A stretch of 55,997 nucleotides of DNA from Candidatus Zhuqueibacterota bacterium. GTDB lineage: Bacteria > SM23-31 > JBHPGK01. Positions within the stretch are counted from its first letter, which is position 1. Every line of letters starts with the position of its first letter. Positions 1 through 55,997 of this stretch are shown here, one piece after another. Under the pieces are notes generated by a model. The model ran no database searches. It saw only the letters and a list, made by a program, of their open reading frames with translations, and was not told the DNA's origin. The stretch is from positions 1 to 55,997 of the forward strand of contig JBHPGK010000003.1 in assembly GCA_042570605.1 (NCBI GenBank), given 5' to 3'. A program made the position numbers and the translations under genes.

Positions 1-47
1 ATATTTTCTTAAAAGCGGTTAATAAGCTGAAATTCAGGACATCCTGG

Positions 48-1961
48 ATGCAGAAGGATCTCTTTTTGATATTAATTCTCGTGTTTGCCTCCTTTTTATT
101 CAGATTTATATATTATGTTGAGATAAACGACACACCATATTTTTTACCTACAGGCGAAGGATTGGACCAGAATACTTATATTGAATGGGCAAAAGAGATT
201 CGGTCGGGTGAATTGATCGGGGAGGGTGTTTTTGATTTCGCTCCGTTATATCCATATGTCTTAGCGGGTGCGTTCCTTATCTCAAATAATGATCTAAACT
301 TTGCTCTCCTTGTCCAACTGATCATTTGTTCGCTTGGAAGCGTAATAATCTACGTTATATGTAAAAAAATATTTGGAAAATGGCCTGCCTTTATTTCGGG
401 GCTGATCTATTCATTTTATGGTGTTCTTGTGTTTTTCACTCTACAGTTCCTTGGTGAAAGCATTTCCATACTGCTTCTACTCATTTCGCTGTATTATTAT
501 ATTTCCGGACAGGAAAAGTCAAAAGGCATATATTTTTTAACCAGCGGAATAATACTCGGAGTTGCAGCATTAGGCAGACCGAACTTTTTGCTTATTCCTG
601 TATTGGTATTTTTGTGGTGGATATATAATGAGATCAGGAAAAACAGTAATAATAGAAAATTTTATTTGATCTATCTGCTGGGTGCTTTTCTTGCAATTGC
701 CCCGGCAACCCTCAGGAATTATGTAATAGCAAAAGATTTTGTTCCGATTACTTCTCACGGAGGCATTAATTTTTATCTTGGAAACAACACTGATGCGACA
801 GGTACTTTGACAATGCCTGAAGAGATACCTCCAACACAGAAAGGAGCTGTAGAATATTCTAAGATCATTGCTGAAAGAGAGGAAGGCAGAACTCTAAAAC
901 CTTCTGAAGTTTCATTTTACTGGATAAAAAAAGGGATGAATTATATAATTTCAGATCCATTCAAATTTTTTAAGCTTGAAATGAAAAAAATCCTGCTGTT
1001 TTTTGAAGGTTATGAAATTCCGCTTGATTCTAATTTTGAAATTTACAAAGACAGATTCAAAACACTTAGATTTTCGATCGGATACTGGTTGATCGCCCCT
1101 CTGGCATTGTTCGGGATATTTGTTTCCAGACGGAAAACAACCAAAGATACAATAATACTGCTTTATTTTACCGGAGTTTTTCTCTCAGTTATTTTGTTTT
1201 ATGTTTCATCCAGGTACAGGCTTCCTGCCGTACCTCTGCTGATGATTTATGCAGGATATTCTTTTAAATATATTTTCAGTGAAATAAAAAATACTGGAAG
1301 AAAAGAGAAAATTATTAAGGTTTTTATTTTACTTTTCCTGTTTTTAATCGTCAATATAAATGTAAAGCAAAATTCTAAGAAGGATATGTATACATCAATA
1401 TCAAAATATAATTTAGGTAATTCATTCGTAACACAGGGCTACTTAGACGGCGGCATTGAACTGTATGAAGAAGCCCTGAGTTTAAATGAACAGTGGCACC
1501 CTGCAAAGGTAAGCCTGGCTGCTGCTTACAATTTGAAAGCGGCAAATGCGCTTAATAATGAACAAAGTGATCTGGCAGTGGAATTGTTAAATAAATCGAT
1601 TAATCTTGACAATACAAAACATGAATATTATTTTAATATTGGTAATGCTTATATTAAACTTAAAGATTACACCAGTGCAGTTGCGTCCTTTGAAAGGTCG
1701 GTCAGCTTATCTCCTGAATATACGAACGGTTTGACGAATTTAGGGTATGCGTATTTTCGCTGGGGAGTTGAGAATATAAATATTGAGTATATCGATAAGG
1801 CAATAAACTATTTAAGCAGAACATTAAAAATAGATGCAAATCAATCACGGGCACGTGAAATTTTGAATGTAGGAATTTATATAAAACAAACGTTTGATAA
1901 AGATCCTTCACAGGCCCGGAAAATAATGGTTGATTTAAGAAAAGAATTTAATTTAAATTAA
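48..1961 (+). CDS. GT-C fold membrane glycosyltransferase (GT39/PMT_2/ArnT-like) with C-terminal TPR repeats
   Basis: Many TM helices; first-loop Asp (GLDQNTY), FAPLYPY, GRPNFL, GGINFYLGNN and SRYRLP motifs typical of this family; TPRs at the C-terminus (YNLGNSF, YYFNIGNAY, TNLGYAY). Confidence 0.85.
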   Translation: MQKDLFLILILVFASFLFRFIYYVEINDTPYFLPTGEGLDQNTYIEWAKEIRSGELIGEGVFDFAPLYPYVLAGAFLISNNDLNFALLVQLIICSLGSVIIYVICKKIFGKWPAFISGLIYSFYGVLVFFTLQFLGESISILLLLISLYYYISGQEKSKGIYFLTSGIILGVAALGRPNFLLIPVLVFLWWIYNEIRKNSNNRKFYLIYLLGAFLAIAPATLRNYVIAKDFVPITSHGGINFYLGNNTDATGTLTMPEEIPPTQKGAVEYSKIIAEREEGRTLKPSEVSFYWIKKGMNYIISDPFKFFKLEMKKILLFFEGYEIPLDSNFEIYKDRFKTLRFSIGYWLIAPLALFGIFVSRRKTTKDTIILLYFTGVFLSVILFYVSSRYRLPAVPLLMIYAGYSFKYIFSEIKNTGRKEKIIKVFILLFLFLIVNINVKQNSKKDMYTSISKYNLGNSFVTQGYLDGGIELYEEALSLNEQWHPAKVSLAAAYNLKAANALNNEQSDLAVELLNKSINLDNTKHEYYFNIGNAYIKLKDYTSAVASFERSVSLSPEYTNGLTNLGYAYFRWGVENINIEYIDKAINYLSRTLKIDANQSRAREILNVGIYIKQTFDKDPSQARKIMVDLRKEFNLN

Positions 1962-1977
1962 TCAAGATGGTGAAATT

Positions 1978-3381
1978 ATGAAGATAAGAAAAAAAGGTTT
2001 AGGTTTAATGGTTTTAATATTGATGTTTATTTTTCATTTAAACATTAATGCCCAGGTTGTTCAGGAATCTTCAAAGGGCAGGGTACTGAATTTTTACTAT
2101 GATTATGCTTCTTACAAAGGCAGTGATAATAAATCAGTTTTAGAGTTCTATTATCAAATTTCAAATGATGTTGTGACATTTACCAAAACAGATGAAGGAT
2201 TTTCCGGAAAGTATGAACTGGCGGTCTCATTTTATGATAATGAAACCGACAGACTGGTGGAATACAAAAACTGGGAAGAACAGTTAAGCGTAAATAATTA
2301 CAAGGAAACAACATTACAGAGTGAGTTCTGGATAAATCAGATGAATTTCAATCTGAATCCGGGCGAATATAAGATGAAAATTCAGCTCAATGATGTGGAA
2401 ACCGATCACAAAAATGATTTCTCCACTGATATTGTGATTAATAATTATGAAAATGGCCGCAGGATCTTATTAAGTGATATTGAATTGGTATGTTCAAAAT
2501 TAAAGGATGAAGTAAATCCCCGCTTCAAAAAAAGTGATAATTTAAATCTTGTACCGAATGCGACTACTGTTTTTGGAGATTTATTACCGGAATTAAATGT
2601 TTATTATGAACTTTACAATCTTCCTTTTGAAACTGATGAAGATGGTCTGCTTACTGTAGAATACAGGATCGTTAACTACCGGGGCGAGATCATTTTTTCA
2701 TTTTTTGAGGACTTAAAATTTGATGCCTTATCAACAACTCAATTTGCTGCAATTCCACTGGAAAGTATTAGTGAGGGTAAATATTACCTTGAAGTAAGAA
2801 TCAGAACCAATTCCAATGAAAAATTTGTGTCTAAAGAAAAAAGGTTCTTTGTCAAAAGATCGTTCGGACCTATAGGTGAGGATATTGAAAAGAAGATCAC
2901 TTACCTAAAATATATTGCAAAAAGCAGTGAAATCAAGAAAATGGAGAAAGCTGATCCTGCTGAAAAAAGAAAATTGTGGCTAAGTTTCTGGAAAGAAAAG
3001 GACCCAACGCCTAACACTCCGGAAAATGAATCCATGCAGGAATATTACAGGAGGATCCGCTATTCCAATGAAAAATTCTCGCATACCAAAGAAGGCTGGA
3101 TTTCCGATAGAGGCAGAATATATATAAAATTAGGTAAGGCGGATGAAATAACATCTAATTTTCTTTATGGAGCAATTCAGGATGATACTCAAAAAGATGG
3201 TTTTAGAGACAATATAGGAGGTCTGGATGACAGGACATTCATGTCTGATCAAAGTCTTGGATTACACGGTTCAAAACCCTGCATTATCTGGTATTATTAT
3301 TCTTTAAAGAAGAAGTTCGTTTTTGTTGATAAGCATGGCACAGGCGATTACATATTGATAAACCAGAGAGCAGATTGGTAA
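1978..3381 (+). CDS. Secreted GWxTD domain-containing protein
   Basis: Signal peptide; FWKEKDPTPNTPENE..EYYRRIRYSNEKF..GWISDRGRIYIKLG signature. Confidence 0.9.
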   Translation: MKIRKKGLGLMVLILMFIFHLNINAQVVQESSKGRVLNFYYDYASYKGSDNKSVLEFYYQISNDVVTFTKTDEGFSGKYELAVSFYDNETDRLVEYKNWEEQLSVNNYKETTLQSEFWINQMNFNLNPGEYKMKIQLNDVETDHKNDFSTDIVINNYENGRRILLSDIELVCSKLKDEVNPRFKKSDNLNLVPNATTVFGDLLPELNVYYELYNLPFETDEDGLLTVEYRIVNYRGEIIFSFFEDLKFDALSTTQFAAIPLESISEGKYYLEVRIRTNSNEKFVSKEKRFFVKRSFGPIGEDIEKKITYLKYIAKSSEIKKMEKADPAEKRKLWLSFWKEKDPTPNTPENESMQEYYRRIRYSNEKFSHTKEGWISDRGRIYIKLGKADEITSNFLYGAIQDDTQKDGFRDNIGGLDDRTFMSDQSLGLHGSKPCIIWYYYSLKKKFVFVDKHGTGDYILINQRADW

Positions 3382-3403
3382 ATTCAATTAATGGAGGTTT
3401 AGG

Positions 3404-4777
3404 TTGAAAAAGATAATTTTTATAGTAACGTTACTTTTAGTATTTTCAATATCATATGCACAGGAAAATGTCGGTCAGGAAGAATTCCCGTTCTATGTTG
3501 ATGCTTCCAGTTTTCCTGAGATATCAAATAACAGGACCTATACAGAGGTTTATTTTGGGCTTTTTGGCGAATCCCTGGAATTTATTAAAACCGACCAGGG
3601 AGAAAAAATGGCAGGCTTTGTTATCACGGCTGAAGTTTACGACGATGCAGACAGCATGGTTGATAATAGAAAATGGATTAATGAAGTAAATGAGAAGAAC
3701 CTTACAGGCAGTTCCACTCCATTGTTTCATATTGGATATATGACATTGAGCCCGGGTAAGTTTAAGATCAGATCAACTGTTACTGATATTGTTTCAAACA
3801 AACAAAGAGTTATAAACAGTGTTATTAATGTACCTGATTTCTTTAATGAGAAAAAGTTAAAAGTCAGTGACCTCGAACTTGCATACAGAATTGATAAAGC
3901 AGCTGAAAAAAATCCATTTGTGAAGAATGGTCTGATGGTTGTTCCAAATCCGACCAGGATATTCACGGTAGGTAAAAATCTCTTATATGTTTATTTTGAA
4001 GTAATAAATCTCGATTATTCTGAGAATTCTAACGGGACCTTAAGTATAAAATATGAATTTGAAGATAATATGGGGAATATTATCAAGACATATGATCAGG
4101 TGGTAAAAAAACCCGGTAAATCGGCAATAATATACAGACCTTTTAATATTGCCACTTTGAAACCGGGATTATATACAATAAACGCCCATGTTACGGATGA
4201 TAATAGCAGTGAGAGTTATTCAAGCAACAGGGAATTTGAGGTGTTCCGGGTGCAGTCCGTACCAAGACCGTCTGCTTTGAACGGTGGGCAGATTACTGAA
4301 TTAACGGAAGAGCAGTCAGAAATGTATAAGAATTTTATATCGGCTGTCGGGACTGAAAATGAAGTGGAAATTTTTAAATCTCTGAACGCAAAAGACCAGA
4401 TTTCGTTCATTCAGAATTTTTGGAGAAAGAGAGATCCTGACCCGGATACCCCCGAAAATGAATTCAGAAATGAAATGTTGAGAAGATGGAATTATGTTAA
4501 GAGATATGACAGGAATAAGGTCAAAGGCTATAGAACTCATAGGGGACAGGTATATCTGGAACTGGGCGAAGCGGACCATATTGAAACTCTTCCGAATCCC
4601 GGGTTAAGGCCTCATGAGATCTGGAATTACTATGAAATGAGAATTAAAATTATTTTCGCTGACCTTAGAGGTACCGGTGTTTATACAATTGTTAGTGAAG
4701 AAAGACCTGATCAAACCGGAAACAGGGATGATAACTGGCAGCAAAGAATCAGAGTGGATAAAGCAGGGATAAGGTAG
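3404..4777 (+). CDS. Secreted GWxTD domain-containing protein (divergent motif)
   Basis: TTG start with GGAGG RBS; signal peptide; FWRKRDPDPDTPENE..GYRTHRGQVYLELG..EIWNY..IIFAD; shares LSDLEL..F.K....VPNPT with the upstream paralogue. Confidence 0.85.
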   Translation: MKKIIFIVTLLLVFSISYAQENVGQEEFPFYVDASSFPEISNNRTYTEVYFGLFGESLEFIKTDQGEKMAGFVITAEVYDDADSMVDNRKWINEVNEKNLTGSSTPLFHIGYMTLSPGKFKIRSTVTDIVSNKQRVINSVINVPDFFNEKKLKVSDLELAYRIDKAAEKNPFVKNGLMVVPNPTRIFTVGKNLLYVYFEVINLDYSENSNGTLSIKYEFEDNMGNIIKTYDQVVKKPGKSAIIYRPFNIATLKPGLYTINAHVTDDNSSESYSSNREFEVFRVQSVPRPSALNGGQITELTEEQSEMYKNFISAVGTENEVEIFKSLNAKDQISFIQNFWRKRDPDPDTPENEFRNEMLRRWNYVKRYDRNKVKGYRTHRGQVYLELGEADHIETLPNPGLRPHEIWNYYEMRIKIIFADLRGTGVYTIVSEERPDQTGNRDDNWQQRIRVDKAGIR

Positions 4778-5140
4778 AACGTATATTATTGCCATTAGTT
4801 ATGCTATTAATAATTATTATATAAACATAATCAATTCGAATTATGTAAAGGTGGTAAATGAAATTTAGGCTTGTCATTTTGATGACGGGTTTAGGTTTAG
4901 TAATTCTTTTTTGTATTTTAAAGAAATTTGTAATTGAAATCTTCTGCCTTGGGAAACCATCCGGTATATTATCGTATACTGTTTATTTTTATTTTAATTG
5001 TAAATATATTGTATGTTTAAATATAGAACGTTTTGGTAAGCCTGTATTGGTCTCTTTGCATGTCCCCTCTGGAGTGATTTGGAATCTCTTGGAAAAAAAC
5101 AACGTTCCCGCTTTGACAGGATCCTGCCAAAGGTGGAAAT

Positions 5141-5166
5141 GGATTCCCGTTTTCAAGGGAATGACA
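5141..5166 (+). repeat. Solitary dRS3/REP-like palindrome GGATTCCC-N8-GGGAATGACA
   Basis: Same core as the copies at 14290 and in the 17031-18383 array. Confidence 0.75.
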
Positions 5167-5301
5167 TTTTTTGTGGGCTTTTTGCCCAACCACATGACAC
5201 ATTTATGGATTTTCCTTTTTATTAAAGAAACCATAGTGAATGTTATTAATAAAATAAATATAAATCATCAAATCTCAATGGTATATAATGAAGGATGAGA
5301 T

Positions 5302-5721
5302 ATGAAAAATATATTATACATTACATTATATTTTAGTCTTGTTGTACTTGCGTGTTCCAGTGACACAAATGGACCTGTGGAAGGTTTCCCGGTACACCTG
5401 GAAATTACAGTAAAAGCATATAACAGCATCCAGAGGGAGTATTCCAAAGTAACGGGAGCAATCGTTGAACTGCTCGATTATAACAAAAATTATATAAAAG
5501 GTAAACTTTTTAGAGAATTTTCGGATGAATACGGGATCGCTGTTTTTGAGACTGATTCCAATGTCCTGAGTCCTAACAGGAATTATCTTGTTGTGCTATC
5601 TCATCCGTCAAATCCGGCTTTAACGGAAACTGAAACAGAATTTCAAATGCCAGCAACACCGAATGAAGGGAAAATGTTTTTTGTTCAGGCGGAATGTATT
5701 ATTAATGTAAGGAGCGAATAA
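5302..5721 (+). CDS. Lipoprotein with one beta-sandwich (carboxypeptidase-regulatory/transthyretin-like) domain
   Basis: Lipobox VVLA-C; GAIVELLD..SDEYGIAVF..NYLVVLSHPS pattern. Confidence 0.7.
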   Translation: MKNILYITLYFSLVVLACSSDTNGPVEGFPVHLEITVKAYNSIQREYSKVTGAIVELLDYNKNYIKGKLFREFSDEYGIAVFETDSNVLSPNRNYLVVLSHPSNPALTETETEFQMPATPNEGKMFFVQAECIINVRSE

Positions 5722-5723
5722 TT

Positions 5724-6479
5724 GTGAAAAAGGCTTATATCAGAATTTATGTATTTTCAGTATTTGTACTCAGTTTTTTCAATTGTGAAAATAACAGCTT
5801 AGAAATAGAACCAATGGCGGTTAAGGTCAGATGTTATGTAACTCACAATTCTCCGATCAGCGGTGAATATATGGCCACCGAGGATGCGATAGTTGATATT
5901 TTGAATACCTCCGGTAGACCTGTAAAACCGGATATCTCCTTAACAAGCACTACAGATAGTCTCGGGATGGCAACGATTATCACAAATAATGAAATTCTTC
6001 TTCCGAGAAATAATTATATTGCCGCTGTTAGTTATCCTTCATCGACCACAGCCGAAAAGGAATTTCAAATACCGCAGTATCCTAACAATGTAAAAGAATA
6101 TGTTATTGATCTGGAAATACAGCATTCAGTAGGTGATGACCCAAACTATGTGCCTAAGGTCAAGGTGCAGGTTTATATACAGGAAAAAATTCCGGGAACT
6201 GATTCTTTAAGGAACTCAGCATCTGCAGACCTGGGATTATATGATCTGGATGGCATTAATACTCCCGCACCGGATAACTATGTATATAAAAAGACAACTA
6301 ATAATGACGGCTATGCAGAGTTTATAGTATCGAGAGATTATTTTCTTCCCGGGGGCTCTTACGCTGTAAAGGCTTCTAAAAATGCATATAATGACAACCT
6401 GGTCAGCTTTACTGTTCCCACGGAGCTGCAGGGGAGTTATTATATTGTAATAGTCAATATTATATTGGATTTTAATTAA
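5724..6479 (+). CDS. Lipoprotein with two copies of the same beta-sandwich domain
   Basis: GTG start, signal ending FFN-C; internal repeat (TTDSLGMATI..LLPRNNYIA / TTNNDGYAEF..FLPGGSYAV). Confidence 0.7.
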   Translation: MKKAYIRIYVFSVFVLSFFNCENNSLEIEPMAVKVRCYVTHNSPISGEYMATEDAIVDILNTSGRPVKPDISLTSTTDSLGMATIITNNEILLPRNNYIAAVSYPSSTTAEKEFQIPQYPNNVKEYVIDLEIQHSVGDDPNYVPKVKVQVYIQEKIPGTDSLRNSASADLGLYDLDGINTPAPDNYVYKKTTNNDGYAEFIVSRDYFLPGGSYAVKASKNAYNDNLVSFTVPTELQGSYYIVIVNIILDFN

Positions 6480-6531
6480 TAAGTAGTATAAAATAATAAT
6501 TTAGGGATTTTCTAAAAAGCAGAGGGAATCT

Positions 6532-9051
6532 ATGAAAAAGATGAATTGTTTTTCCGGGATCGCATTAATTTTATTCAGCTTATTTTTTGTTTTATCAGAC
6601 GTTTTTGCTGATGGTACCACAGGCACACTCGCCGGTTATGTAAAAGATAAAAAGACAAAAGAGCCATTACCCGGGGCACAGGTGATTATTTTAAATACGA
6701 AATTGGGAGCAGCAGCAGATAAAGACGGGTTTTATATTGTCAATCATATACCAGCGGGTACTTACACAGTAAAGATCACTCATGTAGGGTATACCCCGCT
6801 GATAGTCAAGGACGTTAATATAACCGCCGACCAGAGAACCAGCATGAATTTTGAAATAGAAGAAGGCGTTATTGAAGGAGAAGAAATTGTTATTACTGCC
6901 CGGAGACCCTTGATCCAGTCAAATGTAACTTCAACCAGCCACTACATTGAGGGCAAGAATTTTAACCAGCTCCCCGTGGAGGATTTTGCAGAGATGTTAA
7001 ACCTGCTGCCCGGAGTGGTAAATGAACATTTCAGAGGCGGAAGAAGCTCGGAAGTCCTGTATCTTGTTGACGGCATCCCCGTCCAGGAAGCATTAAGAGG
7101 CGGAAAAGGTGCTCTTCTTCCGAATAACTCAATTGTTGAAATGACCGTTCATACCGGAGGATTTAATGCCGAGTACGGAAGGGCGATGTCAGGTGTGGTT
7201 AATCTTGTTACTAAGGAAGGAGGCAGGACTTTTAACGGATACGGACTTTTTACCTCAGATATGTTTTCAAAGTACATCAAAAACCATGAATTTGACAATT
7301 ATTATAAATATGAGTTTAATTTTGGGGGACCGATTGGAAATAACATCAATTATTTTTTATCATCCGACCTGAGATTGACAGACACAAAGCATAGAAATGA
7401 CGCCGTATTCGATCAAGAATACCGTTTTTTCAATTCCCCTGTCCGGGAAAATTTTAATACGATGGGAAAAGTATCCATAAAAATCAATGAAAACATGAAA
7501 CTTATTGCCCAGGGATTGTATTCCAACTGGGTGGAGCATGAATATGAACACAGGTGGAGATTCAACCTTCAGGGACTTCCTGAAATGAAGAAACACAGCT
7601 ACAGGGGCAGTCTTAATTTTATTCACATGATATCTTCAAGCACTTATTATGATTTCTCTTTAAGCGCCCTCGATATCTTTAACAAGGTATTGGGAAAACC
7701 TTCTGAAGAATATAAAAAAGTGGAGCTCTATGACCCAACCGATCCTTTGAGTTATGTGAGAAAGGGAGACAAGCAGTGGTGGCAGGATAATGAGGAAATA
7801 ACTGCAATTGGGAAATTCAGTTTGACCAGCCAGATAAACAGGTATCACCAGATCAGGTTCGGTTTTGAGTTTATTTATTACGATCTATATGTAAATGATG
7901 TTAAATATTACGAGGTAAATGTAGATTCTTCACAGAATCTTCTGGGGTATAATGTTGTGAACAACAAATATCATTATTTCCCCAAAGCAGCAGCGGCATT
8001 CGTCCAGGATAAGATTGAATATGAAGGATTTGTCGGGAATTTTGGAATAAGGTTTGATTATTTTGATCCAACGGCAGAGCGGCCTGCCGCTGAGCTCCCA
8101 ACGTCAGGATCAACAAGTGAGAGAAAATCAATTCCCAAAATTAAAGCTTCCAGCAAATTTCAGATCAGCCCGAGGGTCGGAATAACTTTCCCGATCACGC
8201 AAAAAGAAATTGTTCATTTGAACTACGGCTGGTTCTTTCAGATGCCTCTTTTCTCATATCTTTTTACAAATTTAAATTATGATTTCTCAGGTTACTGGCC
8301 TCTGGTTGGTGATCCAGATCTTAAACCTGAAAAAACCATTGCATATGAAGTTGGGTACCAGAGGATGCTCGGTGAAAATGCAGTTATTTCCGTAACAGGA
8401 TTCAGCAAGGATATAAGTAATCTTGTGGATACAAAAACCTATGCTCTGCCCGATACATTTATACTGGGGCATCCTGCAAGAAGAGGATATGCCGAATATG
8501 TGAACCTGGCTTACGGGCGGGCGATCGGACTTGAATTTGCACTGTTAAAGCGATATTCAAATTATTACTCGACCAAGTTGTCTTATACATTTATGAAGGC
8601 TTCAGGGTCGAGTTCAGCAGCGGGCGAGGGGTATAACTGGATGATTTGGGGTGTAAATGTTCCAAAGGACAGGGAATACCCGTTAAGCTGGGATCAGAGG
8701 CATACTTTTATCGGTGAATTTAACTTCAAGATCCCGAATTCCTGGGGCATTTACTTAATATATAAACTGAACAGCCCGCTCCCATATACGGAAACTAACA
8801 GTATTAGGCCGAACGATGAAAGGATGAAATGGCGTGAATACCTTGACATAAAACTTTCAAGAGAATTAAGATTTATTCTGAACAACAATCGAGCGGGATA
8901 TCTGATGGCTTATCTTGAGGTTAAGAATGCCCTGAATAAAACCAACATATTGTGGGTGGACCCGAATGGGCTGCCCGGCGGTAAACTTAGTGATCCGACA
9001 GCTTTTGACCTGGGACGCAGGATCAGGTTAGGCGTTATTATGAAATTTTAG
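6532..9051 (+). CDS. TonB-dependent receptor with N-terminal carboxypeptidase regulatory-like domain
   Basis: GTLAGYVKDKKTKEPLPGA N-domain; plug motifs FRGGRSSEV, GGFNAEYG, SGVVNLVTKEG; DLKPEKTIAYEVG; C-terminal Phe. Confidence 0.93.
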   Translation: MKKMNCFSGIALILFSLFFVLSDVFADGTTGTLAGYVKDKKTKEPLPGAQVIILNTKLGAAADKDGFYIVNHIPAGTYTVKITHVGYTPLIVKDVNITADQRTSMNFEIEEGVIEGEEIVITARRPLIQSNVTSTSHYIEGKNFNQLPVEDFAEMLNLLPGVVNEHFRGGRSSEVLYLVDGIPVQEALRGGKGALLPNNSIVEMTVHTGGFNAEYGRAMSGVVNLVTKEGGRTFNGYGLFTSDMFSKYIKNHEFDNYYKYEFNFGGPIGNNINYFLSSDLRLTDTKHRNDAVFDQEYRFFNSPVRENFNTMGKVSIKINENMKLIAQGLYSNWVEHEYEHRWRFNLQGLPEMKKHSYRGSLNFIHMISSSTYYDFSLSALDIFNKVLGKPSEEYKKVELYDPTDPLSYVRKGDKQWWQDNEEITAIGKFSLTSQINRYHQIRFGFEFIYYDLYVNDVKYYEVNVDSSQNLLGYNVVNNKYHYFPKAAAAFVQDKIEYEGFVGNFGIRFDYFDPTAERPAAELPTSGSTSERKSIPKIKASSKFQISPRVGITFPITQKEIVHLNYGWFFQMPLFSYLFTNLNYDFSGYWPLVGDPDLKPEKTIAYEVGYQRMLGENAVISVTGFSKDISNLVDTKTYALPDTFILGHPARRGYAEYVNLAYGRAIGLEFALLKRYSNYYSTKLSYTFMKASGSSSAAGEGYNWMIWGVNVPKDREYPLSWDQRHTFIGEFNFKIPNSWGIYLIYKLNSPLPYTETNSIRPNDERMKWREYLDIKLSRELRFILNNNRAGYLMAYLEVKNALNKTNILWVDPNGLPGGKLSDPTAFDLGRRIRLGVIMKF

Positions 9052-9175
9052 ATAAAACCATAAAGATACTGAGTCACAAAGGAAAGAATCTCTCGCAGAG
9101 GCGCAAAGAACGCAGATTTTAGGATACAGGTCAGTTACCTGTCCTCAACAAAAACCATCGGTATGTTTTATGGTA

Positions 9176-9549
9176 CTGGACTACCCCCATTTTTTAATAA
9201 GAGTTGTCATTCCGATTCCCCAGGTGTTGGGGAGAATCTCCTTCCACGGCATAAATGTCATTGCGCGTGTCCGCCTCTGGCGGAATCCCGGTTTACCGGG
9301 AGAAGCAATCTACTACCACAAAGACAAATCCTAAAATCAGGCAGATTACGATCCCGAGAAATCGGGACCACCGCATTCTGCGGGACAGGCAGGCTGCCGC
9401 TTCGCTCCTCGTCCCGCTGATGGCGGGAACCACCTCTGGCTGATAATGACATCTTCGTTTTAATTATTTTTCATGTCTATATTTCTCCTAAGTATTTACA
9501 TTATCAATAAGATAAATCATATAACTTGCAAATTTTGGGGGTTGTCCAG
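9176..9549. mobile_element. MITE-like element with IS3-like terminal inverted repeats
   Basis: CTGGACTACCCCCA (9176-9189) and TGGGGGTTGTCCAG (9536-9549) match at 13/14; flanked by a GTA direct repeat (9173-9175, 9550-9552); no transposase. Confidence 0.6.
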
Positions 9550-9736
9550 GTATGTCTGATTGCCTACTCAGAGGAAGCCTGAGGAAGAGAATAAACGCAA
9601 TTATATTAAAATGTATTGGTAATTAACAGGGGCGGTTCGCGCCCCCGCACGATTGTATTAATATTCAATAAAACAACCACAAAGACACGGAGAAAATTAT
9701 CTGTAGGGACAAAAGCCCCAGCGATATGCAGGCAGA

Positions 9737-9949
9737 AGTCTCACTAACTCCGTTCTTCAGGGCGGAGATCTAGCAAACGAAAAGCCATCATGGGCTTCAG
9801 CCCTGCACCCACCGGATTTAACTCAATATATCGTGATGCTGTTATAAGATGTCTTGTGTCTTCGAAATTATGGTAAAATGAGGGGCTGAAGCCCCGGTTG
9901 TTGATCATGTTTATTTCTCCGCCCTGAAGGACGGAGTGTTAGTGAGACT
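9737..9949. repeat. Fold-back (REPIN/MITE-like) element with nested inverted repeats
   Basis: AGTCTCACTAACTCCGTTCTTCAGGGCGGAGA and TCTCCGCCCTGAAGGACGGAGTGTTAGTGAGACT at the ends; inner pair GGGCTTCAGCCC / GGGCTGAAGCCC. Confidence 0.75.
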
Positions 9950-10007
9950 CTTTACAGCTGAAGGAACCACACGCACCACTGCTGGAATGACACCTATACA
10001 TTTTACA

Positions 10008-10042
10008 CCATGCCCCATGCTCTATGCGCCATGCTCTATGCT
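10008..10042 (+). repeat. Heptamer tandem repeat C(C/T)ATGCN x5
   Basis: CCATGCC CCATGCT CTATGCG CCATGCT CTATGCT. Confidence 0.7.
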
Positions 10043-10351
10043 GCAAGCGTTCTGCTCCATGCGTTCTACTCTTTATTTTTCACAAAATGATTCACCTTTT
10101 GTTAATCTTGAAATGACCTTGTGGAGAATTCCCCTGAATTATATTAATTTTCTTTCATTTTTTTTCACTTTTTTCTGGACTTTTAGAAAAAATTTAAGTA
10201 TGTTACGGAAAAATTTGGCGTAATAGCGAAATTCCGTTCTTTTTTATATTCATAATACTTAAGATTCAGTACGATTTTCAAAGGGTGCTGTAATTATTGA
10301 AAAGGCAAGGGAAATATTCAAAATTAAGTATAAACAAATCGAATTTAGAGC

Positions 10352-10380
10352 TTGACAAGAAAAAAATATTTTATTATATT
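10352..10380 (+). promoter_or_regulatory. Sigma-70-type promoter for the lipoprotein pair
   Basis: TTGACA-N17-TATATT; implies a leader of about 250 nt before ATG 10636. Confidence 0.6.
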
Positions 10381-10635
10381 TGTGCGTTGAAGAGGGCTTT
10401 TTTGTATTGGTTTGTAATTTTTACACTCGATTTAATTTTATTTTCGAAAACATGGTAGCGCTGTATTATTCTGAGAATATATTTATTAAATAGAAATTCA
10501 GGTAAAATTAATAAATAAACAAGTTTGAGATTTGTGGAGGAGGTGATAGGACAGCTCAAATTTACTGATTTTTTTCTTCACATTTATTTTTTAGAAATTA
10601 AAACAGAAAAACTATATAAGCTTAGGAGGCAAAAC

Positions 10636-12357
10636 ATGGCAAAATTTTACCGATTTAGATTTGGAATAGTTCTTCTTTCAGTTTTACTCCTTGCCGCATT
10701 TTTCAGCTGCTCGGAGCAACCGTATAACAGGGCACTTCCAAATCTTGTACCGGATACCTTCATTGGCGATGTTGCCCTTACTCCCGTAGGTGCGTTTTCA
10801 ACTGAGTACACTGTCACGGTACAGTACAGTGGTCTGGACAGGGATTCAAGAATCACCTATTTCGAATACCACTGGGGTGATGAACAATGGGAACAGGTAG
10901 ATGCAAATTATACCAGTGCCACTGCAGTGTTGGATTTTCCAACAACCGGCACCGAGTTTGAGTTCTATGTCAGGGCAATTGACGAACAGGGTGCTGTTGA
11001 CAACAGCCCTGCTTATCTTCCGATTCCAGGTACACTGGCACATAACGAAAGACCTACAATTTCCATTGCAGGTGCGCCAAGCGGTTCAGAGATAAGCCCT
11101 TATACTTCATTTGTAGTTAAAGGCAATGATGCTGTTGGAAAAATTGACCACATCGAATGGAAATTAGATGCAGACGGTGTGTGGAAAACAGTATATCCTG
11201 ACCCGTCTGATTATTCTACGACAGTAGAGTTATGGAACATGCCTGAAGGCTATCATACTTTTTATACAAAAGCGGTCGATAATTTTGGTGCAGAAAGTAA
11301 CGTTTTAACTGCGACATTTCTTGTACGTGGCGGCGGCTATTTCGCACCTTTTGTAACATCTGACCCGCCGGAAGGCGACCTGCTTCTTTATCCGTTAGGT
11401 GAGGAAGGCGACTGGCCCGACATTTCAGTCACTGCTGATGCAGACTTCTATTTCTGCGACATTTCATTTTATTCATATTCCACTAACGGCGGTGTTACAT
11501 GGACAACACAGCAGACACCGATTGATTTTACCTGGGAAGGTTTTGTCAGAAGCGCAGCAGAAATAGAACTGCTTTACAGGATTTACGATAAAGGCGGCAA
11601 TATTGTGGAAGGTTCACTAACATATGTACCGTTGGATATCCAACAGATAATTACCGATAATGGTATCGACATTCTGATGGTTAACGGTAATGATTTTGAA
11701 AGTGCTGGATTTTACGGTACCGGTATGTCACTTGCTTTTGCAGTAGGCGGCTTTACAAATGACCTTCCTTTTGCATATTTTGAAGGTAATCCCACAGTCT
11801 ATGCTCTCGGCTCAAGACCTCCGGGATTTCCATCAGAAGCTGTAGCTCTGGGATTTGGCTCTACTGTTCCGCCTGCTTTAATGGATATGGTTGATGTAAT
11901 TATCGGTCTATTCAATAATTACGGCGGTGACCAGACCACATATAACAACTCAATTGCCAATATGTTAACCTGGGTGAATTCCGAAACAGATAACAGGCTG
12001 GTCCTGAGCGGAAGGTATTTCGCTGATTACTTCTGGAGCGGGATCGACCAGGATTTCGGTGAAGATATTGTATGGCACGATGATGCATACCCGATAACAT
12101 CAACAGGCGCTATTGCCGGAATGCCGGACTTCTCCAATAATCCTGATGGTTACGGCTCTGCTGTTGCAGGTGTTGAAGATCCTGGCGCAGGTTATACTGT
12201 ATTCCTTGAGGGTGCAAACGGATACTATCCGGGTGTCAGCAAGGATGATGCTGACGGCATCCCGAAAATTGTCTTGTTATGCTGGAGAAATTACGACCTC
12301 CTTGGTGCAGATGTCGAAGCAATATATGATGCACTTTATGCGTTGTGGGGTTATTAA
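10636..12357 (+). CDS. Large acidic lipoprotein with Ig/FN3-like repeats and an alpha/beta C-terminal domain
   Basis: Start moved to ATG 10636 (AGGAGG at 10624); lipobox FFS-C; repeats FYVRAIDEQGAVD / HTFYTKAVDNFGAE / YRIYDKGGN. Confidence 0.75.
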   Translation: MAKFYRFRFGIVLLSVLLLAAFFSCSEQPYNRALPNLVPDTFIGDVALTPVGAFSTEYTVTVQYSGLDRDSRITYFEYHWGDEQWEQVDANYTSATAVLDFPTTGTEFEFYVRAIDEQGAVDNSPAYLPIPGTLAHNERPTISIAGAPSGSEISPYTSFVVKGNDAVGKIDHIEWKLDADGVWKTVYPDPSDYSTTVELWNMPEGYHTFYTKAVDNFGAESNVLTATFLVRGGGYFAPFVTSDPPEGDLLLYPLGEEGDWPDISVTADADFYFCDISFYSYSTNGGVTWTTQQTPIDFTWEGFVRSAAEIELLYRIYDKGGNIVEGSLTYVPLDIQQIITDNGIDILMVNGNDFESAGFYGTGMSLAFAVGGFTNDLPFAYFEGNPTVYALGSRPPGFPSEAVALGFGSTVPPALMDMVDVIIGLFNNYGGDQTTYNNSIANMLTWVNSETDNRLVLSGRYFADYFWSGIDQDFGEDIVWHDDAYPITSTGAIAGMPDFSNNPDGYGSAVAGVEDPGAGYTVFLEGANGYYPGVSKDDADGIPKIVLLCWRNYDLLGADVEAIYDALYALWGY

Positions 12358-12413
12358 TACCTCCTAATAGTGAGGGTATTAACAAATAATTAATTAACTA
12401 GGAGGTAAACATA

Positions 12414-14003
12414 ATGAGAAAAAATCTTTATTTAAATATAACTCTGATTTTTGCTGTAGTGTTATTTGGACTTCTTTCAAACTGCAGCTATACGGAACCG
12501 GAGCAGCCGATACAGGTAGCAGATCTCGATCTGAGCTTTACGAGTGATCCCGGTACGGCAGTTGACATCCTTGAAGGCGGTGTAGTAACCTTTCAGTGGA
12601 AAGCTGTTGGCGGTATGGGAGATGTTTTCTATGATTATACCGTTACCGATATTACCACTGCTGCAAGTCCTGTGGTGATTGATGAGGCGACCGGAACAGT
12701 TATTACATCTATCCAGGTCACTCCCACGGATGCCCATACATATGAGGTGGAGGTTACAGCTACGGACGATGATGACGATACCGATACTGAAACAATAACA
12801 TTTACAGCAACTGTAACTGCGGTAGCAACTACTCCTACGGTTACTATCACTAAACCGGGATCAAACTGGAAATACGCATCGGGTCAAGGCGTAATTTTTG
12901 CATGGACGGGCTCCGATCCCAATGGCGAAGCCGTTACTTTCAGTTATAAAATTGACGCTGGTACTTACTCGGATTATGACACGAGAAGTAATATAGGTAT
13001 CACTGGTATATTAGACGGTGATCATACTTTTTATGTAAAGGTAAAGAATTCTGAGGGCGTCGAGACGACTGCTTCTGTAGATTTTACACTTATGCCGGCC
13101 AACATTCTTGTTTTCAATGAAATTACGACTTACGGCACGGGTGCTGAAGAATTCTCTGTTGCACAGGCGGTAGACTTTGAGACTACCTGGAAAAAGAACC
13201 TGGAAGGATTTGCAGTCAAAGTACATTCGTATTGGGATGACGGAGAATTGACCGATGCAGATTTTGTCGGTGTGGATATCCTTCTCTGGTTAGGCTCCGA
13301 CTATCATAACAACTATGGCTGGAATGTCGGGTACCTTTGGGAAATCGGTTTGTTTGAAGAAGGTGTGAATCCGCTTGAGTCTTCATATGCAGATGACCTT
13401 GACCATTTGGCAGCTGTAACTGAATTCCTGGATGCAGGCGGCAAGATCATTTATAACGATCCGTATGGTATTGCTGAATGGGCATATTATGCTTACATAG
13501 GTGCTATTACTGTAACTGATTCAAGTGTAACTCCTGTTACTACGACCACAATTAATGGGTGGTGGGCGGAATATTTACATCTTGAACCTGATTACTGGAC
13601 ACATTGGGTGATACCTCCCGTCGGTGATCGTTATGAAGAATCAGACGAAGACGGTGACGGTTATTGGGATTACTGGGCGGTAAAAGATGCTGTTTCAAAA
13701 TATCCCAACCTGTATCCGACCTTGACGGCGGACGCTGTGAAACCTGGCGTTGTCAACTTTCAATCTCCGCACGTTGAAGTTACAGATCCCGGAACCGGGG
13801 CGGCAGCAATTTATCACAGAACATCCGGTTCACCTGCTGAGCCATCTCCTACTGATTACATTATGATCACGTATCCGGATGCATCCACAGGCCTTGCAAA
13901 TCTGGAATCAGCGTGGGTCTCCTTCCCGATATGGCAGTTCAATGGTGACGGTCAGAGAGCCTTTATGATCCAGATACTGAAACAGATGGGCGAATCCTGG
14001 TAA
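12414..14003 (+). CDS. Large acidic, Thr-rich lipoprotein with Ig-like domains
   Basis: AGGAGGT RBS; lipobox LSN-C; WTGSDPNG..FSYKID, DGDHTFYVKVKN; DEDGDG possible Ca-binding loop. Confidence 0.75.
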   Translation: MRKNLYLNITLIFAVVLFGLLSNCSYTEPEQPIQVADLDLSFTSDPGTAVDILEGGVVTFQWKAVGGMGDVFYDYTVTDITTAASPVVIDEATGTVITSIQVTPTDAHTYEVEVTATDDDDDTDTETITFTATVTAVATTPTVTITKPGSNWKYASGQGVIFAWTGSDPNGEAVTFSYKIDAGTYSDYDTRSNIGITGILDGDHTFYVKVKNSEGVETTASVDFTLMPANILVFNEITTYGTGAEEFSVAQAVDFETTWKKNLEGFAVKVHSYWDDGELTDADFVGVDILLWLGSDYHNNYGWNVGYLWEIGLFEEGVNPLESSYADDLDHLAAVTEFLDAGGKIIYNDPYGIAEWAYYAYIGAITVTDSSVTPVTTTTINGWWAEYLHLEPDYWTHWVIPPVGDRYEESDEDGDGYWDYWAVKDAVSKYPNLYPTLTADAVKPGVVNFQSPHVEVTDPGTGAAAIYHRTSGSPAEPSPTDYIMITYPDASTGLANLESAWVSFPIWQFNGDGQRAFMIQILKQMGESW

Positions 14004-14043
14004 GACTATAACTTTTATAGTCTGAACAGTTATAAATATTTTA

Positions 14044-14082
14044 ATAAGCCCTGCTAAACCTTAAACGTTTAGCGGGGCTTAT
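14044..14082 (+). other. 3' stem-loop after the lipoprotein pair
   Basis: ATAAGCCCTGCTAAAC-loop-GTTTAGCGGGGCTTAT. Confidence 0.5.
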
Positions 14083-14104
14083 CCTCGTTTCTTAATCGTA
14101 TTTT

Positions 14105-14141
14105 AAACCTTCCCTGTTTAAAGACAGGGGAGGTTTTTTTT
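14105..14141 (+). terminator. Rho-independent terminator
   Basis: AAACCTTCCCTGT-loop-ACAGGGGAGGTTT followed by a T run. Confidence 0.8.
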
Positions 14142-14153
14142 GTCTGAAACAAC

Positions 14154-14990
14154 CTCTCGCAGAGACGCAGAGTACGCTGAGAATATTTGTAGGGAAACGG
14201 CTGTTTGCCCTTTTTTAATACCACAGAGTCGTCATTGTGAGCGCAGCGAATCAATCTCATGGCATTAAGAATTCATTGTGTGTATGGTAGGAGATTCCCA
14301 TTTTCATGGGAATGACACGGAAGTGGAACTGTCATTGCGAGGAGTTCTTATCCCGGTTTACCGGGATAAGAACGACGTGGCAATCTCACTGTTTGAAATA
14401 ATCAACCGCAGAGGCGCAGAGGCACAGAGAATATTTGTAGGGGAGCGTGTCCCGATCCCGCCCGTTTGTATTATTATTCCTTCCGCTGAATCATCTCTTT
14501 ACTTCGTAGCTTATGGATTGCTTCGTCAGTTCCTTCGCTTCACTCAGGACAAGCCTCGCAATGACAAAAGAAAGTGTCATTGTGAGCGCAGCGAATCCAT
14601 CTCATGGCATTAAGAATTCATTGTGTGTATGGTAGGAGACTCCCATGAAAGTGCGTGTTGCACAACAGCAAGAATGTCACCCTGAACTTGGTTCAGGGTC
14701 TCCAAAGCAAAAGATAAGATTCTGAAACAAGTTCAGAATGACAGTTTTGAGCCTTCAACTTTTTCAAAAAAGAGTTGTGCAACACACACTTTCATGGGAA
14801 TGACACGGAAGTGGAACTGTCATTGGCAGGAGCGAAGCGACAGCCTGTCCCGAAACCTCGGGGAAGCAATCTACCTCCACGAAGTACATACACTCCATAA
14901 GATTCCCATAATTAAACGCCCCCTGGTACTCGGGGGGACGCGGTGATACCCAATACTCCCCTATATCGTTTTGCGCCATGCGCTATACTC
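14154..14990. repeat. Intergenic REP mosaic with a 71-nt direct repeat and a nested insertion
   Basis: 14231-14301 repeats at 14576-14646 (2 mismatches); several GTCATTG..GCAATCT and ATTCCC-N8-GGGAATGAC palindromes; 26-nt inverted repeat 14641-14666 / 14774-14799. Confidence 0.8.
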
Positions 14991-15071
14991 TTCAATAATA
15001 ACCTTGATTTTTTACCCCATTTGAAGTAAATTTTTGTAATTCAGGAAACAATATATTTTCATATTAATTTT

Positions 15072-15959
15072 ATGAGCAAAAAATTTAAACATAGAATAGA
15101 GTATGGGGGTGTAAGGTTTATTTACGCATTGAACCGGCTTTTTCCCCATAGGCTTGCTATCCTGTTTGCTGACTGTCTTGCGCTGTTCGGATTTTACGTG
15201 ATAAGAATGAGACGTTCTGTGACCCTTGATAACCTCAGGAACGCATTCGGTGATAAAAGTGAAAAAGAATTAAGAAAAATTGCTTATTCAGCTTATAAAC
15301 AGTTTTCAAGAATGATGTTTGAATACGCGAGGTTTCCATATTTCACCGATAAGGAAATTATTAAAAAGGTAGCCCTTGAGAACGAACATGTCCTGAAGGA
15401 ATCATTGGAAAGAGGAAAAGGGGCAATAATTGTGTCGGGGCATTTCGGCAACTGGGAACTGATGGCAGCCGGTATTGCACGGCATGGGTATCCCGTCAGT
15501 CTTCTTGTCGGTGAACAGAAGAACAAAATGGTCGATGATGCGATGAACAACTTCAGAAAAGAGAAGGGGATGGGTATCATTAAGATGGGTGTTGCTGCCA
15601 GGGGCGTAATAAAAGCAGTCAGGGATAATAACTTTGTCGCCCTTCTGTCCGACCAGGATGCAGGCAGGCTCGGTACATTTGTGGATTTTTTCGGGAGGAA
15701 AGCATCCACACCGGGCGGGACAGCTGCGTTTGCTTTAAAAACCGGGGCAGATGTAATATTCAGCATCACCCTGAGGATCGGAAAATGTAATCATAAGGTC
15801 ATCCTTGAAAAAGTAGAATATGATGACATCAAAGATGAAGGCAAAACCGCAATAGCAGAACTTACGCAAAGATATACCTCAAGGCTGGAACATTATGTCA
15901 GGGAATATCCCGATCACTATTTCTGGATGCATAAAAGATGGAAATCAAAACCGGAGTGA
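15072..15959 (+). CDS. lpxL: Lipid A lauroyl/myristoyl acyltransferase (LpxL/HtrB family)
   Basis: GHFGNWE, LLSDQDA, FVDFFG, YPDHYFWMHKRWK motifs. Confidence 0.9.
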   Translation: MSKKFKHRIEYGGVRFIYALNRLFPHRLAILFADCLALFGFYVIRMRRSVTLDNLRNAFGDKSEKELRKIAYSAYKQFSRMMFEYARFPYFTDKEIIKKVALENEHVLKESLERGKGAIIVSGHFGNWELMAAGIARHGYPVSLLVGEQKNKMVDDAMNNFRKEKGMGIIKMGVAARGVIKAVRDNNFVALLSDQDAGRLGTFVDFFGRKASTPGGTAAFALKTGADVIFSITLRIGKCNHKVILEKVEYDDIKDEGKTAIAELTQRYTSRLEHYVREYPDHYFWMHKRWKSKPE

Positions 15960-15962
15960 AAT

Positions 15963-16973
15963 TTGAAGGTCCTGATCGTTCAGACTGCCTTTCTCGGTGA
16001 TGTAATTCTCACTATACCATTGATAAGGGCACTGAAAAAACATATCAAACCGGTGCATCTTCATATCCTTCTCCGCCCGGAAGCTGAAGATGTCTATAGG
16101 AACGATAAAGATATCGATAATATTATAGTTTATGATAAAAAGAACTCTGAAAAAGGTATTCAGCATTTATTTAAGCTGATAAAAAAGGTAAGAGCTGAAA
16201 AATACGAATTAGTAATTTCACCGCACAGGTCGGTGCGTTCTGCTCTGATATCCTATTTATCCGGGGCAAAACAAAGAGTGGGATTCGATAAGAATTCAAT
16301 GAGTATTTTATATAATAAGAAAGTCAAATATATTAACGATAAGCATGAGGTTGAGCGTAATTTAAGCCTTATAGAACCTATTTATGACGGGGAGATCAGT
16401 ATAACGCTGAATATGCAGAATTCAGAAAATGACCGTAAAAAAGCGGATGAATTGATCTCAAATACCGTGAGAGCTGCCGGGCAGGACATCGTGTGTATGG
16501 CACCGGGTTCCGAATGGAGTACAAAAAGATGGCTAACGGAATATTACAGGAAGCTTATTAAATTGTGCAGTTTATCTGATATAAAAGTCGTGCTGTTAGG
16601 GGGTAGTAAGGACAAAAATATCTGCGGTAATATCTCGATCGGATTTGAAAATGTGACAGATCTAAGTGCGAAATTATCCGTTAATGAATCATCGGAGGTA
16701 ATGAAACAATGTAAGCTTCTTGTGTGCAATGATACGGGTGCAATGCACATCGGTTCGGCTTCCGGTATAGATATTATCACTGTATTTGGCCCTACAGTCC
16801 CTGAATTTGGATTTTCCCCTTTTGGTGTGAAAAATAAGATATTACAGTCGGATATTTACTGCCGTCCATGCAGCATTCATGGCGGGGAGAACTGCCCGGA
16901 AGGGCATTTTTTGTGTATGAGGAGTATTACCCCGGATGATGTTATGCAAGAGATCAGGAGATTTTTGAATTAA
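15963..16973 (+). CDS. waaF: GT9 LPS heptosyltransferase II-like
   Basis: QTAFLGDVIL, APGSEWSTKRW, CNDTGAMH, FGPT, CRPC..CP..HFLCM. Confidence 0.8.
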   Translation: MKVLIVQTAFLGDVILTIPLIRALKKHIKPVHLHILLRPEAEDVYRNDKDIDNIIVYDKKNSEKGIQHLFKLIKKVRAEKYELVISPHRSVRSALISYLSGAKQRVGFDKNSMSILYNKKVKYINDKHEVERNLSLIEPIYDGEISITLNMQNSENDRKKADELISNTVRAAGQDIVCMAPGSEWSTKRWLTEYYRKLIKLCSLSDIKVVLLGGSKDKNICGNISIGFENVTDLSAKLSVNESSEVMKQCKLLVCNDTGAMHIGSASGIDIITVFGPTVPEFGFSPFGVKNKILQSDIYCRPCSIHGGENCPEGHFLCMRSITPDDVMQEIRRFLN

Positions 16974-17030
16974 TATTATGTTCCAATTTATTATTTAGAA
17001 AATAAGCAGTAAACATGGGATTGTTCCAAA

Positions 17031-18383
17031 AGTAGAAGGAGTGCCTTGACAGGAGATTCCCGCTTTCGCGGGAATGACACTTAAGGGGTTTATGGGAATG
17101 ATGCTTTTGAGGTTTATGGGAATGATGCATTTGAGGTTTATGGCGGATGACACTTAAGGGGTTTATGGGAATGATGCATTTGAGGTTTATGGCGGATGAT
17201 ATTTTAGGTGTTCAGGCGGGATGATTGGATTCCAATGGGTAAACCGGTAGTGTAATGATACTTATGTATTTGTTATAAAATGATGAGATTCCCGCTGTGG
17301 CAGGAGATTCCCGATCGAGCCGGGAATGACACTTAAGGGGTTTATAGGAATGATGCATTTGAGGTTTATGGCGGATGATATTTTAGGGGTTCAGGCGGGA
17401 TGATACTATCCAGGTGTGTCATTCCCGACTTGATCGGGAATCTCATAGCATTAACCTGTCGTTATTTATGATAAAAAAGTACTACATTTACATAATGTCC
17501 AATAAAAAAGATGGCACTTTGTACATCGGAATCACCAATGATTTAAAGCGGAGAGTTTACGAGCATAAAGATGGAAAAATAAAAGGTTTTACAAAGAGAT
17601 ACAACCTTGATAAATTAATTTATTTTGAAGAATTCAAAAATATTGATGAAGCGATTATAAGAGAAAAGATGTTGAAAAGATGGAACAGGACATGGAAAAC
17701 CGAATTGCTTGAGAAGTCTAATCCTGATTGGAAGGATTTGTATGATGATTTGTTTTGAAATGATAGGATTTCACCTGATAAACGTGTAGTGGAAGGAGTG
17801 CCTTGACAGGAGATTCCCGCTTTCGCGGGAATGACACTTTAGGGGTTTATGGGAATGATGCTTTTGAGGTTTATGGGAATGATGCTTTAGGTGTTCAGGC
17901 GGGATGATTGGATTCCAATGGGTAAACCGGTAGTGTAATGATACTTATGTATTTGTTATAAAATGATGAGATTCCCGCTGTGGTAGGAGATTCCCGCTTT
18001 CGCGGGAATGACACTTAAGGGGTTTATGGCGGATGATATTTTAGGTGTTCAGGCGGGATGATTGGATTCCAATGGGTAAACCGGTAGTGTAATGATACTT
18101 ATGTATTTGTTATAAAATGATGAGATTCCCGCTGTGGTAGGAGATTCCCGATCGAGCCGGGAATGACACTTAAGGGGTTTATGGCGGATGATATTTTAGG
18201 TGTTCAGGCGGGATGATTGGATTCCAATGGGTAAACCGGTAGTGTAATGATACTTATGTATTTGTTATAAAATGATGAGATTCCCACTGTGGTAGGAGAT
18301 TCCCGACTTGATCGGGAATCTCATGGCATTAACCTGTTTTTATTTATGATAAAAAAGTACTACATTTACATAATGTCCAACAA
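17031..18383 (+). repeat. Hierarchical repeat array (dRS3/REP-like palindromes, 24-25 nt subrepeats, ~154 nt higher-order units) around a GIY-YIG gene
   Basis: GGAGATTCCC-N8/9-GGGAAT starting at 17052, 17303, 17809, 17986, 18140, 18295, plus an inverted copy at 17416-17444; intervening blocks are near-identical. Confidence 0.92.
17468..17758 (+). CDS. Small stand-alone GIY-YIG nuclease (96 aa)
   Basis: YYIYIM..TLYIGITNDLKRRVYEH..REKMLKRW..NPDWKDL; start ATG 17468 (the longer ORF 5' end is translated repeat). Confidence 0.92.
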   Translation: MIKKYYIYIMSNKKDGTLYIGITNDLKRRVYEHKDGKIKGFTKRYNLDKLIYFEEFKNIDEAIIREKMLKRWNRTWKTELLEKSNPDWKDLYDDLF

Positions 18384-18414
18384 ATCAAAATGTAAAAAGT
18401 TAATTAAACAGTAA
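18346..18414 (+). pseudogene. Truncated second copy of the GIY-YIG gene
   Basis: MIKKYYIYIMSNK (13 codons) identical to 17468 copy, then unrelated sequence and a stop 2 nt before the tsaC ATG. Confidence 0.85.
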
Positions 18415-18415
18415 A

Positions 18416-19060
18416 ATGAACACAATTAAATTAGACAGTACAAATACCGGTGAAATTGTTTCCGAAAGTATAAAGGTGCTCTCAGAAGGCGGTGTAATTG
18501 TATACCCCACTGAGACCGCTTATGGATTAGGTGCTGATATTTATAACCGTAAAGCAGTATTCAGGATATATGAGATTAAGGAAAGACCGGGATCGATGCC
18601 CTTATCCGTTATAATTTCCGATAAAAAGATGGCGGAAAGCATCTGCGGAAATATTACACCGTTAACTGCCAAAATAATCGAACATTTTATGCCGGGACCC
18701 TTAACGCTGATCCTTGATGCAGGGCATAAACTGCCCGAATACATGGCTTCAGATGACGGAACGGCAGCTTTCCGTATTCCCGGGAATTTATTTTGCTTAA
18801 AGATGCTGAAGGAATTCGGCAAACCTGTTACTGCTACAAGTGCCAATTTATCCGGAGAACCTGAAGCGCGAAAGATACAGGATATAAACAAAAAAGTTCT
18901 TTCCAAAGCCGACCTCGTAATTGACGCCGGTGAAATAAAATCAGAATCTGTTTCTACGGTGGTCAAATTCAATGGAATTGACTATGATATACTTAGGGAA
19001 GGGGCAGTGAAAAAGAGTGATATTATTAATTTTATACAAGAATTGAATATTGAAAAATAG
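18416..19060 (+). CDS. tsaC: L-threonylcarbamoyladenylate synthase (TsaC/Sua5/YrdC)
   Basis: YPTETAYGLG, K-x-R, PGPLT, ATSANLSG, STVV, LREGA. Confidence 0.93.
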   Translation: MNTIKLDSTNTGEIVSESIKVLSEGGVIVYPTETAYGLGADIYNRKAVFRIYEIKERPGSMPLSVIISDKKMAESICGNITPLTAKIIEHFMPGPLTLILDAGHKLPEYMASDDGTAAFRIPGNLFCLKMLKEFGKPVTATSANLSGEPEARKIQDINKKVLSKADLVIDAGEIKSESVSTVVKFNGIDYDILREGAVKKSDIINFIQELNIEK

Positions 19061-19089
19061 AAATTGTATATATAAAACATAAGGCGGGA

Positions 19090-19701
19090 ATGAATTCAAA
19101 AGATGATTCTGAGCGGGAACTGCTAAAAAAAGCGAAGGATGGGGACAGAAATTCCTTTAATATAATTGTCAAAAATTATTATAAGAAGGGATATTCTGTC
19201 GCATATAGATACACGGGAAATGCAAGAGATTCTGAAGACCTGCTCCAGGATGCTTTTTTGAAAGTATTTAAGAACATGGATTCATTTGATCTGGAGAAGG
19301 ATTTCGGCCCGTGGTTCTTTAAAATATTAATTAACGGCTGTATTAACTTTTTACGGAGAAAAAAGTTAAAAAGGGCTCTCTTTTCATTTAAGGAAGATTA
19401 TGAAGAGATCGGTATAGATATTGAGCAGACCAGGGAATATTCAAACAGTGAAAATCCGGAAAAGGATCTTGCAAAGAGTGAATTGAGTATAAAATTATGG
19501 GATGCAATTAATAAACTGCCGGAGAAGCAGAGATCAGCTATTGTTCTTGCAGATATAGAAGGATTTTCATATGAAGAAATTTCAAATATCCTGAAGTGTC
19601 CCATTGGTTCTGTAATGTCAAGGCTGTATTACGGAAGGTTAAAATTAAAGAGTCATCTGAAAAATTATTTTAAAGAAAAAGGGAATATCAATGAGCTGTA
19701 G
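19090..19701 (+). CDS. ECF RNA polymerase sigma factor (RpoE/SigW-like)
   Basis: EDLLQDAFLK (region 2), FGPWFFKI, LPEKQR..GFSYEEI..GSVMSRL (region 4). Confidence 0.92.
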   Translation: MNSKDDSERELLKKAKDGDRNSFNIIVKNYYKKGYSVAYRYTGNARDSEDLLQDAFLKVFKNMDSFDLEKDFGPWFFKILINGCINFLRRKKLKRALFSFKEDYEEIGIDIEQTREYSNSENPEKDLAKSELSIKLWDAINKLPEKQRSAIVLADIEGFSYEEISNILKCPIGSVMSRLYYGRLKLKSHLKNYFKEKGNINEL

Positions 19702-20176
19702 TATTCCAAAAGAAAAGTTGACGGCATATCTAGATAAAAACATGCTTCCTGAAGACCTCAAAGAGATGGGTAAACATGTTGAAATATGTGCTGAATGCAG
19801 GACAGAACTTAATAATATGGAAAAGGTTAAAAGTCTGTTCAAAAAGGTTAAAAACATAGAGCGGACGCCCGGGTACTGGGATTCGTTATATTTAAAAATA
19901 CAGGATACACTTGACCGCAGCGCAGAAAAGATATTGATCTTTACAAGAAAGCAATTCGAATTATTCCTGGGTATGGCATTTATTATACTTTTTGTTTTGC
20001 TGTTTTTATGGAAGAATCCGATTGACAGGATTACTGAGGATAGTATTACAAAAAATGTTGAGACTGGAACTGAACTCGAGCTTCTGCTTGAAGAACACAG
20101 TCTCTCTGGGGAAAGCGGGATCATTCCTGAATTTGCAAATGTTTCGCATATTCCGAAAGGTAAAAAAGAAAAATAA
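19691..20176 (+). CDS. Anti-sigma factor with zinc-binding HxxxCxxC domain and one TM helix
   Basis: HVEICAEC; single hydrophobic helix; overlaps the sigma gene. Confidence 0.85.
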   Translation: MSCSIPKEKLTAYLDKNMLPEDLKEMGKHVEICAECRTELNNMEKVKSLFKKVKNIERTPGYWDSLYLKIQDTLDRSAEKILIFTRKQFELFLGMAFIILFVLLFLWKNPIDRITEDSITKNVETGTELELLLEEHSLSGESGIIPEFANVSHIPKGKKEK

Positions 20177-20216
20177 AATAGCGAATAACGTGTAACGTTA
20201 AACGTGAAACATATGT

Positions 20217-21233
20217 ATGATGAAAATTAAGATTATTACAATTGTGATTTTAATCTCTGCTTTGTTTATATCGTTCAGTGATGTAGACGAGCAGGTTGAT
20301 AATATTCTGAAGAAAGTCTCTTCCAGCTATGAGAAATTTTCTTTTATTAAAAAACAAACTGAAACTTATTACAGGGATGGTGAAATTGTCTCCGAATTTA
20401 CCTATGAAAGATATAATGATCATAAGAATGCAAATCTGCTGAAAATAGGAACAAAAAAGGGTGAAGATAGAACCAGAAAGTCGTTAAGAACCAAAAATTA
20501 TGTAATATCCCAAAGAGAAGAAAAATTTATTAAAATGGAAAGACCACATTTTACGGGTTCAGCATTTTTAAATAAGGAACTTCTTGAGTTGATGAAAGAA
20601 AATTACATGTTCAAGGCATGTAAAGGTACCGATATTATTGGAAGAAAGACGAACAAGCTAACGATCAAATCTGATGTGAATTACAAACCCTGGACAAAGA
20701 TATGGGTGGATGTTGAGACTGGTTTGATTTTACAGAAAGAGGCCTATGACTCCTCAAATGAGCTTGTTTATTCTTATACTGTGGATTTTCTGGAATTGAA
20801 TCCTGTTTTCGATAAAGATATTTTTTACATTCCCGAAAATAAAATAGAGGAGTCTTCCAGAAAAAGAGTATATTTTAACACGATCGAGGATTTGAAGAAA
20901 AAGAGTAATAAACACGTAGCATCTCTTACCGGGATTTTGAAGGAATTCAAACCTATGACGATCCGTACTTTTTCGCGACAGGGGCAGGAGATCATTCATA
21001 TATGGTACACAGACGGCTACAGTACAATATCTATTTTTCAAAGAAAAGCTAATGAAAAAGATAAGCAAATCGATCTTCAGGTTGATACAAGGATAACTGC
21101 GACATCACTAAGGAAAGTCCAGAATGGCTGCCGTTTTACAATGATAGGTGATTTAAGTGAAGCTGTCCTTGTTAAGGCATTTAATAATATGTTAAATCAG
21201 TTTGAAAGAGAATCTAATCAGGGTCTCGAATAA
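20217..21233 (+). CDS. RseB/MucB-like periplasmic regulator
   Basis: Signal peptide; IIGRKT..IWVDVETGLILQKE and C-terminal HIWYTDGYSTISIF..MIGDL resembling MucB/RseB; follows the anti-sigma gene. Confidence 0.75.
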   Translation: MMKIKIITIVILISALFISFSDVDEQVDNILKKVSSSYEKFSFIKKQTETYYRDGEIVSEFTYERYNDHKNANLLKIGTKKGEDRTRKSLRTKNYVISQREEKFIKMERPHFTGSAFLNKELLELMKENYMFKACKGTDIIGRKTNKLTIKSDVNYKPWTKIWVDVETGLILQKEAYDSSNELVYSYTVDFLELNPVFDKDIFYIPENKIEESSRKRVYFNTIEDLKKKSNKHVASLTGILKEFKPMTIRTFSRQGQEIIHIWYTDGYSTISIFQRKANEKDKQIDLQVDTRITATSLRKVQNGCRFTMIGDLSEAVLVKAFNNMLNQFERESNQGLE

Positions 21234-21363
21234 TATAATCATTTCTAAGTACTAATATTTTCAAATAATTAAGTCCCACTTTCTTTACTTGCTGTTAAAT
21301 AAATACTTCTTGAAAAATTCTCCAAAATTTATTAACATATAAGGTTAATAACAGGAGTAGATA

Positions 21364-22128
21364 TTGACCATACCATATCAACCGGGGATCATTTACGGAC
21401 CTGTAAATTCAAGAAGGCTTGGTTCTTCATTAGGATTAAATATTTTACCGTCTGAAGGCAAATATTGTTCATTTAATTGTATATACTGTCAGTATGGCTG
21501 GACCGGTAATGTAAGCAGTTTTTCAGAACTGAAGAAGAATTTGCCGGATTTGGAAAAGATCAGGACTGCTCTTGAAGACCATTTGAAAAAGTACAGCCAA
21601 ATAGGGATCAACCTGGATTTTATTACATTTTCAGGAAATGGGGAACCGACCCTGCATCCGGAATTTGAAGAAATAGTTGATGTTGTTCTAAATTTAAAGG
21701 AAAAATATTATCCTGATGCCAAGACTTCGGTATTATCTAATTCATCAAATATTTTCAATGAAAAAGTAATTGAAGCATTAAATAAACTCGATATCAGGAT
21801 AATGAAATTAGATGCAGGTATAGAAGGTGTTTTTCAAAAAATCAATAAACCTGTATTTAATCTGAGTCTTAAAGATATCGTAACCGGTTTGAAAAAATTA
21901 AAACCTGTTTATATACAAACACTATTTTTGAAAGATGTGAATGATTCTGAAGAGAATTTAAAAGACTGGATAGATTATTTAATAGATATAAATCCTGTTA
22001 AAATACAGATTTACAGTCTTGATAGACCCCCGGCGGATGATTCATTGAGAAAGTTAGAGTCTGATGAGCTTCGGAAAATTGCTGCAAAAGTCAGAGAGCA
22101 GACAGGATTGCAGATCGAGACTTTTTAA
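21364..22128 (+). CDS. Radical SAM Fe-S protein (COG0731-like)
   Basis: YGPVNSRRLGSSLG, CSFNCIYC, SGNGEPTLHP, KLDAG. Confidence 0.88.
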   Translation: MTIPYQPGIIYGPVNSRRLGSSLGLNILPSEGKYCSFNCIYCQYGWTGNVSSFSELKKNLPDLEKIRTALEDHLKKYSQIGINLDFITFSGNGEPTLHPEFEEIVDVVLNLKEKYYPDAKTSVLSNSSNIFNEKVIEALNKLDIRIMKLDAGIEGVFQKINKPVFNLSLKDIVTGLKKLKPVYIQTLFLKDVNDSEENLKDWIDYLIDINPVKIQIYSLDRPPADDSLRKLESDELRKIAAKVREQTGLQIETF

Positions 22129-22158
22129 CCTGTTCAATTAAAAAATTGGGATTTAATT

Positions 22159-22629
22159 ATGAAATTAACAGATATTTTGAATGTGAGTTGTATCAAGATA
22201 CCTCTTAAAGCTGCGAATAAGGAAGAAGTTCTTGAAGAACTTGTTGCTATTTTATGTGAATCCGATAAGATCAGGGACAGGTCAGTGGTATTGGAAGCTG
22301 TTAAAGAACGTGAGAAAACACTCAGCACGGGACTGGAGAACGGGATCGCCATACCTCATGGGAAATCATCCGGAGTTACCAATCTGGTTGCTTCTTTCGG
22401 GATATCAACCGAAGGAATTGATTTTGATTCGATTGATGGGGAAAAGTCGTACATATTCTTTATGCTTGTCAATCCGGAGGGACCGGCGGGTCCTCATGTC
22501 AAAGCATTGAGCAGAATATCCAGGGTGCTCTCAAAGGAACAATTTCGTCAAAAACTGCTTAATGCAGAGAGTTCCGAAGAAATCCATGATTTGATCAAAG
22601 AAGAAGAAAATAAATATTTTGAGATTTAA
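22159..22629 (+). CDS. ptsN: PTS EIIA (Fru/Ntr-type) component
   Basis: EREKTLSTGLENGIAIPHG with the phospho-His; DFDSIDG; HVKALSRISR. Confidence 0.85.
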   Translation: MKLTDILNVSCIKIPLKAANKEEVLEELVAILCESDKIRDRSVVLEAVKEREKTLSTGLENGIAIPHGKSSGVTNLVASFGISTEGIDFDSIDGEKSYIFFMLVNPEGPAGPHVKALSRISRVLSKEQFRQKLLNAESSEEIHDLIKEEENKYFEI

Positions 22630-22641
22630 TTAGAAATAATA

Positions 22642-22977
22642 ATGGTACTATTTTTTCTGGTTTTAAATAAAGAAGAATATCTAAAAGAGATATTGGAAGC
22701 GTTTATCGAATTAGACATCCGCGGAGCTACTATTATTGATAGTGTCGGTATGGGAAGGATTTTAACATACGAGATCCCGATTTTTGCCGGTTTAAGAGAA
22801 CTGCTGCCGGGAAGCAGACCTTTTAATAAAACAATATTTTCGCTGATAAATGAAAATAAAATAAAACCTTTAACTCAGGCAATTGAACAGATCATCGGAA
22901 GTCTTGATGAGCCCGGAAATGGTATTGTTTTTACAATTAGAGTAGATAATGTTAAAGGATTAGCAAAGGAGATATAA
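22642..22977 (+). CDS. Non-canonical P-II-like signalling protein
   Basis: GATIIDSVGMG and PGNGIVFT..V.G motifs of the P-II superfamily; 111 aa. Confidence 0.75.
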   Translation: MVLFFLVLNKEEYLKEILEAFIELDIRGATIIDSVGMGRILTYEIPIFAGLRELLPGSRPFNKTIFSLINENKIKPLTQAIEQIIGSLDEPGNGIVFTIRVDNVKGLAKEI

Positions 22978-22981
22978 TAAT

Positions 22982-23308
22982 ATGCCTTTTTGTCCAAATT
23001 GTAAGTATGAATACAGGGATGGTTTTAAAAAATGTTCTGATTGTGGAACAGACCTGGTAGATGAACTTCCGGAACATGAAGAGGTTAAGGTAAAGCTTGT
23101 CCCTCTTAAAACTCAACCCGGTAGAATTTATTCTGAAATGGTAAAAGAAGTCCTTGAAAAAAAGGGTATTTTCTGTATTATTGAATCCGGACCTCTCTTC
23201 TCTTTAGGTTCTGCCGGATCTGAGGGTGATGAAAGTTATATTCTTGTACAGGAAGACAGATACGAAGAAGCAGAGAAAATTTTGGAAGAAATGTCCGGTG
23301 ACCTTTAA
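22982..23308 (+). CDS. Zinc-ribbon plus DUF2007-like protein
   Basis: CPNC..CSDC N-terminus; MVKEVLEKKGI..ILVQEDRYEEAEKIL. Confidence 0.75.
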   Translation: MPFCPNCKYEYRDGFKKCSDCGTDLVDELPEHEEVKVKLVPLKTQPGRIYSEMVKEVLEKKGIFCIIESGPLFSLGSAGSEGDESYILVQEDRYEEAEKILEEMSGDL

Positions 23309-24462
23309 TGACTTCAAGTCGTTCAGAATGGATTTTTGTTTCTGCAGGAGAGGTCTCAGGAGATATCCACAGTGCCGGATTGATCTCAGAGATCAATAAG
23401 CTAATATCAGGTTTCAAATATATCGGAATTGGCGGGGATAACCTTCGAAACGAAGGTGTGGAAATCCTGTATCATATCAAAGACATTGCCTTTATCGGTT
23501 TTATTGAGATCGTTAAACATATTCCCTTCTTTAAAAAGATATTAAAAGATATTGAAAATTTGATCAGTAATAATAAACCCACCGCAGCAATTCTTGTTGA
23601 TTATCCCGGATTTAATTTGAAGCTTGCGGAGCTTTTTAAAAAATATAATGTTCCGGTATATTACTATATTTCCCCGCAGGTCTGGGCTTGGGGTAAGAGA
23701 CGGGTTAAAAAGATAAAAAAATTTGTCGATCAAATGGCAGTTTTGTTCGATTTCGAAGAGGAATTTTATAGAGATCATGAGATAAATACCGAATTTATTG
23801 GACATCCTTTAGTAGATAAAGTAAAACCGGAGTTTACAAAAGAGCGGTTTTTTGATAAATTCCCGTTCGATCCCGGAAATAAAACTATCGGGATTTTACC
23901 GGGTTCCAGGACTCAGGAAGTCTTAAAGCTTCTCCCTCCGCTTCTGGACGGTTTTGATCAACTAAGATCACACTTCAAAGAACTGCAGGCTTTTGTGTCG
24001 GTATCACCAACTGTAAATACCGGTATATATGAATCTATTATCAGTAGTAAAAATATTGATAATGTAATTCCTGTAAAAGGATTGCTTTATGATATTATGA
24101 GTTACTCAGATCTATTATTTGTTGCTTCCGGGACTGCAACAGTCGAATCTGCAATTGCAGGTACTCCGATGATAGTCGTGTATAAAATCGCTCCCGTTAC
24201 ATATATATTAAGTAGATTATTGGTAAGCGTAAAAAATTTTGGAATGGTTAATATTATTGCAGGAAAAGAAATAGTACCGGAACTGCTTCAGAACAAGGTT
24301 AATGCAAAAAATTTATCTTTACTTTCAGAAAAAATGCTGTCAAATCAAGAGTATTATAAAAGTATTAAAAACGAACTGAAGATTGTGCATCAAAAACTCG
24401 GAGAACCGGGTGCCTCAGCAAGAGGTGCAAAAACATTTGTTGAAAAAATTCTGCAAACATGA
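23308..24462 (+). CDS. lpxB: Lipid-A-disaccharide synthase
   Basis: AGEVSGD, VDYPGFN, SPQVWAW, GHPL, LPGSR, SGTATVE. Confidence 0.96.
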   Translation: MTSSRSEWIFVSAGEVSGDIHSAGLISEINKLISGFKYIGIGGDNLRNEGVEILYHIKDIAFIGFIEIVKHIPFFKKILKDIENLISNNKPTAAILVDYPGFNLKLAELFKKYNVPVYYYISPQVWAWGKRRVKKIKKFVDQMAVLFDFEEEFYRDHEINTEFIGHPLVDKVKPEFTKERFFDKFPFDPGNKTIGILPGSRTQEVLKLLPPLLDGFDQLRSHFKELQAFVSVSPTVNTGIYESIISSKNIDNVIPVKGLLYDIMSYSDLLFVASGTATVESAIAGTPMIVVYKIAPVTYILSRLLVSVKNFGMVNIIAGKEIVPELLQNKVNAKNLSLLSEKMLSNQEYYKSIKNELKIVHQKLGEPGASARGAKTFVEKILQT

Positions 24463-25103
24463 AAATATTTTATCTTTTTCTTGCTAAATATATCGGTCCT
24501 GTGATCATTAAAATCCTGAGATGGACTGTCAGAATTGAAAAAGTTAATTCTGAGGTTATAGATAAACTCAGGAGTGAAAACAAAAATTTTATCCTGATCT
24601 TCTGGCATGGAACAATGCTTATCCCTTTAATATTGCATATGAAAGAGGGTATTAATGTACTCGTCAGCACTCACTATGATGGCGAACTAATCACCAGTCT
24701 TCTTGAAAGAGTTGGATGCAGGACAGTGAGAGGATCGAGTACAAGGGGAGGAAGAGAAGCTTTTAAGGACATGGTCTCTCTTATCAAAGGCGGAATGGAA
24801 GTTGCGATCACAACAGATGGTCCAAAAGGACCATATAGAAAGTTGAAGATCGGAGCTGTAGTTTTGTCGATGAGAACAAAAGTTCCTATGGTTCATGTAT
24901 CTGTAAGGCAGAATAAGCCTCACAGCCTCAAAAGCTGGGATAAATTTCTTTTGATCAAACCTTTTAGTAAATCCGTGGCTGTGTATAGTGATCCGATAAA
25001 TCCTGCGGATTTTAAAGGAAAGATTGAAGAAATAAATGATCAAATAGAACAATTAATTTATCAGCAGGATAAAAAAGCTGAAGCTTTCTTTAATGGAAAA
25101 TAA
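24459..25103 (+). CDS. DUF374 lysophospholipid acyltransferase family protein
   Basis: FWHG, STHYDGE, VRGSSTRGG, TDGPKGP, SWDKF. Confidence 0.88.
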   Translation: MKIFYLFLAKYIGPVIIKILRWTVRIEKVNSEVIDKLRSENKNFILIFWHGTMLIPLILHMKEGINVLVSTHYDGELITSLLERVGCRTVRGSSTRGGREAFKDMVSLIKGGMEVAITTDGPKGPYRKLKIGAVVLSMRTKVPMVHVSVRQNKPHSLKSWDKFLLIKPFSKSVAVYSDPINPADFKGKIEEINDQIEQLIYQQDKKAEAFFNGK

Positions 25104-26094
25104 ACTAAAGATTTTTACCGTTCCGTTTGTTCTGATTTATGATCTTTTTACACGCCTGAGAAACCTGCTTTATGAAACAAGTATTCTCCGTGTAAAAAAG
25201 GTCAACTCTACTATTATTAGTGTTGGGAATATTTCTGTTGGGGGTTCCGGGAAAACTCCCCTGACTATGTGGATTGCTGAATATCTGTTAAATGATGGCA
25301 AAACAACTGCCGTATTGTCGAGAGGTTATAAAAGACATTCAAAGGGATTTGTCCTTGTTTCGGATGGTAGAGATATAAAAACAGATGTTGTCACCGCGGG
25401 AGATGAGCCGTTTTTAATGGCGGCTAAAATGAAGGGTATTCCTGTTGCCGTGTGTGAAAACAGAGTTGCCGGAGCGGAAAAATTAATTGAGATGTTCTCT
25501 CCTGACATAATCGTACTTGACGATGCTTTTCAACACAGAAGAATTCATAGAGATCTGAACGTTTTGATCATAAATGAAAGAGATATTGAAACAGGAATGA
25601 AAATATTCCCGGTCGGGACATTAAGAGAATCAAAAAATGCTTTAAAAAGAGCCGGCCTGATTCTCCTGAACGGGGATATTCCGGACCCGGGAATAAAATA
25701 TGACGGGAATTTCAGGCTTAAATATTCTTCTGTAAGGGATATGAATAATATAGTGGTAGATCCCGGTAATAAAAATTTTATTGCATTTTGCGGACTGGCA
25801 AATAACAGGTCATTTTTTCGTTTGTTGAATTTGAACGGAATTAAGGTTATTAAGACTGTTGAATACAGAGACCACTATTTTTATAAAATGGAAGACTATG
25901 AATATTTAAACGTTAAGATGGAAGAACTCAAGGCTGATGCATTTATTACAACTGAGAAAGATTTTGTAAAGCTTGATAAAGAATTTACCGGTAATAATAA
26001 TGTGTTCTTTTTAACTGTAGAGATTGATTTTTTAAGTGATGCAGAAAACTTCAAAAATACTCTAAAAACTTTAAAAAAAAGGGGGGTTGAATAA
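25093..26094 (+). CDS. lpxK: Tetraacyldisaccharide 4'-kinase
   Basis: SVGNISVGGSGKTP, SRGY, GDEP, LDDAFQH, TTEKD. Confidence 0.96.
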   Translation: MENKLKIFTVPFVLIYDLFTRLRNLLYETSILRVKKVNSTIISVGNISVGGSGKTPLTMWIAEYLLNDGKTTAVLSRGYKRHSKGFVLVSDGRDIKTDVVTAGDEPFLMAAKMKGIPVAVCENRVAGAEKLIEMFSPDIIVLDDAFQHRRIHRDLNVLIINERDIETGMKIFPVGTLRESKNALKRAGLILLNGDIPDPGIKYDGNFRLKYSSVRDMNNIVVDPGNKNFIAFCGLANNRSFFRLLNLNGIKVIKTVEYRDHYFYKMEDYEYLNVKMEELKADAFITTEKDFVKLDKEFTGNNNVFFLTVEIDFLSDAENFKNTLKTLKKRGVE

Positions 26095-26100
26095 CCCCCC
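26073..26100 (-). terminator. Terminator hairpin for lat, overlapping the lpxK stop
   Basis: GGGGGGTT-GAAT-AACCCCCC with an A8 run on the left (U run on the minus strand). Confidence 0.65.
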
Positions 26101-26123
26101 GATGACAATTAAAGTGTATATCC

Positions 26124-27446
26124 TTAATACATTTCTTTAAGCGTTTTCCTTGTTGCATCAAGTGCAATGTCAATTTCATCCTTTGATATATTAAGGGCAG
26201 GTCTGAACCTGATTGACCATGGGCCGCAAGGTAAGACCATGATCTTGTTCTTAAATAAAATGTCTTTGAATTTGATTCTGGACTCATGACTTTCAAAATC
26301 AAATGCGATCATCAGACCTTTACCTCTTACGTTAGAAATCTGGTCATATTCTTTCGAAATTGTTTTAAGATTATCTAACAGGTAAGCACCCATAATTGCT
26401 GCATTTTCGACAAGATTTTCTTCGTCAATGATCTCCAGGTATTTTGTAAAGCGTACCATATCAACCAGATTCCCACCCCATGTAGAATTGATCCTTGAAG
26501 ATGTTTTAAATACATTTTCCTTCACTTCATCAACTCTGTTATTGCAGAGGATCCCGCATACCTGTGTTTTTTTGCCGAATGCCATAATATCAGGTTTGAT
26601 CCCATAGTACTCATGCGCCCACATTTTACCTGTTAGCCCCATTCCAGTCTGGATCTCATCAAGAATGAACATTATGTCATTTTCTAAAGTGATCTCGCGG
26701 AGTTTTTTGAAAAATTCCGGGCGAAAATGATTATCACCGCCTTCTCCCTGAATGGGTTCAAGGATTAGAGCGGCAATATTCTCCTTATCTTTTAGAATTG
26801 CATCTTTTAGCTGATTTATACTGTTCTCTTCAGCTTTAATTACATTTTCCAGATTTACACCCTCAAGAGGAAATGTGATCTTTGGATTATCAATTCTGGG
26901 CCAATTGAATTTTGGGAAATAATCAGTTTTCGCAGGATCAGTATTTGTAAGCGACATTGTATATCCTGACCTCCCATGAAAAGCTTCTTTGAAATGTATG
27001 ATTTTCAATTCAGGGTCTTTGTCTGCAAAATTACCGTTTTTTCTCTGTTTCCAGTCAAATGCGACTTTTAGAGCGTTTTCAACTGCTAAAGCACCGCCGC
27101 TTATAAAGAATAGATGTTCCATAAAATCCGGGATAGCTATTTTTTTGAACATTGCTACACATTCAGCCATTTCTATTGTGTAAAGATCTGAGTTAGATGG
27201 CTTATTTACTGCAACTTTATTAAGTTTATTTAAGAATTCGCCGGTCATCAATTTTGGATGATTGATTCCGACAGGATTAGATGCGAAAAATGAAAAGAAA
27301 TCGAGATATTCATCTCCGCTTTTGCTATCTGCCATCCAGACTCCGTGGCTTTTTTCCAGATCGAGAACAATTGGAAATCCATCAACAAGCATAAGTTCTT
27401 CAAGAACCGGAAAAACATCAGTTGATTTAAGATTAATCATATTCAC
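26124..27446 (-). CDS. lat: L-lysine 6-transaminase (class III aminotransferase)
   Basis: KPSNSD, GALAVENALKVAFDWK, AFHGRSGY, EPIQGEGGDNHF, DEIQTG, FGKKTQVCG, RINSTWGG. Confidence 0.93.
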   Translation of the reverse strand: MNMINLKSTDVFPVLEELMLVDGFPIVLDLEKSHGVWMADSKSGDEYLDFFSFFASNPVGINHPKLMTGEFLNKLNKVAVNKPSNSDLYTIEMAECVAMFKKIAIPDFMEHLFFISGGALAVENALKVAFDWKQRKNGNFADKDPELKIIHFKEAFHGRSGYTMSLTNTDPAKTDYFPKFNWPRIDNPKITFPLEGVNLENVIKAEENSINQLKDAILKDKENIAALILEPIQGEGGDNHFRPEFFKKLREITLENDIMFILDEIQTGMGLTGKMWAHEYYGIKPDIMAFGKKTQVCGILCNNRVDEVKENVFKTSSRINSTWGGNLVDMVRFTKYLEIIDEENLVENAAIMGAYLLDNLKTISKEYDQISNVRGKGLMIAFDFESHESRIKFKDILFKNKIMVLPCGPWSIRFRPALNISKDEIDIALDATRKTLKEMY

Positions 27447-27455
27447 GTCCTTATT

Positions 27456-27686
27456 TTATACCTTTACATCAAATATTTTACCTGTACCTTTTTGTATCTG
27501 ATTAGCTGCTGATCCGATTTGGTCGGGTGTTAATTTTAACTTAAGTTTAGTAAGGTCAAAAAACTCTTTTGGATTTTTTACCCCGGTTTGAATAACTGCC
27601 CTTGCACTCGGCTTTTTTGTGATTTTGAACTCTGGAAGGATCAGTGGAGGACGGTTCATCCACCTGTTTTCTATTGTTCTAATCAT
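27456..27686 (-). CDS. Small basic protein with a C-terminal G-x-x-F-D-x-x-V motif (YjfB-like)
   Basis: 76 aa ORF ending 10 nt before lat; C-terminus KGTGKIFDVKV. Confidence 0.5.
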   Translation of the reverse strand: MIRTIENRWMNRPPLILPEFKITKKPSARAVIQTGVKNPKEFFDLTKLKLKLTPDQIGSAANQIQKGTGKIFDVKV

Positions 27687-27873
27687 TTTCTCAAACCTTT
27701 TATTTTGAATACTTAATGTATTAAAAATAGAGCTTTATTTCAAGTGAAAACGGAAAAACCTTTGTTAATATATTCACAAAAAAAGCAAAAATATCTTAGT
27801 GCTTTATCTGATTAGATTAGAAATGTCAATTTATTCGCTATGGCAGAATGAACTCTTAAATTTATTAAAAATT

Positions 27874-28512
27874 CTATTTTGTATATGCGAAACCGAAAAT
27901 TAAAGTAATGCCGCTGAAATTCTTCCAGTTTCCAATATTTTCAGTGAAGATCAGAAGCCGCGGTCTTAATTCAATATTTAAACTCAGGTTGTTGTTGATC
28001 CCGACACTTGCTCCGAGCCCGGCATATGCAGTTGGTGTTATACCGAAGTTACTGAGATAAATATTACTGCCTTCATACTTAGTTCCCATGCCGAATGCAA
28101 ACCCGCCGCCAAGTGAATAATAGGGACAGAAAATATCTGAAAAATTCAGATATTTTCTAAGACCGATATAAACCGGGATAATATATGCGCTAGCCGGATT
28201 TTCAGAACCTGAATCAATTGTATTGTCAAGCGGACTAAAATTACTGTAAAACCAGAATCCGGTCTCTACGGTTAAAAATGTGTCATAACTTTTCCTTTTA
28301 GAATAAAAAGACCAGAATCCAAAGTTTTTTCCGAAGTCGGCATTTACGCTTATCAGCGTATTTTTTATCCATGGTAATGGGTTACCTGAAAATTGTGCTT
28401 TTTCGTTAATAAGTTTTTGCTGGAAATCATAATATTCTTCTTCCAGGGATTGGGCAGTCAGTAGGTTTGCAAAAAGGAAAAGACATATAAAAAGAGGAAA
28501 TATTTTCTTCAT
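27874..28512 (-). CDS. Small outer-membrane beta-barrel protein
   Basis: Signal peptide; IIPVYIG, PYYSLGGG, AYAGLGASV, terminal strand ITLIFGFAY. Confidence 0.75.
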   Translation of the reverse strand: MKKIFPLFICLFLFANLLTAQSLEEEYYDFQQKLINEKAQFSGNPLPWIKNTLISVNADFGKNFGFWSFYSKRKSYDTFLTVETGFWFYSNFSPLDNTIDSGSENPASAYIIPVYIGLRKYLNFSDIFCPYYSLGGGFAFGMGTKYEGSNIYLSNFGITPTAYAGLGASVGINNNLSLNIELRPRLLIFTENIGNWKNFSGITLIFGFAYTK

Positions 28513-28611
28513 GTTACGTCCTTAATATCGGATTTTTAGCTATAAAAAGCTGCCTGTTTTAAAATATACAAAAAAAATTGGGAAAAATTTCAAAAAAATT
28601 AAAAAAAATGT

Positions 28612-28638
28612 TAAAGTTTACTAAAATAGTGTCGATTA
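28612..28638 (+). promoter_or_regulatory. Sigma-28 (FliA/SigD) promoter
   Basis: TAAAGTTT-N11-GTCGATTA against the consensus TAAAGTTT-N11-GCCGATAA, just upstream of flagellin. Confidence 0.82.
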
Positions 28639-28690
28639 TGAGAAAAGAAGGAAAATATTCAAATCTCTTATATATATATAAGGAGGTATT

Positions 28691-29539
28691 ATGGCGATAG
28701 GCGACTCAACCCGCATTAATACCAATATAGCCGCATTTAACGCTTTAAATGCTTTAAAGGGTGTTAATAGGAATTTAGAAGTAAGCCAGCTCAAGTTGGC
28801 TACAGGTCTTCGTATTAATGAAGTATCTGACGATCCTGCCGGTTTTGTCATTTCAAAAAGATTAGAAGCGAGATCAAGAGGATTGACCACTGCTCTGGAT
28901 AATGTAGGTACCGCTAAAAACCTTTTGGCTATTGCTGAAGGAGGTATGTTAAATATCTCCGATATTTTGATCACAATGAAAGAAAAATTAACCCAGGCAG
29001 CCTCAGATTCTCTTGGATCCGCAGAAAGAAATGCTATAAAAACTGAGCTTCTGCAGCTGACTGAAGAAATAAATAATATTGTCAGTGAAACATCATTTAA
29101 TAACCGTGCATTAATTGACGGTACTTTCTCCGGCATTTCATTGCAAACCGGTGAAGGCACTACAAATACACTTATTGTAAATTTAACAGACATTAATACT
29201 GCAACGGGCTTATCGGTAACATCTGCAAACGTTGCAAACCAGGTTTTTACTGCCACCGGTGCAAGTTCAGCACTTGATAAAGTCAATACAGCCATTGAAT
29301 CTGTTTCTGATTCATTACAGAACATTGGGAGTCTAATTTCAAGGTTGAGTGTAAAAGAATCAACTCTTTCAGTTGCAATTACTAATACAGAAGCTACACG
29401 AAGCAGAATTATTGATGCTGATATTGCAAAAGAGCAGCTTGTTTCAACAAGAAATCTTATTCTACAGCAAACATCAACAGCACAGTTAGCACAAGCGAAT
29501 TTAACTCCGCAAAATGTGTTAGCATTATTCTATACTTAA
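28691..29539 (+). CDS. fliC: Flagellin (short, D0/D1 only)
   Basis: RINTNIAA, LATGLRINEVSDDPAG, SRIIDADIAKE, ILQQ..AQLAQAN; AAGGAGGT RBS. Confidence 0.95.
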   Translation: MAIGDSTRINTNIAAFNALNALKGVNRNLEVSQLKLATGLRINEVSDDPAGFVISKRLEARSRGLTTALDNVGTAKNLLAIAEGGMLNISDILITMKEKLTQAASDSLGSAERNAIKTELLQLTEEINNIVSETSFNNRALIDGTFSGISLQTGEGTTNTLIVNLTDINTATGLSVTSANVANQVFTATGASSALDKVNTAIESVSDSLQNIGSLISRLSVKESTLSVAITNTEATRSRIIDADIAKEQLVSTRNLILQQTSTAQLAQANLTPQNVLALFYT

Positions 29540-29595
29540 AAAAATGGTGGGATATTAATTTATCCAAAGCCGTTTTTTTACCTCCTTAACGGGTC

Positions 29596-29631
29596 GGGGA
29601 AACGTATATTTTATTGTTTCCCCTTCTTTTT
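29596..29631 (+). terminator. Probable terminator after flagellin
   Basis: GGGGAAAC-loop-GTTTCCCC then TTCTTTTT. Confidence 0.6.
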
Positions 29632-29717
29632 AAGGTCAACAGGCAGCTTCCCTCAATCTTAAAACCTTGCTTTTTTCATCCATATTAGATAAATTCAAAA
29701 AAAACTTTTACATAACT

Positions 29718-31283
29718 ATGTTTTCAGAAATTAAAAAAAACAGGCTTTTAATTAATTTTTTCAAAATTTCCAGCGGTACTTTAGTTTCAAGGATACTGGG
29801 ATTTGTCAGGGAACTTGTTGTAGCATTCTATTTTGGAACTACAAAATATATGGATGCTTTTGTTTATGCTTTTACGATTCCAAATTTGTTCAGAAGGATA
29901 CTTGGAGAAGATATGGTTGAACGGGGGCTTATGCCGCCTGTTAAGGCTTTTCTGGCGAAAGATGAAAAAAACAAAGCCTCTAACCTTGTTTCTTCCCTTT
30001 TTAATATTATGTTTGTAGTTCTTATAATATTGATGCTTCTTTTATATATTGCCGCACCTATATTAGTTAAATTAATTGCACCGGCAGTTGAGAAGGAAAC
30101 ATTTGATATTATACTGAAGTTTACTTATGTGATACTGCCTTTTATGGTTTTTATCGGTATGGCAGCTTTTGCGGGGGGTCTGTTAAATATTCTCGAAATG
30201 AATATTATATACAGTTTTGCCCCTGTTATGCTGAGTATTGGAGTTATTGTAAGCCTTGTTTTTTTCAGGCCGGTATTTGGAAATTATGCTTTAACAGCAG
30301 GATTCCTTTTAGGTGCGCTTCTTCAATTTTTAGTACAGGTACCGTTCTTACTGCATAAAAGAGTGAAAGAAAGGACAGGGCTGAGTTACCGGCTGAACTT
30401 CAATATTGAAGGTAGATCAAGAAAAAAGATAAAAAAAGAAAGCATTTTTATTGCATTACAGTCAATATTAAACAAAAGTGTAGAACTGGTGGATAAGATC
30501 CTGGCTTCATTTCTTTTAACAGGCAGCATTTCCGGATTGTATTACTCTCAGCGTCTTGTTCAACTGCCTAATGCGATCATTGGGTTAGCGATATCACGTT
30601 CCATCACGCCTTATCTAACTGAAAAAAATGCCGTTGATAATTTAGATGATTTCAAAAAAGGGATTTTATACGGGATTAAGTTTAACCTTTCAATTATACT
30701 TCCAATTATGGCTTTGTCAATAATTTTGAGAAATGAAATTATCTATATTATTTTTAAGAGAGGAGACTTTACTTTAAACAGCGTTTTCCTTACTTCTCTT
30801 CCTTTCTGGTGTCATATGATAGGCTTACCTGCAATGAGCCTGAATTTTCTTTTCTCAAGGGGATTTTCGGCAATACAGAGAAATAAGATCCCATTTTACA
30901 CAGCTGTTTTTGCTACTGTTTTAAACATTATATTGAGTCTAATCCTGGTTAAGACTCAATTAAAACACGGCGGGCTTGCTCTCTCCTCTTCCATTGCTTT
31001 CACTTTTAATACATTAATACTATATATAATGCTGAACAGGTTTTTAGCTGAAAAAGGCGTCCCTATAAGATTAAACGACCTTTTTAAACCTGTTCTAAAA
31101 ATACTTCTCGGCACAGCCTTTTTTAGTGTATTGGTATTTTTTACTTCTGAATTCATTAAAAATTCTTTGTTTTTTAAGAATAATTTTAACGATTTTTCTT
31201 TAAATTTAATTATTGTGTGTTTAACTTCTGCTGTAGGATTTTTATTTTACATTATGTTTAATTATATTGTAAAAAAGTATTAA
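29718..31283 (+). CDS. murJ: Lipid II flippase MurJ (MviN)
   Basis: SRILGFVRE, AFTIPNLFRRILGE, LQFLVQVP, YYSQRLVQLP, RGDF, HGGLALSSS; ATG 29718 preferred to TTG 29667. Confidence 0.93.
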   Translation: MFSEIKKNRLLINFFKISSGTLVSRILGFVRELVVAFYFGTTKYMDAFVYAFTIPNLFRRILGEDMVERGLMPPVKAFLAKDEKNKASNLVSSLFNIMFVVLIILMLLLYIAAPILVKLIAPAVEKETFDIILKFTYVILPFMVFIGMAAFAGGLLNILEMNIIYSFAPVMLSIGVIVSLVFFRPVFGNYALTAGFLLGALLQFLVQVPFLLHKRVKERTGLSYRLNFNIEGRSRKKIKKESIFIALQSILNKSVELVDKILASFLLTGSISGLYYSQRLVQLPNAIIGLAISRSITPYLTEKNAVDNLDDFKKGILYGIKFNLSIILPIMALSIILRNEIIYIIFKRGDFTLNSVFLTSLPFWCHMIGLPAMSLNFLFSRGFSAIQRNKIPFYTAVFATVLNIILSLILVKTQLKHGGLALSSSIAFTFNTLILYIMLNRFLAEKGVPIRLNDLFKPVLKILLGTAFFSVLVFFTSEFIKNSLFFKNNFNDFSLNLIIVCLTSAVGFLFYIMFNYIVKKY

Positions 31284-31295
31284 GGGCAGTCTGTT

Positions 31296-33305
31296 TTGAA
31301 ATCAAAAAAATATATTTTTACAGGGGGTGGAACAGGTGGACATGTTTATCCTGCCATTGCTATTGCTGATGAGTTACTGAGATTAGATCCTGAAGCAGAA
31401 ATACTGTATGTTGGAAATAAAAAAGGTGCAGAATCTCATATTCTACCTAAAAAAGGATATAAGGTAAAATATGTTGCGTCAGTAGGTCTGACATCGGGAA
31501 TTTTGTCTTTTAAGTTTATAAGGTTTTTATTAATACAGTTTATGGGATTTTTGAAATCTCTTTTTATTATTTTATCATTCAGACCTGATGCTGTAGTAGG
31601 AACAGGGGGTTATGTAAGTGCCCCGGTAGTGATTGCGAACGTTTTTTTGCGAAAATTACACCTGTCGAGATCGAAAATTATTATTCATGAGCAGAATGTC
31701 GTGCCGGGAAGACTGAATGATCTTGTTGCGCGTTTTTCCGACCTGACAATTGTGTCATCTTCTCAGACAAAGGATATACTCCCGCAGGGTATAATACTCG
31801 GTTATCCTGTGAGGAAGTCAGAAAAAAAGATTTCAAAAGAAGAAGCCAAAAGGCGGCTGAATATTCCTGAAGATAAAAAAGTTGTTTTTATTTTCGGAGG
31901 TTCTACCGGTGCCAGAACGATAAACAGGGCAGTTATAGAAGCCCTCCCGCTTTTAGCACAATATGAGAAAATATTTGTCATTCATGGAATAGGGCGTTAT
32001 AGATCACTGGAATATGATGCGGTCAAAGATACTGATACAAAGTTAAAAAAACTGAATTTTAAAAGGGAAAAAAGCCAGTTCTATCTCGCTAAGGATTATT
32101 TTTATGAAATTGACCTGGTCTATTCTGCAGCCGATCTTGTTGTTTCGAGAGCTGGGGCAGGGACGATCGAAGAACTTAAATCCATAGGGCTGCCGTCAAT
32201 CATTATTCCTAAAGCAAACCTGCCGGGAGACCATCAGGTATTAAATGCAAGGGCACTTGAGCAGTCAGGTGCTTGCAGCATAATTTTTGAGGAAGTTAAG
32301 TACGATGCCGGAAAAGTTATTTCTTATGTTGACGGAGAAAAACTTGCTCAGAAAGTCATTGATCTTCTATTTGATGAAAATAAACTAAATGAAATAAAAA
32401 TTAATGCCGGAAAATCATATAACCGGGAATCATTAAGCGAAATAAAAAAAGCAATAATTAAGATAGTAAAAGGTGAAAATGTTACAGGCGGAATAGATCT
32501 AAAAGATAAAATGAATTCAAGTGATATTAAAAATTACTATAACTTAGGTGCCTACGGATTACTGAGGAAAGTGAATCAGCTGGTTCAGGGTATTAAAGAT
32601 AAGGATATCACTTCACTTCCTGAATGGGATTATCTTTCCTATAGAGCCGCCGGCTATCTTGTATCTGATAACTGGGAAATACGAAATGTGGGCGTGAAAC
32701 TGTTAGGTCTGCTGAAAAACGAAAAAAAACTGAACCTGTTAATTTCGATATTAATGGATAAAAGACCAAGCAGTTCATTTAAGAAATTTTTTGGGGGGGA
32801 TTATTTTCATGTGGGATTCATTAGAAGGAATACGGTTTATTCTATCATGAATATTGGAGTTTATAATAATGAAATCAGGGATGTATTAATATCTGTGTTA
32901 CGGACTGATCCGTATTACGAGGTCAGGGCTGCTGCTGCTGAAGCATTAACACAATTTTCAGATGAAATAAAAGAAGATATTGAGCTTGAGAATGTATTGA
33001 TCGAAAACCTGAATCATTCTTCATTTGAAGTAGTTAATGAAGCTATCACAGCATTAGGGAAGATAGCATTTTCTGAAGGGGCACTTGAACATCTGAAGAA
33101 GATGCTTTTTTCAACAAAATGGCAGTTCCGTGATAGTGCAGTTAGAGCTTTCATTGATATTTCTGAAAGGGGAAATTACAAAGACATTGGTGAACTAAGA
33201 AGTTTTTTAAAAGATATAATGGTAGTATGCACGGATTTTAAACCTGAATTTCCTCTGAAGAAATCAATTCTTGATCTAAACAGGCGAATAGAAAAGCGGA
33301 GTTAA
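31296..33305 (+). CDS. murG: MurG GlcNAc transferase fused to a C-terminal HEAT-repeat domain
   Basis: GGGTGGHVYPA, GTGGYVS, HEQN, GGSTGA, SRAGAGT, DHQVLNA; extra ~280 aa with HEAT-like repeats. Confidence 0.9.
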   Translation: MKSKKYIFTGGGTGGHVYPAIAIADELLRLDPEAEILYVGNKKGAESHILPKKGYKVKYVASVGLTSGILSFKFIRFLLIQFMGFLKSLFIILSFRPDAVVGTGGYVSAPVVIANVFLRKLHLSRSKIIIHEQNVVPGRLNDLVARFSDLTIVSSSQTKDILPQGIILGYPVRKSEKKISKEEAKRRLNIPEDKKVVFIFGGSTGARTINRAVIEALPLLAQYEKIFVIHGIGRYRSLEYDAVKDTDTKLKKLNFKREKSQFYLAKDYFYEIDLVYSAADLVVSRAGAGTIEELKSIGLPSIIIPKANLPGDHQVLNARALEQSGACSIIFEEVKYDAGKVISYVDGEKLAQKVIDLLFDENKLNEIKINAGKSYNRESLSEIKKAIIKIVKGENVTGGIDLKDKMNSSDIKNYYNLGAYGLLRKVNQLVQGIKDKDITSLPEWDYLSYRAAGYLVSDNWEIRNVGVKLLGLLKNEKKLNLLISILMDKRPSSSFKKFFGGDYFHVGFIRRNTVYSIMNIGVYNNEIRDVLISVLRTDPYYEVRAAAAEALTQFSDEIKEDIELENVLIENLNHSSFEVVNEAITALGKIAFSEGALEHLKKMLFSTKWQFRDSAVRAFIDISERGNYKDIGELRSFLKDIMVVCTDFKPEFPLKKSILDLNRRIEKRS

Positions 33306-33306
33306 A

Positions 33307-34413
33307 ATGTTATTTGAATTAACTAAGTATTTATACAGTAATTTCAGTGATTTTTCATTTTTCCGAATATTTAATTATATAAGTTCGCGGGCGATCTTTG
33401 CTGCTTTAACTGCCTTTTTTATACTCTTATTTTTCGGAAACCGGATGATAGTCTATCTTCATAGAAAAAATTACAGGGATATGGTAAGAGACTTCGGGCT
33501 GGTAACTTCATTTGACAAAAAAGGGACTCCAACTTCAGGTGGTATACTTATACTAATTGCTATTTTCATCCCTACTCTTTTATGGTGCGATCCTACAAAC
33601 AGATTTATTCAGATCGTTACAGCGGCGTTATTCTGGTTTGGCGGGTTAGGATTTGTGGATGATTATCTAAAAAAGAAAAATGAAAGCAGTCAAAAAGGGC
33701 TTAACTGGATAATAAAATTGATTTTACAGATGACATTCGGTGCTGCTCTTGGGTTTATTTTACTTACTGAGGGAATATCTCCAATCAGCCAGGACCTGGC
33801 AGCAAATCTGTATGTGCCTTTTTACAAGCATGCTGTTGCCGATCTCGGATGGTTATACATTCCTTTTATTGTATTTGTCGTTGCTGCAATTTCTAATTCG
33901 GTCAATCTTGCTGACGGAATGGATGGGCTTGCCATAATGCCCGTTAATTTTGCTTACATAGTGTACGGGATTTTTGCTTTTGTAATAGGTAACAGAATAT
34001 ATTCCGAATACCTGCTGTACAGTTATATTCCCGGGGCAGGTGAACTTAGTATTTTCTGCGGCGCTGTTTTTGGTGCAGGACTTGGATTTTTGTGGTATAA
34101 TTCTTATCCGGCTCAGATTTTTATGGGTGATACAGGCTCAATCTCTCTTGGAGGGATTTTAGCGACTCTTGCAGTACTTTTGAAACAGGAGATACTGTTT
34201 CTTATCTTAGGCGGATTTTTTGTCATTGAGGCGGCAACCAGCCTTATTCAAAGTCTCGGGATCAAATACCTCGGAAAAAGGATCTTTTACAGGGCTCCGA
34301 TTCATCATAATCTTGAATATAAGGGACTTGCCGAAACAAAAGTGGTAGTCAGGGTTTGGGTAATATCAGGGATACTTGCACTGATCAGCCTTGCTACGTT
34401 GAAATTAAGGTAA
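33307..34413 (+). CDS. mraY: Phospho-MurNAc-pentapeptide translocase
   Basis: KKGTPTSGG, GFVDDY, SNSVNLADGMDGL, FLWYNSYPAQIFMGDTGS, APIHHNLE. Confidence 0.95.
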   Translation: MLFELTKYLYSNFSDFSFFRIFNYISSRAIFAALTAFFILLFFGNRMIVYLHRKNYRDMVRDFGLVTSFDKKGTPTSGGILILIAIFIPTLLWCDPTNRFIQIVTAALFWFGGLGFVDDYLKKKNESSQKGLNWIIKLILQMTFGAALGFILLTEGISPISQDLAANLYVPFYKHAVADLGWLYIPFIVFVVAAISNSVNLADGMDGLAIMPVNFAYIVYGIFAFVIGNRIYSEYLLYSYIPGAGELSIFCGAVFGAGLGFLWYNSYPAQIFMGDTGSISLGGILATLAVLLKQEILFLILGGFFVIEAATSLIQSLGIKYLGKRIFYRAPIHHNLEYKGLAETKVVVRVWVISGILALISLATLKLR

Positions 34414-34418
34414 AGTAC

Positions 34419-35855
34419 ATGAAGGAAAACAGGTTTCATCTTCGTTCGGAAACAGAGCTTGCTTTGGATGAAATTATTGAAGCAGCAGACCCTGAAATTT
34501 TAGCCGGCAATTGCTCGAAATTCGGGGCAGTAACACTTGATTCAAGAAGTGTAAAAAAAGATGATCTGTTTTTCGCTCTTAAAGGGGAGTCTTCCGATGG
34601 GCATAAATATATCCAAAATGCCCTTAATAATGGTGCAGGTGGAGTAATATTAGAATCTATCACTGAGATAACAGACCTCTCTAAATTTCAAAATATAACA
34701 ATCCTGAAAGTACCTGATACTCTGGAGACTCTTCATATACTGGCAAAGAAAAGACTGGAAAAATACAAATTAAAGAATATTAAGATCAGCGGCAGTATTG
34801 GTAAAACAACAGCCAGGAAAATGGCTGTTTCAATATTTGAGATAAAAAGCGGTGTTTTGACAAACTATAAAAATTACAACAACTATACAGGACTTCCTCT
34901 GACGCTATTGAGGGCAAAAAAGGGACACGAGTATGGAATTCTGGAACTCGGGATCAACCAGCCCGGAGAGATGGAAAAACTGGCAAACCTGGTAAATTCA
35001 GAAATTTCCGTTCTGCTTAATATAAGACCTGTTCATACTGAGTTTTTTGATAATGTAAATCATATTTTCCATGAAAAACTCAAAATTATAAATGAGAAAA
35101 ATTCCACCCTTATTATTAATAATGATGATAATCTTCTTAACGGATTAAAGAATAATCCGGATATAAAACTGTTAACTTATGGTATTAAAAACAAAAGCGA
35201 TGTTTCAGCAAAAAATATTAAAGTTTACAGCGAAGGCAAACATGGTTTTTCTTTGACTACACCTGAATATGAGTTAGAAATAAGACTTTCTGTTATCGGC
35301 AGGCATAATATTTACAATGCTCTTGCTGCATCTTCGATAGCATATTATTATAACCTGGATAAAGAGCAGATAAAAGAAGGTCTGGAAAAGTTTGTACCTG
35401 AGGATATGCGGTGCAGCATTATCAATTTAAAAAATGGTGTAAAGATCATAAATGACTGCTATAATGCAGGACCAGACTCAACAAAAGCAGCCCTTACATC
35501 ATTAGGTGATTTTTCAGGGTGTAATAAAAAATTAGCGGTCCTGGGTAAAATGCTTGAATTGGGAAGTGAAGAAGATAATTATCATTTTGAAATAGGGGAA
35601 TTTGCCGGAAATATGAGCCTTGATTATATTTTTGCATTTGGAGATAACTCTGCAAAAAAATATATCGAAGGTGCAATCAAGGCAGGTATTCCGGTGGATA
35701 GAACCTGCTTTTCGGATAACAAAATCAAAATTTTTGAAGAATTGTGTAATATACTTGAAGAAGGTGACTGTGTCCTTATTAAAGGATCACGAGGTATTAA
35801 AATGGAAGAGATTACTAATATGCTGATTGAGAAGTACGGAGTTGAAAATGAATAA
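34419..35855 (+). CDS. murF: UDP-MurNAc-tripeptide D-Ala-D-Ala ligase
   Basis: DSR, DGH, SGSIGKTT, NYNNYTGLPLTL, NDCYNA, LGKMLELG, KGSRG; start ATG 34419. Confidence 0.93.
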   Translation: MKENRFHLRSETELALDEIIEAADPEILAGNCSKFGAVTLDSRSVKKDDLFFALKGESSDGHKYIQNALNNGAGGVILESITEITDLSKFQNITILKVPDTLETLHILAKKRLEKYKLKNIKISGSIGKTTARKMAVSIFEIKSGVLTNYKNYNNYTGLPLTLLRAKKGHEYGILELGINQPGEMEKLANLVNSEISVLLNIRPVHTEFFDNVNHIFHEKLKIINEKNSTLIINNDDNLLNGLKNNPDIKLLTYGIKNKSDVSAKNIKVYSEGKHGFSLTTPEYELEIRLSVIGRHNIYNALAASSIAYYYNLDKEQIKEGLEKFVPEDMRCSIINLKNGVKIINDCYNAGPDSTKAALTSLGDFSGCNKKLAVLGKMLELGSEEDNYHFEIGEFAGNMSLDYIFAFGDNSAKKYIEGAIKAGIPVDRTCFSDNKIKIFEELCNILEEGDCVLIKGSRGIKMEEITNMLIEKYGVENE

Positions 35856-37272
35856 ATCATTCGGTTTGCAGAACGGGGCGAAAAAGATCCATTTTACGGC
35901 TATATGCGGGACGGGTATGGGGTCTGTTGCAGTAGTCCTGAAACAGATGGGCTTTGAAATAACAGGGTCAGATGAAAATATATACCCTCCAATGAGTAAT
36001 ATATTACACGATAACGGTATTAGAGTATACTCCGGTTATTCCCGGAAAAACATTAAAGATGATATTGACATTTTTGTGATCGGAAATGCGATGTCCAGGG
36101 GTAATCCTGAAGTAGAGGAAATCCTCGCAAAAAAGAAATTCTATATTTCCCTGCCGGAACTTGTAAAGGAAATATTTATCAGAGGCAGAAATTCAATTGT
36201 AATTACCGGGACACACGGAAAAAGTACTACGACTGCTCTTGCTTCCCTTGTATTTGAATATGCAGATAAAAAACCGGGATTTTTAATTGGCGGTGTTCCC
36301 CTCAATTTTGATTCAGGATGCAGGAAAGGAGATGGAAAACATTTTATTATTGAAGGGGATGAATACGATACGGCTTTTTTTGACAAACGAAGCAAATTTG
36401 TACATTACCTGCCTGATTATCTTGTAATTAATAATATAGAATTTGACCATGCCGACATTTTTAATACTCTTGATGAGATAATTTTATCTTTTAAAAGAGT
36501 AGCAAATATTGTCCCGGAAAATGGACTGATCTTAGCTAACGGAGACGATCCAAATGTTGAAAAGGTTATCCGGAAGGTTTCGGCACCTCTTGAAAAATAC
36601 GGTTTTGAAAATAAGAATAAATGGAATGTTAAGAATATAGAATATAACGGTGACAATACAACATTTGATGTATATAAGGATAATAAATTTTTTGGGAAAT
36701 TCACATTACCTCTTCCGGGAAAATGTAATATTATTAATTCACTGGCAGTAATTGCCCTTTCTTTTCATAACCGTATTGATAATAAAGTGATACAGGAAGC
36801 ATTTCTGAATTTTAAAGGATTAAAAAGGCGGTCTGAAATAGTTGGAGTTGAAAAAGGAATAACTGTAATTGATGATTTTGCCCACCATCCCACTGCAGTG
36901 AGGGAAACCCTTTTTGGTTTAAGAAAGAAATACAACGATAAAAGAATCTTTGCGGTTTTTGAGCCGAGAACAAATACCACAAGGAGAAAAATTCTTCAGA
37001 ATGAACTTGCAGAAGCTTTTAATTCTTCTGATTTCGCTGTTATTGCAAAAATAAATGCTCCGGAAAAGGTACCGCAGGATGAAAGACTTTCAATTGAGCG
37101 GCTGATAAAAGATATAAATGCAAATGGAGTTAAAGGTGAATATATACCTGAAACTGATAACATTATCAGTTTCTTACTGAATGAATGCAAAAAGGATGAC
37201 GTGGTTGTATTTATGAGTAATGGCGGATTTGATAATATAATATTGAGATTTCTTGATAAACTGAGGAGTTAA
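35848..37272 (+). CDS. mpl: Murein peptide ligase (UDP-MurNAc:L-Ala-gamma-D-Glu-mDAP ligase)
   Basis: Mpl-type motifs ICGTGMG, GNAMSRGNPEVE, EGDEYDTAFFDKRSKF, EFDHADIF, DDFAHHPTA, FEPRTNT, MSNGGF. Confidence 0.9.
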   Translation: MNKSFGLQNGAKKIHFTAICGTGMGSVAVVLKQMGFEITGSDENIYPPMSNILHDNGIRVYSGYSRKNIKDDIDIFVIGNAMSRGNPEVEEILAKKKFYISLPELVKEIFIRGRNSIVITGTHGKSTTTALASLVFEYADKKPGFLIGGVPLNFDSGCRKGDGKHFIIEGDEYDTAFFDKRSKFVHYLPDYLVINNIEFDHADIFNTLDEIILSFKRVANIVPENGLILANGDDPNVEKVIRKVSAPLEKYGFENKNKWNVKNIEYNGDNTTFDVYKDNKFFGKFTLPLPGKCNIINSLAVIALSFHNRIDNKVIQEAFLNFKGLKRRSEIVGVEKGITVIDDFAHHPTAVRETLFGLRKKYNDKRIFAVFEPRTNTTRRKILQNELAEAFNSSDFAVIAKINAPEKVPQDERLSIERLIKDINANGVKGEYIPETDNIISFLLNECKKDDVVVFMSNGGFDNIILRFLDKLRS

Positions 37273-38840
37273 AGGAAAGGAATAAGAATTACTTCTATCC
37301 TCCTGTTCTTTGTCCTTCCTTCTTCTGTAGAATTATCGGCAATCGGTCTCGACTGCCCATAACCCACGGCTTTTATTTTGTTCTTCTTAATATCCGAATT
37401 TGATAGAATAAATTTTCTTACACTTTCTGCCCGTTTCTGAGAAAGGACATTATTATTACTCATTCTCCCTTTAGAGTCGGTATGACCCTCGATTATTACC
37501 GAGCAGTTCGGAAATTCGTTGATCGCACTGACAACTTTATTCAGGATTGTATGATGTGACCGTAATATATCCGATTTACTTGAAGGAAAAACAATACCGT
37601 ACAACCTGTAAATGATGTTATTTCCTACTTTGTATGTTTCACCTTCATTTTTGTTGAAAAGATTTTCAACAATCTCGTATTTTTCTTTTTTTAGCTGCCA
37701 GGTATCTATCACAGCCTGCAGGCTGTCCAGTCTTCCCTGTGTCTCGGTAAGCTGCTGTTCTCTTAATTTCTTTATATCTTCATTCAGGTTATAGACCTGC
37801 TGCCGGAAGGATGTGTTTTCCTCAGCGAGTATTCTTTTAGAATTCCGGTTGCTCTGGATTTCGTCAATTATCCTCTGCCTGATACTCTGATTTGGATCCT
37901 GAGGTAACTGTAATACATTAACAAGTTCATTTATAAATCTGTTCAGCTCACTCCCAATGTCTTCCTTTCCCGCAGAAGCTTCATAGAACTTTTCTGCCAG
38001 TATTTCTATAGGAGCTTTTAATCCGTTGTCGAATCTCACACCTGTTTTTAATTTTTTTGCCAGATCATAAATGTTATTTTCAAATTCAAGAATAACATCT
38101 TCAAAAGTATTTTCGTTGTCATTTAGAGTTTTAATGTAATTTGCAAGATGAATTGCATGTCTGGCTTCATATTCTGCCTGTACGGCATGTTTTTTTGCCT
38201 CACTTTTATCATACCTGTCTTTATCGAGGATGCGGTTAGCCTGTCTTATGGATGGCATTATGTTATTAAATGATTTTAGGGCATAATAATCAGCCATTGC
38301 CTGTTTTGCATCTTCATATAATTGTTCAGCAGTACCGACAATATCCTGTTTAATTGCGAGAAGTTCAATCTCATTAAAAATATCCTCCGCTTCAATCCCT
38401 CTGGATGAAGCCTTTTTCAAATCTCCTTTTTCAGCTTCAGTAAAAGCTTCCCTGAATTTGGTTTCTGCCAGGTTGAACCTGTCGGGGTATAATTTGTGTG
38501 AATTTACTTTGAGTGAGGCGTCTCTGGAGGAAATAAGTGTTAACAGGTGGTCCTTTGTCTTTTCTGAATTTGATATTGAGAGTGACAGGTACCTGAAAGC
38601 ATCTTTTAACTTGTTTTTGACTTCTTCAGAATTATTATTGTTTTGGATTTCTAATTGTGCTTCTTTGAATAATTTTTCGCCCTGTTCGAAATTCTGGGGG
38701 GAATATAGTGAGGCTTTATTGTCTAAAGCCCTTTGATAAATAGTCTCAACGTCTGAAAGTTTTCTCTCCTGGGTAAAGCCGATGCTTGATATTGAAAAGA
38801 CTAAAACCCAGGAGAGAATACTTAATATATGTTTTTTCAT
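37269..38840 (-). CDS. OmpA-family peptidoglycan-binding protein with a long helical N-terminal region
   Basis: Signal peptide; IEGHTDSKG..NNVLSQKRAESV..GYGQSRPIADN..NRRIEV. Confidence 0.9.
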   Translation of the reverse strand: MKKHILSILSWVLVFSISSIGFTQERKLSDVETIYQRALDNKASLYSPQNFEQGEKLFKEAQLEIQNNNNSEEVKNKLKDAFRYLSLSISNSEKTKDHLLTLISSRDASLKVNSHKLYPDRFNLAETKFREAFTEAEKGDLKKASSRGIEAEDIFNEIELLAIKQDIVGTAEQLYEDAKQAMADYYALKSFNNIMPSIRQANRILDKDRYDKSEAKKHAVQAEYEARHAIHLANYIKTLNDNENTFEDVILEFENNIYDLAKKLKTGVRFDNGLKAPIEILAEKFYEASAGKEDIGSELNRFINELVNVLQLPQDPNQSIRQRIIDEIQSNRNSKRILAEENTSFRQQVYNLNEDIKKLREQQLTETQGRLDSLQAVIDTWQLKKEKYEIVENLFNKNEGETYKVGNNIIYRLYGIVFPSSKSDILRSHHTILNKVVSAINEFPNCSVIIEGHTDSKGRMSNNNVLSQKRAESVRKFILSNSDIKKNKIKAVGYGQSRPIADNSTEEGRTKNRRIEVILIPFL

Positions 38841-38869
38841 ACTTAACCAGGCTTATTTAATAAAATATC

Positions 38870-40210
38870 TCAGAACAGCTTCTTTATATTGCTGAATACA
38901 TCTTTATTGTTCCTGATAATTTCATATAGGTTAAGTTTTTCATTAGATATCTTACCGATGCTGGGTAGTGGTACTCCCGGCAGTGCATTAAGATCAACTA
39001 ATGGAATACTTGCATTAAATTCAGCATTTATTGTTTTAATAAATTCGTTCGCAATTATTCCGTAGCCTTTACTTGTCGGATGAACACCGTCAAGGCTGAA
39101 TATCCCGCCCGTAATGAAATCGGTTGTTAATTCCTGACCTGCATAATACAGTCCATCAGAGTCAATATCGCTAAATATCCCGTTTGCATCAACAACAGGT
39201 ATATCATATTGTGCTGCAATTGTACTAATTATAGAATTCAAAGTGTTCACATGCGAAGAGATCGCTGATAATTCAGCTGATGTGAGAAAAGCTGCATCCG
39301 GAAGTGGCAGATCCAGTCCGCCGAGAGCAGCCGGAATCCCATATCCAGCTTCAGCATAAGCAATAGCACTCAGTAAAACTTTATCATTTGCAGACACTCC
39401 AAGATATAAATAAGGAGATGAAGCACCTGTTGTTGGATCAGGAATATAGGGCTCAAGAGTATTAACATACGGAATCGCACCTACATCAGGGATGTTGGCG
39501 AGTACGATCTTTGTATTGGGAAGTGCAGCCTGAATCGTTGCGATGGTACCAGCTAAATTCAACTGAAGCATTTCTGATGGTATCAGTTTTGTGATCGATC
39601 CGTAAACTGCTGCACCAAGAACATCATTGGCACCGATCCAGATAGTTATAAAAGTAGGCTGTAATGCTATGGCTGCTTCAACAGCAGTTAGTGCTACTGC
39701 CGGGTCTGCAGAAGTGTTTCTCAATATCAGATCAATTAATGGATTCTCCCCTGAACCGGTGTAAGTATAAGAAAAATTTGTTGTAGCATTAAAAGCATTG
39801 AACAGATCATAACTTGTTATCCCCGGGATACCCAGATTGTTGTATGGCCGTGCCAGAGTCAAATTAAGCGGGGTACCTGTAGGATCACTTATTGCAATAG
39901 TCAGCGGGCTGACAGCCGTCAGCTCCATGAGTCCTGTACCAAGACCGGGATACCCGATCAATGGCTGCTCAAATGAGGAAACACCAGCCTGTCTGGCGAT
40001 CAGGTTAGGGTAGCTGTTCATCTGAAATTCCTGCATAATATTACCTGCCTGTACTCCGGCAGTTAAAGAATTACCGAGCGCAACATATGTACTGAAATCC
40101 GCATCTCCGGTGTCTCCGGCAGGCCGCGTGATCAGATCATCGTTTTTTGCACAGGAAAAAACGATAAATACGCTTAAAACGGCTAATATTGTAAATTTAT
40201 ATAACTTCAT
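38870..40210 (-). CDS. SGNH/GDSL hydrolase lipoprotein
   Basis: Lipobox VFS-C; ALGNSLTAG (block I), NNLGIPG, WIGAND, SLDGVHP. Confidence 0.88.
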   Translation of the reverse strand: MKLYKFTILAVLSVFIVFSCAKNDDLITRPAGDTGDADFSTYVALGNSLTAGVQAGNIMQEFQMNSYPNLIARQAGVSSFEQPLIGYPGLGTGLMELTAVSPLTIAISDPTGTPLNLTLARPYNNLGIPGITSYDLFNAFNATTNFSYTYTGSGENPLIDLILRNTSADPAVALTAVEAAIALQPTFITIWIGANDVLGAAVYGSITKLIPSEMLQLNLAGTIATIQAALPNTKIVLANIPDVGAIPYVNTLEPYIPDPTTGASSPYLYLGVSANDKVLLSAIAYAEAGYGIPAALGGLDLPLPDAAFLTSAELSAISSHVNTLNSIISTIAAQYDIPVVDANGIFSDIDSDGLYYAGQELTTDFITGGIFSLDGVHPTSKGYGIIANEFIKTINAEFNASIPLVDLNALPGVPLPSIGKISNEKLNLYEIIRNNKDVFSNIKKLF

Positions 40211-40230
40211 TTTCACCTCTTATGGTTTGG

Positions 40231-41499
40231 TTAAAATTGATATGAAAAAGTGGCTCCAAATAGAGTTGCAGTTGCCTGATAACTTCCGTTAAAATGCTCT
40301 ATACTGGTAGTTGTGGTTCTGTCAGCCATTATTATATAAAGGAAAAATGCATCAACTGTAATGGAACCGGCTTTGTAACCTACACCAAAATTTAAACCGT
40401 CTCTATCAACATCCGGGAGCATAGGTTCAAGGTAATCATCCTGAACCGGTGAAGGATCATAATAATAACCGCCTCTAAGTGTATATGTTTCGTTCAATTT
40501 ATATTCAGCTCCGAATCTAAGCTGAGTTACATCCTTGTAATTCTTTGGTGAATCGACACTTTGAATAGCAGCTGTTTCGGTTTCAAATGTTATAGGTAAT
40601 TTATCGTAAGATGACCATCCGAACATCATCACATCAAACTCAACTCCGAGCTTTTCATTTACCTCATAACCCAATCCTAACGTTAGGATGCTCGGCATTG
40701 TGATTTCAGTACTTCCCTTAACTTCCGGGAAAAGAGAGGCAAGCTCACCTCTGACATATGGATTATTAGCAATACCGGGATTATTCATATTGAATGTAAC
40801 GACACCATCTCCATCACTGAAATCCACCTTTACTGTACTCCTGTAAGCAACACCGAGGGATATCTTGTCTTTCCGGTACTGCAGACCGAAATTATAACCC
40901 ATACCTGTGCCGTCAGCTTCAAGGCCGAAGATTCCGTCGATCGATCGCGGAGAATAATTTACAGCCTTCTTAATAGTTGCAGTTCCATAAACATAATTAA
41001 AACCGGCTGCAACTGAGAAGTTCTCATTGATTTTATAGACTCCTACAGGATTAAAGTAAAAGGTCATCAGATCTGCTTTTGTTACCATATACCTGCCCGA
41101 CCAGTCTTCTCCCCAGTCAACGCCTAATCCGAAAGGAGTAAAAATACCGAATCCGAATCCGAACTTTTTACTGAGTTTTTTGTAGAAGTAGAAATCCGTG
41201 GGAAAAAAGACCTGATTTTTCGCTTCAGAAACGCCGTAATACGGAGTAGGTCCCGTGAATTTGGCAGTTGGCAGGATAAATGTTGTCCCCAGACTGATAT
41301 GCGTCCCTTCAAGATGAGCAAGACCTGCAGGATTGTAAAAAATACAAGTAACATCATCACCTCTGGCTGCGAAAGCGCTTGCCAAAGCAGAAGCTCTGGC
41401 GCCATGTTCATAGATATTGAATCCCCCCGCGAAAGAACTTCCATAGCTCAACAAAATTATTAATATAATAATGCTGATATTTTTTGAACACCTTACCAT
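40231..41499 (-). CDS. fadL: FadL/OmpP1 long-chain fatty acid outer-membrane transporter
   Basis: GGFNIYEHGA, FYNPAGL, PFGL, C-terminal YQF; start ATG 41499 with GGAGG RBS. Confidence 0.88.
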   Translation of the reverse strand: MVRCSKNISIIILIILLSYGSSFAGGFNIYEHGARASALASAFAARGDDVTCIFYNPAGLAHLEGTHISLGTTFILPTAKFTGPTPYYGVSEAKNQVFFPTDFYFYKKLSKKFGFGFGIFTPFGLGVDWGEDWSGRYMVTKADLMTFYFNPVGVYKINENFSVAAGFNYVYGTATIKKAVNYSPRSIDGIFGLEADGTGMGYNFGLQYRKDKISLGVAYRSTVKVDFSDGDGVVTFNMNNPGIANNPYVRGELASLFPEVKGSTEITMPSILTLGLGYEVNEKLGVEFDVMMFGWSSYDKLPITFETETAAIQSVDSPKNYKDVTQLRFGAEYKLNETYTLRGGYYYDPSPVQDDYLEPMLPDVDRDGLNFGVGYKAGSITVDAFFLYIIMADRTTTTSIEHFNGSYQATATLFGATFSYQF

Positions 41500-41767
41500 G
41501 TAACCCTCCTCTAAGTAAGTTATTGTTGATTTGCCCACAAAGATAAATAAATGTTTGGCAAAATGCAAACAGATTTTTTCCAATATTGAGCATAAATTCG
41601 GAATAAGTAATTATAAATTTGAAAAAATGCGGATAATTTCATGTTCGCCCTTAGGAATAACCCTTGAATTCTATTTTAAGTCCAGATTTAATTTGATGAT
41701 TTTGTTGTTTAATAAAAGCTATAAAATATTTATATTATAGTACATTGTCTTGTACATTGGAGGATTA

Positions 41768-42646
41768 ATGTCAATAGGTATATTATATGAGTCTGATGAA
41801 TGGTCTAACTGGAGAATAAAAAACCTTATTGAGAGCCATGGTATAAAAACAAACTATATCTACATTGAGAATTTTAAATTGAGCGGCGGCAAATTTCCTG
41901 ATCGTTTGTATATTAACAGAGTGTTCCCAAGTGCCGGGATGAGGGGAAATAATAAGGCGTTAAAAAACACATCCGGTATTTTGGAGGTTTTGAATAATTT
42001 AAAGATCCCTGTCATCAATTCATTTAATGCTTTTCTTTATGACTGCAGTAAGGTTAAAACATATGACAAGTTATTAGGAATTAAAATTAATATCCCTGAA
42101 TATTATTTTATTGGTGATTTAAAAAGCATTAATTCCTTTATAAAAAAAATAAGTTTTCCGGCTGTGCTAAAAAAAGACTGCGGCGGCAGGTCTTTTGACC
42201 TGAATATTATCAGAAATGCCGGTGATCTACAGAAATTAAATATTAAAATTGAATCTGATTGCTGGATTATACAGGAATTTATCGAACCTGTTAAGGAATT
42301 TACTACCAGGGTTGAAATTGTAGATGGTAAAATAATGACAGTTCTTAAAAGGTATCTGGGTAAAGGTGGTGTCAGCAGTTATTCTACTGCATCAAGGTAT
42401 GAAGTCTATAATGATTGTCCATTAGATATTAAAGAGGATTCAATAAAAATTATGAACTTTCTTGAAATTGAGATGGGAAGCATTGATTTTATTGAAACTG
42501 AATCAGGTATAAATTATGTTATTGATGTAAATGCGACATCAAATTTTACACCGGATTATATTCCACTTCTGGGATTTGATCCTGTAGAAAAAATGGTTGA
42601 ATATATCCTGAAAAAATATAAAATTATACAAAAAGGAGAAAAGTAA
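41768..42646 (+). CDS. RimK/LysX-like ATP-grasp ligase
   Basis: INRV, PVINS..CSK, FPAVLK..GG, IIQEFIEP, IDF..VIDVNATSN; GGAGG before ATG 41768. Confidence 0.8.
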   Translation: MSIGILYESDEWSNWRIKNLIESHGIKTNYIYIENFKLSGGKFPDRLYINRVFPSAGMRGNNKALKNTSGILEVLNNLKIPVINSFNAFLYDCSKVKTYDKLLGIKINIPEYYFIGDLKSINSFIKKISFPAVLKKDCGGRSFDLNIIRNAGDLQKLNIKIESDCWIIQEFIEPVKEFTTRVEIVDGKIMTVLKRYLGKGGVSSYSTASRYEVYNDCPLDIKEDSIKIMNFLEIEMGSIDFIETESGINYVIDVNATSNFTPDYIPLLGFDPVEKMVEYILKKYKIIQKGEK

Positions 42647-43179
42647 TGTCCGGTGGGAAAAAAAGCATCGACAGTCTGCAATTTTCTACGAGAAAAAATG
42701 AACTCCAAAATATTAACCTTTTAGTTAATGAATTTGGTGATTCTGCTTTCAGGGTAATCGGAAATTATTATTTTAACACCGGTTATGAGGCGGGATTTGA
42801 GAGATTGACAAAATTGATAGAGAATAAACGATTTTCTTATGAAAAATTCAAAAAAGATCCGGTGAAAGGGATCTCAGATTTTCTGCATGGCTACTTTAAA
42901 GACCGGGGAGGCAACCTGCCGAAAGTATGGTCAGAAGATAATACGGTCTTTTTAATGACTGAGATCGGTGTCACCTGTATTACAATTGAAGCTGAAAAGG
43001 AAGTGAGTGTACCCCACAGGGATATCTGTAATATATACTGCAGGGCATTTGTAAAGGGAATGGTAAATATCTTTGAGGATTTTTACCCTGGGATCACAAT
43101 CAATTTTTACAATGCAGGCTCCCGCAGGGATAAAGTAAAAAAGGACTGCATCGAAGCGTTTCAGGTTATTATTGCCTGA
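42646..43179 (+). CDS. Hypothetical protein with a spaced Cys pattern (V4R/ATC-hydrolase-like)
   Basis: Coupled to the ATP-grasp gene (TAATG overlap); C..CxxxC..C spacing; fold assignment tentative. Confidence 0.55.
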   Translation: MSGGKKSIDSLQFSTRKNELQNINLLVNEFGDSAFRVIGNYYFNTGYEAGFERLTKLIENKRFSYEKFKKDPVKGISDFLHGYFKDRGGNLPKVWSEDNTVFLMTEIGVTCITIEAEKEVSVPHRDICNIYCRAFVKGMVNIFEDFYPGITINFYNAGSRRDKVKKDCIEAFQVIIA

Positions 43180-43310
43180 AATGAAAAATTCTTTTCAACT
43201 TCATATATAATTTCATGTTAGCCGGTATCATTAAGAATTTGATTTGAAATTTTCCTGAATAGTGTTAAATTTAATCCTTTAAAATTATTCAATAAAATGA
43301 TTAATGACAG

Positions 43311-44396
43311 ATGAACATATCTAAAAGAACTTCAACAATATTTCATTTAATTCTGCTGCTTGTTTTACTTTACCTTTTCTTTTTAAGTATTCAATTGATG
43401 AGCCATTCTCTCAAACTTTTCGGAAAAGATTTTGCAGCAGATCTAATCGCTACCACATCAAATCCTATTGTTGGGTTGTTTATAGGAATTCTTACCACAA
43501 GTTTGATCCAGAGTTCATCAACAACGACTTCAATTCTTGTTACTCTTGTTGCAAGTGGTGCAATGACAATTGAAAATGCTATCCCGATAGTCATGGGAGC
43601 AAATATTGGTACGACTATTACAAATATTCTGGTATCAATGGCTCATATCACGAGGGGGCAGGAATTCAAAAGAGCTTTTGCCGCATCAGTTGTTCATGAT
43701 ATGTTTAATATAATTGCAGTTGCAATAATTTTACCAATACATTTATTTACAAATTTTCTATATGATTCAGCTACATTCCTGGGAAAAATATTCGAGAATA
43801 TCGGTGGATTAAAATTTGCCAGCCCTATTAAAGTTATCACCAGTCCCGTAATTGAACTCCTGAGTAAAATTACTTTTGAAAACGGGATAGTAACTTTAAT
43901 TCTATCCCTGGTTTTTCTTTTTATAGCATTAAAATATCTTGTTTCTACGATAAAAGTACTTGTTATTGCAAAAGTTGAAGCAGTATTTGATAAAGTTATC
44001 TTTAAAAATGCAGCAATTGCAATGTTTTTTGGGTTTTTATTAACTGCTGTTGTCCAGAGCAGCTCTATTACTACTTCTCTTATTGTACCACTTGCAGGTG
44101 CCGGTATTTTAACTGTATACCAGATATTTCCTTATACTTTAGGGACAAATGTTGGAACAACTGTTACGGCATTAATGGCAGCGCTCGCTACTAATAATGT
44201 CTCTGCTGTTATCGTTGCATGTGCTCATTTTCTATTTAATATATCAGGAATTATTATTATTTGGCCAATAAGAAAAATACCCATATTTTTGGCAATAAAA
44301 TTTGCAGAAATTGGAACGGAAAGAAAAGTATTAGCTGTTACATATGTTATAGCGGCTTATTTTTTAATTCCAATATTATTAATATATATATTTTAG
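43311..44396 (+). CDS. Na+/Pi cotransporter (NptA/SLC34 family), copy 1
   Basis: Two QSSS repeats, MGANIGTTITN, VHDMFN, LGTNVGTT. Confidence 0.92.
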   Translation: MNISKRTSTIFHLILLLVLLYLFFLSIQLMSHSLKLFGKDFAADLIATTSNPIVGLFIGILTTSLIQSSSTTTSILVTLVASGAMTIENAIPIVMGANIGTTITNILVSMAHITRGQEFKRAFAASVVHDMFNIIAVAIILPIHLFTNFLYDSATFLGKIFENIGGLKFASPIKVITSPVIELLSKITFENGIVTLILSLVFLFIALKYLVSTIKVLVIAKVEAVFDKVIFKNAAIAMFFGFLLTAVVQSSSITTSLIVPLAGAGILTVYQIFPYTLGTNVGTTVTALMAALATNNVSAVIVACAHFLFNISGIIIIWPIRKIPIFLAIKFAEIGTERKVLAVTYVIAAYFLIPILLIYIF

Positions 44397-44428
44397 GTAA
44401 TTTATGTGTTTATTAATTGGAGGTTTAA

Positions 44429-45112
44429 GTGATGGTATTTAGTAAAATAATAGATATATTCCGCAAGGAAAATCTGTTAATGCAGGCTTATGAGTTAAGC
44501 TATAAGATGCTTGAAATGGATCTGGAGATGTTCAAAAAATCAGTTTCATTTTTAAGAAAAAGTACTGGAAAAGAATTCGATTTTGATATTTATGCTTATG
44601 ATAAGAAGATCAATGAATATGAACGGGATGTCAGAAAAAAAGTAATGACTCATCTCGCTCTTTCCAATCCAACTGATGTTTCTCCGTCTTTAATTCTGAT
44701 TAGTATAATTATTGATGTTGAGAGAATAGGTGATTACACTAAGAATATTACGGAATTAGCTGTAAACTATCCAGATAACCTTGAAGGCGGTAAGTATGAA
44801 CAGACCCTTGCTGATATTGAAATAAAACTGACAAAGAATTTTGAGAACGTAATTTCCTGCTTCAAAAATTACAACATTAATATTGCTAAGAAAATTATGG
44901 ATGAAAATGCGCTTATTAATAAAGAGATTAATAAGATACTTGTAAAGTTGATGAAAAAAGAAAATTCCGATTTTTCTACCCGGGAAGGGATTGTGCTTGC
45001 ATTATATTTCCGTTTTTTGAAGCGGATCAGCTCACATGTTAAAAATGTTGCATCCGGTATCGTTAATCCTTTTCATAAAATCGGCTTTAAAGCTGAAGAG
45101 ATCGAAAATTAA
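44429..45112 (+). CDS. PhoU-domain protein, copy 1
   Basis: DKKINEYERDVR, DVERIGDYTKNI, KRISSHVKNV. Confidence 0.85.
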   Translation: MMVFSKIIDIFRKENLLMQAYELSYKMLEMDLEMFKKSVSFLRKSTGKEFDFDIYAYDKKINEYERDVRKKVMTHLALSNPTDVSPSLILISIIIDVERIGDYTKNITELAVNYPDNLEGGKYEQTLADIEIKLTKNFENVISCFKNYNINIAKKIMDENALINKEINKILVKLMKKENSDFSTREGIVLALYFRFLKRISSHVKNVASGIVNPFHKIGFKAEEIEN

Positions 45113-45245
45113 ATTTTAACCTTCAGTACCAGCCCGGACAAAAACAAATTTCTGATTTTTAACAAAAATATTTTTTGAATTGTTTGGTTTTTTCATAAAA
45201 AATCATATATTAAAAATTCAAAGTATTTAAGAAAATTTTCACAAT

Positions 45246-46331
45246 ATGGAAATACCGCAAGGATACAAAACCCTATTAAGAATATTCTTTCTGCTTTTCT
45301 CTATTTATCTTTTCTTTTTAAGTATAACTTTATTAGGTAATTCATTAAAGTTTCTTGGAGAGGGATTTGCAGAAAATTTAATGATAACTACTTCAAGTCC
45401 GTTTATTGGTTTGTTTATCGGCATTCTTTGTACCAGTATTATTCAGAGTTCATCTACAACAACTTGTATTTTAATCGGAATAGTTAGCGGTGGTGCGATA
45501 TCGGTTGAAAATGCGATTTACATTGTTATGGGTGCAAATATCGGTACAACAGTTACAAATGGCTTGGTTTCATTAGCTCATATATCGCGAAATCAGGAGT
45601 TCAGGAGGGCTTTCTCCGCTTCAGTAGTCCATGACTTTTTTAATATAATGGCGGTTATTATAATATTTCCATTCCAGTATTTTACTAATTTTCTGGGCAA
45701 AACGGCTGGTTATTTAGGAAACCTTTTTGAAAATGCCGGAGGTTTGAAATTTGCCAATCCGATAAAAGTAATTACGGAACCGGTTAATGGAGTTATTGAA
45801 AATCTGGCAAGTCAAAACGGCATATTGCTCATTATAATTTCTCTATTCATTTTGTTTTTTGCATTGAGAAATATGGTAAAAACTATAAAAAAGCTGGTAA
45901 TTGATAAAGTAGAAAACCTTTTTGATAAAGTGATTTTTAATACTCCCATTAGAGCATTTTTATTCGGGCTTGTTCTAACAGCTGTAGTTCAAAGCAGTTC
46001 TATTACCATATCATTAGTAATTCCATTGGCAGGTGCCGGAGTGTTGACTTTATATCAGGTTTTTCCCTACGCACTGGGCGCAAATTTAGGTACTACAGTA
46101 ACAGCTTTACTTGCTGCTTGTGCAAGTAATAATATTTCTGCAATAGTTGTGGCATTTGCACATCTTATATTTAATTTCACAGGGATTTTAGTAATTTATC
46201 CATTCAGGAAAATCCCGATATTTTTAGCCAAGAAATTTGCTGAAAAAAGTACTGAAAAGAAATATTTTGTTATAGCCTATATAATTACCTTGTTTTTCAT
46301 CATACCGGTTCTATTGATATATTTATTTTAA
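45246..46331 (+). CDS. Na+/Pi cotransporter (NptA/SLC34 family), copy 2
   Basis: Two QSSS repeats, MGANIGTTVTN, VHDFFN. Confidence 0.92.
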   Translation: MEIPQGYKTLLRIFFLLFSIYLFFLSITLLGNSLKFLGEGFAENLMITTSSPFIGLFIGILCTSIIQSSSTTTCILIGIVSGGAISVENAIYIVMGANIGTTVTNGLVSLAHISRNQEFRRAFSASVVHDFFNIMAVIIIFPFQYFTNFLGKTAGYLGNLFENAGGLKFANPIKVITEPVNGVIENLASQNGILLIIISLFILFFALRNMVKTIKKLVIDKVENLFDKVIFNTPIRAFLFGLVLTAVVQSSSITISLVIPLAGAGVLTLYQVFPYALGANLGTTVTALLAACASNNISAIVVAFAHLIFNFTGILVIYPFRKIPIFLAKKFAEKSTEKKYFVIAYIITLFFIIPVLLIYLF

Positions 46332-46347
46332 GAAGGAGGGTTTTACA

Positions 46348-47037
46348 TTGTTATTCAATAAAATACTTGATATTTTCCGAAAGGAAAATTTGTTGATGCA
46401 GGCATACGAGTTAAGTTATAAGATGCTTGAAATGGATCTGGAGATGTTCAAAAAATCAGTTTCATTTTTAAGAAAAAGCATTGGAAAAGAATTCGATTTT
46501 GATATTTATGCCTATGATAAGAAGATCAACGAATATGAACGTGATGTAAGAAAAAAGGTCATGACTCATCTCGCTTTTTCTAATCCAACTGATGTTGCTC
46601 CATCTTTGATATTAATTAGTATAATAATCAATATTGAAAGAATAGGGGATTATACGAAGAATATTTCAGAGTTGGCAGTTAATTATCCTATGACCCTTGA
46701 AGGAGGTAAATACGAAGAAATGTTAGAAAATATTGAGACAAATCTTACTAAGAATTTTAAGGATCTTATTTCTTGTTTTAAAAAGTATAATATTAAGGTA
46801 GCTAAAGAAATAATGGATGATAATGCACAGATTAACAAAAAAATTAATGATATTTTAGATGAAATGACAAAGGAAGAAAAGAGCGAATTTAGTACGAGAG
46901 AAGGAATTGTTCTTGCATTATATTTCCGTTTTTTAAAGAGGATCAGTTCCCATGTTAAAAACGTAGCATCCAGTATTGTTAATCCTTTCCATAAAATCGG
47001 CTTTAAAGCTGAAGAGATAGAAGGAAATCTAAAATAA
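46348..47037 (+). CDS. PhoU-domain protein, copy 2
   Basis: Close paralogue of 44429-45112; TTG start with GGAGG RBS. Confidence 0.85.
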   Translation: MLFNKILDIFRKENLLMQAYELSYKMLEMDLEMFKKSVSFLRKSIGKEFDFDIYAYDKKINEYERDVRKKVMTHLAFSNPTDVAPSLILISIIINIERIGDYTKNISELAVNYPMTLEGGKYEEMLENIETNLTKNFKDLISCFKKYNIKVAKEIMDDNAQINKKINDILDEMTKEEKSEFSTREGIVLALYFRFLKRISSHVKNVASSIVNPFHKIGFKAEEIEGNLK

Positions 47038-47100
47038 CATTTTTTCCGGTTTTACAGCTTCTGGCAAACATATTATAGCTTCTGAAATATATTTAGTTTA

Positions 47101-47139
47101 AAATAAAAAAGGCTTGTTTAGAATCAAGCCTTTTTATTT
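47101..47139. terminator. Bidirectional terminator between convergent operons
   Basis: AAAAAAGGCTTG-loop-CAAGCCTTTTT. Confidence 0.75.
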
Positions 47140-47158
47140 ACTGAAGTATAGAATTTCA

Positions 47159-47746
47159 TCAAATATCTTTTGTGATTTTATTCCAGAACAAAATATCATC
47201 AAGTTTCCGTTTGGGCACATGCATGATCCCCTTTTCGTCCTTCCAGTATTTTATAGAATCAGCCAATTCTTCCATAACCGACTCTTCTTTAGGATATCCG
47301 AGAGAGACTACAGAATCGATATCATATTGTTCGGGAATATTTAATATTTTTTTTATTTCGGGTCTGTCAACAGCTTTCATCCAGCATGAACCGATATTTT
47401 CTGCAACTGCTGCCAATAGGATGTTCTCGACAGCAGCCCCGGCGTCACTCTCAGGAGTCACACGCCTAATATCATTATCGATACAAACAACAATATATGC
47501 TGTCGGCCGTTCGTCAATTTCCGGATTACCACCCGGAGCAAGGTATGCCGCCCACTTGACGTGAGCAAATATCTTTTTAAGATACTCTTCCTCGTTTACC
47601 ACGATAAACTTCAGCGGCTGCATATTTGAGCCTGAAGGTGCTATTCTTGCAGTATTGATCAGTTTTTTTAAAATGTCTTCAGGTATCGGTTTCTGCTGAA
47701 ATTTTCTTATGGTTCTTCTCTTATTTATTACTTCATATATATCCAT
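47159..47746 (-). CDS. Nitroreductase family flavoprotein
   Basis: RRTIRKF, APSGSNMQP, DAGAAVENILLAA..IGSCW, LGYP, KRKL. Confidence 0.92.
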   Translation of the reverse strand: MDIYEVINKRRTIRKFQQKPIPEDILKKLINTARIAPSGSNMQPLKFIVVNEEEYLKKIFAHVKWAAYLAPGGNPEIDERPTAYIVVCIDNDIRRVTPESDAGAAVENILLAAVAENIGSCWMKAVDRPEIKKILNIPEQYDIDSVVSLGYPKEESVMEELADSIKYWKDEKGIMHVPKRKLDDILFWNKITKDI

Positions 47747-47748
47747 AA

Positions 47749-48720
47749 TTACTGCATCTCCTTTAATTGTTTGACCATTTCGGGAACTACTTCGAAAATG
47801 TCACCTACAATCCCGTAATCAGCAATCTTAAATATAGGAGCATCTGGATCTTTGTTAATTGCTACAATATATTTTGATGTCCGCATTCCTGCCAGGTGCT
47901 GTATGGCACCCGAAATCCCACAGGCTATGTATAATGTCGGGTTCACAACCTTCCCGGTTTGCCCTACCTGATGGCTGTGGTCGATCCAGTCGGCATCAAC
48001 TGCAGCCCTGGATGCACCTACTGCAGCACCAAAAAATGATGCAAGGTCTTCGAGCATTTTGAAGTTTTCCGGTCCTTTAATCCCTCTGCCGCCTGAAACA
48101 ATGATATCTGCTTCAGCTACATCAAGCACTTCCCCTGCTTCTTTCAGTATCTCTTTTACGGCAGTCCTGATATTTAATGCTGCCGAAGGAGTTGTCTCCA
48201 CTGCTTCAAAATCAGAAGATTTTGCTTGTTCAGGTTTGAAAATGTTCTGCCTGATGGTTACAAACTGGGGATTCATTTTTGGCTTTACAGTAATCAGTGC
48301 CTTGCCCGCAAAAACCGGTCTTTTAGCGATCAATGAACCGCCTTCCCATTTCAACTCGATTACATCCGGGACGAGGTCAGTATTTAGTTTTGCAGCCAGT
48401 CTTGGTGCGAGGTCTTTGCCCAGCCGTGTTGCACTCATTATTACTATTTCAGCATTTTCCGATTCAATTACTTCTTTTAAAACAGCTGCATATCCTTCGG
48501 TAGTATAATCTTTTAAGTTCTCGTTTGTGATATTATGTACTTTATTCACCCCGTAATCAGCCAGCAAATTGACCTGGTCTTTATCACAATTTATAACCGC
48601 AGCAGTAAGTTTCCCGCCGGTTTGTGCAGCAATATTTCTACCGGTAGAGGAGACTTCATAACTGCTTTTTGCTAATTTTCCTTCATTAGTTTCGCAATAT
48701 ATAAAAACATTCTGACTCAT
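47749..48720 (-). CDS. etfA: Electron transfer flavoprotein alpha subunit
   Basis: [45 protein letters not shown]. Confidence 0.96.
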
Positions 48721-48737
48721 TTTATACCTCGATTGAT

Positions 48738-49484
48738 TTAGATTATTTTAGCTTCTTCTTTAAGTAATCTGAGCAGTTCGGAGACTGCTTCAGCACCTTC
48801 ACCGATAATTCGCCCTTCGGGTCTTTCAGGAGGATATTCGATCTTCAGAATTTCAATACCATTTTCCTCAAATGCAGGTTCTTTTGTATCAATTGTTATT
48901 TTTTTTGCCATCATCATTCCTTTTAAGGAAGGATATCTGGGTTCATTAAGTCCTTTTTCCGCAGTTACAATTGCAGGAAGTGAAGAATCGATAACTTCTC
49001 TTCCCTTCTGCAGTTCGCGTTCTACTGTTATTGAATTATCCTTAACTTCAAGTTTAACAATATGAGTGATAACAGGAATGTCAAGTAACTCTGAAACCAT
49101 TTGTCCTACAGCAGTACTGTCATCATCCACAGCCTGTTTTCCGAAAAATATCAGATCGTATCCGCCTTCTTTCAGTTCATCTGCGAGTGCCCTGGCGGTT
49201 GGAAATGGAGAAAGTATCCTGTCGCATTTTAGAAGAGTTGCTTTATCAGCACCCATTGCCAGACCTTTTCTTACTTCCGTTAAAGCTCTTTCAGGTCCAA
49301 TTGATATTATGGTGACTTCACCTCCAGCTGCCTCTTTAACTTTTAAAGCCTCTTCTATTGCATACTCGTCATACGGATTAATAATGAACTTCAGGTCGGA
49401 TTCATCGATCCAGTTGGTTTCAGGAACAATTTTGATCCTGGATTCCGTATCGGGAACACTTTTCATACATACTGCTATTTTCAA
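48738..49484 (-). CDS. etfB: Electron transfer flavoprotein beta subunit
   Basis: VCMKSVPDT, NPYDEYAIEEAL, LAMGAD, GKQAVDDD, NEPRYPS; TTG start with GGAGG RBS. Confidence 0.96.
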   Translation of the reverse strand: MKIAVCMKSVPDTESRIKIVPETNWIDESDLKFIINPYDEYAIEEALKVKEAAGGEVTIISIGPERALTEVRKGLAMGADKATLLKCDRILSPFPTARALADELKEGGYDLIFFGKQAVDDDSTAVGQMVSELLDIPVITHIVKLEVKDNSITVERELQKGREVIDSSLPAIVTAEKGLNEPRYPSLKGMMMAKKITIDTKEPAFEENGIEILKIEYPPERPEGRIIGEGAEAVSELLRLLKEEAKII

Positions 49485-49869
49485 TTTAACCTCCGTTAGT
49501 TTGTTTTCAGAAATCAGGCTAAAATTTAATATAATTACACGTAATTATCAAGTATTAATGCATACACTTGCGCAACTTTTAGATATAAAATTTATTAACT
49601 TTTGTTGTTTTTGTGCTGTGAAATCAATATTCAAAAAAAGTATTCTGAGATATTATTTTTACTGGGGTTGCGATAGAAGGTGAATTGTAAAAATTCGTTC
49701 TTCGTATTTAGGGGAAAAAGAAAAGCCCTCATTTGCACTCAGGCCAATAAAACTAAATTAATAATATCAGTCGTTTTGGAATTCATCTATCATTCTATCA
49801 TCTTTCATTCATTCAACTCGAAAAAAGCTTTTGGAATGATAGAAAATAGATGATAGAGTGAAAGTGGAC

Positions 49870-49908
49870 AAAAAAAGCTCTTATTGTAAAACCAACAAGA
49901 GCTTTTTT
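49870..49908 (-). terminator. Terminator after tRNA-Leu
   Basis: AAAAAAGCTCTT-loop-AAGAGCTTTTTT. Confidence 0.7.
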
Positions 49909-49910
49909 CG

Positions 49911-49995
49911 TGCCGGAGGCGGGACTTGAACCCGCACGCCCGGAAGGACCCTGCCCCCTCAAGACAGTGTGTCTACCAAATTCCACCACTCCGGC
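49911..49995 (-). tRNA. tRNA-Leu(GAG), CCA not encoded
   Basis: GCCGGAG acceptor stem, GGTAGAC D-loop, CTGTC-TTGAGGG-GGCAG anticodon arm, long variable arm, GGTTCAAGTCC; secG-tRNA-Leu(GAG) synteny. Confidence 0.96.
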
Positions 49996-50029
49996 AGTAT
50001 GGTTCAAAAAATATAAAAAATTTATGTAG

Positions 50030-50431
50030 CTACTTATTCTCTTCCTGAACAGGAGGTTTATCTTGTTCAGTGTTTTGAGCTGGAATTTGAGCAGCATTCT
50101 CTGTTGTTTTGGGAATACCCGGTAAAGATGCTGCCGGTGATGTTGCAGCTCTTCTATCTCTTTCCTGCTCTATTACACTTCTTGGGGCTGTTCTGCCTTG
50201 TGATCTGGAGTATAAACTCTGACCTATACAACTCAACATAAACAGCACTGCCAGGATAGTTGTCAGCTTGCTCAGAAATGTTGCCGTACCTCTGCTTCCG
50301 AAAACAGCGCCCATTCCGCCGGAACCTCCGAATGCACCGGCTAATCCGCCGCCTTTCGATGATTGAAGAAGGACTACAACCATCAACAGCACGCTTATCA
50401 AAATATGCAAAAATATTAGTAATGTTCCCAT
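50030..50431 (-). CDS. secG: Preprotein translocase subunit SecG
   Basis: VVLLQSSKGGGLAGAFGG..FGSRG..FLSKLT, two TM helices. Confidence 0.95.
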   Translation of the reverse strand: MGTLLIFLHILISVLLMVVVLLQSSKGGGLAGAFGGSGGMGAVFGSRGTATFLSKLTTILAVLFMLSCIGQSLYSRSQGRTAPRSVIEQERDRRAATSPAASLPGIPKTTENAAQIPAQNTEQDKPPVQEENK

Positions 50432-50462
50432 TAGTAAGTCCTCTATTAAAATTTCAAACTAT

Positions 50463-50492
50463 AATTTAAGGATATTTCAGCGATAATGTCAA
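50463..50492 (-). promoter_or_regulatory. Possible sigma-70 promoter for secG-tRNA
   Basis: TTGACA-N18-TAAATT on the minus strand. Confidence 0.4.
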
Positions 50493-50565
50493 GAAATTTA
50501 TACCTGCAGATTTTTGAAAATTCTCAAATATATTAATATCTCCGGTAAAAATAACAACAAAAAGC

Positions 50566-50594
50566 TTGATATGTGGCAATTAAGATATTATATT
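50566..50594 (+). promoter_or_regulatory. Possible sigma-70 promoter for the lipoprotein gene
   Basis: TTGATA-N17-TATATT. Confidence 0.4.
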
Positions 50595-50630
50595 CTATTT
50601 CGATATTGCCTATAATAACAGGGGGTTACA

Positions 50631-51056
50631 ATGAAAAAAATATTTCTGACATTTTTGTCTTTTACAATTATATTTTCTTCCTGTAAAAAGAATTCTACAG
50701 ATAATGATACAATAAAAGATGAGATCACTGTGCAGATATATGTTGAAAAAGCAGGCGCTCCATTATTTAATGCATATTGTGAAGTTACCTGTACAATAAA
50801 TGAGCCTGTTTCCGATACTTATAATCTCGGTAATACCAGACCCAATCCGATTTCCGATACCAATACGATCCAGACCGGTAATGACGGTGTGGCATCGATA
50901 AAATATGTAAACCGAAAACTTATTGGGCAGGATGTAATCCTGTTGACTGCTGTCGAGGTCAGGCATGCAACTTATGGTGTTATGAAAACGGTAGAAGACC
51001 TGGAGATTTCAATTGCTACGAATACTTCGTATACATATAATGTCATATTAGAGTAA
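50631..51056 (+). CDS. Small lipoprotein, beta-sandwich type
   Basis: Lipobox FSS-C; VQIYV..A.C.V..TGNDGVASI loosely resembles the 5302/5724 domain. Confidence 0.7.
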   Translation: MKKIFLTFLSFTIIFSSCKKNSTDNDTIKDEITVQIYVEKAGAPLFNAYCEVTCTINEPVSDTYNLGNTRPNPISDTNTIQTGNDGVASIKYVNRKLIGQDVILLTAVEVRHATYGVMKTVEDLEISIATNTSYTYNVILE

Positions 51057-51066
51057 AGTATGGTAT

Positions 51067-52926
51067 CTACTGAAGTTTTTTTATCCTTTCGAGAGTTACT
51101 TCTGCAATATCCATAATCCTTGATTTTTCAGCCATATCTTTATCACCTGCAGCATCTTTAAGCATTGTCAGGCAGTATGGACATCCGGATATAATATTAC
51201 CGGATTTTTCAATCAGTCCGTCGAACCTGATATGATTGATTTTATCCCCATCGGGCTCTTCAAGGAAAAGCCTTCCTCCTCCGCCTCCGCAGCAGAAAGA
51301 CCTGTTACCGCTGTCAGCAGGTTCTAACAGCCCGGCATTTATAGATTTCATGAGGTTTCTCGGAGCTTCTGTGATACCGTTATATTTTGAAAGGTAGCAA
51401 GGATCATGGTATACATACTTCTCGTCATTCTCTTTTGGGAAATTGAGATTTTCCGAATTGATCAATTTATTTAGAAATTCAGAATGATGTATGACTTCAA
51501 GGCTCAGGTTATAATCTTTATAATCATTGTTAAGCGTATGAAAACAATGAGGACAGGCAGTAATAATTCTTGTGATACCCCGTTCCTTGATCGTATTTGA
51601 ATTATGTTCCGCAACCATCTGGAAAAGCATTTCGTTTCCAAGTCTTCTGACAGGATCACCGCAGCAGAATTCATTTTCAAGTATCCCGAAGCTGACGTTG
51701 AATCTTCTCAAAATTTCAATAAAAGCCATAATGGATTTCTGATAATTCTGGTCAAAAGTGCCAAAACATCCAATAAAAAGAAGATAGTCCGAATCTTCTG
51801 AAAAGAAAGGAAGTTTGTGTTTGGTAATAAATTCTTCCCTTAAATGGAATCCATAATTCCAGGGATTGGAATTCTTTTCCATTCCGTTAAAAACCGCGTT
51901 GGATTCCGAAGGAAAATTTGATTCTGCAACCTGGTATCTCCTAAGACCTATTATTTTTGGGAGATGTTCGTTCCCTGTAGGACAGACCATCTCACAACTC
52001 CCGCAGGTTGTACACTGCCAGATCACCTTGTTATCAATAAATTTTCCGATAACAGGTTCTTCATCCTTACTTTTAATTAAAGCATCCTTACTGCTGCAGA
52101 TGATCTCTCTTGGATTAAGGTCTTTTCCGCTGAAATTAGCCGGGCATACCTCTGTACACCTTCCGCAGAGAATACATGAAAAACCGTCGAGGTTATCTTT
52201 CCATGTGAAATCTTTTGCGGTATTTATCCCGAAATCCTCTTTATCCAGGTCTTCAAGATCAAGTGCTCTGATCTGACCTAAACGAAAAGATTTGAAGAAA
52301 ATGTTTATAGGGGCTGCCAGAAGATGTCTGTGTTTTGAAAACAAAAAATAGTCCATAAACAGAAGGAATACTGCGGTGTGTGACCACCATGCAATTTTCT
52401 CAAATTGCGGATCACCTATTTCCTGCATTAAGTATGTTATCATATGTAATGATACAAATGACAGAATGATCAATGATTCGGTTGGCGGGTAATTGAAAAA
52501 TTTGGGTTTTACAAATAATCTTCGTGCTGCGAAATATAAAACACTTGCCAGTACAGAAACAGACGCTATTTTAACTATAAGATAATAGTAATAATGAAAA
52601 GATCCAGTGCCCAGGATTGGACTGCCGAATGCTGCAGAGAAATGATCAACTGTTACAAGAAGGTAAAGAATAAATGTAAAATATATGATAAAATGAGCAA
52701 TCCCTGAAAAGGGACGTTCATAAATTACCTTACTTTGAAAAACCACCTGAGTGAAAGCTCTAATAGATCTTTTGAGTAAACTGTTAAACCTGTTTTCAGG
52801 CTGCCCTGAAAAAATATATTTGGCTTTTCTGAAAATAGCGTAAATAAAGACCGAAAAAGCGAGAAAAGTAACAACAGTTAAAATAATTTTCTCAATTTCC
52901 GTAAAATTCATATTTTCACCCTTCAT
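51067..52926 (-). CDS. Membrane Fe-S oxidoreductase (FadF/HdrF-like: TM domain, 2x[4Fe-4S], two CCG domains)
   Basis: N-terminal TM helices with His; CILCGRCTEVCP, CTTCGSCEMVCP; CCGD, TACPHC, YHDPCY, CCGGGGG, GCPYC; alternative start 52911. Confidence 0.9.
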   Translation of the reverse strand: MKGENMNFTEIEKIILTVVTFLAFSVFIYAIFRKAKYIFSGQPENRFNSLLKRSIRAFTQVVFQSKVIYERPFSGIAHFIIYFTFILYLLVTVDHFSAAFGSPILGTGSFHYYYYLIVKIASVSVLASVLYFAARRLFVKPKFFNYPPTESLIILSFVSLHMITYLMQEIGDPQFEKIAWWSHTAVFLLFMDYFLFSKHRHLLAAPINIFFKSFRLGQIRALDLEDLDKEDFGINTAKDFTWKDNLDGFSCILCGRCTEVCPANFSGKDLNPREIICSSKDALIKSKDEEPVIGKFIDNKVIWQCTTCGSCEMVCPTGNEHLPKIIGLRRYQVAESNFPSESNAVFNGMEKNSNPWNYGFHLREEFITKHKLPFFSEDSDYLLFIGCFGTFDQNYQKSIMAFIEILRRFNVSFGILENEFCCGDPVRRLGNEMLFQMVAEHNSNTIKERGITRIITACPHCFHTLNNDYKDYNLSLEVIHHSEFLNKLINSENLNFPKENDEKYVYHDPCYLSKYNGITEAPRNLMKSINAGLLEPADSGNRSFCCGGGGGRLFLEEPDGDKINHIRFDGLIEKSGNIISGCPYCLTMLKDAAGDKDMAEKSRIMDIAEVTLERIKKLQ

Positions 52927-55744
52927 TTAGTTTCTGTTCAAAAAGCAAACTCCATTCAAACGAATTTTTTGTAACCTTAAAAGTAATTTGAATAGTATTT
53001 TCATCAATCTGGAAAACTTCATGCTCAAATTCTGATTGACATTTTACGAAGGATAAGCCCTCCGGTATATAAACAGTAACTGAATAATCATCACTTATCA
53101 CCAGATTTTCTGATTCAGCGTTCAAGACCATTACTTCGCTGTTCCAGGAAACTCTTTTCAGATCAACTGCGCCCTGCGTAATGTGTCTTGATGTCGAGAC
53201 TATCTGAGGGATATCAAGTTTCCTTTTTATAGAAAGCACTTTGCAGGAATTTGGATTCAAGGAAATATTCAGAGTATCCCGGATCTCACCCATAAAATTA
53301 TTATTCCAGAAATCGTAAGCCAGATAGGACTCCCAGTATGGTATTTTCAGGTCAGACCATAAAAAGCTGTATCTTGACACTTCATCTTTCCAGTTGAAAA
53401 TACCAACAATATATGTGGTCTGATCATCTTTCTCATAAGATAATTGATATATCTCAGGCGGGAAATTATGGACGGTTTCATATAATCCTCCCGAACCGCC
53501 TCCGTCATAAACTCTTATTGCCAGAATATTGTCCTCTTCCCAGTTCAGATCGTTTTGGTAAGCCGAATATGTTCTGTATTTTGCATATTCCGAGCGGTAA
53601 TCAGGCGGGAATTCCCCGGTTTTTCCAATTAATTTCCCGTTTAAATACACCTCATCTGCATCGTCAATTTTCCCAATCTGAATCTTCAGATCCTGCGGCG
53701 TTATATCTTCTGTTGAAAAATGCGCCCTGTACCATGCATAACCGTCATAATCTTCATAACCTGCATTTTCCCAGTTTAACGGAATGTCTATAATATCCCA
53801 GTCCATCTCATTTACAGAGGTATTTTTCCATTCTGGATCGTCGCCTGTTTTAAAGAACCATTTATTCGGAAGCTCAATATCAAAAGTCTTTTCACCATAA
53901 AGAGGTGTTATACCCTGTTTTATCCCTGGTTTCAGATCAAACATATCTACGGGAGTGAATGGTTTATTATAGACAGGCAGAGTTTTTTTAAGGATATCGA
54001 TTTTTTCATGATTTAATTCCGTAAGGTTATCCCCGAAAAGATTCATACTTCCGGAAAGTGCCACAAATGAAGCCCATGCTGTGGCTTCAACAAAATTCAG
54101 AGGTTCTCTGATCACCACACAGTCCGGATCATTATTCCAGAGGTTCTGATGTAAATATGACCTGTTTGCGGCAGACTCAGCACACGGGATTATCCCTTCC
54201 CAGGATGATAGAACATCTGTCCCGATCCTCATTCCATCTACAAATCCAATGGACGGAAAAAGAGGTGCTCCGCATCCCAGAATAAACTTTTCCGAACCAA
54301 CCCCTTCTCTTATAGCCCTTAAACCTGTCCTGTAAGCTTCGATCGGTGTAACATTTTCATAAAACTTTTTACCCAGCGTCACAAAATAGAGGAAATCTAT
54401 TTTTACGTAATCGTAGTTCCAGATATTTGCGATCCTTGAAAACAGTACAACCAGCCATTCATAAACTTCCGGATTTGTTGGGTCCAGAATGTATATGTTG
54501 CCTCCCCAGCTCTGGTTGTTAAACACGACTATATTTTCACCATTTTCGTCTTTCAGCAGCCATTCCGGCCGGTTAAAAAAAATCGGAGATCTTTCCGACA
54601 CTGCAAATGGAGCCACCCAGAGTCCGGCTTTTAAGCCGGCATTATGTATTTGATTAACAAGCCAGCGGTGCCCGTCAGGGAATTTTTCATTTGTCTCCCA
54701 GTCACCGGCTGATACCTGATATCCGTCATCGATCTGAATATATTCAAGCCCGTATTCCTTGAAAACATCATTAGCAAAGTTCAGGTTATTTATAATATCG
54801 GCCTGGGTTACATTTGTATAGTAATAGTACCAGGAACACCAACCCGAAGGAATTGAAGTAATATCTATATTGGATTTAATAAAATTGTAATCTCTGATAT
54901 TCATCTCATTTGACAGGGTATTTGCGTATTTTGTGAAATCCTGCAGGGACCGGTATATGTCTTCTCCCCCTACTATTACCAGTTTATCTCCTGCCAATTC
55001 ATCACCGGGATATAAAACTTTTTTATAAAAATCACAAGTAGATCTGAACTGAATAATTTCTTCATTCAGATTAAATTTAAATTTGTTCGTAGAGACAGTA
55101 TTGGTCAGAAATCCAAAAATCTTGAAAAAATTTTCTCTTTTTGAATAAAATGCCGTCAGCCAGTAACTTTCATTACCAAAAGCAGAACTTAAGTCTTGTA
55201 CTTCAGATCTGCCCCATGATTGAAAACCGTTTATCAGTATCTTTGCATCTTCCCTGTAATCACTGAAAATCCCTGAGAAATCATCTTTAACGTCAATCAG
55301 GTCAGCTTCTTTCAAAGTTAGCGTGTCAGCGGAAGTGTTTCTCAATGTTAGACCGATCGCCAGATAAGGGATATTATCATATAGAGTGATAAGAGCAGTT
55401 ACTTCAAATCTGTTTGTTCTTTCAGCAAAGGTGATCTTGATGCTTTCACCTCTTCCCAGCGCATCATTTGTCACGATTTTACTGAGAGAAGGGCGAAATG
55501 AGGGGGAATTCAATTGATATTTAATACTGTCAATGGTAATTGAAAAAGCAGCATTGTTGAATATCGATTTCCAGGAGTTCCCCTTTTTTTCGTATAAGTT
55601 CCATACTTTACTGTTCAGATTATATTCAATACTGTAAAAATTGTTTGATAAAGGTTCAAATTGCGCTGATGAGGTTGATACAATTATTCCGATTATAAGT
55701 AAACAAAGTAATTTCCGTATTATTTCAAAATCCTTAAATTTCAA
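52916..55744 (-). CDS. Secreted GH36 alpha-galactosidase-like enzyme with an inserted jelly-roll domain
   Basis: GWCSWY, IQIDDGYQ, GLWVAPF, YVKIDF, MRIGTD, NDPDC; signal peptide; TTG 55744 overlapping the upstream stop is preferred to ATG 55774. Confidence 0.85.
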   Translation of the reverse strand: MKFKDFEIIRKLLCLLIIGIIVSTSSAQFEPLSNNFYSIEYNLNSKVWNLYEKKGNSWKSIFNNAAFSITIDSIKYQLNSPSFRPSLSKIVTNDALGRGESIKITFAERTNRFEVTALITLYDNIPYLAIGLTLRNTSADTLTLKEADLIDVKDDFSGIFSDYREDAKILINGFQSWGRSEVQDLSSAFGNESYWLTAFYSKRENFFKIFGFLTNTVSTNKFKFNLNEEIIQFRSTCDFYKKVLYPGDELAGDKLVIVGGEDIYRSLQDFTKYANTLSNEMNIRDYNFIKSNIDITSIPSGWCSWYYYYTNVTQADIINNLNFANDVFKEYGLEYIQIDDGYQVSAGDWETNEKFPDGHRWLVNQIHNAGLKAGLWVAPFAVSERSPIFFNRPEWLLKDENGENIVVFNNQSWGGNIYILDPTNPEVYEWLVVLFSRIANIWNYDYVKIDFLYFVTLGKKFYENVTPIEAYRTGLRAIREGVGSEKFILGCGAPLFPSIGFVDGMRIGTDVLSSWEGIIPCAESAANRSYLHQNLWNNDPDCVVIREPLNFVEATAWASFVALSGSMNLFGDNLTELNHEKIDILKKTLPVYNKPFTPVDMFDLKPGIKQGITPLYGEKTFDIELPNKWFFKTGDDPEWKNTSVNEMDWDIIDIPLNWENAGYEDYDGYAWYRAHFSTEDITPQDLKIQIGKIDDADEVYLNGKLIGKTGEFPPDYRSEYAKYRTYSAYQNDLNWEEDNILAIRVYDGGGSGGLYETVHNFPPEIYQLSYEKDDQTTYIVGIFNWKDEVSRYSFLWSDLKIPYWESYLAYDFWNNNFMGEIRDTLNISLNPNSCKVLSIKRKLDIPQIVSTSRHITQGAVDLKRVSWNSEVMVLNAESENLVISDDYSVTVYIPEGLSFVKCQSEFEHEVFQIDENTIQITFKVTKNSFEWSLLFEQKLNEG

Positions 55745-55997
55745 AGCAATCCCCACCTTTTTCTTAAAAACCATTCCAATGACAGGAAAAATACGATTAT
55801 AAATAAAACGGTAATACTTCTTTTAATTGAGAAGGTGTTCTCTTCCACTTCTTCAAATTTTTCTATCGCTATATCAGGCAGCTGCTTATCAAAATCTGAA
55901 ATATGAATATATTTCCCACCGGTTAAGCCGGACAATCTTGAAAGAAGTATGTTGTTCATGATCAAATTCTGGTATTCGATATTTAACCTATTAATAT
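55741..55997 (-). CDS. C-terminal fragment of a membrane-anchored protein (VWA/GATase-type C-terminus), truncated by the window edge
   Basis: LSGLTGGKY..TM helix..LEWFLRKRWGLL terminal motif. Confidence 0.65.
   Translation of the reverse strand, partial: INRLNIEYQNLIMNNILLSRLSGLTGGKYIHISDFDKQLPDIAIEKFEEVEENTFSIKRSITVLFIIVFFLSLEWFLRKRWGLL

What the first reader, a model, noticed from the sequence alone, without database searches (positions are those of the whole stretch)
17031..18383. Small GIY-YIG nuclease embedded in its own palindromic repeat array: candidate RAYT/REPIN-like system with a different enzyme
Seen: a 96-aa GIY-YIG gene (17468-17758) with intact YIY/YIG/R/E motifs lies between waaF and tsaC. 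It is surrounded by seven GATTCCC-N8/9-GGGAAT palindromes. Two of them (17304-17332 and 17416-17444) are reverse complements with 2 mismatches and form a REPIN-like fold-back ending 23 nt before the ATG. No transposase or cas gene is present. Known: ATTCCC-N8-GGGAAT is the Neisseria dRS3 core, and REP doublets are normally spread by HUH RAYT transposases encoded amid their repeats. Inference: this GIY-YIG protein may recognise or nick the hairpins and drive their spread, or use repeat-derived RNA/ssDNA.
Basis: partly seen in the sequence, partly recalled or inferred. Interest (0 to 1): 0.82.

Follow-up and report, generated by a model that had tools for sequence, protein, structure and literature searches.

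The report
Ssn-type GIY-YIG nuclease with hairpin repeats
The small nuclease gene and the palindromes around it are real and belong together, but they are a new example of the Ssn nuclease and hairpin-repeat system described in Neisseria in 2025, not a new kind of system.

Summary
A 96-aa GIY-YIG ORF (17468-17758) lies between a heptosyltransferase gene and a tsaC-like gene, among seven ATTCCC-N8/9-GGGAAT palindromes.

The pairing is not chance. In the same 3.6-Mb genome, 10 of 13 paralogues are bracketed by inverted hairpins of the form (T/C)GTC-AT..stem-loop..AT-CCA/CTC. Of 102 homologues from many phyla, 48 have perfect hairpins on both sides, against 2 of 324 control windows.

It is already in print. 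The hairpins are the 'CGTC-tagged REPs' of Di Nocera 2013 (Neisseria dRS3 included). Chenal et al. 2025 showed that 94-aa GIY-YIG 'Ssn' proteins flanked by these repeats bind the hairpin as single-stranded DNA and cut just upstream.

The window protein is 46% identical to the 94-codon frame at an NTS-rich N. gonorrhoeae locus. It keeps the residues aligned to Y6, Y17 and E64.

Whether Ssn spreads the repeats is still open. My data lean towards a mobile unit: paralogue homology ends at the hairpins, gene-less doublets exist, and Winogradskyella has occupied and empty sites.

Verdict: new member of a known kind, moderate interest.

The parts
17052..17079 (-). SRM/NTS-like hairpin (TGTC-ATTCCCGC-GAAA-GCGGGAAT-CTCC); solo right-end type next to the stop of the heptosyltransferase gene
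   Evidence: Matches the published Neisseria NTS consensus at 25 of 28 positions. Folds as ssDNA at -9 kcal/mol, z -5.4. Tag and orientation.
17087..17200 (.). 24-nt minisatellite (4.7 copies); each unit repeats the 3' arm of the hairpin plus a tag-like GGGAATGA
   Evidence: Tandem Repeats Finder; sequence.
17304..17332 (-). SRM hairpin (GTC-ATTCCCGGCTCGATCGGGAAT-CTCC); forms the 83-nt-spaced inverted pair with the next hairpin
   Evidence: Inverted repeat I2, 29 nt, 93% complementary. Weaker fold, -5.8 kcal/mol, z -1.9.
17416..17444 (+). SRM hairpin at the left end of the gene unit (GTC-ATTCCCGA-CTTGA-TCGGGAAT-CTCA), ending 23 nt before the ATG
   Evidence: ssDNA fold -8.5 kcal/mol, z -3.8.
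17468..17758 (+). ssn-like gene: 96-aa single-domain GIY-YIG nuclease
   Evidence: Pfam PF01541 E 3.3e-18. 46% identical (E 6e-36) to the 94-codon frame at the N. gonorrhoeae NTS locus, with Y8, Y19 and E66 aligned to Y6, Y17 and E64.
17809..17836 (-). SRM/NTS-like hairpin at the right end of the gene unit, starting 50 nt after the stop codon
   Evidence: NTS consensus at 25 of 28 positions; fold z -5.5.
17868..18319 (.). 155-nt tandem array (2.9 copies, 95% matches); each unit carries one SRM
   Evidence: family D1.
17986..18013 (-). SRM/NTS-like hairpin inside the array
18141..18169 (-). SRM hairpin inside the array (same type as 17304-17332)
18299..18319 (.). Palindrome of the left-end type without the GTC tag on either strand (GAG..CTC extends the stem)
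   Evidence: Absent from the tagged list. Strongest fold, -13.1 kcal/mol.
18346..18384 (+). Truncated second copy of the gene (first 13 codons), then unrelated sequence up to the tsaC-like start at 18416
   Evidence: Direct repeat D4: 17421-17506 against 18299-18384, 95%; sequence.
14676..14742 (.). Gene-less SRM doublet (two inverted hairpins, 19-nt spacer) elsewhere in the window
14294..14316 (-). Solo SRM hairpin
5143..5165 (-). Solo SRM hairpin (1 stem mismatch)

Best explanation
The ORF is a member of the Ssn family of small single-domain GIY-YIG nucleases. The palindromes are its cognate Ssn-related motifs (SRM). These are the same repeat class as Neisseria NTS/dRS3 and the 'CGTC-tagged REPs'.

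Inferred from the experiments on homologues: when one DNA strand is exposed, the SRM folds into an 8-bp hairpin. The protein binds that hairpin, reading the stem sequence and the C just after it. It then cuts the same strand a few nucleotides 5' of the (T/C)GTC tag. It should not act on duplex DNA or on RNA.

The locus is one SRM-ssn-SRM unit (about 17416-17836). Around it lies a cluster of further SRMs made by local duplication: a 155-nt array, a 24-nt minisatellite and a truncated second gene copy.

Shown here: family membership by sequence, the gene-hairpin association, and the extragenic dispersal of the hairpins. Inferred: the biochemistry of this particular protein and its role in this organism.
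For: - Domain and size. Pfam GIY-YIG E 3.3e-18 over residues 4-77 of 96, with no other domain.
- Homology. tblastn E 4e-25 to a Neisseria gonorrhoeae record. BLASTP gives 46% identity, E 6e-36, to the 94-codon frame there. Window Y8, Y19 and E66 align with positions 6, 17 and 64, the residues whose mutation abolished cutting in SsnA. That Neisseria locus holds 11 NTS matches in 3.3 kb.
- Repeats in the window. The published NTS consensus hits the window 3 times at 25 of 28 positions, with 0 expected. All 7 palindromes keep the C after the stem, and 6 keep the GTC tag.
- Same genome. 10 of 13 paralogues are bracketed by inverted tagged hairpins. There are 217 GTCAT-tagged perfect hairpins, against 0-17 for six control 5-mers. 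Only 21 of 212 strict hairpins lie inside ORFs of at least 100 aa, although such ORFs cover 87% of the genome.
- Other genomes. Of 102 homologues with full flanks, 68 have a perfect hairpin upstream, 62 downstream and 48 on both sides. Shifted control windows give 40, 28 and 2 of 324. The GTC tag is present at 44 upstream and 39 downstream hairpins, against 1 and 1 in controls. These fractions resemble the published 71% and 42%.
- Genome level. At least 10 tagged hairpins occur in 9 of 13 genomes with a close homologue and in 3 of 28 without (threshold chosen after seeing the data).
Against: - Nothing was tested on this protein itself.
- The window's hairpin tails read CTCC or CTCA, not the Neisseria CYRG, and the tag is TGTC, not CGTC. 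The exact specificity is therefore unknown.
- CDD cd10448, which defines the family in the paper, could not be checked. NCBIfam gave no family above cut-off.
- That the Neisseria frame is ssnA rests on its length, residues and NTS flanks. The record carries no annotation there.
- 34 of 102 homologues lack a perfect upstream hairpin.
- Three genomes hold 13-42 tagged hairpins without a close homologue. One of them (G015) is 100% complete.
Confidence: 0.85

Rival explanations
1. Mobile-element reading, which can coexist with the best explanation. SRM-ssn-SRM is an autonomous IS-like unit, and the gene-less SRM doublets and solo hairpins are its non-autonomous derivatives. Ssn nicking at the hairpins would drive copying of the unit and the repeats, as RAYT is thought to do for REPINs.
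For: - The genome is 67% complete yet holds 13 tblastn matches. Four copies in the hairpin clade are decayed by stops or truncation, and the window holds one more truncated copy.
- Homology between copies at unrelated loci starts 30-45 nt before the ATG and ends 33-52 nt after the stop, which is at the outer edges of the hairpins. Examples: C144a against C144b, 89% over 345 nt; C266 against C69, 79% over 373 nt.
- Eleven doublets with a 19-nt spacer have the same end orientation as the gene-bearing units.
- In Winogradskyella, one site between two conserved genes holds the unit in 2 loci (383 and 459 nt), is empty in 3, and holds other short inserts in 7, among the 12 loci where both flanks were found, out of 20 fetched.
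- Homologues at 51-68% identity occur in many phyla.
- Hairpin class follows the protein tree: 24 changes against 32.5 +/- 1.1 in shuffles, with 0 of 1000 shuffles as low.
Against: - No pair of near-identical copies was found; the best pair is 89% identical, so there is no sign of recent movement in this genome.
- No target-site duplication was seen.
- The two cleavable strands at the unit's ends are opposite strands, unlike IS200/IS605 where both ends are cut on one strand, so no known transposition chemistry fits.
- GIY-YIG enzymes cut but are not known to join DNA.
- Presence and absence at one site can also arise by deletion between hairpins.
- The tree test is confounded by kinship and GC content.
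- Orphan hairpins exist without the gene.
Confidence: 0.35
2. Domesticated host function. Ssn acts as an ssDNA restriction or recombination modulator that trims incoming or exposed single strands at SRMs, as shown for natural transformation in N. meningitidis. The repeats are kept for that role.
For: - An ssnA knockout raised transformation 5-fold only for NTS-bearing DNA (paper).
- In this window the SRM cluster sits among cell-envelope genes for LPS and lipid A. The paper notes NTS clusters near surface-related genes.
Against: - Many diverged paralogues, each with its own hairpin subfamily, and several decayed copies look more like selfish turnover than one host function.
- Competence of this organism is unknown.
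Confidence: 0.3
3. The hairpins are ordinary REPs spread by a Y1 (RAYT/IS200-type) transposase. The GIY-YIG gene is only a passenger, or a homing gene that lands in them.
For: - The genome has 4 Y1_Tnp matches, and 29 of 41 related genomes have some.
- Gene-less doublets could be the primary element into which the gene inserted.
Against: - 0 of 15 Y1 loci examined have GTC-AT hairpins within 500 nt. Several of them carry other hairpin types instead.
- No dRS3-type palindrome lies near the 4 own-genome Y1 genes.
- Y1 presence does not track hairpin load: 10 of 12 hairpin-rich genomes against 19 of 29 others. G039 (97% complete) has 74 hairpins and the GIY-YIG gene but no Y1 match.
- Di Nocera 2013 likewise found no Y1 gene flanked by CGTC repeats.
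Confidence: 0.07
4. The hairpins are transcription terminators or RNA stability elements with no link to the protein.
For: They are extragenic and sit just after or before genes. Di Nocera 2013 suggests that many REPs act at the RNA level.
Against: - No terminator-like site was found in 16900-18500 (0 found), and the hairpins lack T-runs.
- The orientation-specific conserved tags on both sides of the gene are not explained.
- SsnA binds the DNA form and not RNA.
- Rfam has no match.
Confidence: 0.03

Closest known systems
Ssn family (SsnA of Neisseria meningitidis, cd10448 GIY-YIG_unchar_3) with NTS/SRM repeats; Chenal et al. 2025, Nat Commun 16:2388
   Same: A single-domain GIY-YIG protein of about 95 aa, 46% identical to the Neisseria frame. 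Catalytic residues are aligned. The gene is bracketed by inverted hairpins with the ATTCCC..GGGAAT core, an upstream GTC tag and a C after the stem. The hairpins are dispersed and extragenic.
   Different: The tag is TGTC and the tails CTCC/CTCA, where Neisseria has CGTC and CYRG. This genome holds about 11 paralogues in the hairpin clade with at least four hairpin subfamilies and several decayed copies; the paper's main text does not mention paralogues (supplements not seen). Nothing is known of activity or role in this organism.
CGTC-tagged REP superfamily (Di Nocera et al. 2013, BMC Genomics 14:522); includes Neisseria dRS3 and Rickettsia RPE-4 and RPE-6
   Same: CGTC or TGTC tag, 8-9 bp stem starting with AT, 4-5 nt loop, CCA tail, frequent head-to-head dimers, extragenic location.
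   Different: That paper found no dedicated enzyme. Here, and in Chenal 2025, the repeats flank a GIY-YIG gene. In the window itself the tail is CTC rather than CCA.
RAYT/REPIN (REP-associated HUH Y1 transposases)
   Same: A single small gene flanked by inverted hairpin repeats of the same class that is dispersed genome-wide. There are doublets with conserved spacers. An orienting tetranucleotide tag sits beside the hairpin, and recognition is of ssDNA hairpins.
   Different: The enzyme fold and chemistry differ: GIY-YIG hydrolytic nuclease against HUH tyrosine transposase. The tag is (C/T)GTC rather than GTAG. No strand-joining activity is known.
GIY-YIG homing endonucleases (I-TevI, phage Seg proteins)
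   Same: GIY-YIG catalytic domain; a selfish-looking multi-copy distribution.
   Different: Those carry a separate DNA-binding domain and cut duplex DNA. This protein is the bare domain.
UPF0213 / bacterial Slx1-like small GIY-YIG proteins (PDB 1zg2 BH0048, 1ywl EF2693)
   Same: About 100-aa stand-alone GIY-YIG proteins with detectable sequence similarity (E 1.3e-6 and 1e-4).
   Different: Much more distant than the Neisseria frame. No hairpin association is reported for them (Dunin-Horkawicz 2006, section 11 read).

Membership tests
Ssn nuclease family (Chenal 2025) | Single-domain GIY-YIG protein of about 94-100 aa | tested here: met
   96 aa; PF01541 covers residues 4-77; no other domain above cut-off.
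Ssn nuclease family (Chenal 2025) | Homology to Neisseria SsnA (the paper's criterion is E < 1e-10) | tested here: met
   tblastn E 4e-25 and BLASTP 46% identity, E 6e-36 to the 94-codon frame in an NTS-rich N. gonorrhoeae locus. That this frame is ssnA is inferred from length, residues and flanks, not from annotation.
Ssn nuclease family (Chenal 2025) | Residues equivalent to Y6, Y17 and E64, which are needed for cutting | tested here: met
   Window Y8, Y19 and E66 align with positions 6, 17 and 64 of the Neisseria frame. Mutagenesis data come from the paper.
Ssn nuclease family (Chenal 2025) | Gene flanked on both sides by oriented SRM hairpins | tested here: met
   SRM at 17416-17444 (+) and 17809-17836 (-), with the tags facing outwards.
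Ssn nuclease family (Chenal 2025) | CDD assignment to cd10448 | not testable with these tools
   No CDD library on hand. NCBIfam gave nothing above cut-off.
Ssn nuclease family (Chenal 2025) | Site-specific binding and cutting of ssDNA only, upstream of the hairpin | not testable with these tools
   Needs the purified protein and oligonucleotide substrates.
CGTC-tagged REP superfamily (Di Nocera 2013) | CGTC or TGTC tag, 8-9 bp stem beginning with AT, 4-5 nt loop, short CCA tail | tested here: met
   Window hairpins have a TGTC tag, an 8-bp stem ATTCCCGN and a 4-5 nt loop, but the tail is CTC. Genome-wide, 139 of 350 tails begin with CCA and 117 read CCAG. Across homologues, the stem starts with AT in 47 of 68 upstream and 47 of 62 downstream hairpins.
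RAYT/REPIN system | Enzyme is a HUH Y1 transposase (Pfam Y1_Tnp) | tested here: not met
   The gene is GIY-YIG. The Y1_Tnp matches of the genome lie on other contigs, and no dRS3-type or tagged hairpin was seen beside them.
RAYT/REPIN system | GTAG-tagged REPs | tested here: not met
   The tag is (T/C)GTC.
GIY-YIG homing endonucleases | Separate DNA-binding domain joined to the nuclease domain | tested here: not met
   The 96 aa are all nuclease domain plus a 19-residue tail. TIGR01453 scores 19.9 bits against a cut-off of 56.

The most novel reading that the evidence does not exclude
The SRM-ssn-SRM unit is a self-propagating element of a kind not yet demonstrated: an IS-like unit whose only protein is a GIY-YIG ssDNA nickase. 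Its gene-less hairpin doublets and solo hairpins would be its MITE-like offspring. That would make Ssn the long-missing dedicated enzyme of the whole CGTC-tagged REP superfamily (dRS3, Rickettsia RPE-4 and RPE-6 and others). In this genome several protein and hairpin lineages would co-evolve side by side.
Probability: 0.35. Interest if true: 0.7.

Novelty: new member of a known kind. Interest (0 to 1): 0.33.

Why it matters
The finding independently rediscovers a real and recently published system, so it mainly confirms that the scan can find such things.

This genome is still useful in two ways. First, it holds about a dozen diverged Ssn paralogues, each with its own hairpin subfamily. That is a natural panel of enzyme and site pairs for the specificity work the 2025 paper calls for. 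Second, several patterns bear on the question that paper leaves open, namely whether Ssn spreads its repeats:
- homology between paralogues is bounded by the unit;
- gene-less doublets exist;
- one orthologous site is occupied in some species and empty in others.

It also ties the 2013 'CGTC REPs lack a dedicated transposase' puzzle to Ssn. The held text of the 2025 paper does not make that link: 'Nocera' and 'GTAG' occur 0 times.

Tried and rejected
- Rfam scan of 16500-19000 at E up to 1: no match.
- Sequencing runs: none was listed for window 16300-19100, and no RNA holder was listed. Read laying was therefore not used, and neither expression nor population polymorphism of this locus could be looked at.
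- Empty waaF-tsaC site in relatives: not attempted, because the nearest genomes held are only of the same class.
- NCBIfam: nothing above cut-off.
- Five literature searches combined GIY-YIG with terms such as REP, RAYT, MITE, inverted repeats, hairpin, YhbQ, UPF0213, COG2827 and Slx1-like. They found nothing relevant. Only the search adding 'CGTC' and 'dRS3' found the Ssn paper.
- A search for follow-up papers on SsnA and Ssn from 2024 on listed only that paper among bacterial work (20 of 516 listed).
- Dunin-Horkawicz 2006 (section 11 read) does not mention repeats.
- Terminator reading rejected: 0 terminator-like sites.
- Half-hairpin minisatellites as a general footprint: only a weak excess, 10 of 82 ends outside against 3 of 82 inside.
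- No structure prediction or complex prediction was run, because sequence evidence sufficed.
- The supplements of Chenal 2025 (lists of homologues and SRM counts) were closed. They may already cover multi-copy genomes.
Full report
**Observation.** A 96-aa ORF at 17468-17758 matches Pfam GIY-YIG (E 3.3e-18, residues 4-77). It lies between a family-9 glycosyltransferase (heptosyltransferase) gene and a Sua5/YciO/YrdC (tsaC-like) gene. ATTCCC-N7-10-GGGAAT occurs 9 times in the window against 0.03 expected, and 7 of the 9 lie at 17056-18319. The arms 17304-17332 and 17416-17444 are 93% complementary over 29 nt and 83 nt apart. The second arm ends 23 nt before the ATG. The ORFs that I scanned between 10.5 and 26 kb match housekeeping families or none: lipid A and LPS genes, ECF sigma with anti-sigma and RseB-like genes, radical SAM, PTS EIIA. 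None matches a transposase or cas family.

**Anatomy of the locus.** Six of the seven palindromes carry an orienting GTC just 5' of the stem and a C just 3' of it. One faces the gene from upstream on the + strand (17416-17444). Five are on the - strand (17052-17079, 17304-17332, 17809-17836, 17986-18013, 18141-18169). The gene is therefore bracketed by two hairpins with their tags facing outwards. The seventh palindrome (18299-18319) has no GTC on either strand. The rest of the region is made of duplications:
- 17031-17150 recurs at 17788-17907 (92%);
- a 155-nt unit is repeated 2.9 times (17868-18319);
- a 24-nt minisatellite repeats the 3' arm plus tag (17087-17200);
- 18299-18384 is a 95% copy of 17421-17506, which is the upstream hairpin plus the first 13 codons of the gene. 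This is a truncated second copy that abuts the tsaC-like gene.

As single-stranded DNA the hairpins fold at -5.8 to -13.1 kcal/mol, with z from -1.9 to -5.8. Rfam has no match, and no terminator-like site was found.

**The same genome.** The window is one contig of a 3.63-Mb, 347-contig, 37%-GC assembly that is 67% complete.
- tblastn finds 13 matches to the protein, and four copies in the hairpin clade are decayed by stops or truncation.
- Reading their flanks, 10 of the 13 are bracketed by an upstream TGTCAT-hairpin-ATCCAG or CTC and its reverse complement downstream.
- The stem differs by paralogue group: ATTCCCGA, ATTCCAGC, ATCCTGAA and, in another arrangement, ATTCCGAC. Two distant copies lack such hairpins.
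- Genome-wide there are 82 dRS3-type palindromes on 56 contigs.
- There are 217 GTCAT-tagged perfect hairpins, against 0-17 for six control 5-mers.
- With one stem mismatch allowed there are 350, of which 117 end in CCAG.
- They are extragenic. 21 of 212 strict copies fall inside ORFs of at least 100 aa, although such ORFs cover 87% of the genome.

**Other genomes.**
- The protein has relatives in 23 of 41 genomes searched, including this one.
- In the species collection 220 stretches encode a relative. The best 80 were kept. They are 51-68% identical and come from Ignavibacteria, Patescibacteria, Alphaproteobacteria, Flavobacteriia, Planctomycetota, Chloroflexota and others.
- Of 102 homologues with full 120-nt flanks, 68 have a perfect hairpin (stem of at least 7) upstream, 62 downstream and 48 on both sides. 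In 324 windows shifted within the same loci the counts are 40, 28 and 2.
- The GTC tag is present at 44 upstream and 39 downstream hairpins, against 1 and 1 in the controls.
- The median distances are 21.5 nt to the ATG and 11.5 nt from the stop.
- A tag pattern (GTCATNCC..GGNATCC) occurs at least 10 times in 9 of 13 genomes with a close homologue (E at most 1e-25) and in 3 of 28 without. The reversed-pattern control gives 0-2 per genome. I chose that threshold after seeing the data.
- The three exceptions (G001, G015, G033) have only a different, tRNA-linked GIY-YIG clade or long multi-domain proteins.

**The Y1 transposase rival.** Y1_Tnp matches occur in 29 of 41 genomes and do not track hairpin load. 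G039 is 97% complete, with 74 hairpins and the GIY-YIG gene, but has no Y1 match. None of 15 Y1 loci examined has a GTC-AT hairpin within 500 nt. Several of them carry other hairpin types.

**What is known.**
- Di Nocera et al. 2013 (passages read) defined 'CGTC-tagged REPs'. They have a CGTC tag (often TGTC), an 8-9 bp stem starting with AT, a 4-5 nt loop and a CCA tail. The class includes Neisseria dRS3 and Rickettsia RPE-4 and RPE-6. The paper concluded that they 'apparently lack a dedicated transposase'. The hairpins here fit that description.
- Chenal et al. 2025 (sections 5 parts 1-2, 10 and 12 read) extended dRS3 to the oriented NTS (CGTCATTCCCGCGMAVGCGGGAATCYRG). They found that homologues of a 94-aa GIY-YIG gene, ssnA, are flanked by such motifs: 71% have at least one and 42% have them on both sides.
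- They showed that SsnA binds the NTS only as ssDNA and cuts a few nt upstream. Y6A, Y17A and E64A abolish cutting. The three nt before the stem matter for cutting, and the C after it matters for binding. RNA and duplex DNA are not substrates. Three further homologues each cut near their own motif.
- Their discussion already likens NTS-ssnA-NTS to an insertion sequence and to IS200/IS605 with REPs.

**Membership.** The NTS consensus hits the window three times at 25 of 28 positions, with 0 expected. A tblastn search of PLSDB hit two 2.17-Mb Neisseria gonorrhoeae records at E 4e-25. I read one of them. The 94-codon frame there is 46% identical to the window protein (E 6e-36). Window Y8, Y19 and E66 align to positions 6, 17 and 64. 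That locus holds 11 NTS matches in 3.3 kb. The record has no annotation at that place, so calling the frame ssnA is my inference. CDD cd10448 could not be checked.

**How it most likely works.**
- Shown here: family membership by sequence, the gene-hairpin association, and the dispersed extragenic hairpins.
- Inferred from the homologues: the protein binds the hairpin formed on one exposed strand and cuts that strand just 5' of the TGTC tag.
- With the tags facing outwards, the predicted cuts lie just outside each end of the unit, on opposite strands.
- The untagged copy at 18299 should at most be bound, not cut.
- The role in this organism is unknown.

**Does the unit move?**
- Homology between paralogues at unrelated loci begins 30-45 nt before the ATG and ends 33-52 nt after the stop, at the outer edges of the hairpins. 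C144a against C144b is 89% identical over 345 nt, and C266 against C69 is 79% over 373 nt. C165 against C216 runs on to +82, through a shared spacer.
- The genome holds 11 gene-less doublets with a 19-nt spacer in the same end orientation as the gene-bearing units. It also holds 20 doublets of the opposite orientation with a conserved 32-nt spacer.
- For one site between two conserved genes in the genus Winogradskyella, 20 loci were fetched, and 12 of them contained both flanks. Two hold the hairpin-gene-hairpin unit (459 nt in the query locus, 383 nt in another species). Three are empty, with the flanks abutting. Seven hold other short inserts of 79-147 nt. In the remaining 8 loci only the upstream flank was present.
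- Hairpin class follows the protein tree: 24 changes against 32.5 +/- 1.1 in 1000 shuffles, none as low. Kinship and GC content confound this test.
- Against movement: no near-identical copies, no target duplication, no known joining activity in GIY-YIG enzymes, and orphan hairpins without the gene.

**Verdict.** This is a new member of the Ssn/SRM kind. It is notable for many co-resident paralogue and hairpin pairs and for a locally amplified repeat cluster.

**Limits.** The supplements of the 2025 paper were closed and may already list multi-copy genomes. No sequencing run was listed.

Noticed in passing
L125, L128, L043, L024, L022 (also L126, L127); G000 contig C38: A more distant clade of small GIY-YIG genes (35-45% identical to the window protein) has no tagged hairpins and sits beside tRNA genes instead. 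5 of 7 loci scanned have a tRNA within a few hundred nt. In L125, L126 and L128 the 3' part of the tRNA sequence recurs on the other side of the gene. It looks like a separate, tRNA-targeted selfish lineage.
   Followed up: partly
window 17087-17200; L006, L007, L009, L013, L050, L062, L120: Short tandem repeats of 'hairpin arm plus GAC(A) tag plus about 12 nt' lie just outside hairpin ends. Extra exact half-sites occur outside 10 of 82 ends and inside 3 of 82. This may be a footprint of nick-linked slippage, but it remains unexplained.
   Followed up: partly
G000, 20 contigs (e.g. C4:48374-48451, C46:13131-13208): An 86-nt doublet family: two ATTCCAGC-type hairpins with their tags facing inwards and a conserved, asymmetric 32-nt spacer, found in both orientations. 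The same spacer sequence follows the downstream hairpin of several gene copies.
   Followed up: partly
G015 (100% complete), G033, G001: These genomes hold 42, 13 and 28 tagged hairpins but no close homologue of the nuclease. They may be orphan repeat populations.
   Followed up: partly
L004 (G000:C222), L139 (G015), L140 (G013): Y1 transposase genes are flanked by repeated hairpins of other types, for example GACAGACA..TGTCTGTC and GTCAGACT..AGTCTGAC on both sides in L004. These may be separate RAYT-like systems living alongside the Ssn system.
   Followed up: partly
L146, L147, L154; L148, L160 (Winogradskyella site): The same intergenic site holds unrelated AT-rich inverted-repeat inserts in some species and ACCCTGAA-type tagged hairpins in others. 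Only the upstream flank was found in 8 of 20 loci. It looks like a hot spot for small palindromic inserts.
   Followed up: no
window 17074-17102, 17147-17175, 17326-17354, 17831-17859, 18008-18037, 18163-18192: Six of 11 promoter-like matches use the hairpin tag ATGACA as the first hexamer, with AATGAT or GATGAT 17-18 nt on (5.7 matches expected). This is a consensus match only.
   Followed up: no
G000 contig C144, upstream of the copy at 8133-7855: The upstream hairpin of this copy is split by a nested insert of about 22 nt, and the gene carries one in-frame TAG.
   Followed up: no
L164:1489-1770 (N. gonorrhoeae record): The 94-codon frame aligned to the window protein has no ATG, GTG or TTG at its first codon. 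The ORF lister gives only a 71-aa ORF from an internal TTG. The PLSDB record is a 2.17-Mb replicon labelled as a plasmid.
   Followed up: no

What the first reader, a model, noticed from the sequence alone, without database searches (positions are those of the whole stretch)
29718..37272. Self-contained tripeptide-to-flipped-lipid-II operon: murJ-murG-mraY-murF-mpl
Seen: five abutting genes (gaps 12, 1 and 5 nt, then an 8-nt overlap) in exact reverse pathway order, with no murC/D/E, ddl, ftsW, ftsI or other dcw genes. Known: Mpl ligates intact L-Ala-gamma-D-Glu-mDAP to UDP-MurNAc and bypasses MurC/D/E; MurF, MraY, MurG and MurJ then complete and flip lipid II; mpl and murJ are normally unlinked to the dcw cluster. 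Inference: a dedicated salvage or alternative peptidoglycan-precursor line, either parallel to a canonical dcw set (possibly for a different stem peptide or location) or replacing de novo synthesis.
Basis: partly seen in the sequence, partly recalled or inferred. Interest (0 to 1): 0.78.

Follow-up and report, generated by a model that had tools for sequence, protein, structure and literature searches.

The report
Housekeeping lipid II operon with MurG-HEAT
These five abutting cell-wall genes are real, but they look like the bacterium's only set rather than a spare salvage line, and their core is a little-known gene pair in which MurG carries a helical-repeat tail directly before MraY.

Summary
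murJ, murG, mraY, murF and mpl abut on the + strand with the stated spacings.

The interpretation mostly fails. In this 67%-complete genome each gene was found once. murE-murD-murC lie on contig C243 and ftsI-ftsW-ftsQ-like-ftsA-ftsZ on C78. This is the ordinary precursor line, re-sorted into three blocks. It is neither a parallel pathway nor a substitute for de novo synthesis.

- The tail sits directly before mraY in 24 of 25 informative fusion loci from several phyla.
- It is a separate gene in all 7 same-class relatives examined.
- HEAT-linked MraY and MurG each form one clade, with support 100/100.
- Five carrier genomes have no other mraY or murG.
- The dcw clusters of three carriers lack exactly these two genes.

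The murF and mpl linkage is absent at class level. Contig lengths suggest it recurs in two closer relatives.

A docking role for the tail is inferred only. My paper searches found no description of it.

The parts
29596..29631 (+). Terminator-like hairpin (GGGGAAAC ... GTTTCCCC followed by a T-run) after the flagellin gene; probable upstream boundary of the operon
   Evidence: Read directly from the sequence printed. The scan did not list it; its loop is about 12 nt and the scan allows 3-8.
29718..31283 (+). murJ, lipid II flippase (521 aa from ATG 29718; the longest ORF starts at TTG 29667)
   Evidence: TIGR01695 313.2 bits against cut-off 235.55 and PF03023 at 8.5e-85. Start candidates. The only copy found by tblastn in the genome.
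31296..32426 (+). murG catalytic part (GT28 N- and C-terminal domains, residues 1 to about 377 of the 669-aa ORF)
   Evidence: PF03033 and PF04101. TIGR01133 225.8 bits, below cut-off 250.25. The model matches P. aeruginosa MurG 3s2u with TM 0.89 by target. Sole family match in the genome.
32547..33305 (+). HEAT-repeat tail of the same ORF (residues about 418-669), joined to MurG by a linker of lower model confidence around residues 400-410
   Evidence: PF13646 HEAT_2 at residues 529-618. Helical repeats in the AlphaFold2 model, mean pLDDT 87.2 and pTM 0.82. 265 database proteins match the tail at E<=1e-3, and the 120 listed are almost all MurG+HEAT proteins of about 680 aa. Invariant motifs in alignments A1 and A2.
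33307..34413 (+). mraY, phospho-MurNAc-pentapeptide translocase, 1 nt after the murG-HEAT stop
   Evidence: TIGR00445 304.7 bits against cut-off 192.05. Sole family match in the genome. Falls in the HEAT-linked MraY clade, 100/100.
34419..35855 (+). murF, D-Ala-D-Ala-adding ligase (478 aa from ATG 34419)
   Evidence: TIGR01143 379.9 bits against cut-off 288.6. The only MurF-grade match in the genome by tblastn. The best matches among 30 relatives are same-class genomes at 37% identity.
35848..37272 (+). mpl, UDP-MurNAc:tripeptide ligase (474 aa), start overlapping the murF stop by 8 nt
   Evidence: TIGR01081 413.9 bits against cut-off 388.7, while the MurC model scores 320.5, below its 335.1 cut-off. 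A separate true murC lies on C243, 387.3 bits against 335.1. Junction.

Best explanation
This is the organism's ordinary, single-copy operon for the late steps of peptidoglycan precursor synthesis. MurF completes UDP-MurNAc-pentapeptide, MraY makes lipid I, MurG makes lipid II and MurJ flips it. Mpl is appended so that recycled tripeptide enters at MurF, alongside the de novo product of MurC/D/E encoded elsewhere.

The classical dcw cluster of this lineage has been re-sorted into at least three blocks:
- murE-murD-murC;
- ftsI-ftsW-ftsQ-like-ftsA-ftsZ;
- this block.

The core of the block is not a random fragment. It is a member of a distinct, widely scattered gene pair in which a HEAT-repeat domain always lies directly before mraY. 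That domain is fused to the MurG C-terminus here. In relatives it is a free-standing gene or sits in MurG-MurJ-HEAT fusions. MraY and MurG of these pairs form their own clades and are the only copies in the carrier genomes tested.

What is shown: gene identities, copy numbers found, gene orders, the two clades, and the conservation of the tail.

What is inferred: that the five genes are co-transcribed; that the HEAT tail is a docking surface holding MurG (and MurJ) to MraY so that lipid I passes directly to lipid II and to flipping; and that the pair displaced or left the dcw cluster.
For: Gene identities and junctions.

Single copies in the 67%-complete genome:
- tblastn with the five proteins finds no second murJ, murG, mraY or murF.
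- TIGR00445 and TIGR01133 each give one match.

De novo and divisome genes elsewhere:
- murE (553.8 bits), murD (326 bits) and murC (387.3 bits, cut by the contig end) are adjacent on C243, with no murF, mraY, ftsW or murG between them.
- ftsI-ftsW-(270-aa ORF)-ftsA-ftsZ lie on C78.

HEAT tail:
- 265 proteins match it at E<=1e-3. The 120 listed are nearly all MurG+HEAT proteins of about 680 aa.
- It carries invariant motifs.

Gene order:
- Of 80 loci fetched with the fusion profile, 26 carry a full-length fusion. mraY lies directly downstream in 24. One locus ends too early to tell (L033). One has no mraY within 1.9 kb (L059).
- The other 54 loci have a short MurG, and 53 of them sit among other dcw genes.
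- All 7 same-class relatives with a MurG match have murG followed by a separate HEAT ORF. In 6 of them mraY follows directly; in the seventh (L220) the contig ends inside the HEAT ORF.
- murJ joins the pair in several permutations: upstream (the window, L033), after mraY (L037, L038, L045, L052), or inside one ORF as MurG-MurJ-HEAT (L259-L261).

Trees:
- 27 HEAT-linked against 42 dcw MraY rows split at ultrafast bootstrap 100 / SH-aLRT 100.
- 32 against 54 MurG catalytic-domain rows split at 100/100.
- Acidobacteriota, Myxococcota and Thermodesulfobacteriota occur on both sides.

Carrier genomes:
- 5 of 5 carriers tested have one mraY over the cut-off and one murG.
- The dcw clusters of G033, G002 and G011 read ftsI-murE-murF-murD-ftsW-murC-...-ftsA-ftsZ, lacking exactly mraY and murG.

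Recycling: an AnmK gene (348 bits) is present on C159.

Close relatives: MurG-HEAT (56% identity), Mpl (68%) and MurJ (68%) homologs each sit on a single Logan contig of 8886 bp. A second trio sits on JGI contigs whose longest is 124182 bp.
Against: - The genome is only 67% complete, in 347 contigs. A second set in the missing third cannot be excluded from this assembly alone.
- No D-Ala-D-Ala ligase over its cut-off was found. There are only two Ddl-like fusion proteins.
- No LD-carboxypeptidase was found. The recycling route that would feed Mpl is therefore only partly seen.
- MurG scores below the curated MurG cut-off here and in all 5 carriers.
- Co-transcription is not shown. The promoter and terminator scans gave no excess over shuffles.
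- No result here bears directly on what the HEAT tail binds. The sequence search of solved structures returns only generic or designed HEAT-repeat proteins.
- One fusion locus (L059) lacks mraY downstream.
- The linkage in close relatives rests on equal contig lengths, not on seen DNA.
- The loci were picked by similarity to the fusion, so the sample for the trees is not random.
Confidence: 0.72

Rival explanations
1. One reading: a second, dedicated precursor line (for salvage, or for a different stem peptide or place) running beside a canonical dcw set that lies in the unassembled third of the genome.
For: - The genome is 67% complete.
- MraY and MurG belong to a clade apart from dcw copies.
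- MurF is divergent and sits on a long branch.
- mpl is coupled to murF by an 8-nt overlap.
Against: - The de novo ligase block on C243 runs murE-murD-murC with no murF, mraY or murG where a canonical cluster would hold them.
- ftsW sits with ftsI on C78, without murD or murG.
- 5 of 5 other carrier genomes have no second mraY or murG.
- The dcw clusters of three carriers lack exactly these two genes.
- MurF's best matches are same-class genomes.
Confidence: 0.07
2. Salvage replaces de novo synthesis: the cell imports or recycles tripeptide and has no MurC/D/E.
For: The block holds mpl but no murC/D/E.
Against: murE, murD and murC are present, adjacent and open. They score over their cut-offs on contig C243 of the same genome bin, whose contamination estimate is 0.79%.
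Confidence: 0.02
3. Plain dcw fragmentation without functional meaning: the genes drifted together by rearrangement, and the HEAT tail is a neutral accretion.
For: - The murF and mpl linkage is absent from all 8 relatives with an Mpl ortholog and from same-class relatives.
- The flanks of the pair differ between phyla.
Against: - The tail keeps invariant motifs across phyla, whether fused or split.
- It lies directly before mraY in 24 of 25 informative fusion loci, and in the 6 of 7 same-class relatives whose contig reaches that far.
- MraY and MurG co-segregate in one clade each.
- murJ repeatedly joins the pair and is even fused into it.
Confidence: 0.12
4. The same housekeeping operon, but the HEAT tail is not an MraY dock. 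It instead links MurG to something else: the Mur ligases, MreB or FtsZ-associated proteins, or a regulator.
For: - HEAT repeats are general protein-binding surfaces, and the tail resembles generic HEAT proteins only.
- MurG is reported as a scaffold for Mur ligases (passages of PMC10214165 read).
- Only 7 residues are specific to HEAT-linked MraY, with no obvious patch.
Against: The strict position directly before mraY, kept when the tail is split from MurG or placed after MurJ, points to MraY as the constant partner. This is inference from gene order only.
Confidence: 0.25

Closest known systems
Classical dcw cluster (mraZ ... ftsI-murE-murF-mraY-murD-ftsW-murG-murC-ddl-ftsQ-ftsA-ftsZ, as in E. 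coli)
   Same: The same enzyme families for the same steps. 53 of the 54 short-MurG loci fetched here show that canonical order or part of it.
   Different: - mraY and murG are outside the cluster, in the reverse order murG then mraY.
- They are joined by a HEAT domain and by murJ, murF and mpl.
- The remaining dcw genes are split into murE-murD-murC and ftsI-ftsW-ftsQ-like-ftsA-ftsZ.
Natural Mur chimeras surveyed by Shirakawa et al. 2023 (PMC10214165; passages read): MurE-MurF, MurC-Ddl, MurC-MurB, MurG-MurC, MurD-FtsW, MraY-MurG
   Same: Fusion of a peptidoglycan precursor enzyme to another polypeptide, taken as a sign of a multi-enzyme complex.
   Different: The partner here is a non-enzymatic HEAT-repeat domain. 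The words 'heat' and 'mpl' do not occur in that paper's main text. Its supplements were not read.
Mpl of E. coli (murein tripeptide recycling ligase; role recalled from general knowledge, family TIGR01081)
   Same: Passes the Mpl equivalog cut-off and fails the MurC one. A separate MurC exists.
   Different: It overlaps the murF stop by 8 nt. In 8 of 8 relatives with an Mpl ortholog, none of the other four genes lies within about 9 kb.
MurG-MurJ-HEAT single-polypeptide fusions followed by mraY
   Same: The same three parts (MurG, MurJ, HEAT tail) directly before mraY.
   Different: In the window MurJ is a separate gene 12 nt upstream of murG, and the tail follows MurG directly. murF and mpl are added downstream.

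Membership tests
MurJ (TIGR01695 equivalog) | Whole-protein score over the curated cut-off | tested here: met
   313.2 bits against 235.55.
MurG (TIGR01133 equivalog; GT28) | Whole-protein score over the curated cut-off | tested here: not met
   225.8 bits against 250.25. The MurG of 5 other carriers also scores 204-241 bits, below the cut-off.
MurG (TIGR01133 equivalog; GT28) | GT28 N- and C-terminal domains and the MurG fold | tested here: met
   PF03033 at 2.9e-31 and PF04101 at 5e-28. Foldseek top hits are MurG 3s2u (TM 0.89 by target) and 1f0k.
MurG (TIGR01133 equivalog; GT28) | Transfers GlcNAc to lipid I | not testable with these tools
   Inferred. It is the only MurG-like gene found in a genome that also holds the other wall-synthesis genes.
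MraY (TIGR00445 equivalog) | Whole-protein score over the curated cut-off | tested here: met
   304.7 bits against 192.05.
MurF (TIGR01143) | Whole-protein score over the curated cut-off; three Mur ligase domains | tested here: met
   379.9 bits against 288.6, with PF01225, PF08245 and PF02875 present.
Mpl (TIGR01081 equivalog) | Score over the Mpl cut-off and better than MurC | tested here: met
   413.9 bits against 388.7. The MurC model scores 320.5, below its 335.1 cut-off.
Mpl (TIGR01081 equivalog) | Ligates L-Ala-gamma-D-Glu-mDAP to UDP-MurNAc | not testable with these tools
   An enzyme assay is needed.
dcw cluster | Contiguity of mur genes with ftsI, ftsW, ftsQ, ftsA and ftsZ | tested here: not met
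   The neighbours are a flagellin gene and an OmpA-family gene. The fts genes are on C78 and murE/D/C on C243.
HEAT-linked murG-mraY pair (unnamed; defined here and in earlier notes of this scan) | Conserved HEAT tail directly before mraY | tested here: met
   The tail ends 1 nt before mraY. The tail motifs are shared with 17 other tails or free HEAT proteins.
HEAT-linked murG-mraY pair (unnamed; defined here and in earlier notes of this scan) | MraY and MurG fall in the HEAT-linked clades | tested here: met
   MraY: 27 rows, 100/100. MurG catalytic domain: 32 rows, 100/100.
Parallel (paralogous) lipid II pathway | A second mraY, murG or murF in the same genome | tested here: not met
   None found, with the caveat that the genome is 67% complete. 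None in 5 other carriers.

The most novel reading that the evidence does not exclude
The HEAT domain is a hard-wired adaptor that holds MraY, MurG and MurJ together as one membrane machine for making and flipping lipid II. This machine is a separate evolutionary type that has spread between phyla and displaced the dcw-encoded mraY and murG. In this lineage it has further drawn in murF and mpl, so that the de novo and recycled tripeptide streams meet at the membrane complex.
Probability: 0.3. Interest if true: 0.75.

Novelty: new variant of a known kind. Interest (0 to 1): 0.55.

Why it matters
Whether the last cytoplasmic and membrane steps of wall-precursor synthesis (MurF, MraY, MurG, MurJ) work as a physical complex is still argued from weak, transient interactions in model bacteria.

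A conserved domain that always travels with mraY gives natural material to test that idea. It is fused to MurG or to MurG-MurJ in many uncultured lineages. Its enzymes form their own clades and are the only copies in the carriers tested. The tail can be removed, and the complex co-purified or solved.

For this window in particular the result is sobering. The neat 'salvage line' is the normal line, and the coupling of mpl to murF is a local feature of a few close relatives.

Tried and rejected
- The metagenome scan with the fusion protein returned only distant, short MurG genes (25-34% identity) and no close relative. The five-gene order in close kin therefore could not be read from DNA. I fell back on equal contig lengths.
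- The promoter and terminator scans showed no excess over shuffles.
- Rfam gave no match in the window.
- The whole-protein fold search is dominated by MurG.
- Sequence search of solved structures with the tail profile gave designed alphaRep, HEAT and PBS-lyase-type proteins only. The protein atlas gave generic HEAT clusters and the MurG+HEAT cluster.
It was not run.
- Residues specific to HEAT-linked MraY numbered only 7, with no clear surface.
- I considered that MurF might be a foreign or paralogous ligase. I rejected this because its best matches among 30 relatives are same-class genomes (37% identity) and there is only one copy.
- Paper searches found no description of a MurG-HEAT fusion or of this gene pair: 'MurG' + 'HEAT repeat'; 'dcw cluster' + mraY + murG + Acidobacteria; 'division and cell wall' + gene cluster + mraY + murG + synteny; dcw evolution. 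The library lacks most subscription journals. The 2022 Nature Microbiology survey of the dcw cluster, which I recall, was not found in the library and was not read.
- Look-ups of this scan's earlier findings by place and by sequence gave nothing.

Full report
**Observation.** The ORF list and the junction sequences give:
- murJ: ATG 29718 to 31283;
- murG: TTG 31296 to 33305, a 12-nt gap;
- mraY: ATG 33307 to 34413, a 1-nt gap;
- murF: ATG 34419 to 35855, a 5-nt gap;
- mpl: ATG 35848 to 37272, with its start inside ATGAATAA, overlapping the murF stop by 8 nt.

Curated models agree. MurJ, MraY, MurF and Mpl all pass their cut-offs. The last gene scores 413.9 bits on the Mpl model (cut-off 388.7) but only 320.5 on the MurC model (cut-off 335.1), so calling it mpl is justified. 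MurG has both GT28 domains but scores 225.8 bits, below the 250.25 cut-off.

Upstream lies a flagellin gene followed by a hairpin and T-run (29596-29631, read). Downstream lies a convergent OmpA-family gene.

The window is otherwise that of a diderm bacterium, with lpxB, lpxK, a lipid A acyltransferase, a heptosyltransferase and a TonB-dependent receptor.

The murG ORF encodes 669 aa. Residues 1 to about 377 are MurG. The rest is a linker and a helical-repeat domain with a HEAT_2 match at residues 529-618.

An AlphaFold2 model built from 21 homologs is confident, with mean pLDDT 87.2 and pTM 0.82. Its N-terminal part superposes on solved MurG structures, with TM 0.89 by target to 3s2u.

**Is it a parallel or salvage-only line?** The window is contig C3 of a 3.63-Mb bin in 347 contigs, 67% complete and 0.79% contaminated.
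- tblastn with the five proteins finds no second murJ, murG, mraY or murF.
- The MraY and MurG family models each hit the genome once.
- murE, murD and murC (cut by the contig end) are adjacent on the 4.9-kb contig C243, and all score over their cut-offs. Nothing lies between them where a canonical cluster has murF, mraY, ftsW and murG.
- Contig C78 carries ftsI (cut by the contig end), ftsW, a 270-aa ORF in the place of ftsQ, ftsA and ftsZ.
- Two further SEDS/class-B PBP pairs lie on C130 and C321.

The de novo ligases therefore exist and the block is not a replacement for them. The holes in the other two blocks match what the window holds. That is what one expects if these are the only copies.

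The caveat is the missing third of the genome.

An AnmK gene shows that some muropeptide recycling is present. No LD-carboxypeptidase was found. No Ddl over its cut-off was found either, only two Ddl-like fusion proteins.

**The HEAT tail is a conserved family tied to mraY.** A search with residues 377-669 alone found 265 proteins at E<=1e-3. The 120 listed are almost all 660-720-aa proteins with the same GT28+HEAT make-up. Where named, they come from Acidobacteriota, Gemmatimonadota and Vicinamibacterales.

The alignments show invariant tail positions. In the numbering of the 669-aa protein these are W460, N464, G466, K468, a GGD...VGF.RRN stretch at 500-512 and DPY.E.R at 538-544.

A scan of one genome per species with this alignment kept 80 loci. 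The results were:
- 26 loci have a full-length fusion. They come from Syntrophobacterales, Myxococcota, Acidobacteriota, Gemmatimonadota, Latescibacterota, Delongbacteria and unclassified bins.
- mraY lies directly downstream in 24 of the 26.
- L033 ends 387 bp after the fusion and cannot tell.
- L059 has a convergent 621-aa ORF and no mraY within 1.9 kb.
- The other 54 loci have a short MurG, and 53 of them sit among other dcw genes in the canonical order.

The genome's nearest relatives in the species collection are no closer than 'same class'. In 7 of the 11 other genomes of that class the query found MurG. In all 7 murG is followed by a separate ORF of about 200-240 aa with the same tail motifs. 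mraY comes next in the 6 whose contig reaches that far; in the seventh (L220) the contig ends inside the HEAT ORF.

The constant feature is thus 'HEAT module directly before mraY', whether fused or split.

**murJ belongs to the neighbourhood too.**
- It lies upstream of the fusion in the window and in L033.
- It lies after mraY in four Acidobacteriota loci (L037, L038, L045, L052).
- In three genomes sampled from the phylum of G033, one ORF of 1094-1275 aa reads MurG, then MurJ, then the HEAT tail, followed by mraY.

In that phylum sample 12 of 151 genomes matched the tail profile at E<=1e-25, so the arrangement is a minority form there.

Other flanking genes differ between phyla.

**A separate clade and the only copy.**
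- In a maximum-likelihood tree of 69 MraY sequences, the 27 HEAT-linked rows and the 42 dcw rows are the two sides of one branch. Support is ultrafast bootstrap 100 and SH-aLRT 100.
- The same holds for 86 MurG catalytic domains, tail excluded: 32 against 54 rows, 100/100. Two rows, L080 and L053, were dropped for short coverage.
- Acidobacteriota, Myxococcota and Thermodesulfobacteriota appear on both sides.

The loci were chosen by similarity to the fusion, so the sample is not unbiased, and the trees are unrooted.

Five genomes that carry the fusion each have one mraY over the cut-off and one murG, namely the linked ones.

I looked at the dcw clusters of five carriers:
- G033, G002 and G011 read ftsI-murE-murF-murD-ftsW-murC-(ftsQ)-ftsA-ftsZ, which is canonical except that mraY and murG are missing.
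- G032 also lacks murF there.
- In G031 murD stands alone.

The pair is therefore the housekeeping MraY/MurG of these organisms, not a paralogous extra. Whether it was moved out of the cluster or came in by transfer and displaced the resident genes is not settled. The patchy distribution across phyla favours transfer.

**How far is the five-gene order conserved?**
- Mpl orthologs (40-52% identity) were found in 8 of the 30 relatives. None has murF, mraY, murG or murJ within about 9 kb.
- Same-class relatives keep murF in the dcw cluster.
- The window's MurF is divergent, but its best matches are same-class genomes at 37% identity. It looks like the lineage's own gene, relocated.
- The closest database homologs of MurG-HEAT (56% identity), Mpl (68%) and MurJ (68%) are each recorded on one Logan contig of 8886 bp. 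The window's block spans 7.6 kb.
- A second trio is recorded on JGI contigs whose longest is 124182 bp.

This suggests, but does not show, that the block is kept in two closer relatives.

**Mechanism.** Established knowledge of the families gives the chemistry.
- Mpl joins recycled L-Ala-gamma-D-Glu-mDAP to UDP-MurNAc.
- MurF adds D-Ala-D-Ala.
- MraY transfers phospho-MurNAc-pentapeptide to undecaprenyl phosphate.
- MurG adds GlcNAc.
- MurJ flips lipid II.

In this genome MurF receives tripeptide nucleotide from both MurE and Mpl. The tight spacing makes co-transcription and translational coupling likely, but this is inferred.

The role of the tail is also inferred. HEAT repeats are protein-binding surfaces. 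The tail has no enzymatic relatives. Its fixed place before mraY, its fusion to MurG or to MurG-MurJ, and the co-segregating clades all fit an adaptor that docks MurG (and MurJ) onto MraY. I could not test binding, because the complex prediction was never accepted by the queue.

**Comparison with what is known.** The enzymes are ordinary members of their families, and MurG is a divergent one. The arrangement departs from the dcw cluster.

The survey of natural Mur chimeras lists fusions between enzymes, including MraY-MurG. It does not mention HEAT or Mpl in its main text (PMC10214165; passages read; supplements not read).

A dcw survey says nothing on this in the passages found (PMC8871954). 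Four paper searches found no description.

Earlier notes of this scan describe the same MurG-HEAT/MraY pair and MurJ fusions in eight other genomes. I treated them as leads and checked the main points myself.

**Verdict.** The 'self-contained' description is fair. The salvage or parallel-pathway inference is not supported.

What is there is the normal late-stage precursor operon of a lineage whose dcw cluster has been re-sorted. It is built around a conserved MurG-HEAT/MraY pair for which I found no description in print. The mpl-murF coupling is a local addition.

Noticed in passing
window 33307-34413; trees: The window's MraY groups (97/91) with the fused-type MraY of Syntrophobacterales and Acidobacteriota rather than with the split-type MraY of its own class. 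Its MurG is likewise nearest to those rows. The fused pair may have reached this lineage by transfer.
   Followed up: partly
G000 contigs C227:190-2361 and C111:9279-11333: The only Ddl-like genes found are fusions below the Ddl cut-off. One is Ddl-like plus an M20-type hydrolase (724 aa, next to a gamma-glutamyltransferase). The other is a methyltransferase plus a Ddl-like ATP-grasp domain (685 aa).
   Followed up: partly
L036:9979-11358 and L051:9979-11355: MraY of two Myxococcota carriers is 459-460 aa, with an insertion of about 90 aa between the parts that align to residues 1-179 and 166-356 of the window's MraY.
   Followed up: no
L087:10980-12245 and L044:11110-12222: In a Gemmatimonadota locus and an unclassified one, a VWA-domain protein follows mraY directly.
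   Followed up: no
window 43311-47037: Tandem duplication of a two-gene unit: a Na/Pi cotransporter (361 aa) plus a PhoU-domain protein (227 and 229 aa), twice in a row.
   Followed up: no
window 8000-16000: GC content is 39-45% here against about 34-36% elsewhere. The stretch holds two large ORFs without any Pfam match (10525-12357 and 12414-14003), and has no ORF of 100 aa or more at 9051-10525.
   Followed up: no
window 28636-29325 (-): A 229-aa ORF without a family match lies antisense to the flagellin gene (28691-29539, +). It is probably not a gene.
   Followed up: no
window 49910-49995 (-): ARAGORN calls a tRNA-Leu(GAG) here, but the Rfam scan at gathering thresholds lists nothing in the window.
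   Followed up: no
protein P0314: A 581-aa JGI protein on a 4133-bp contig carries both the MurJ and the GT28 N-terminal Pfam domains. It is either a MurJ-MurG fusion or a gene cut by the contig end, in the order seen in the window.
   Followed up: no
G000 contigs C78, C130, C321: Three SEDS plus class-B PBP gene pairs are found in this incomplete genome.
   Followed up: partly
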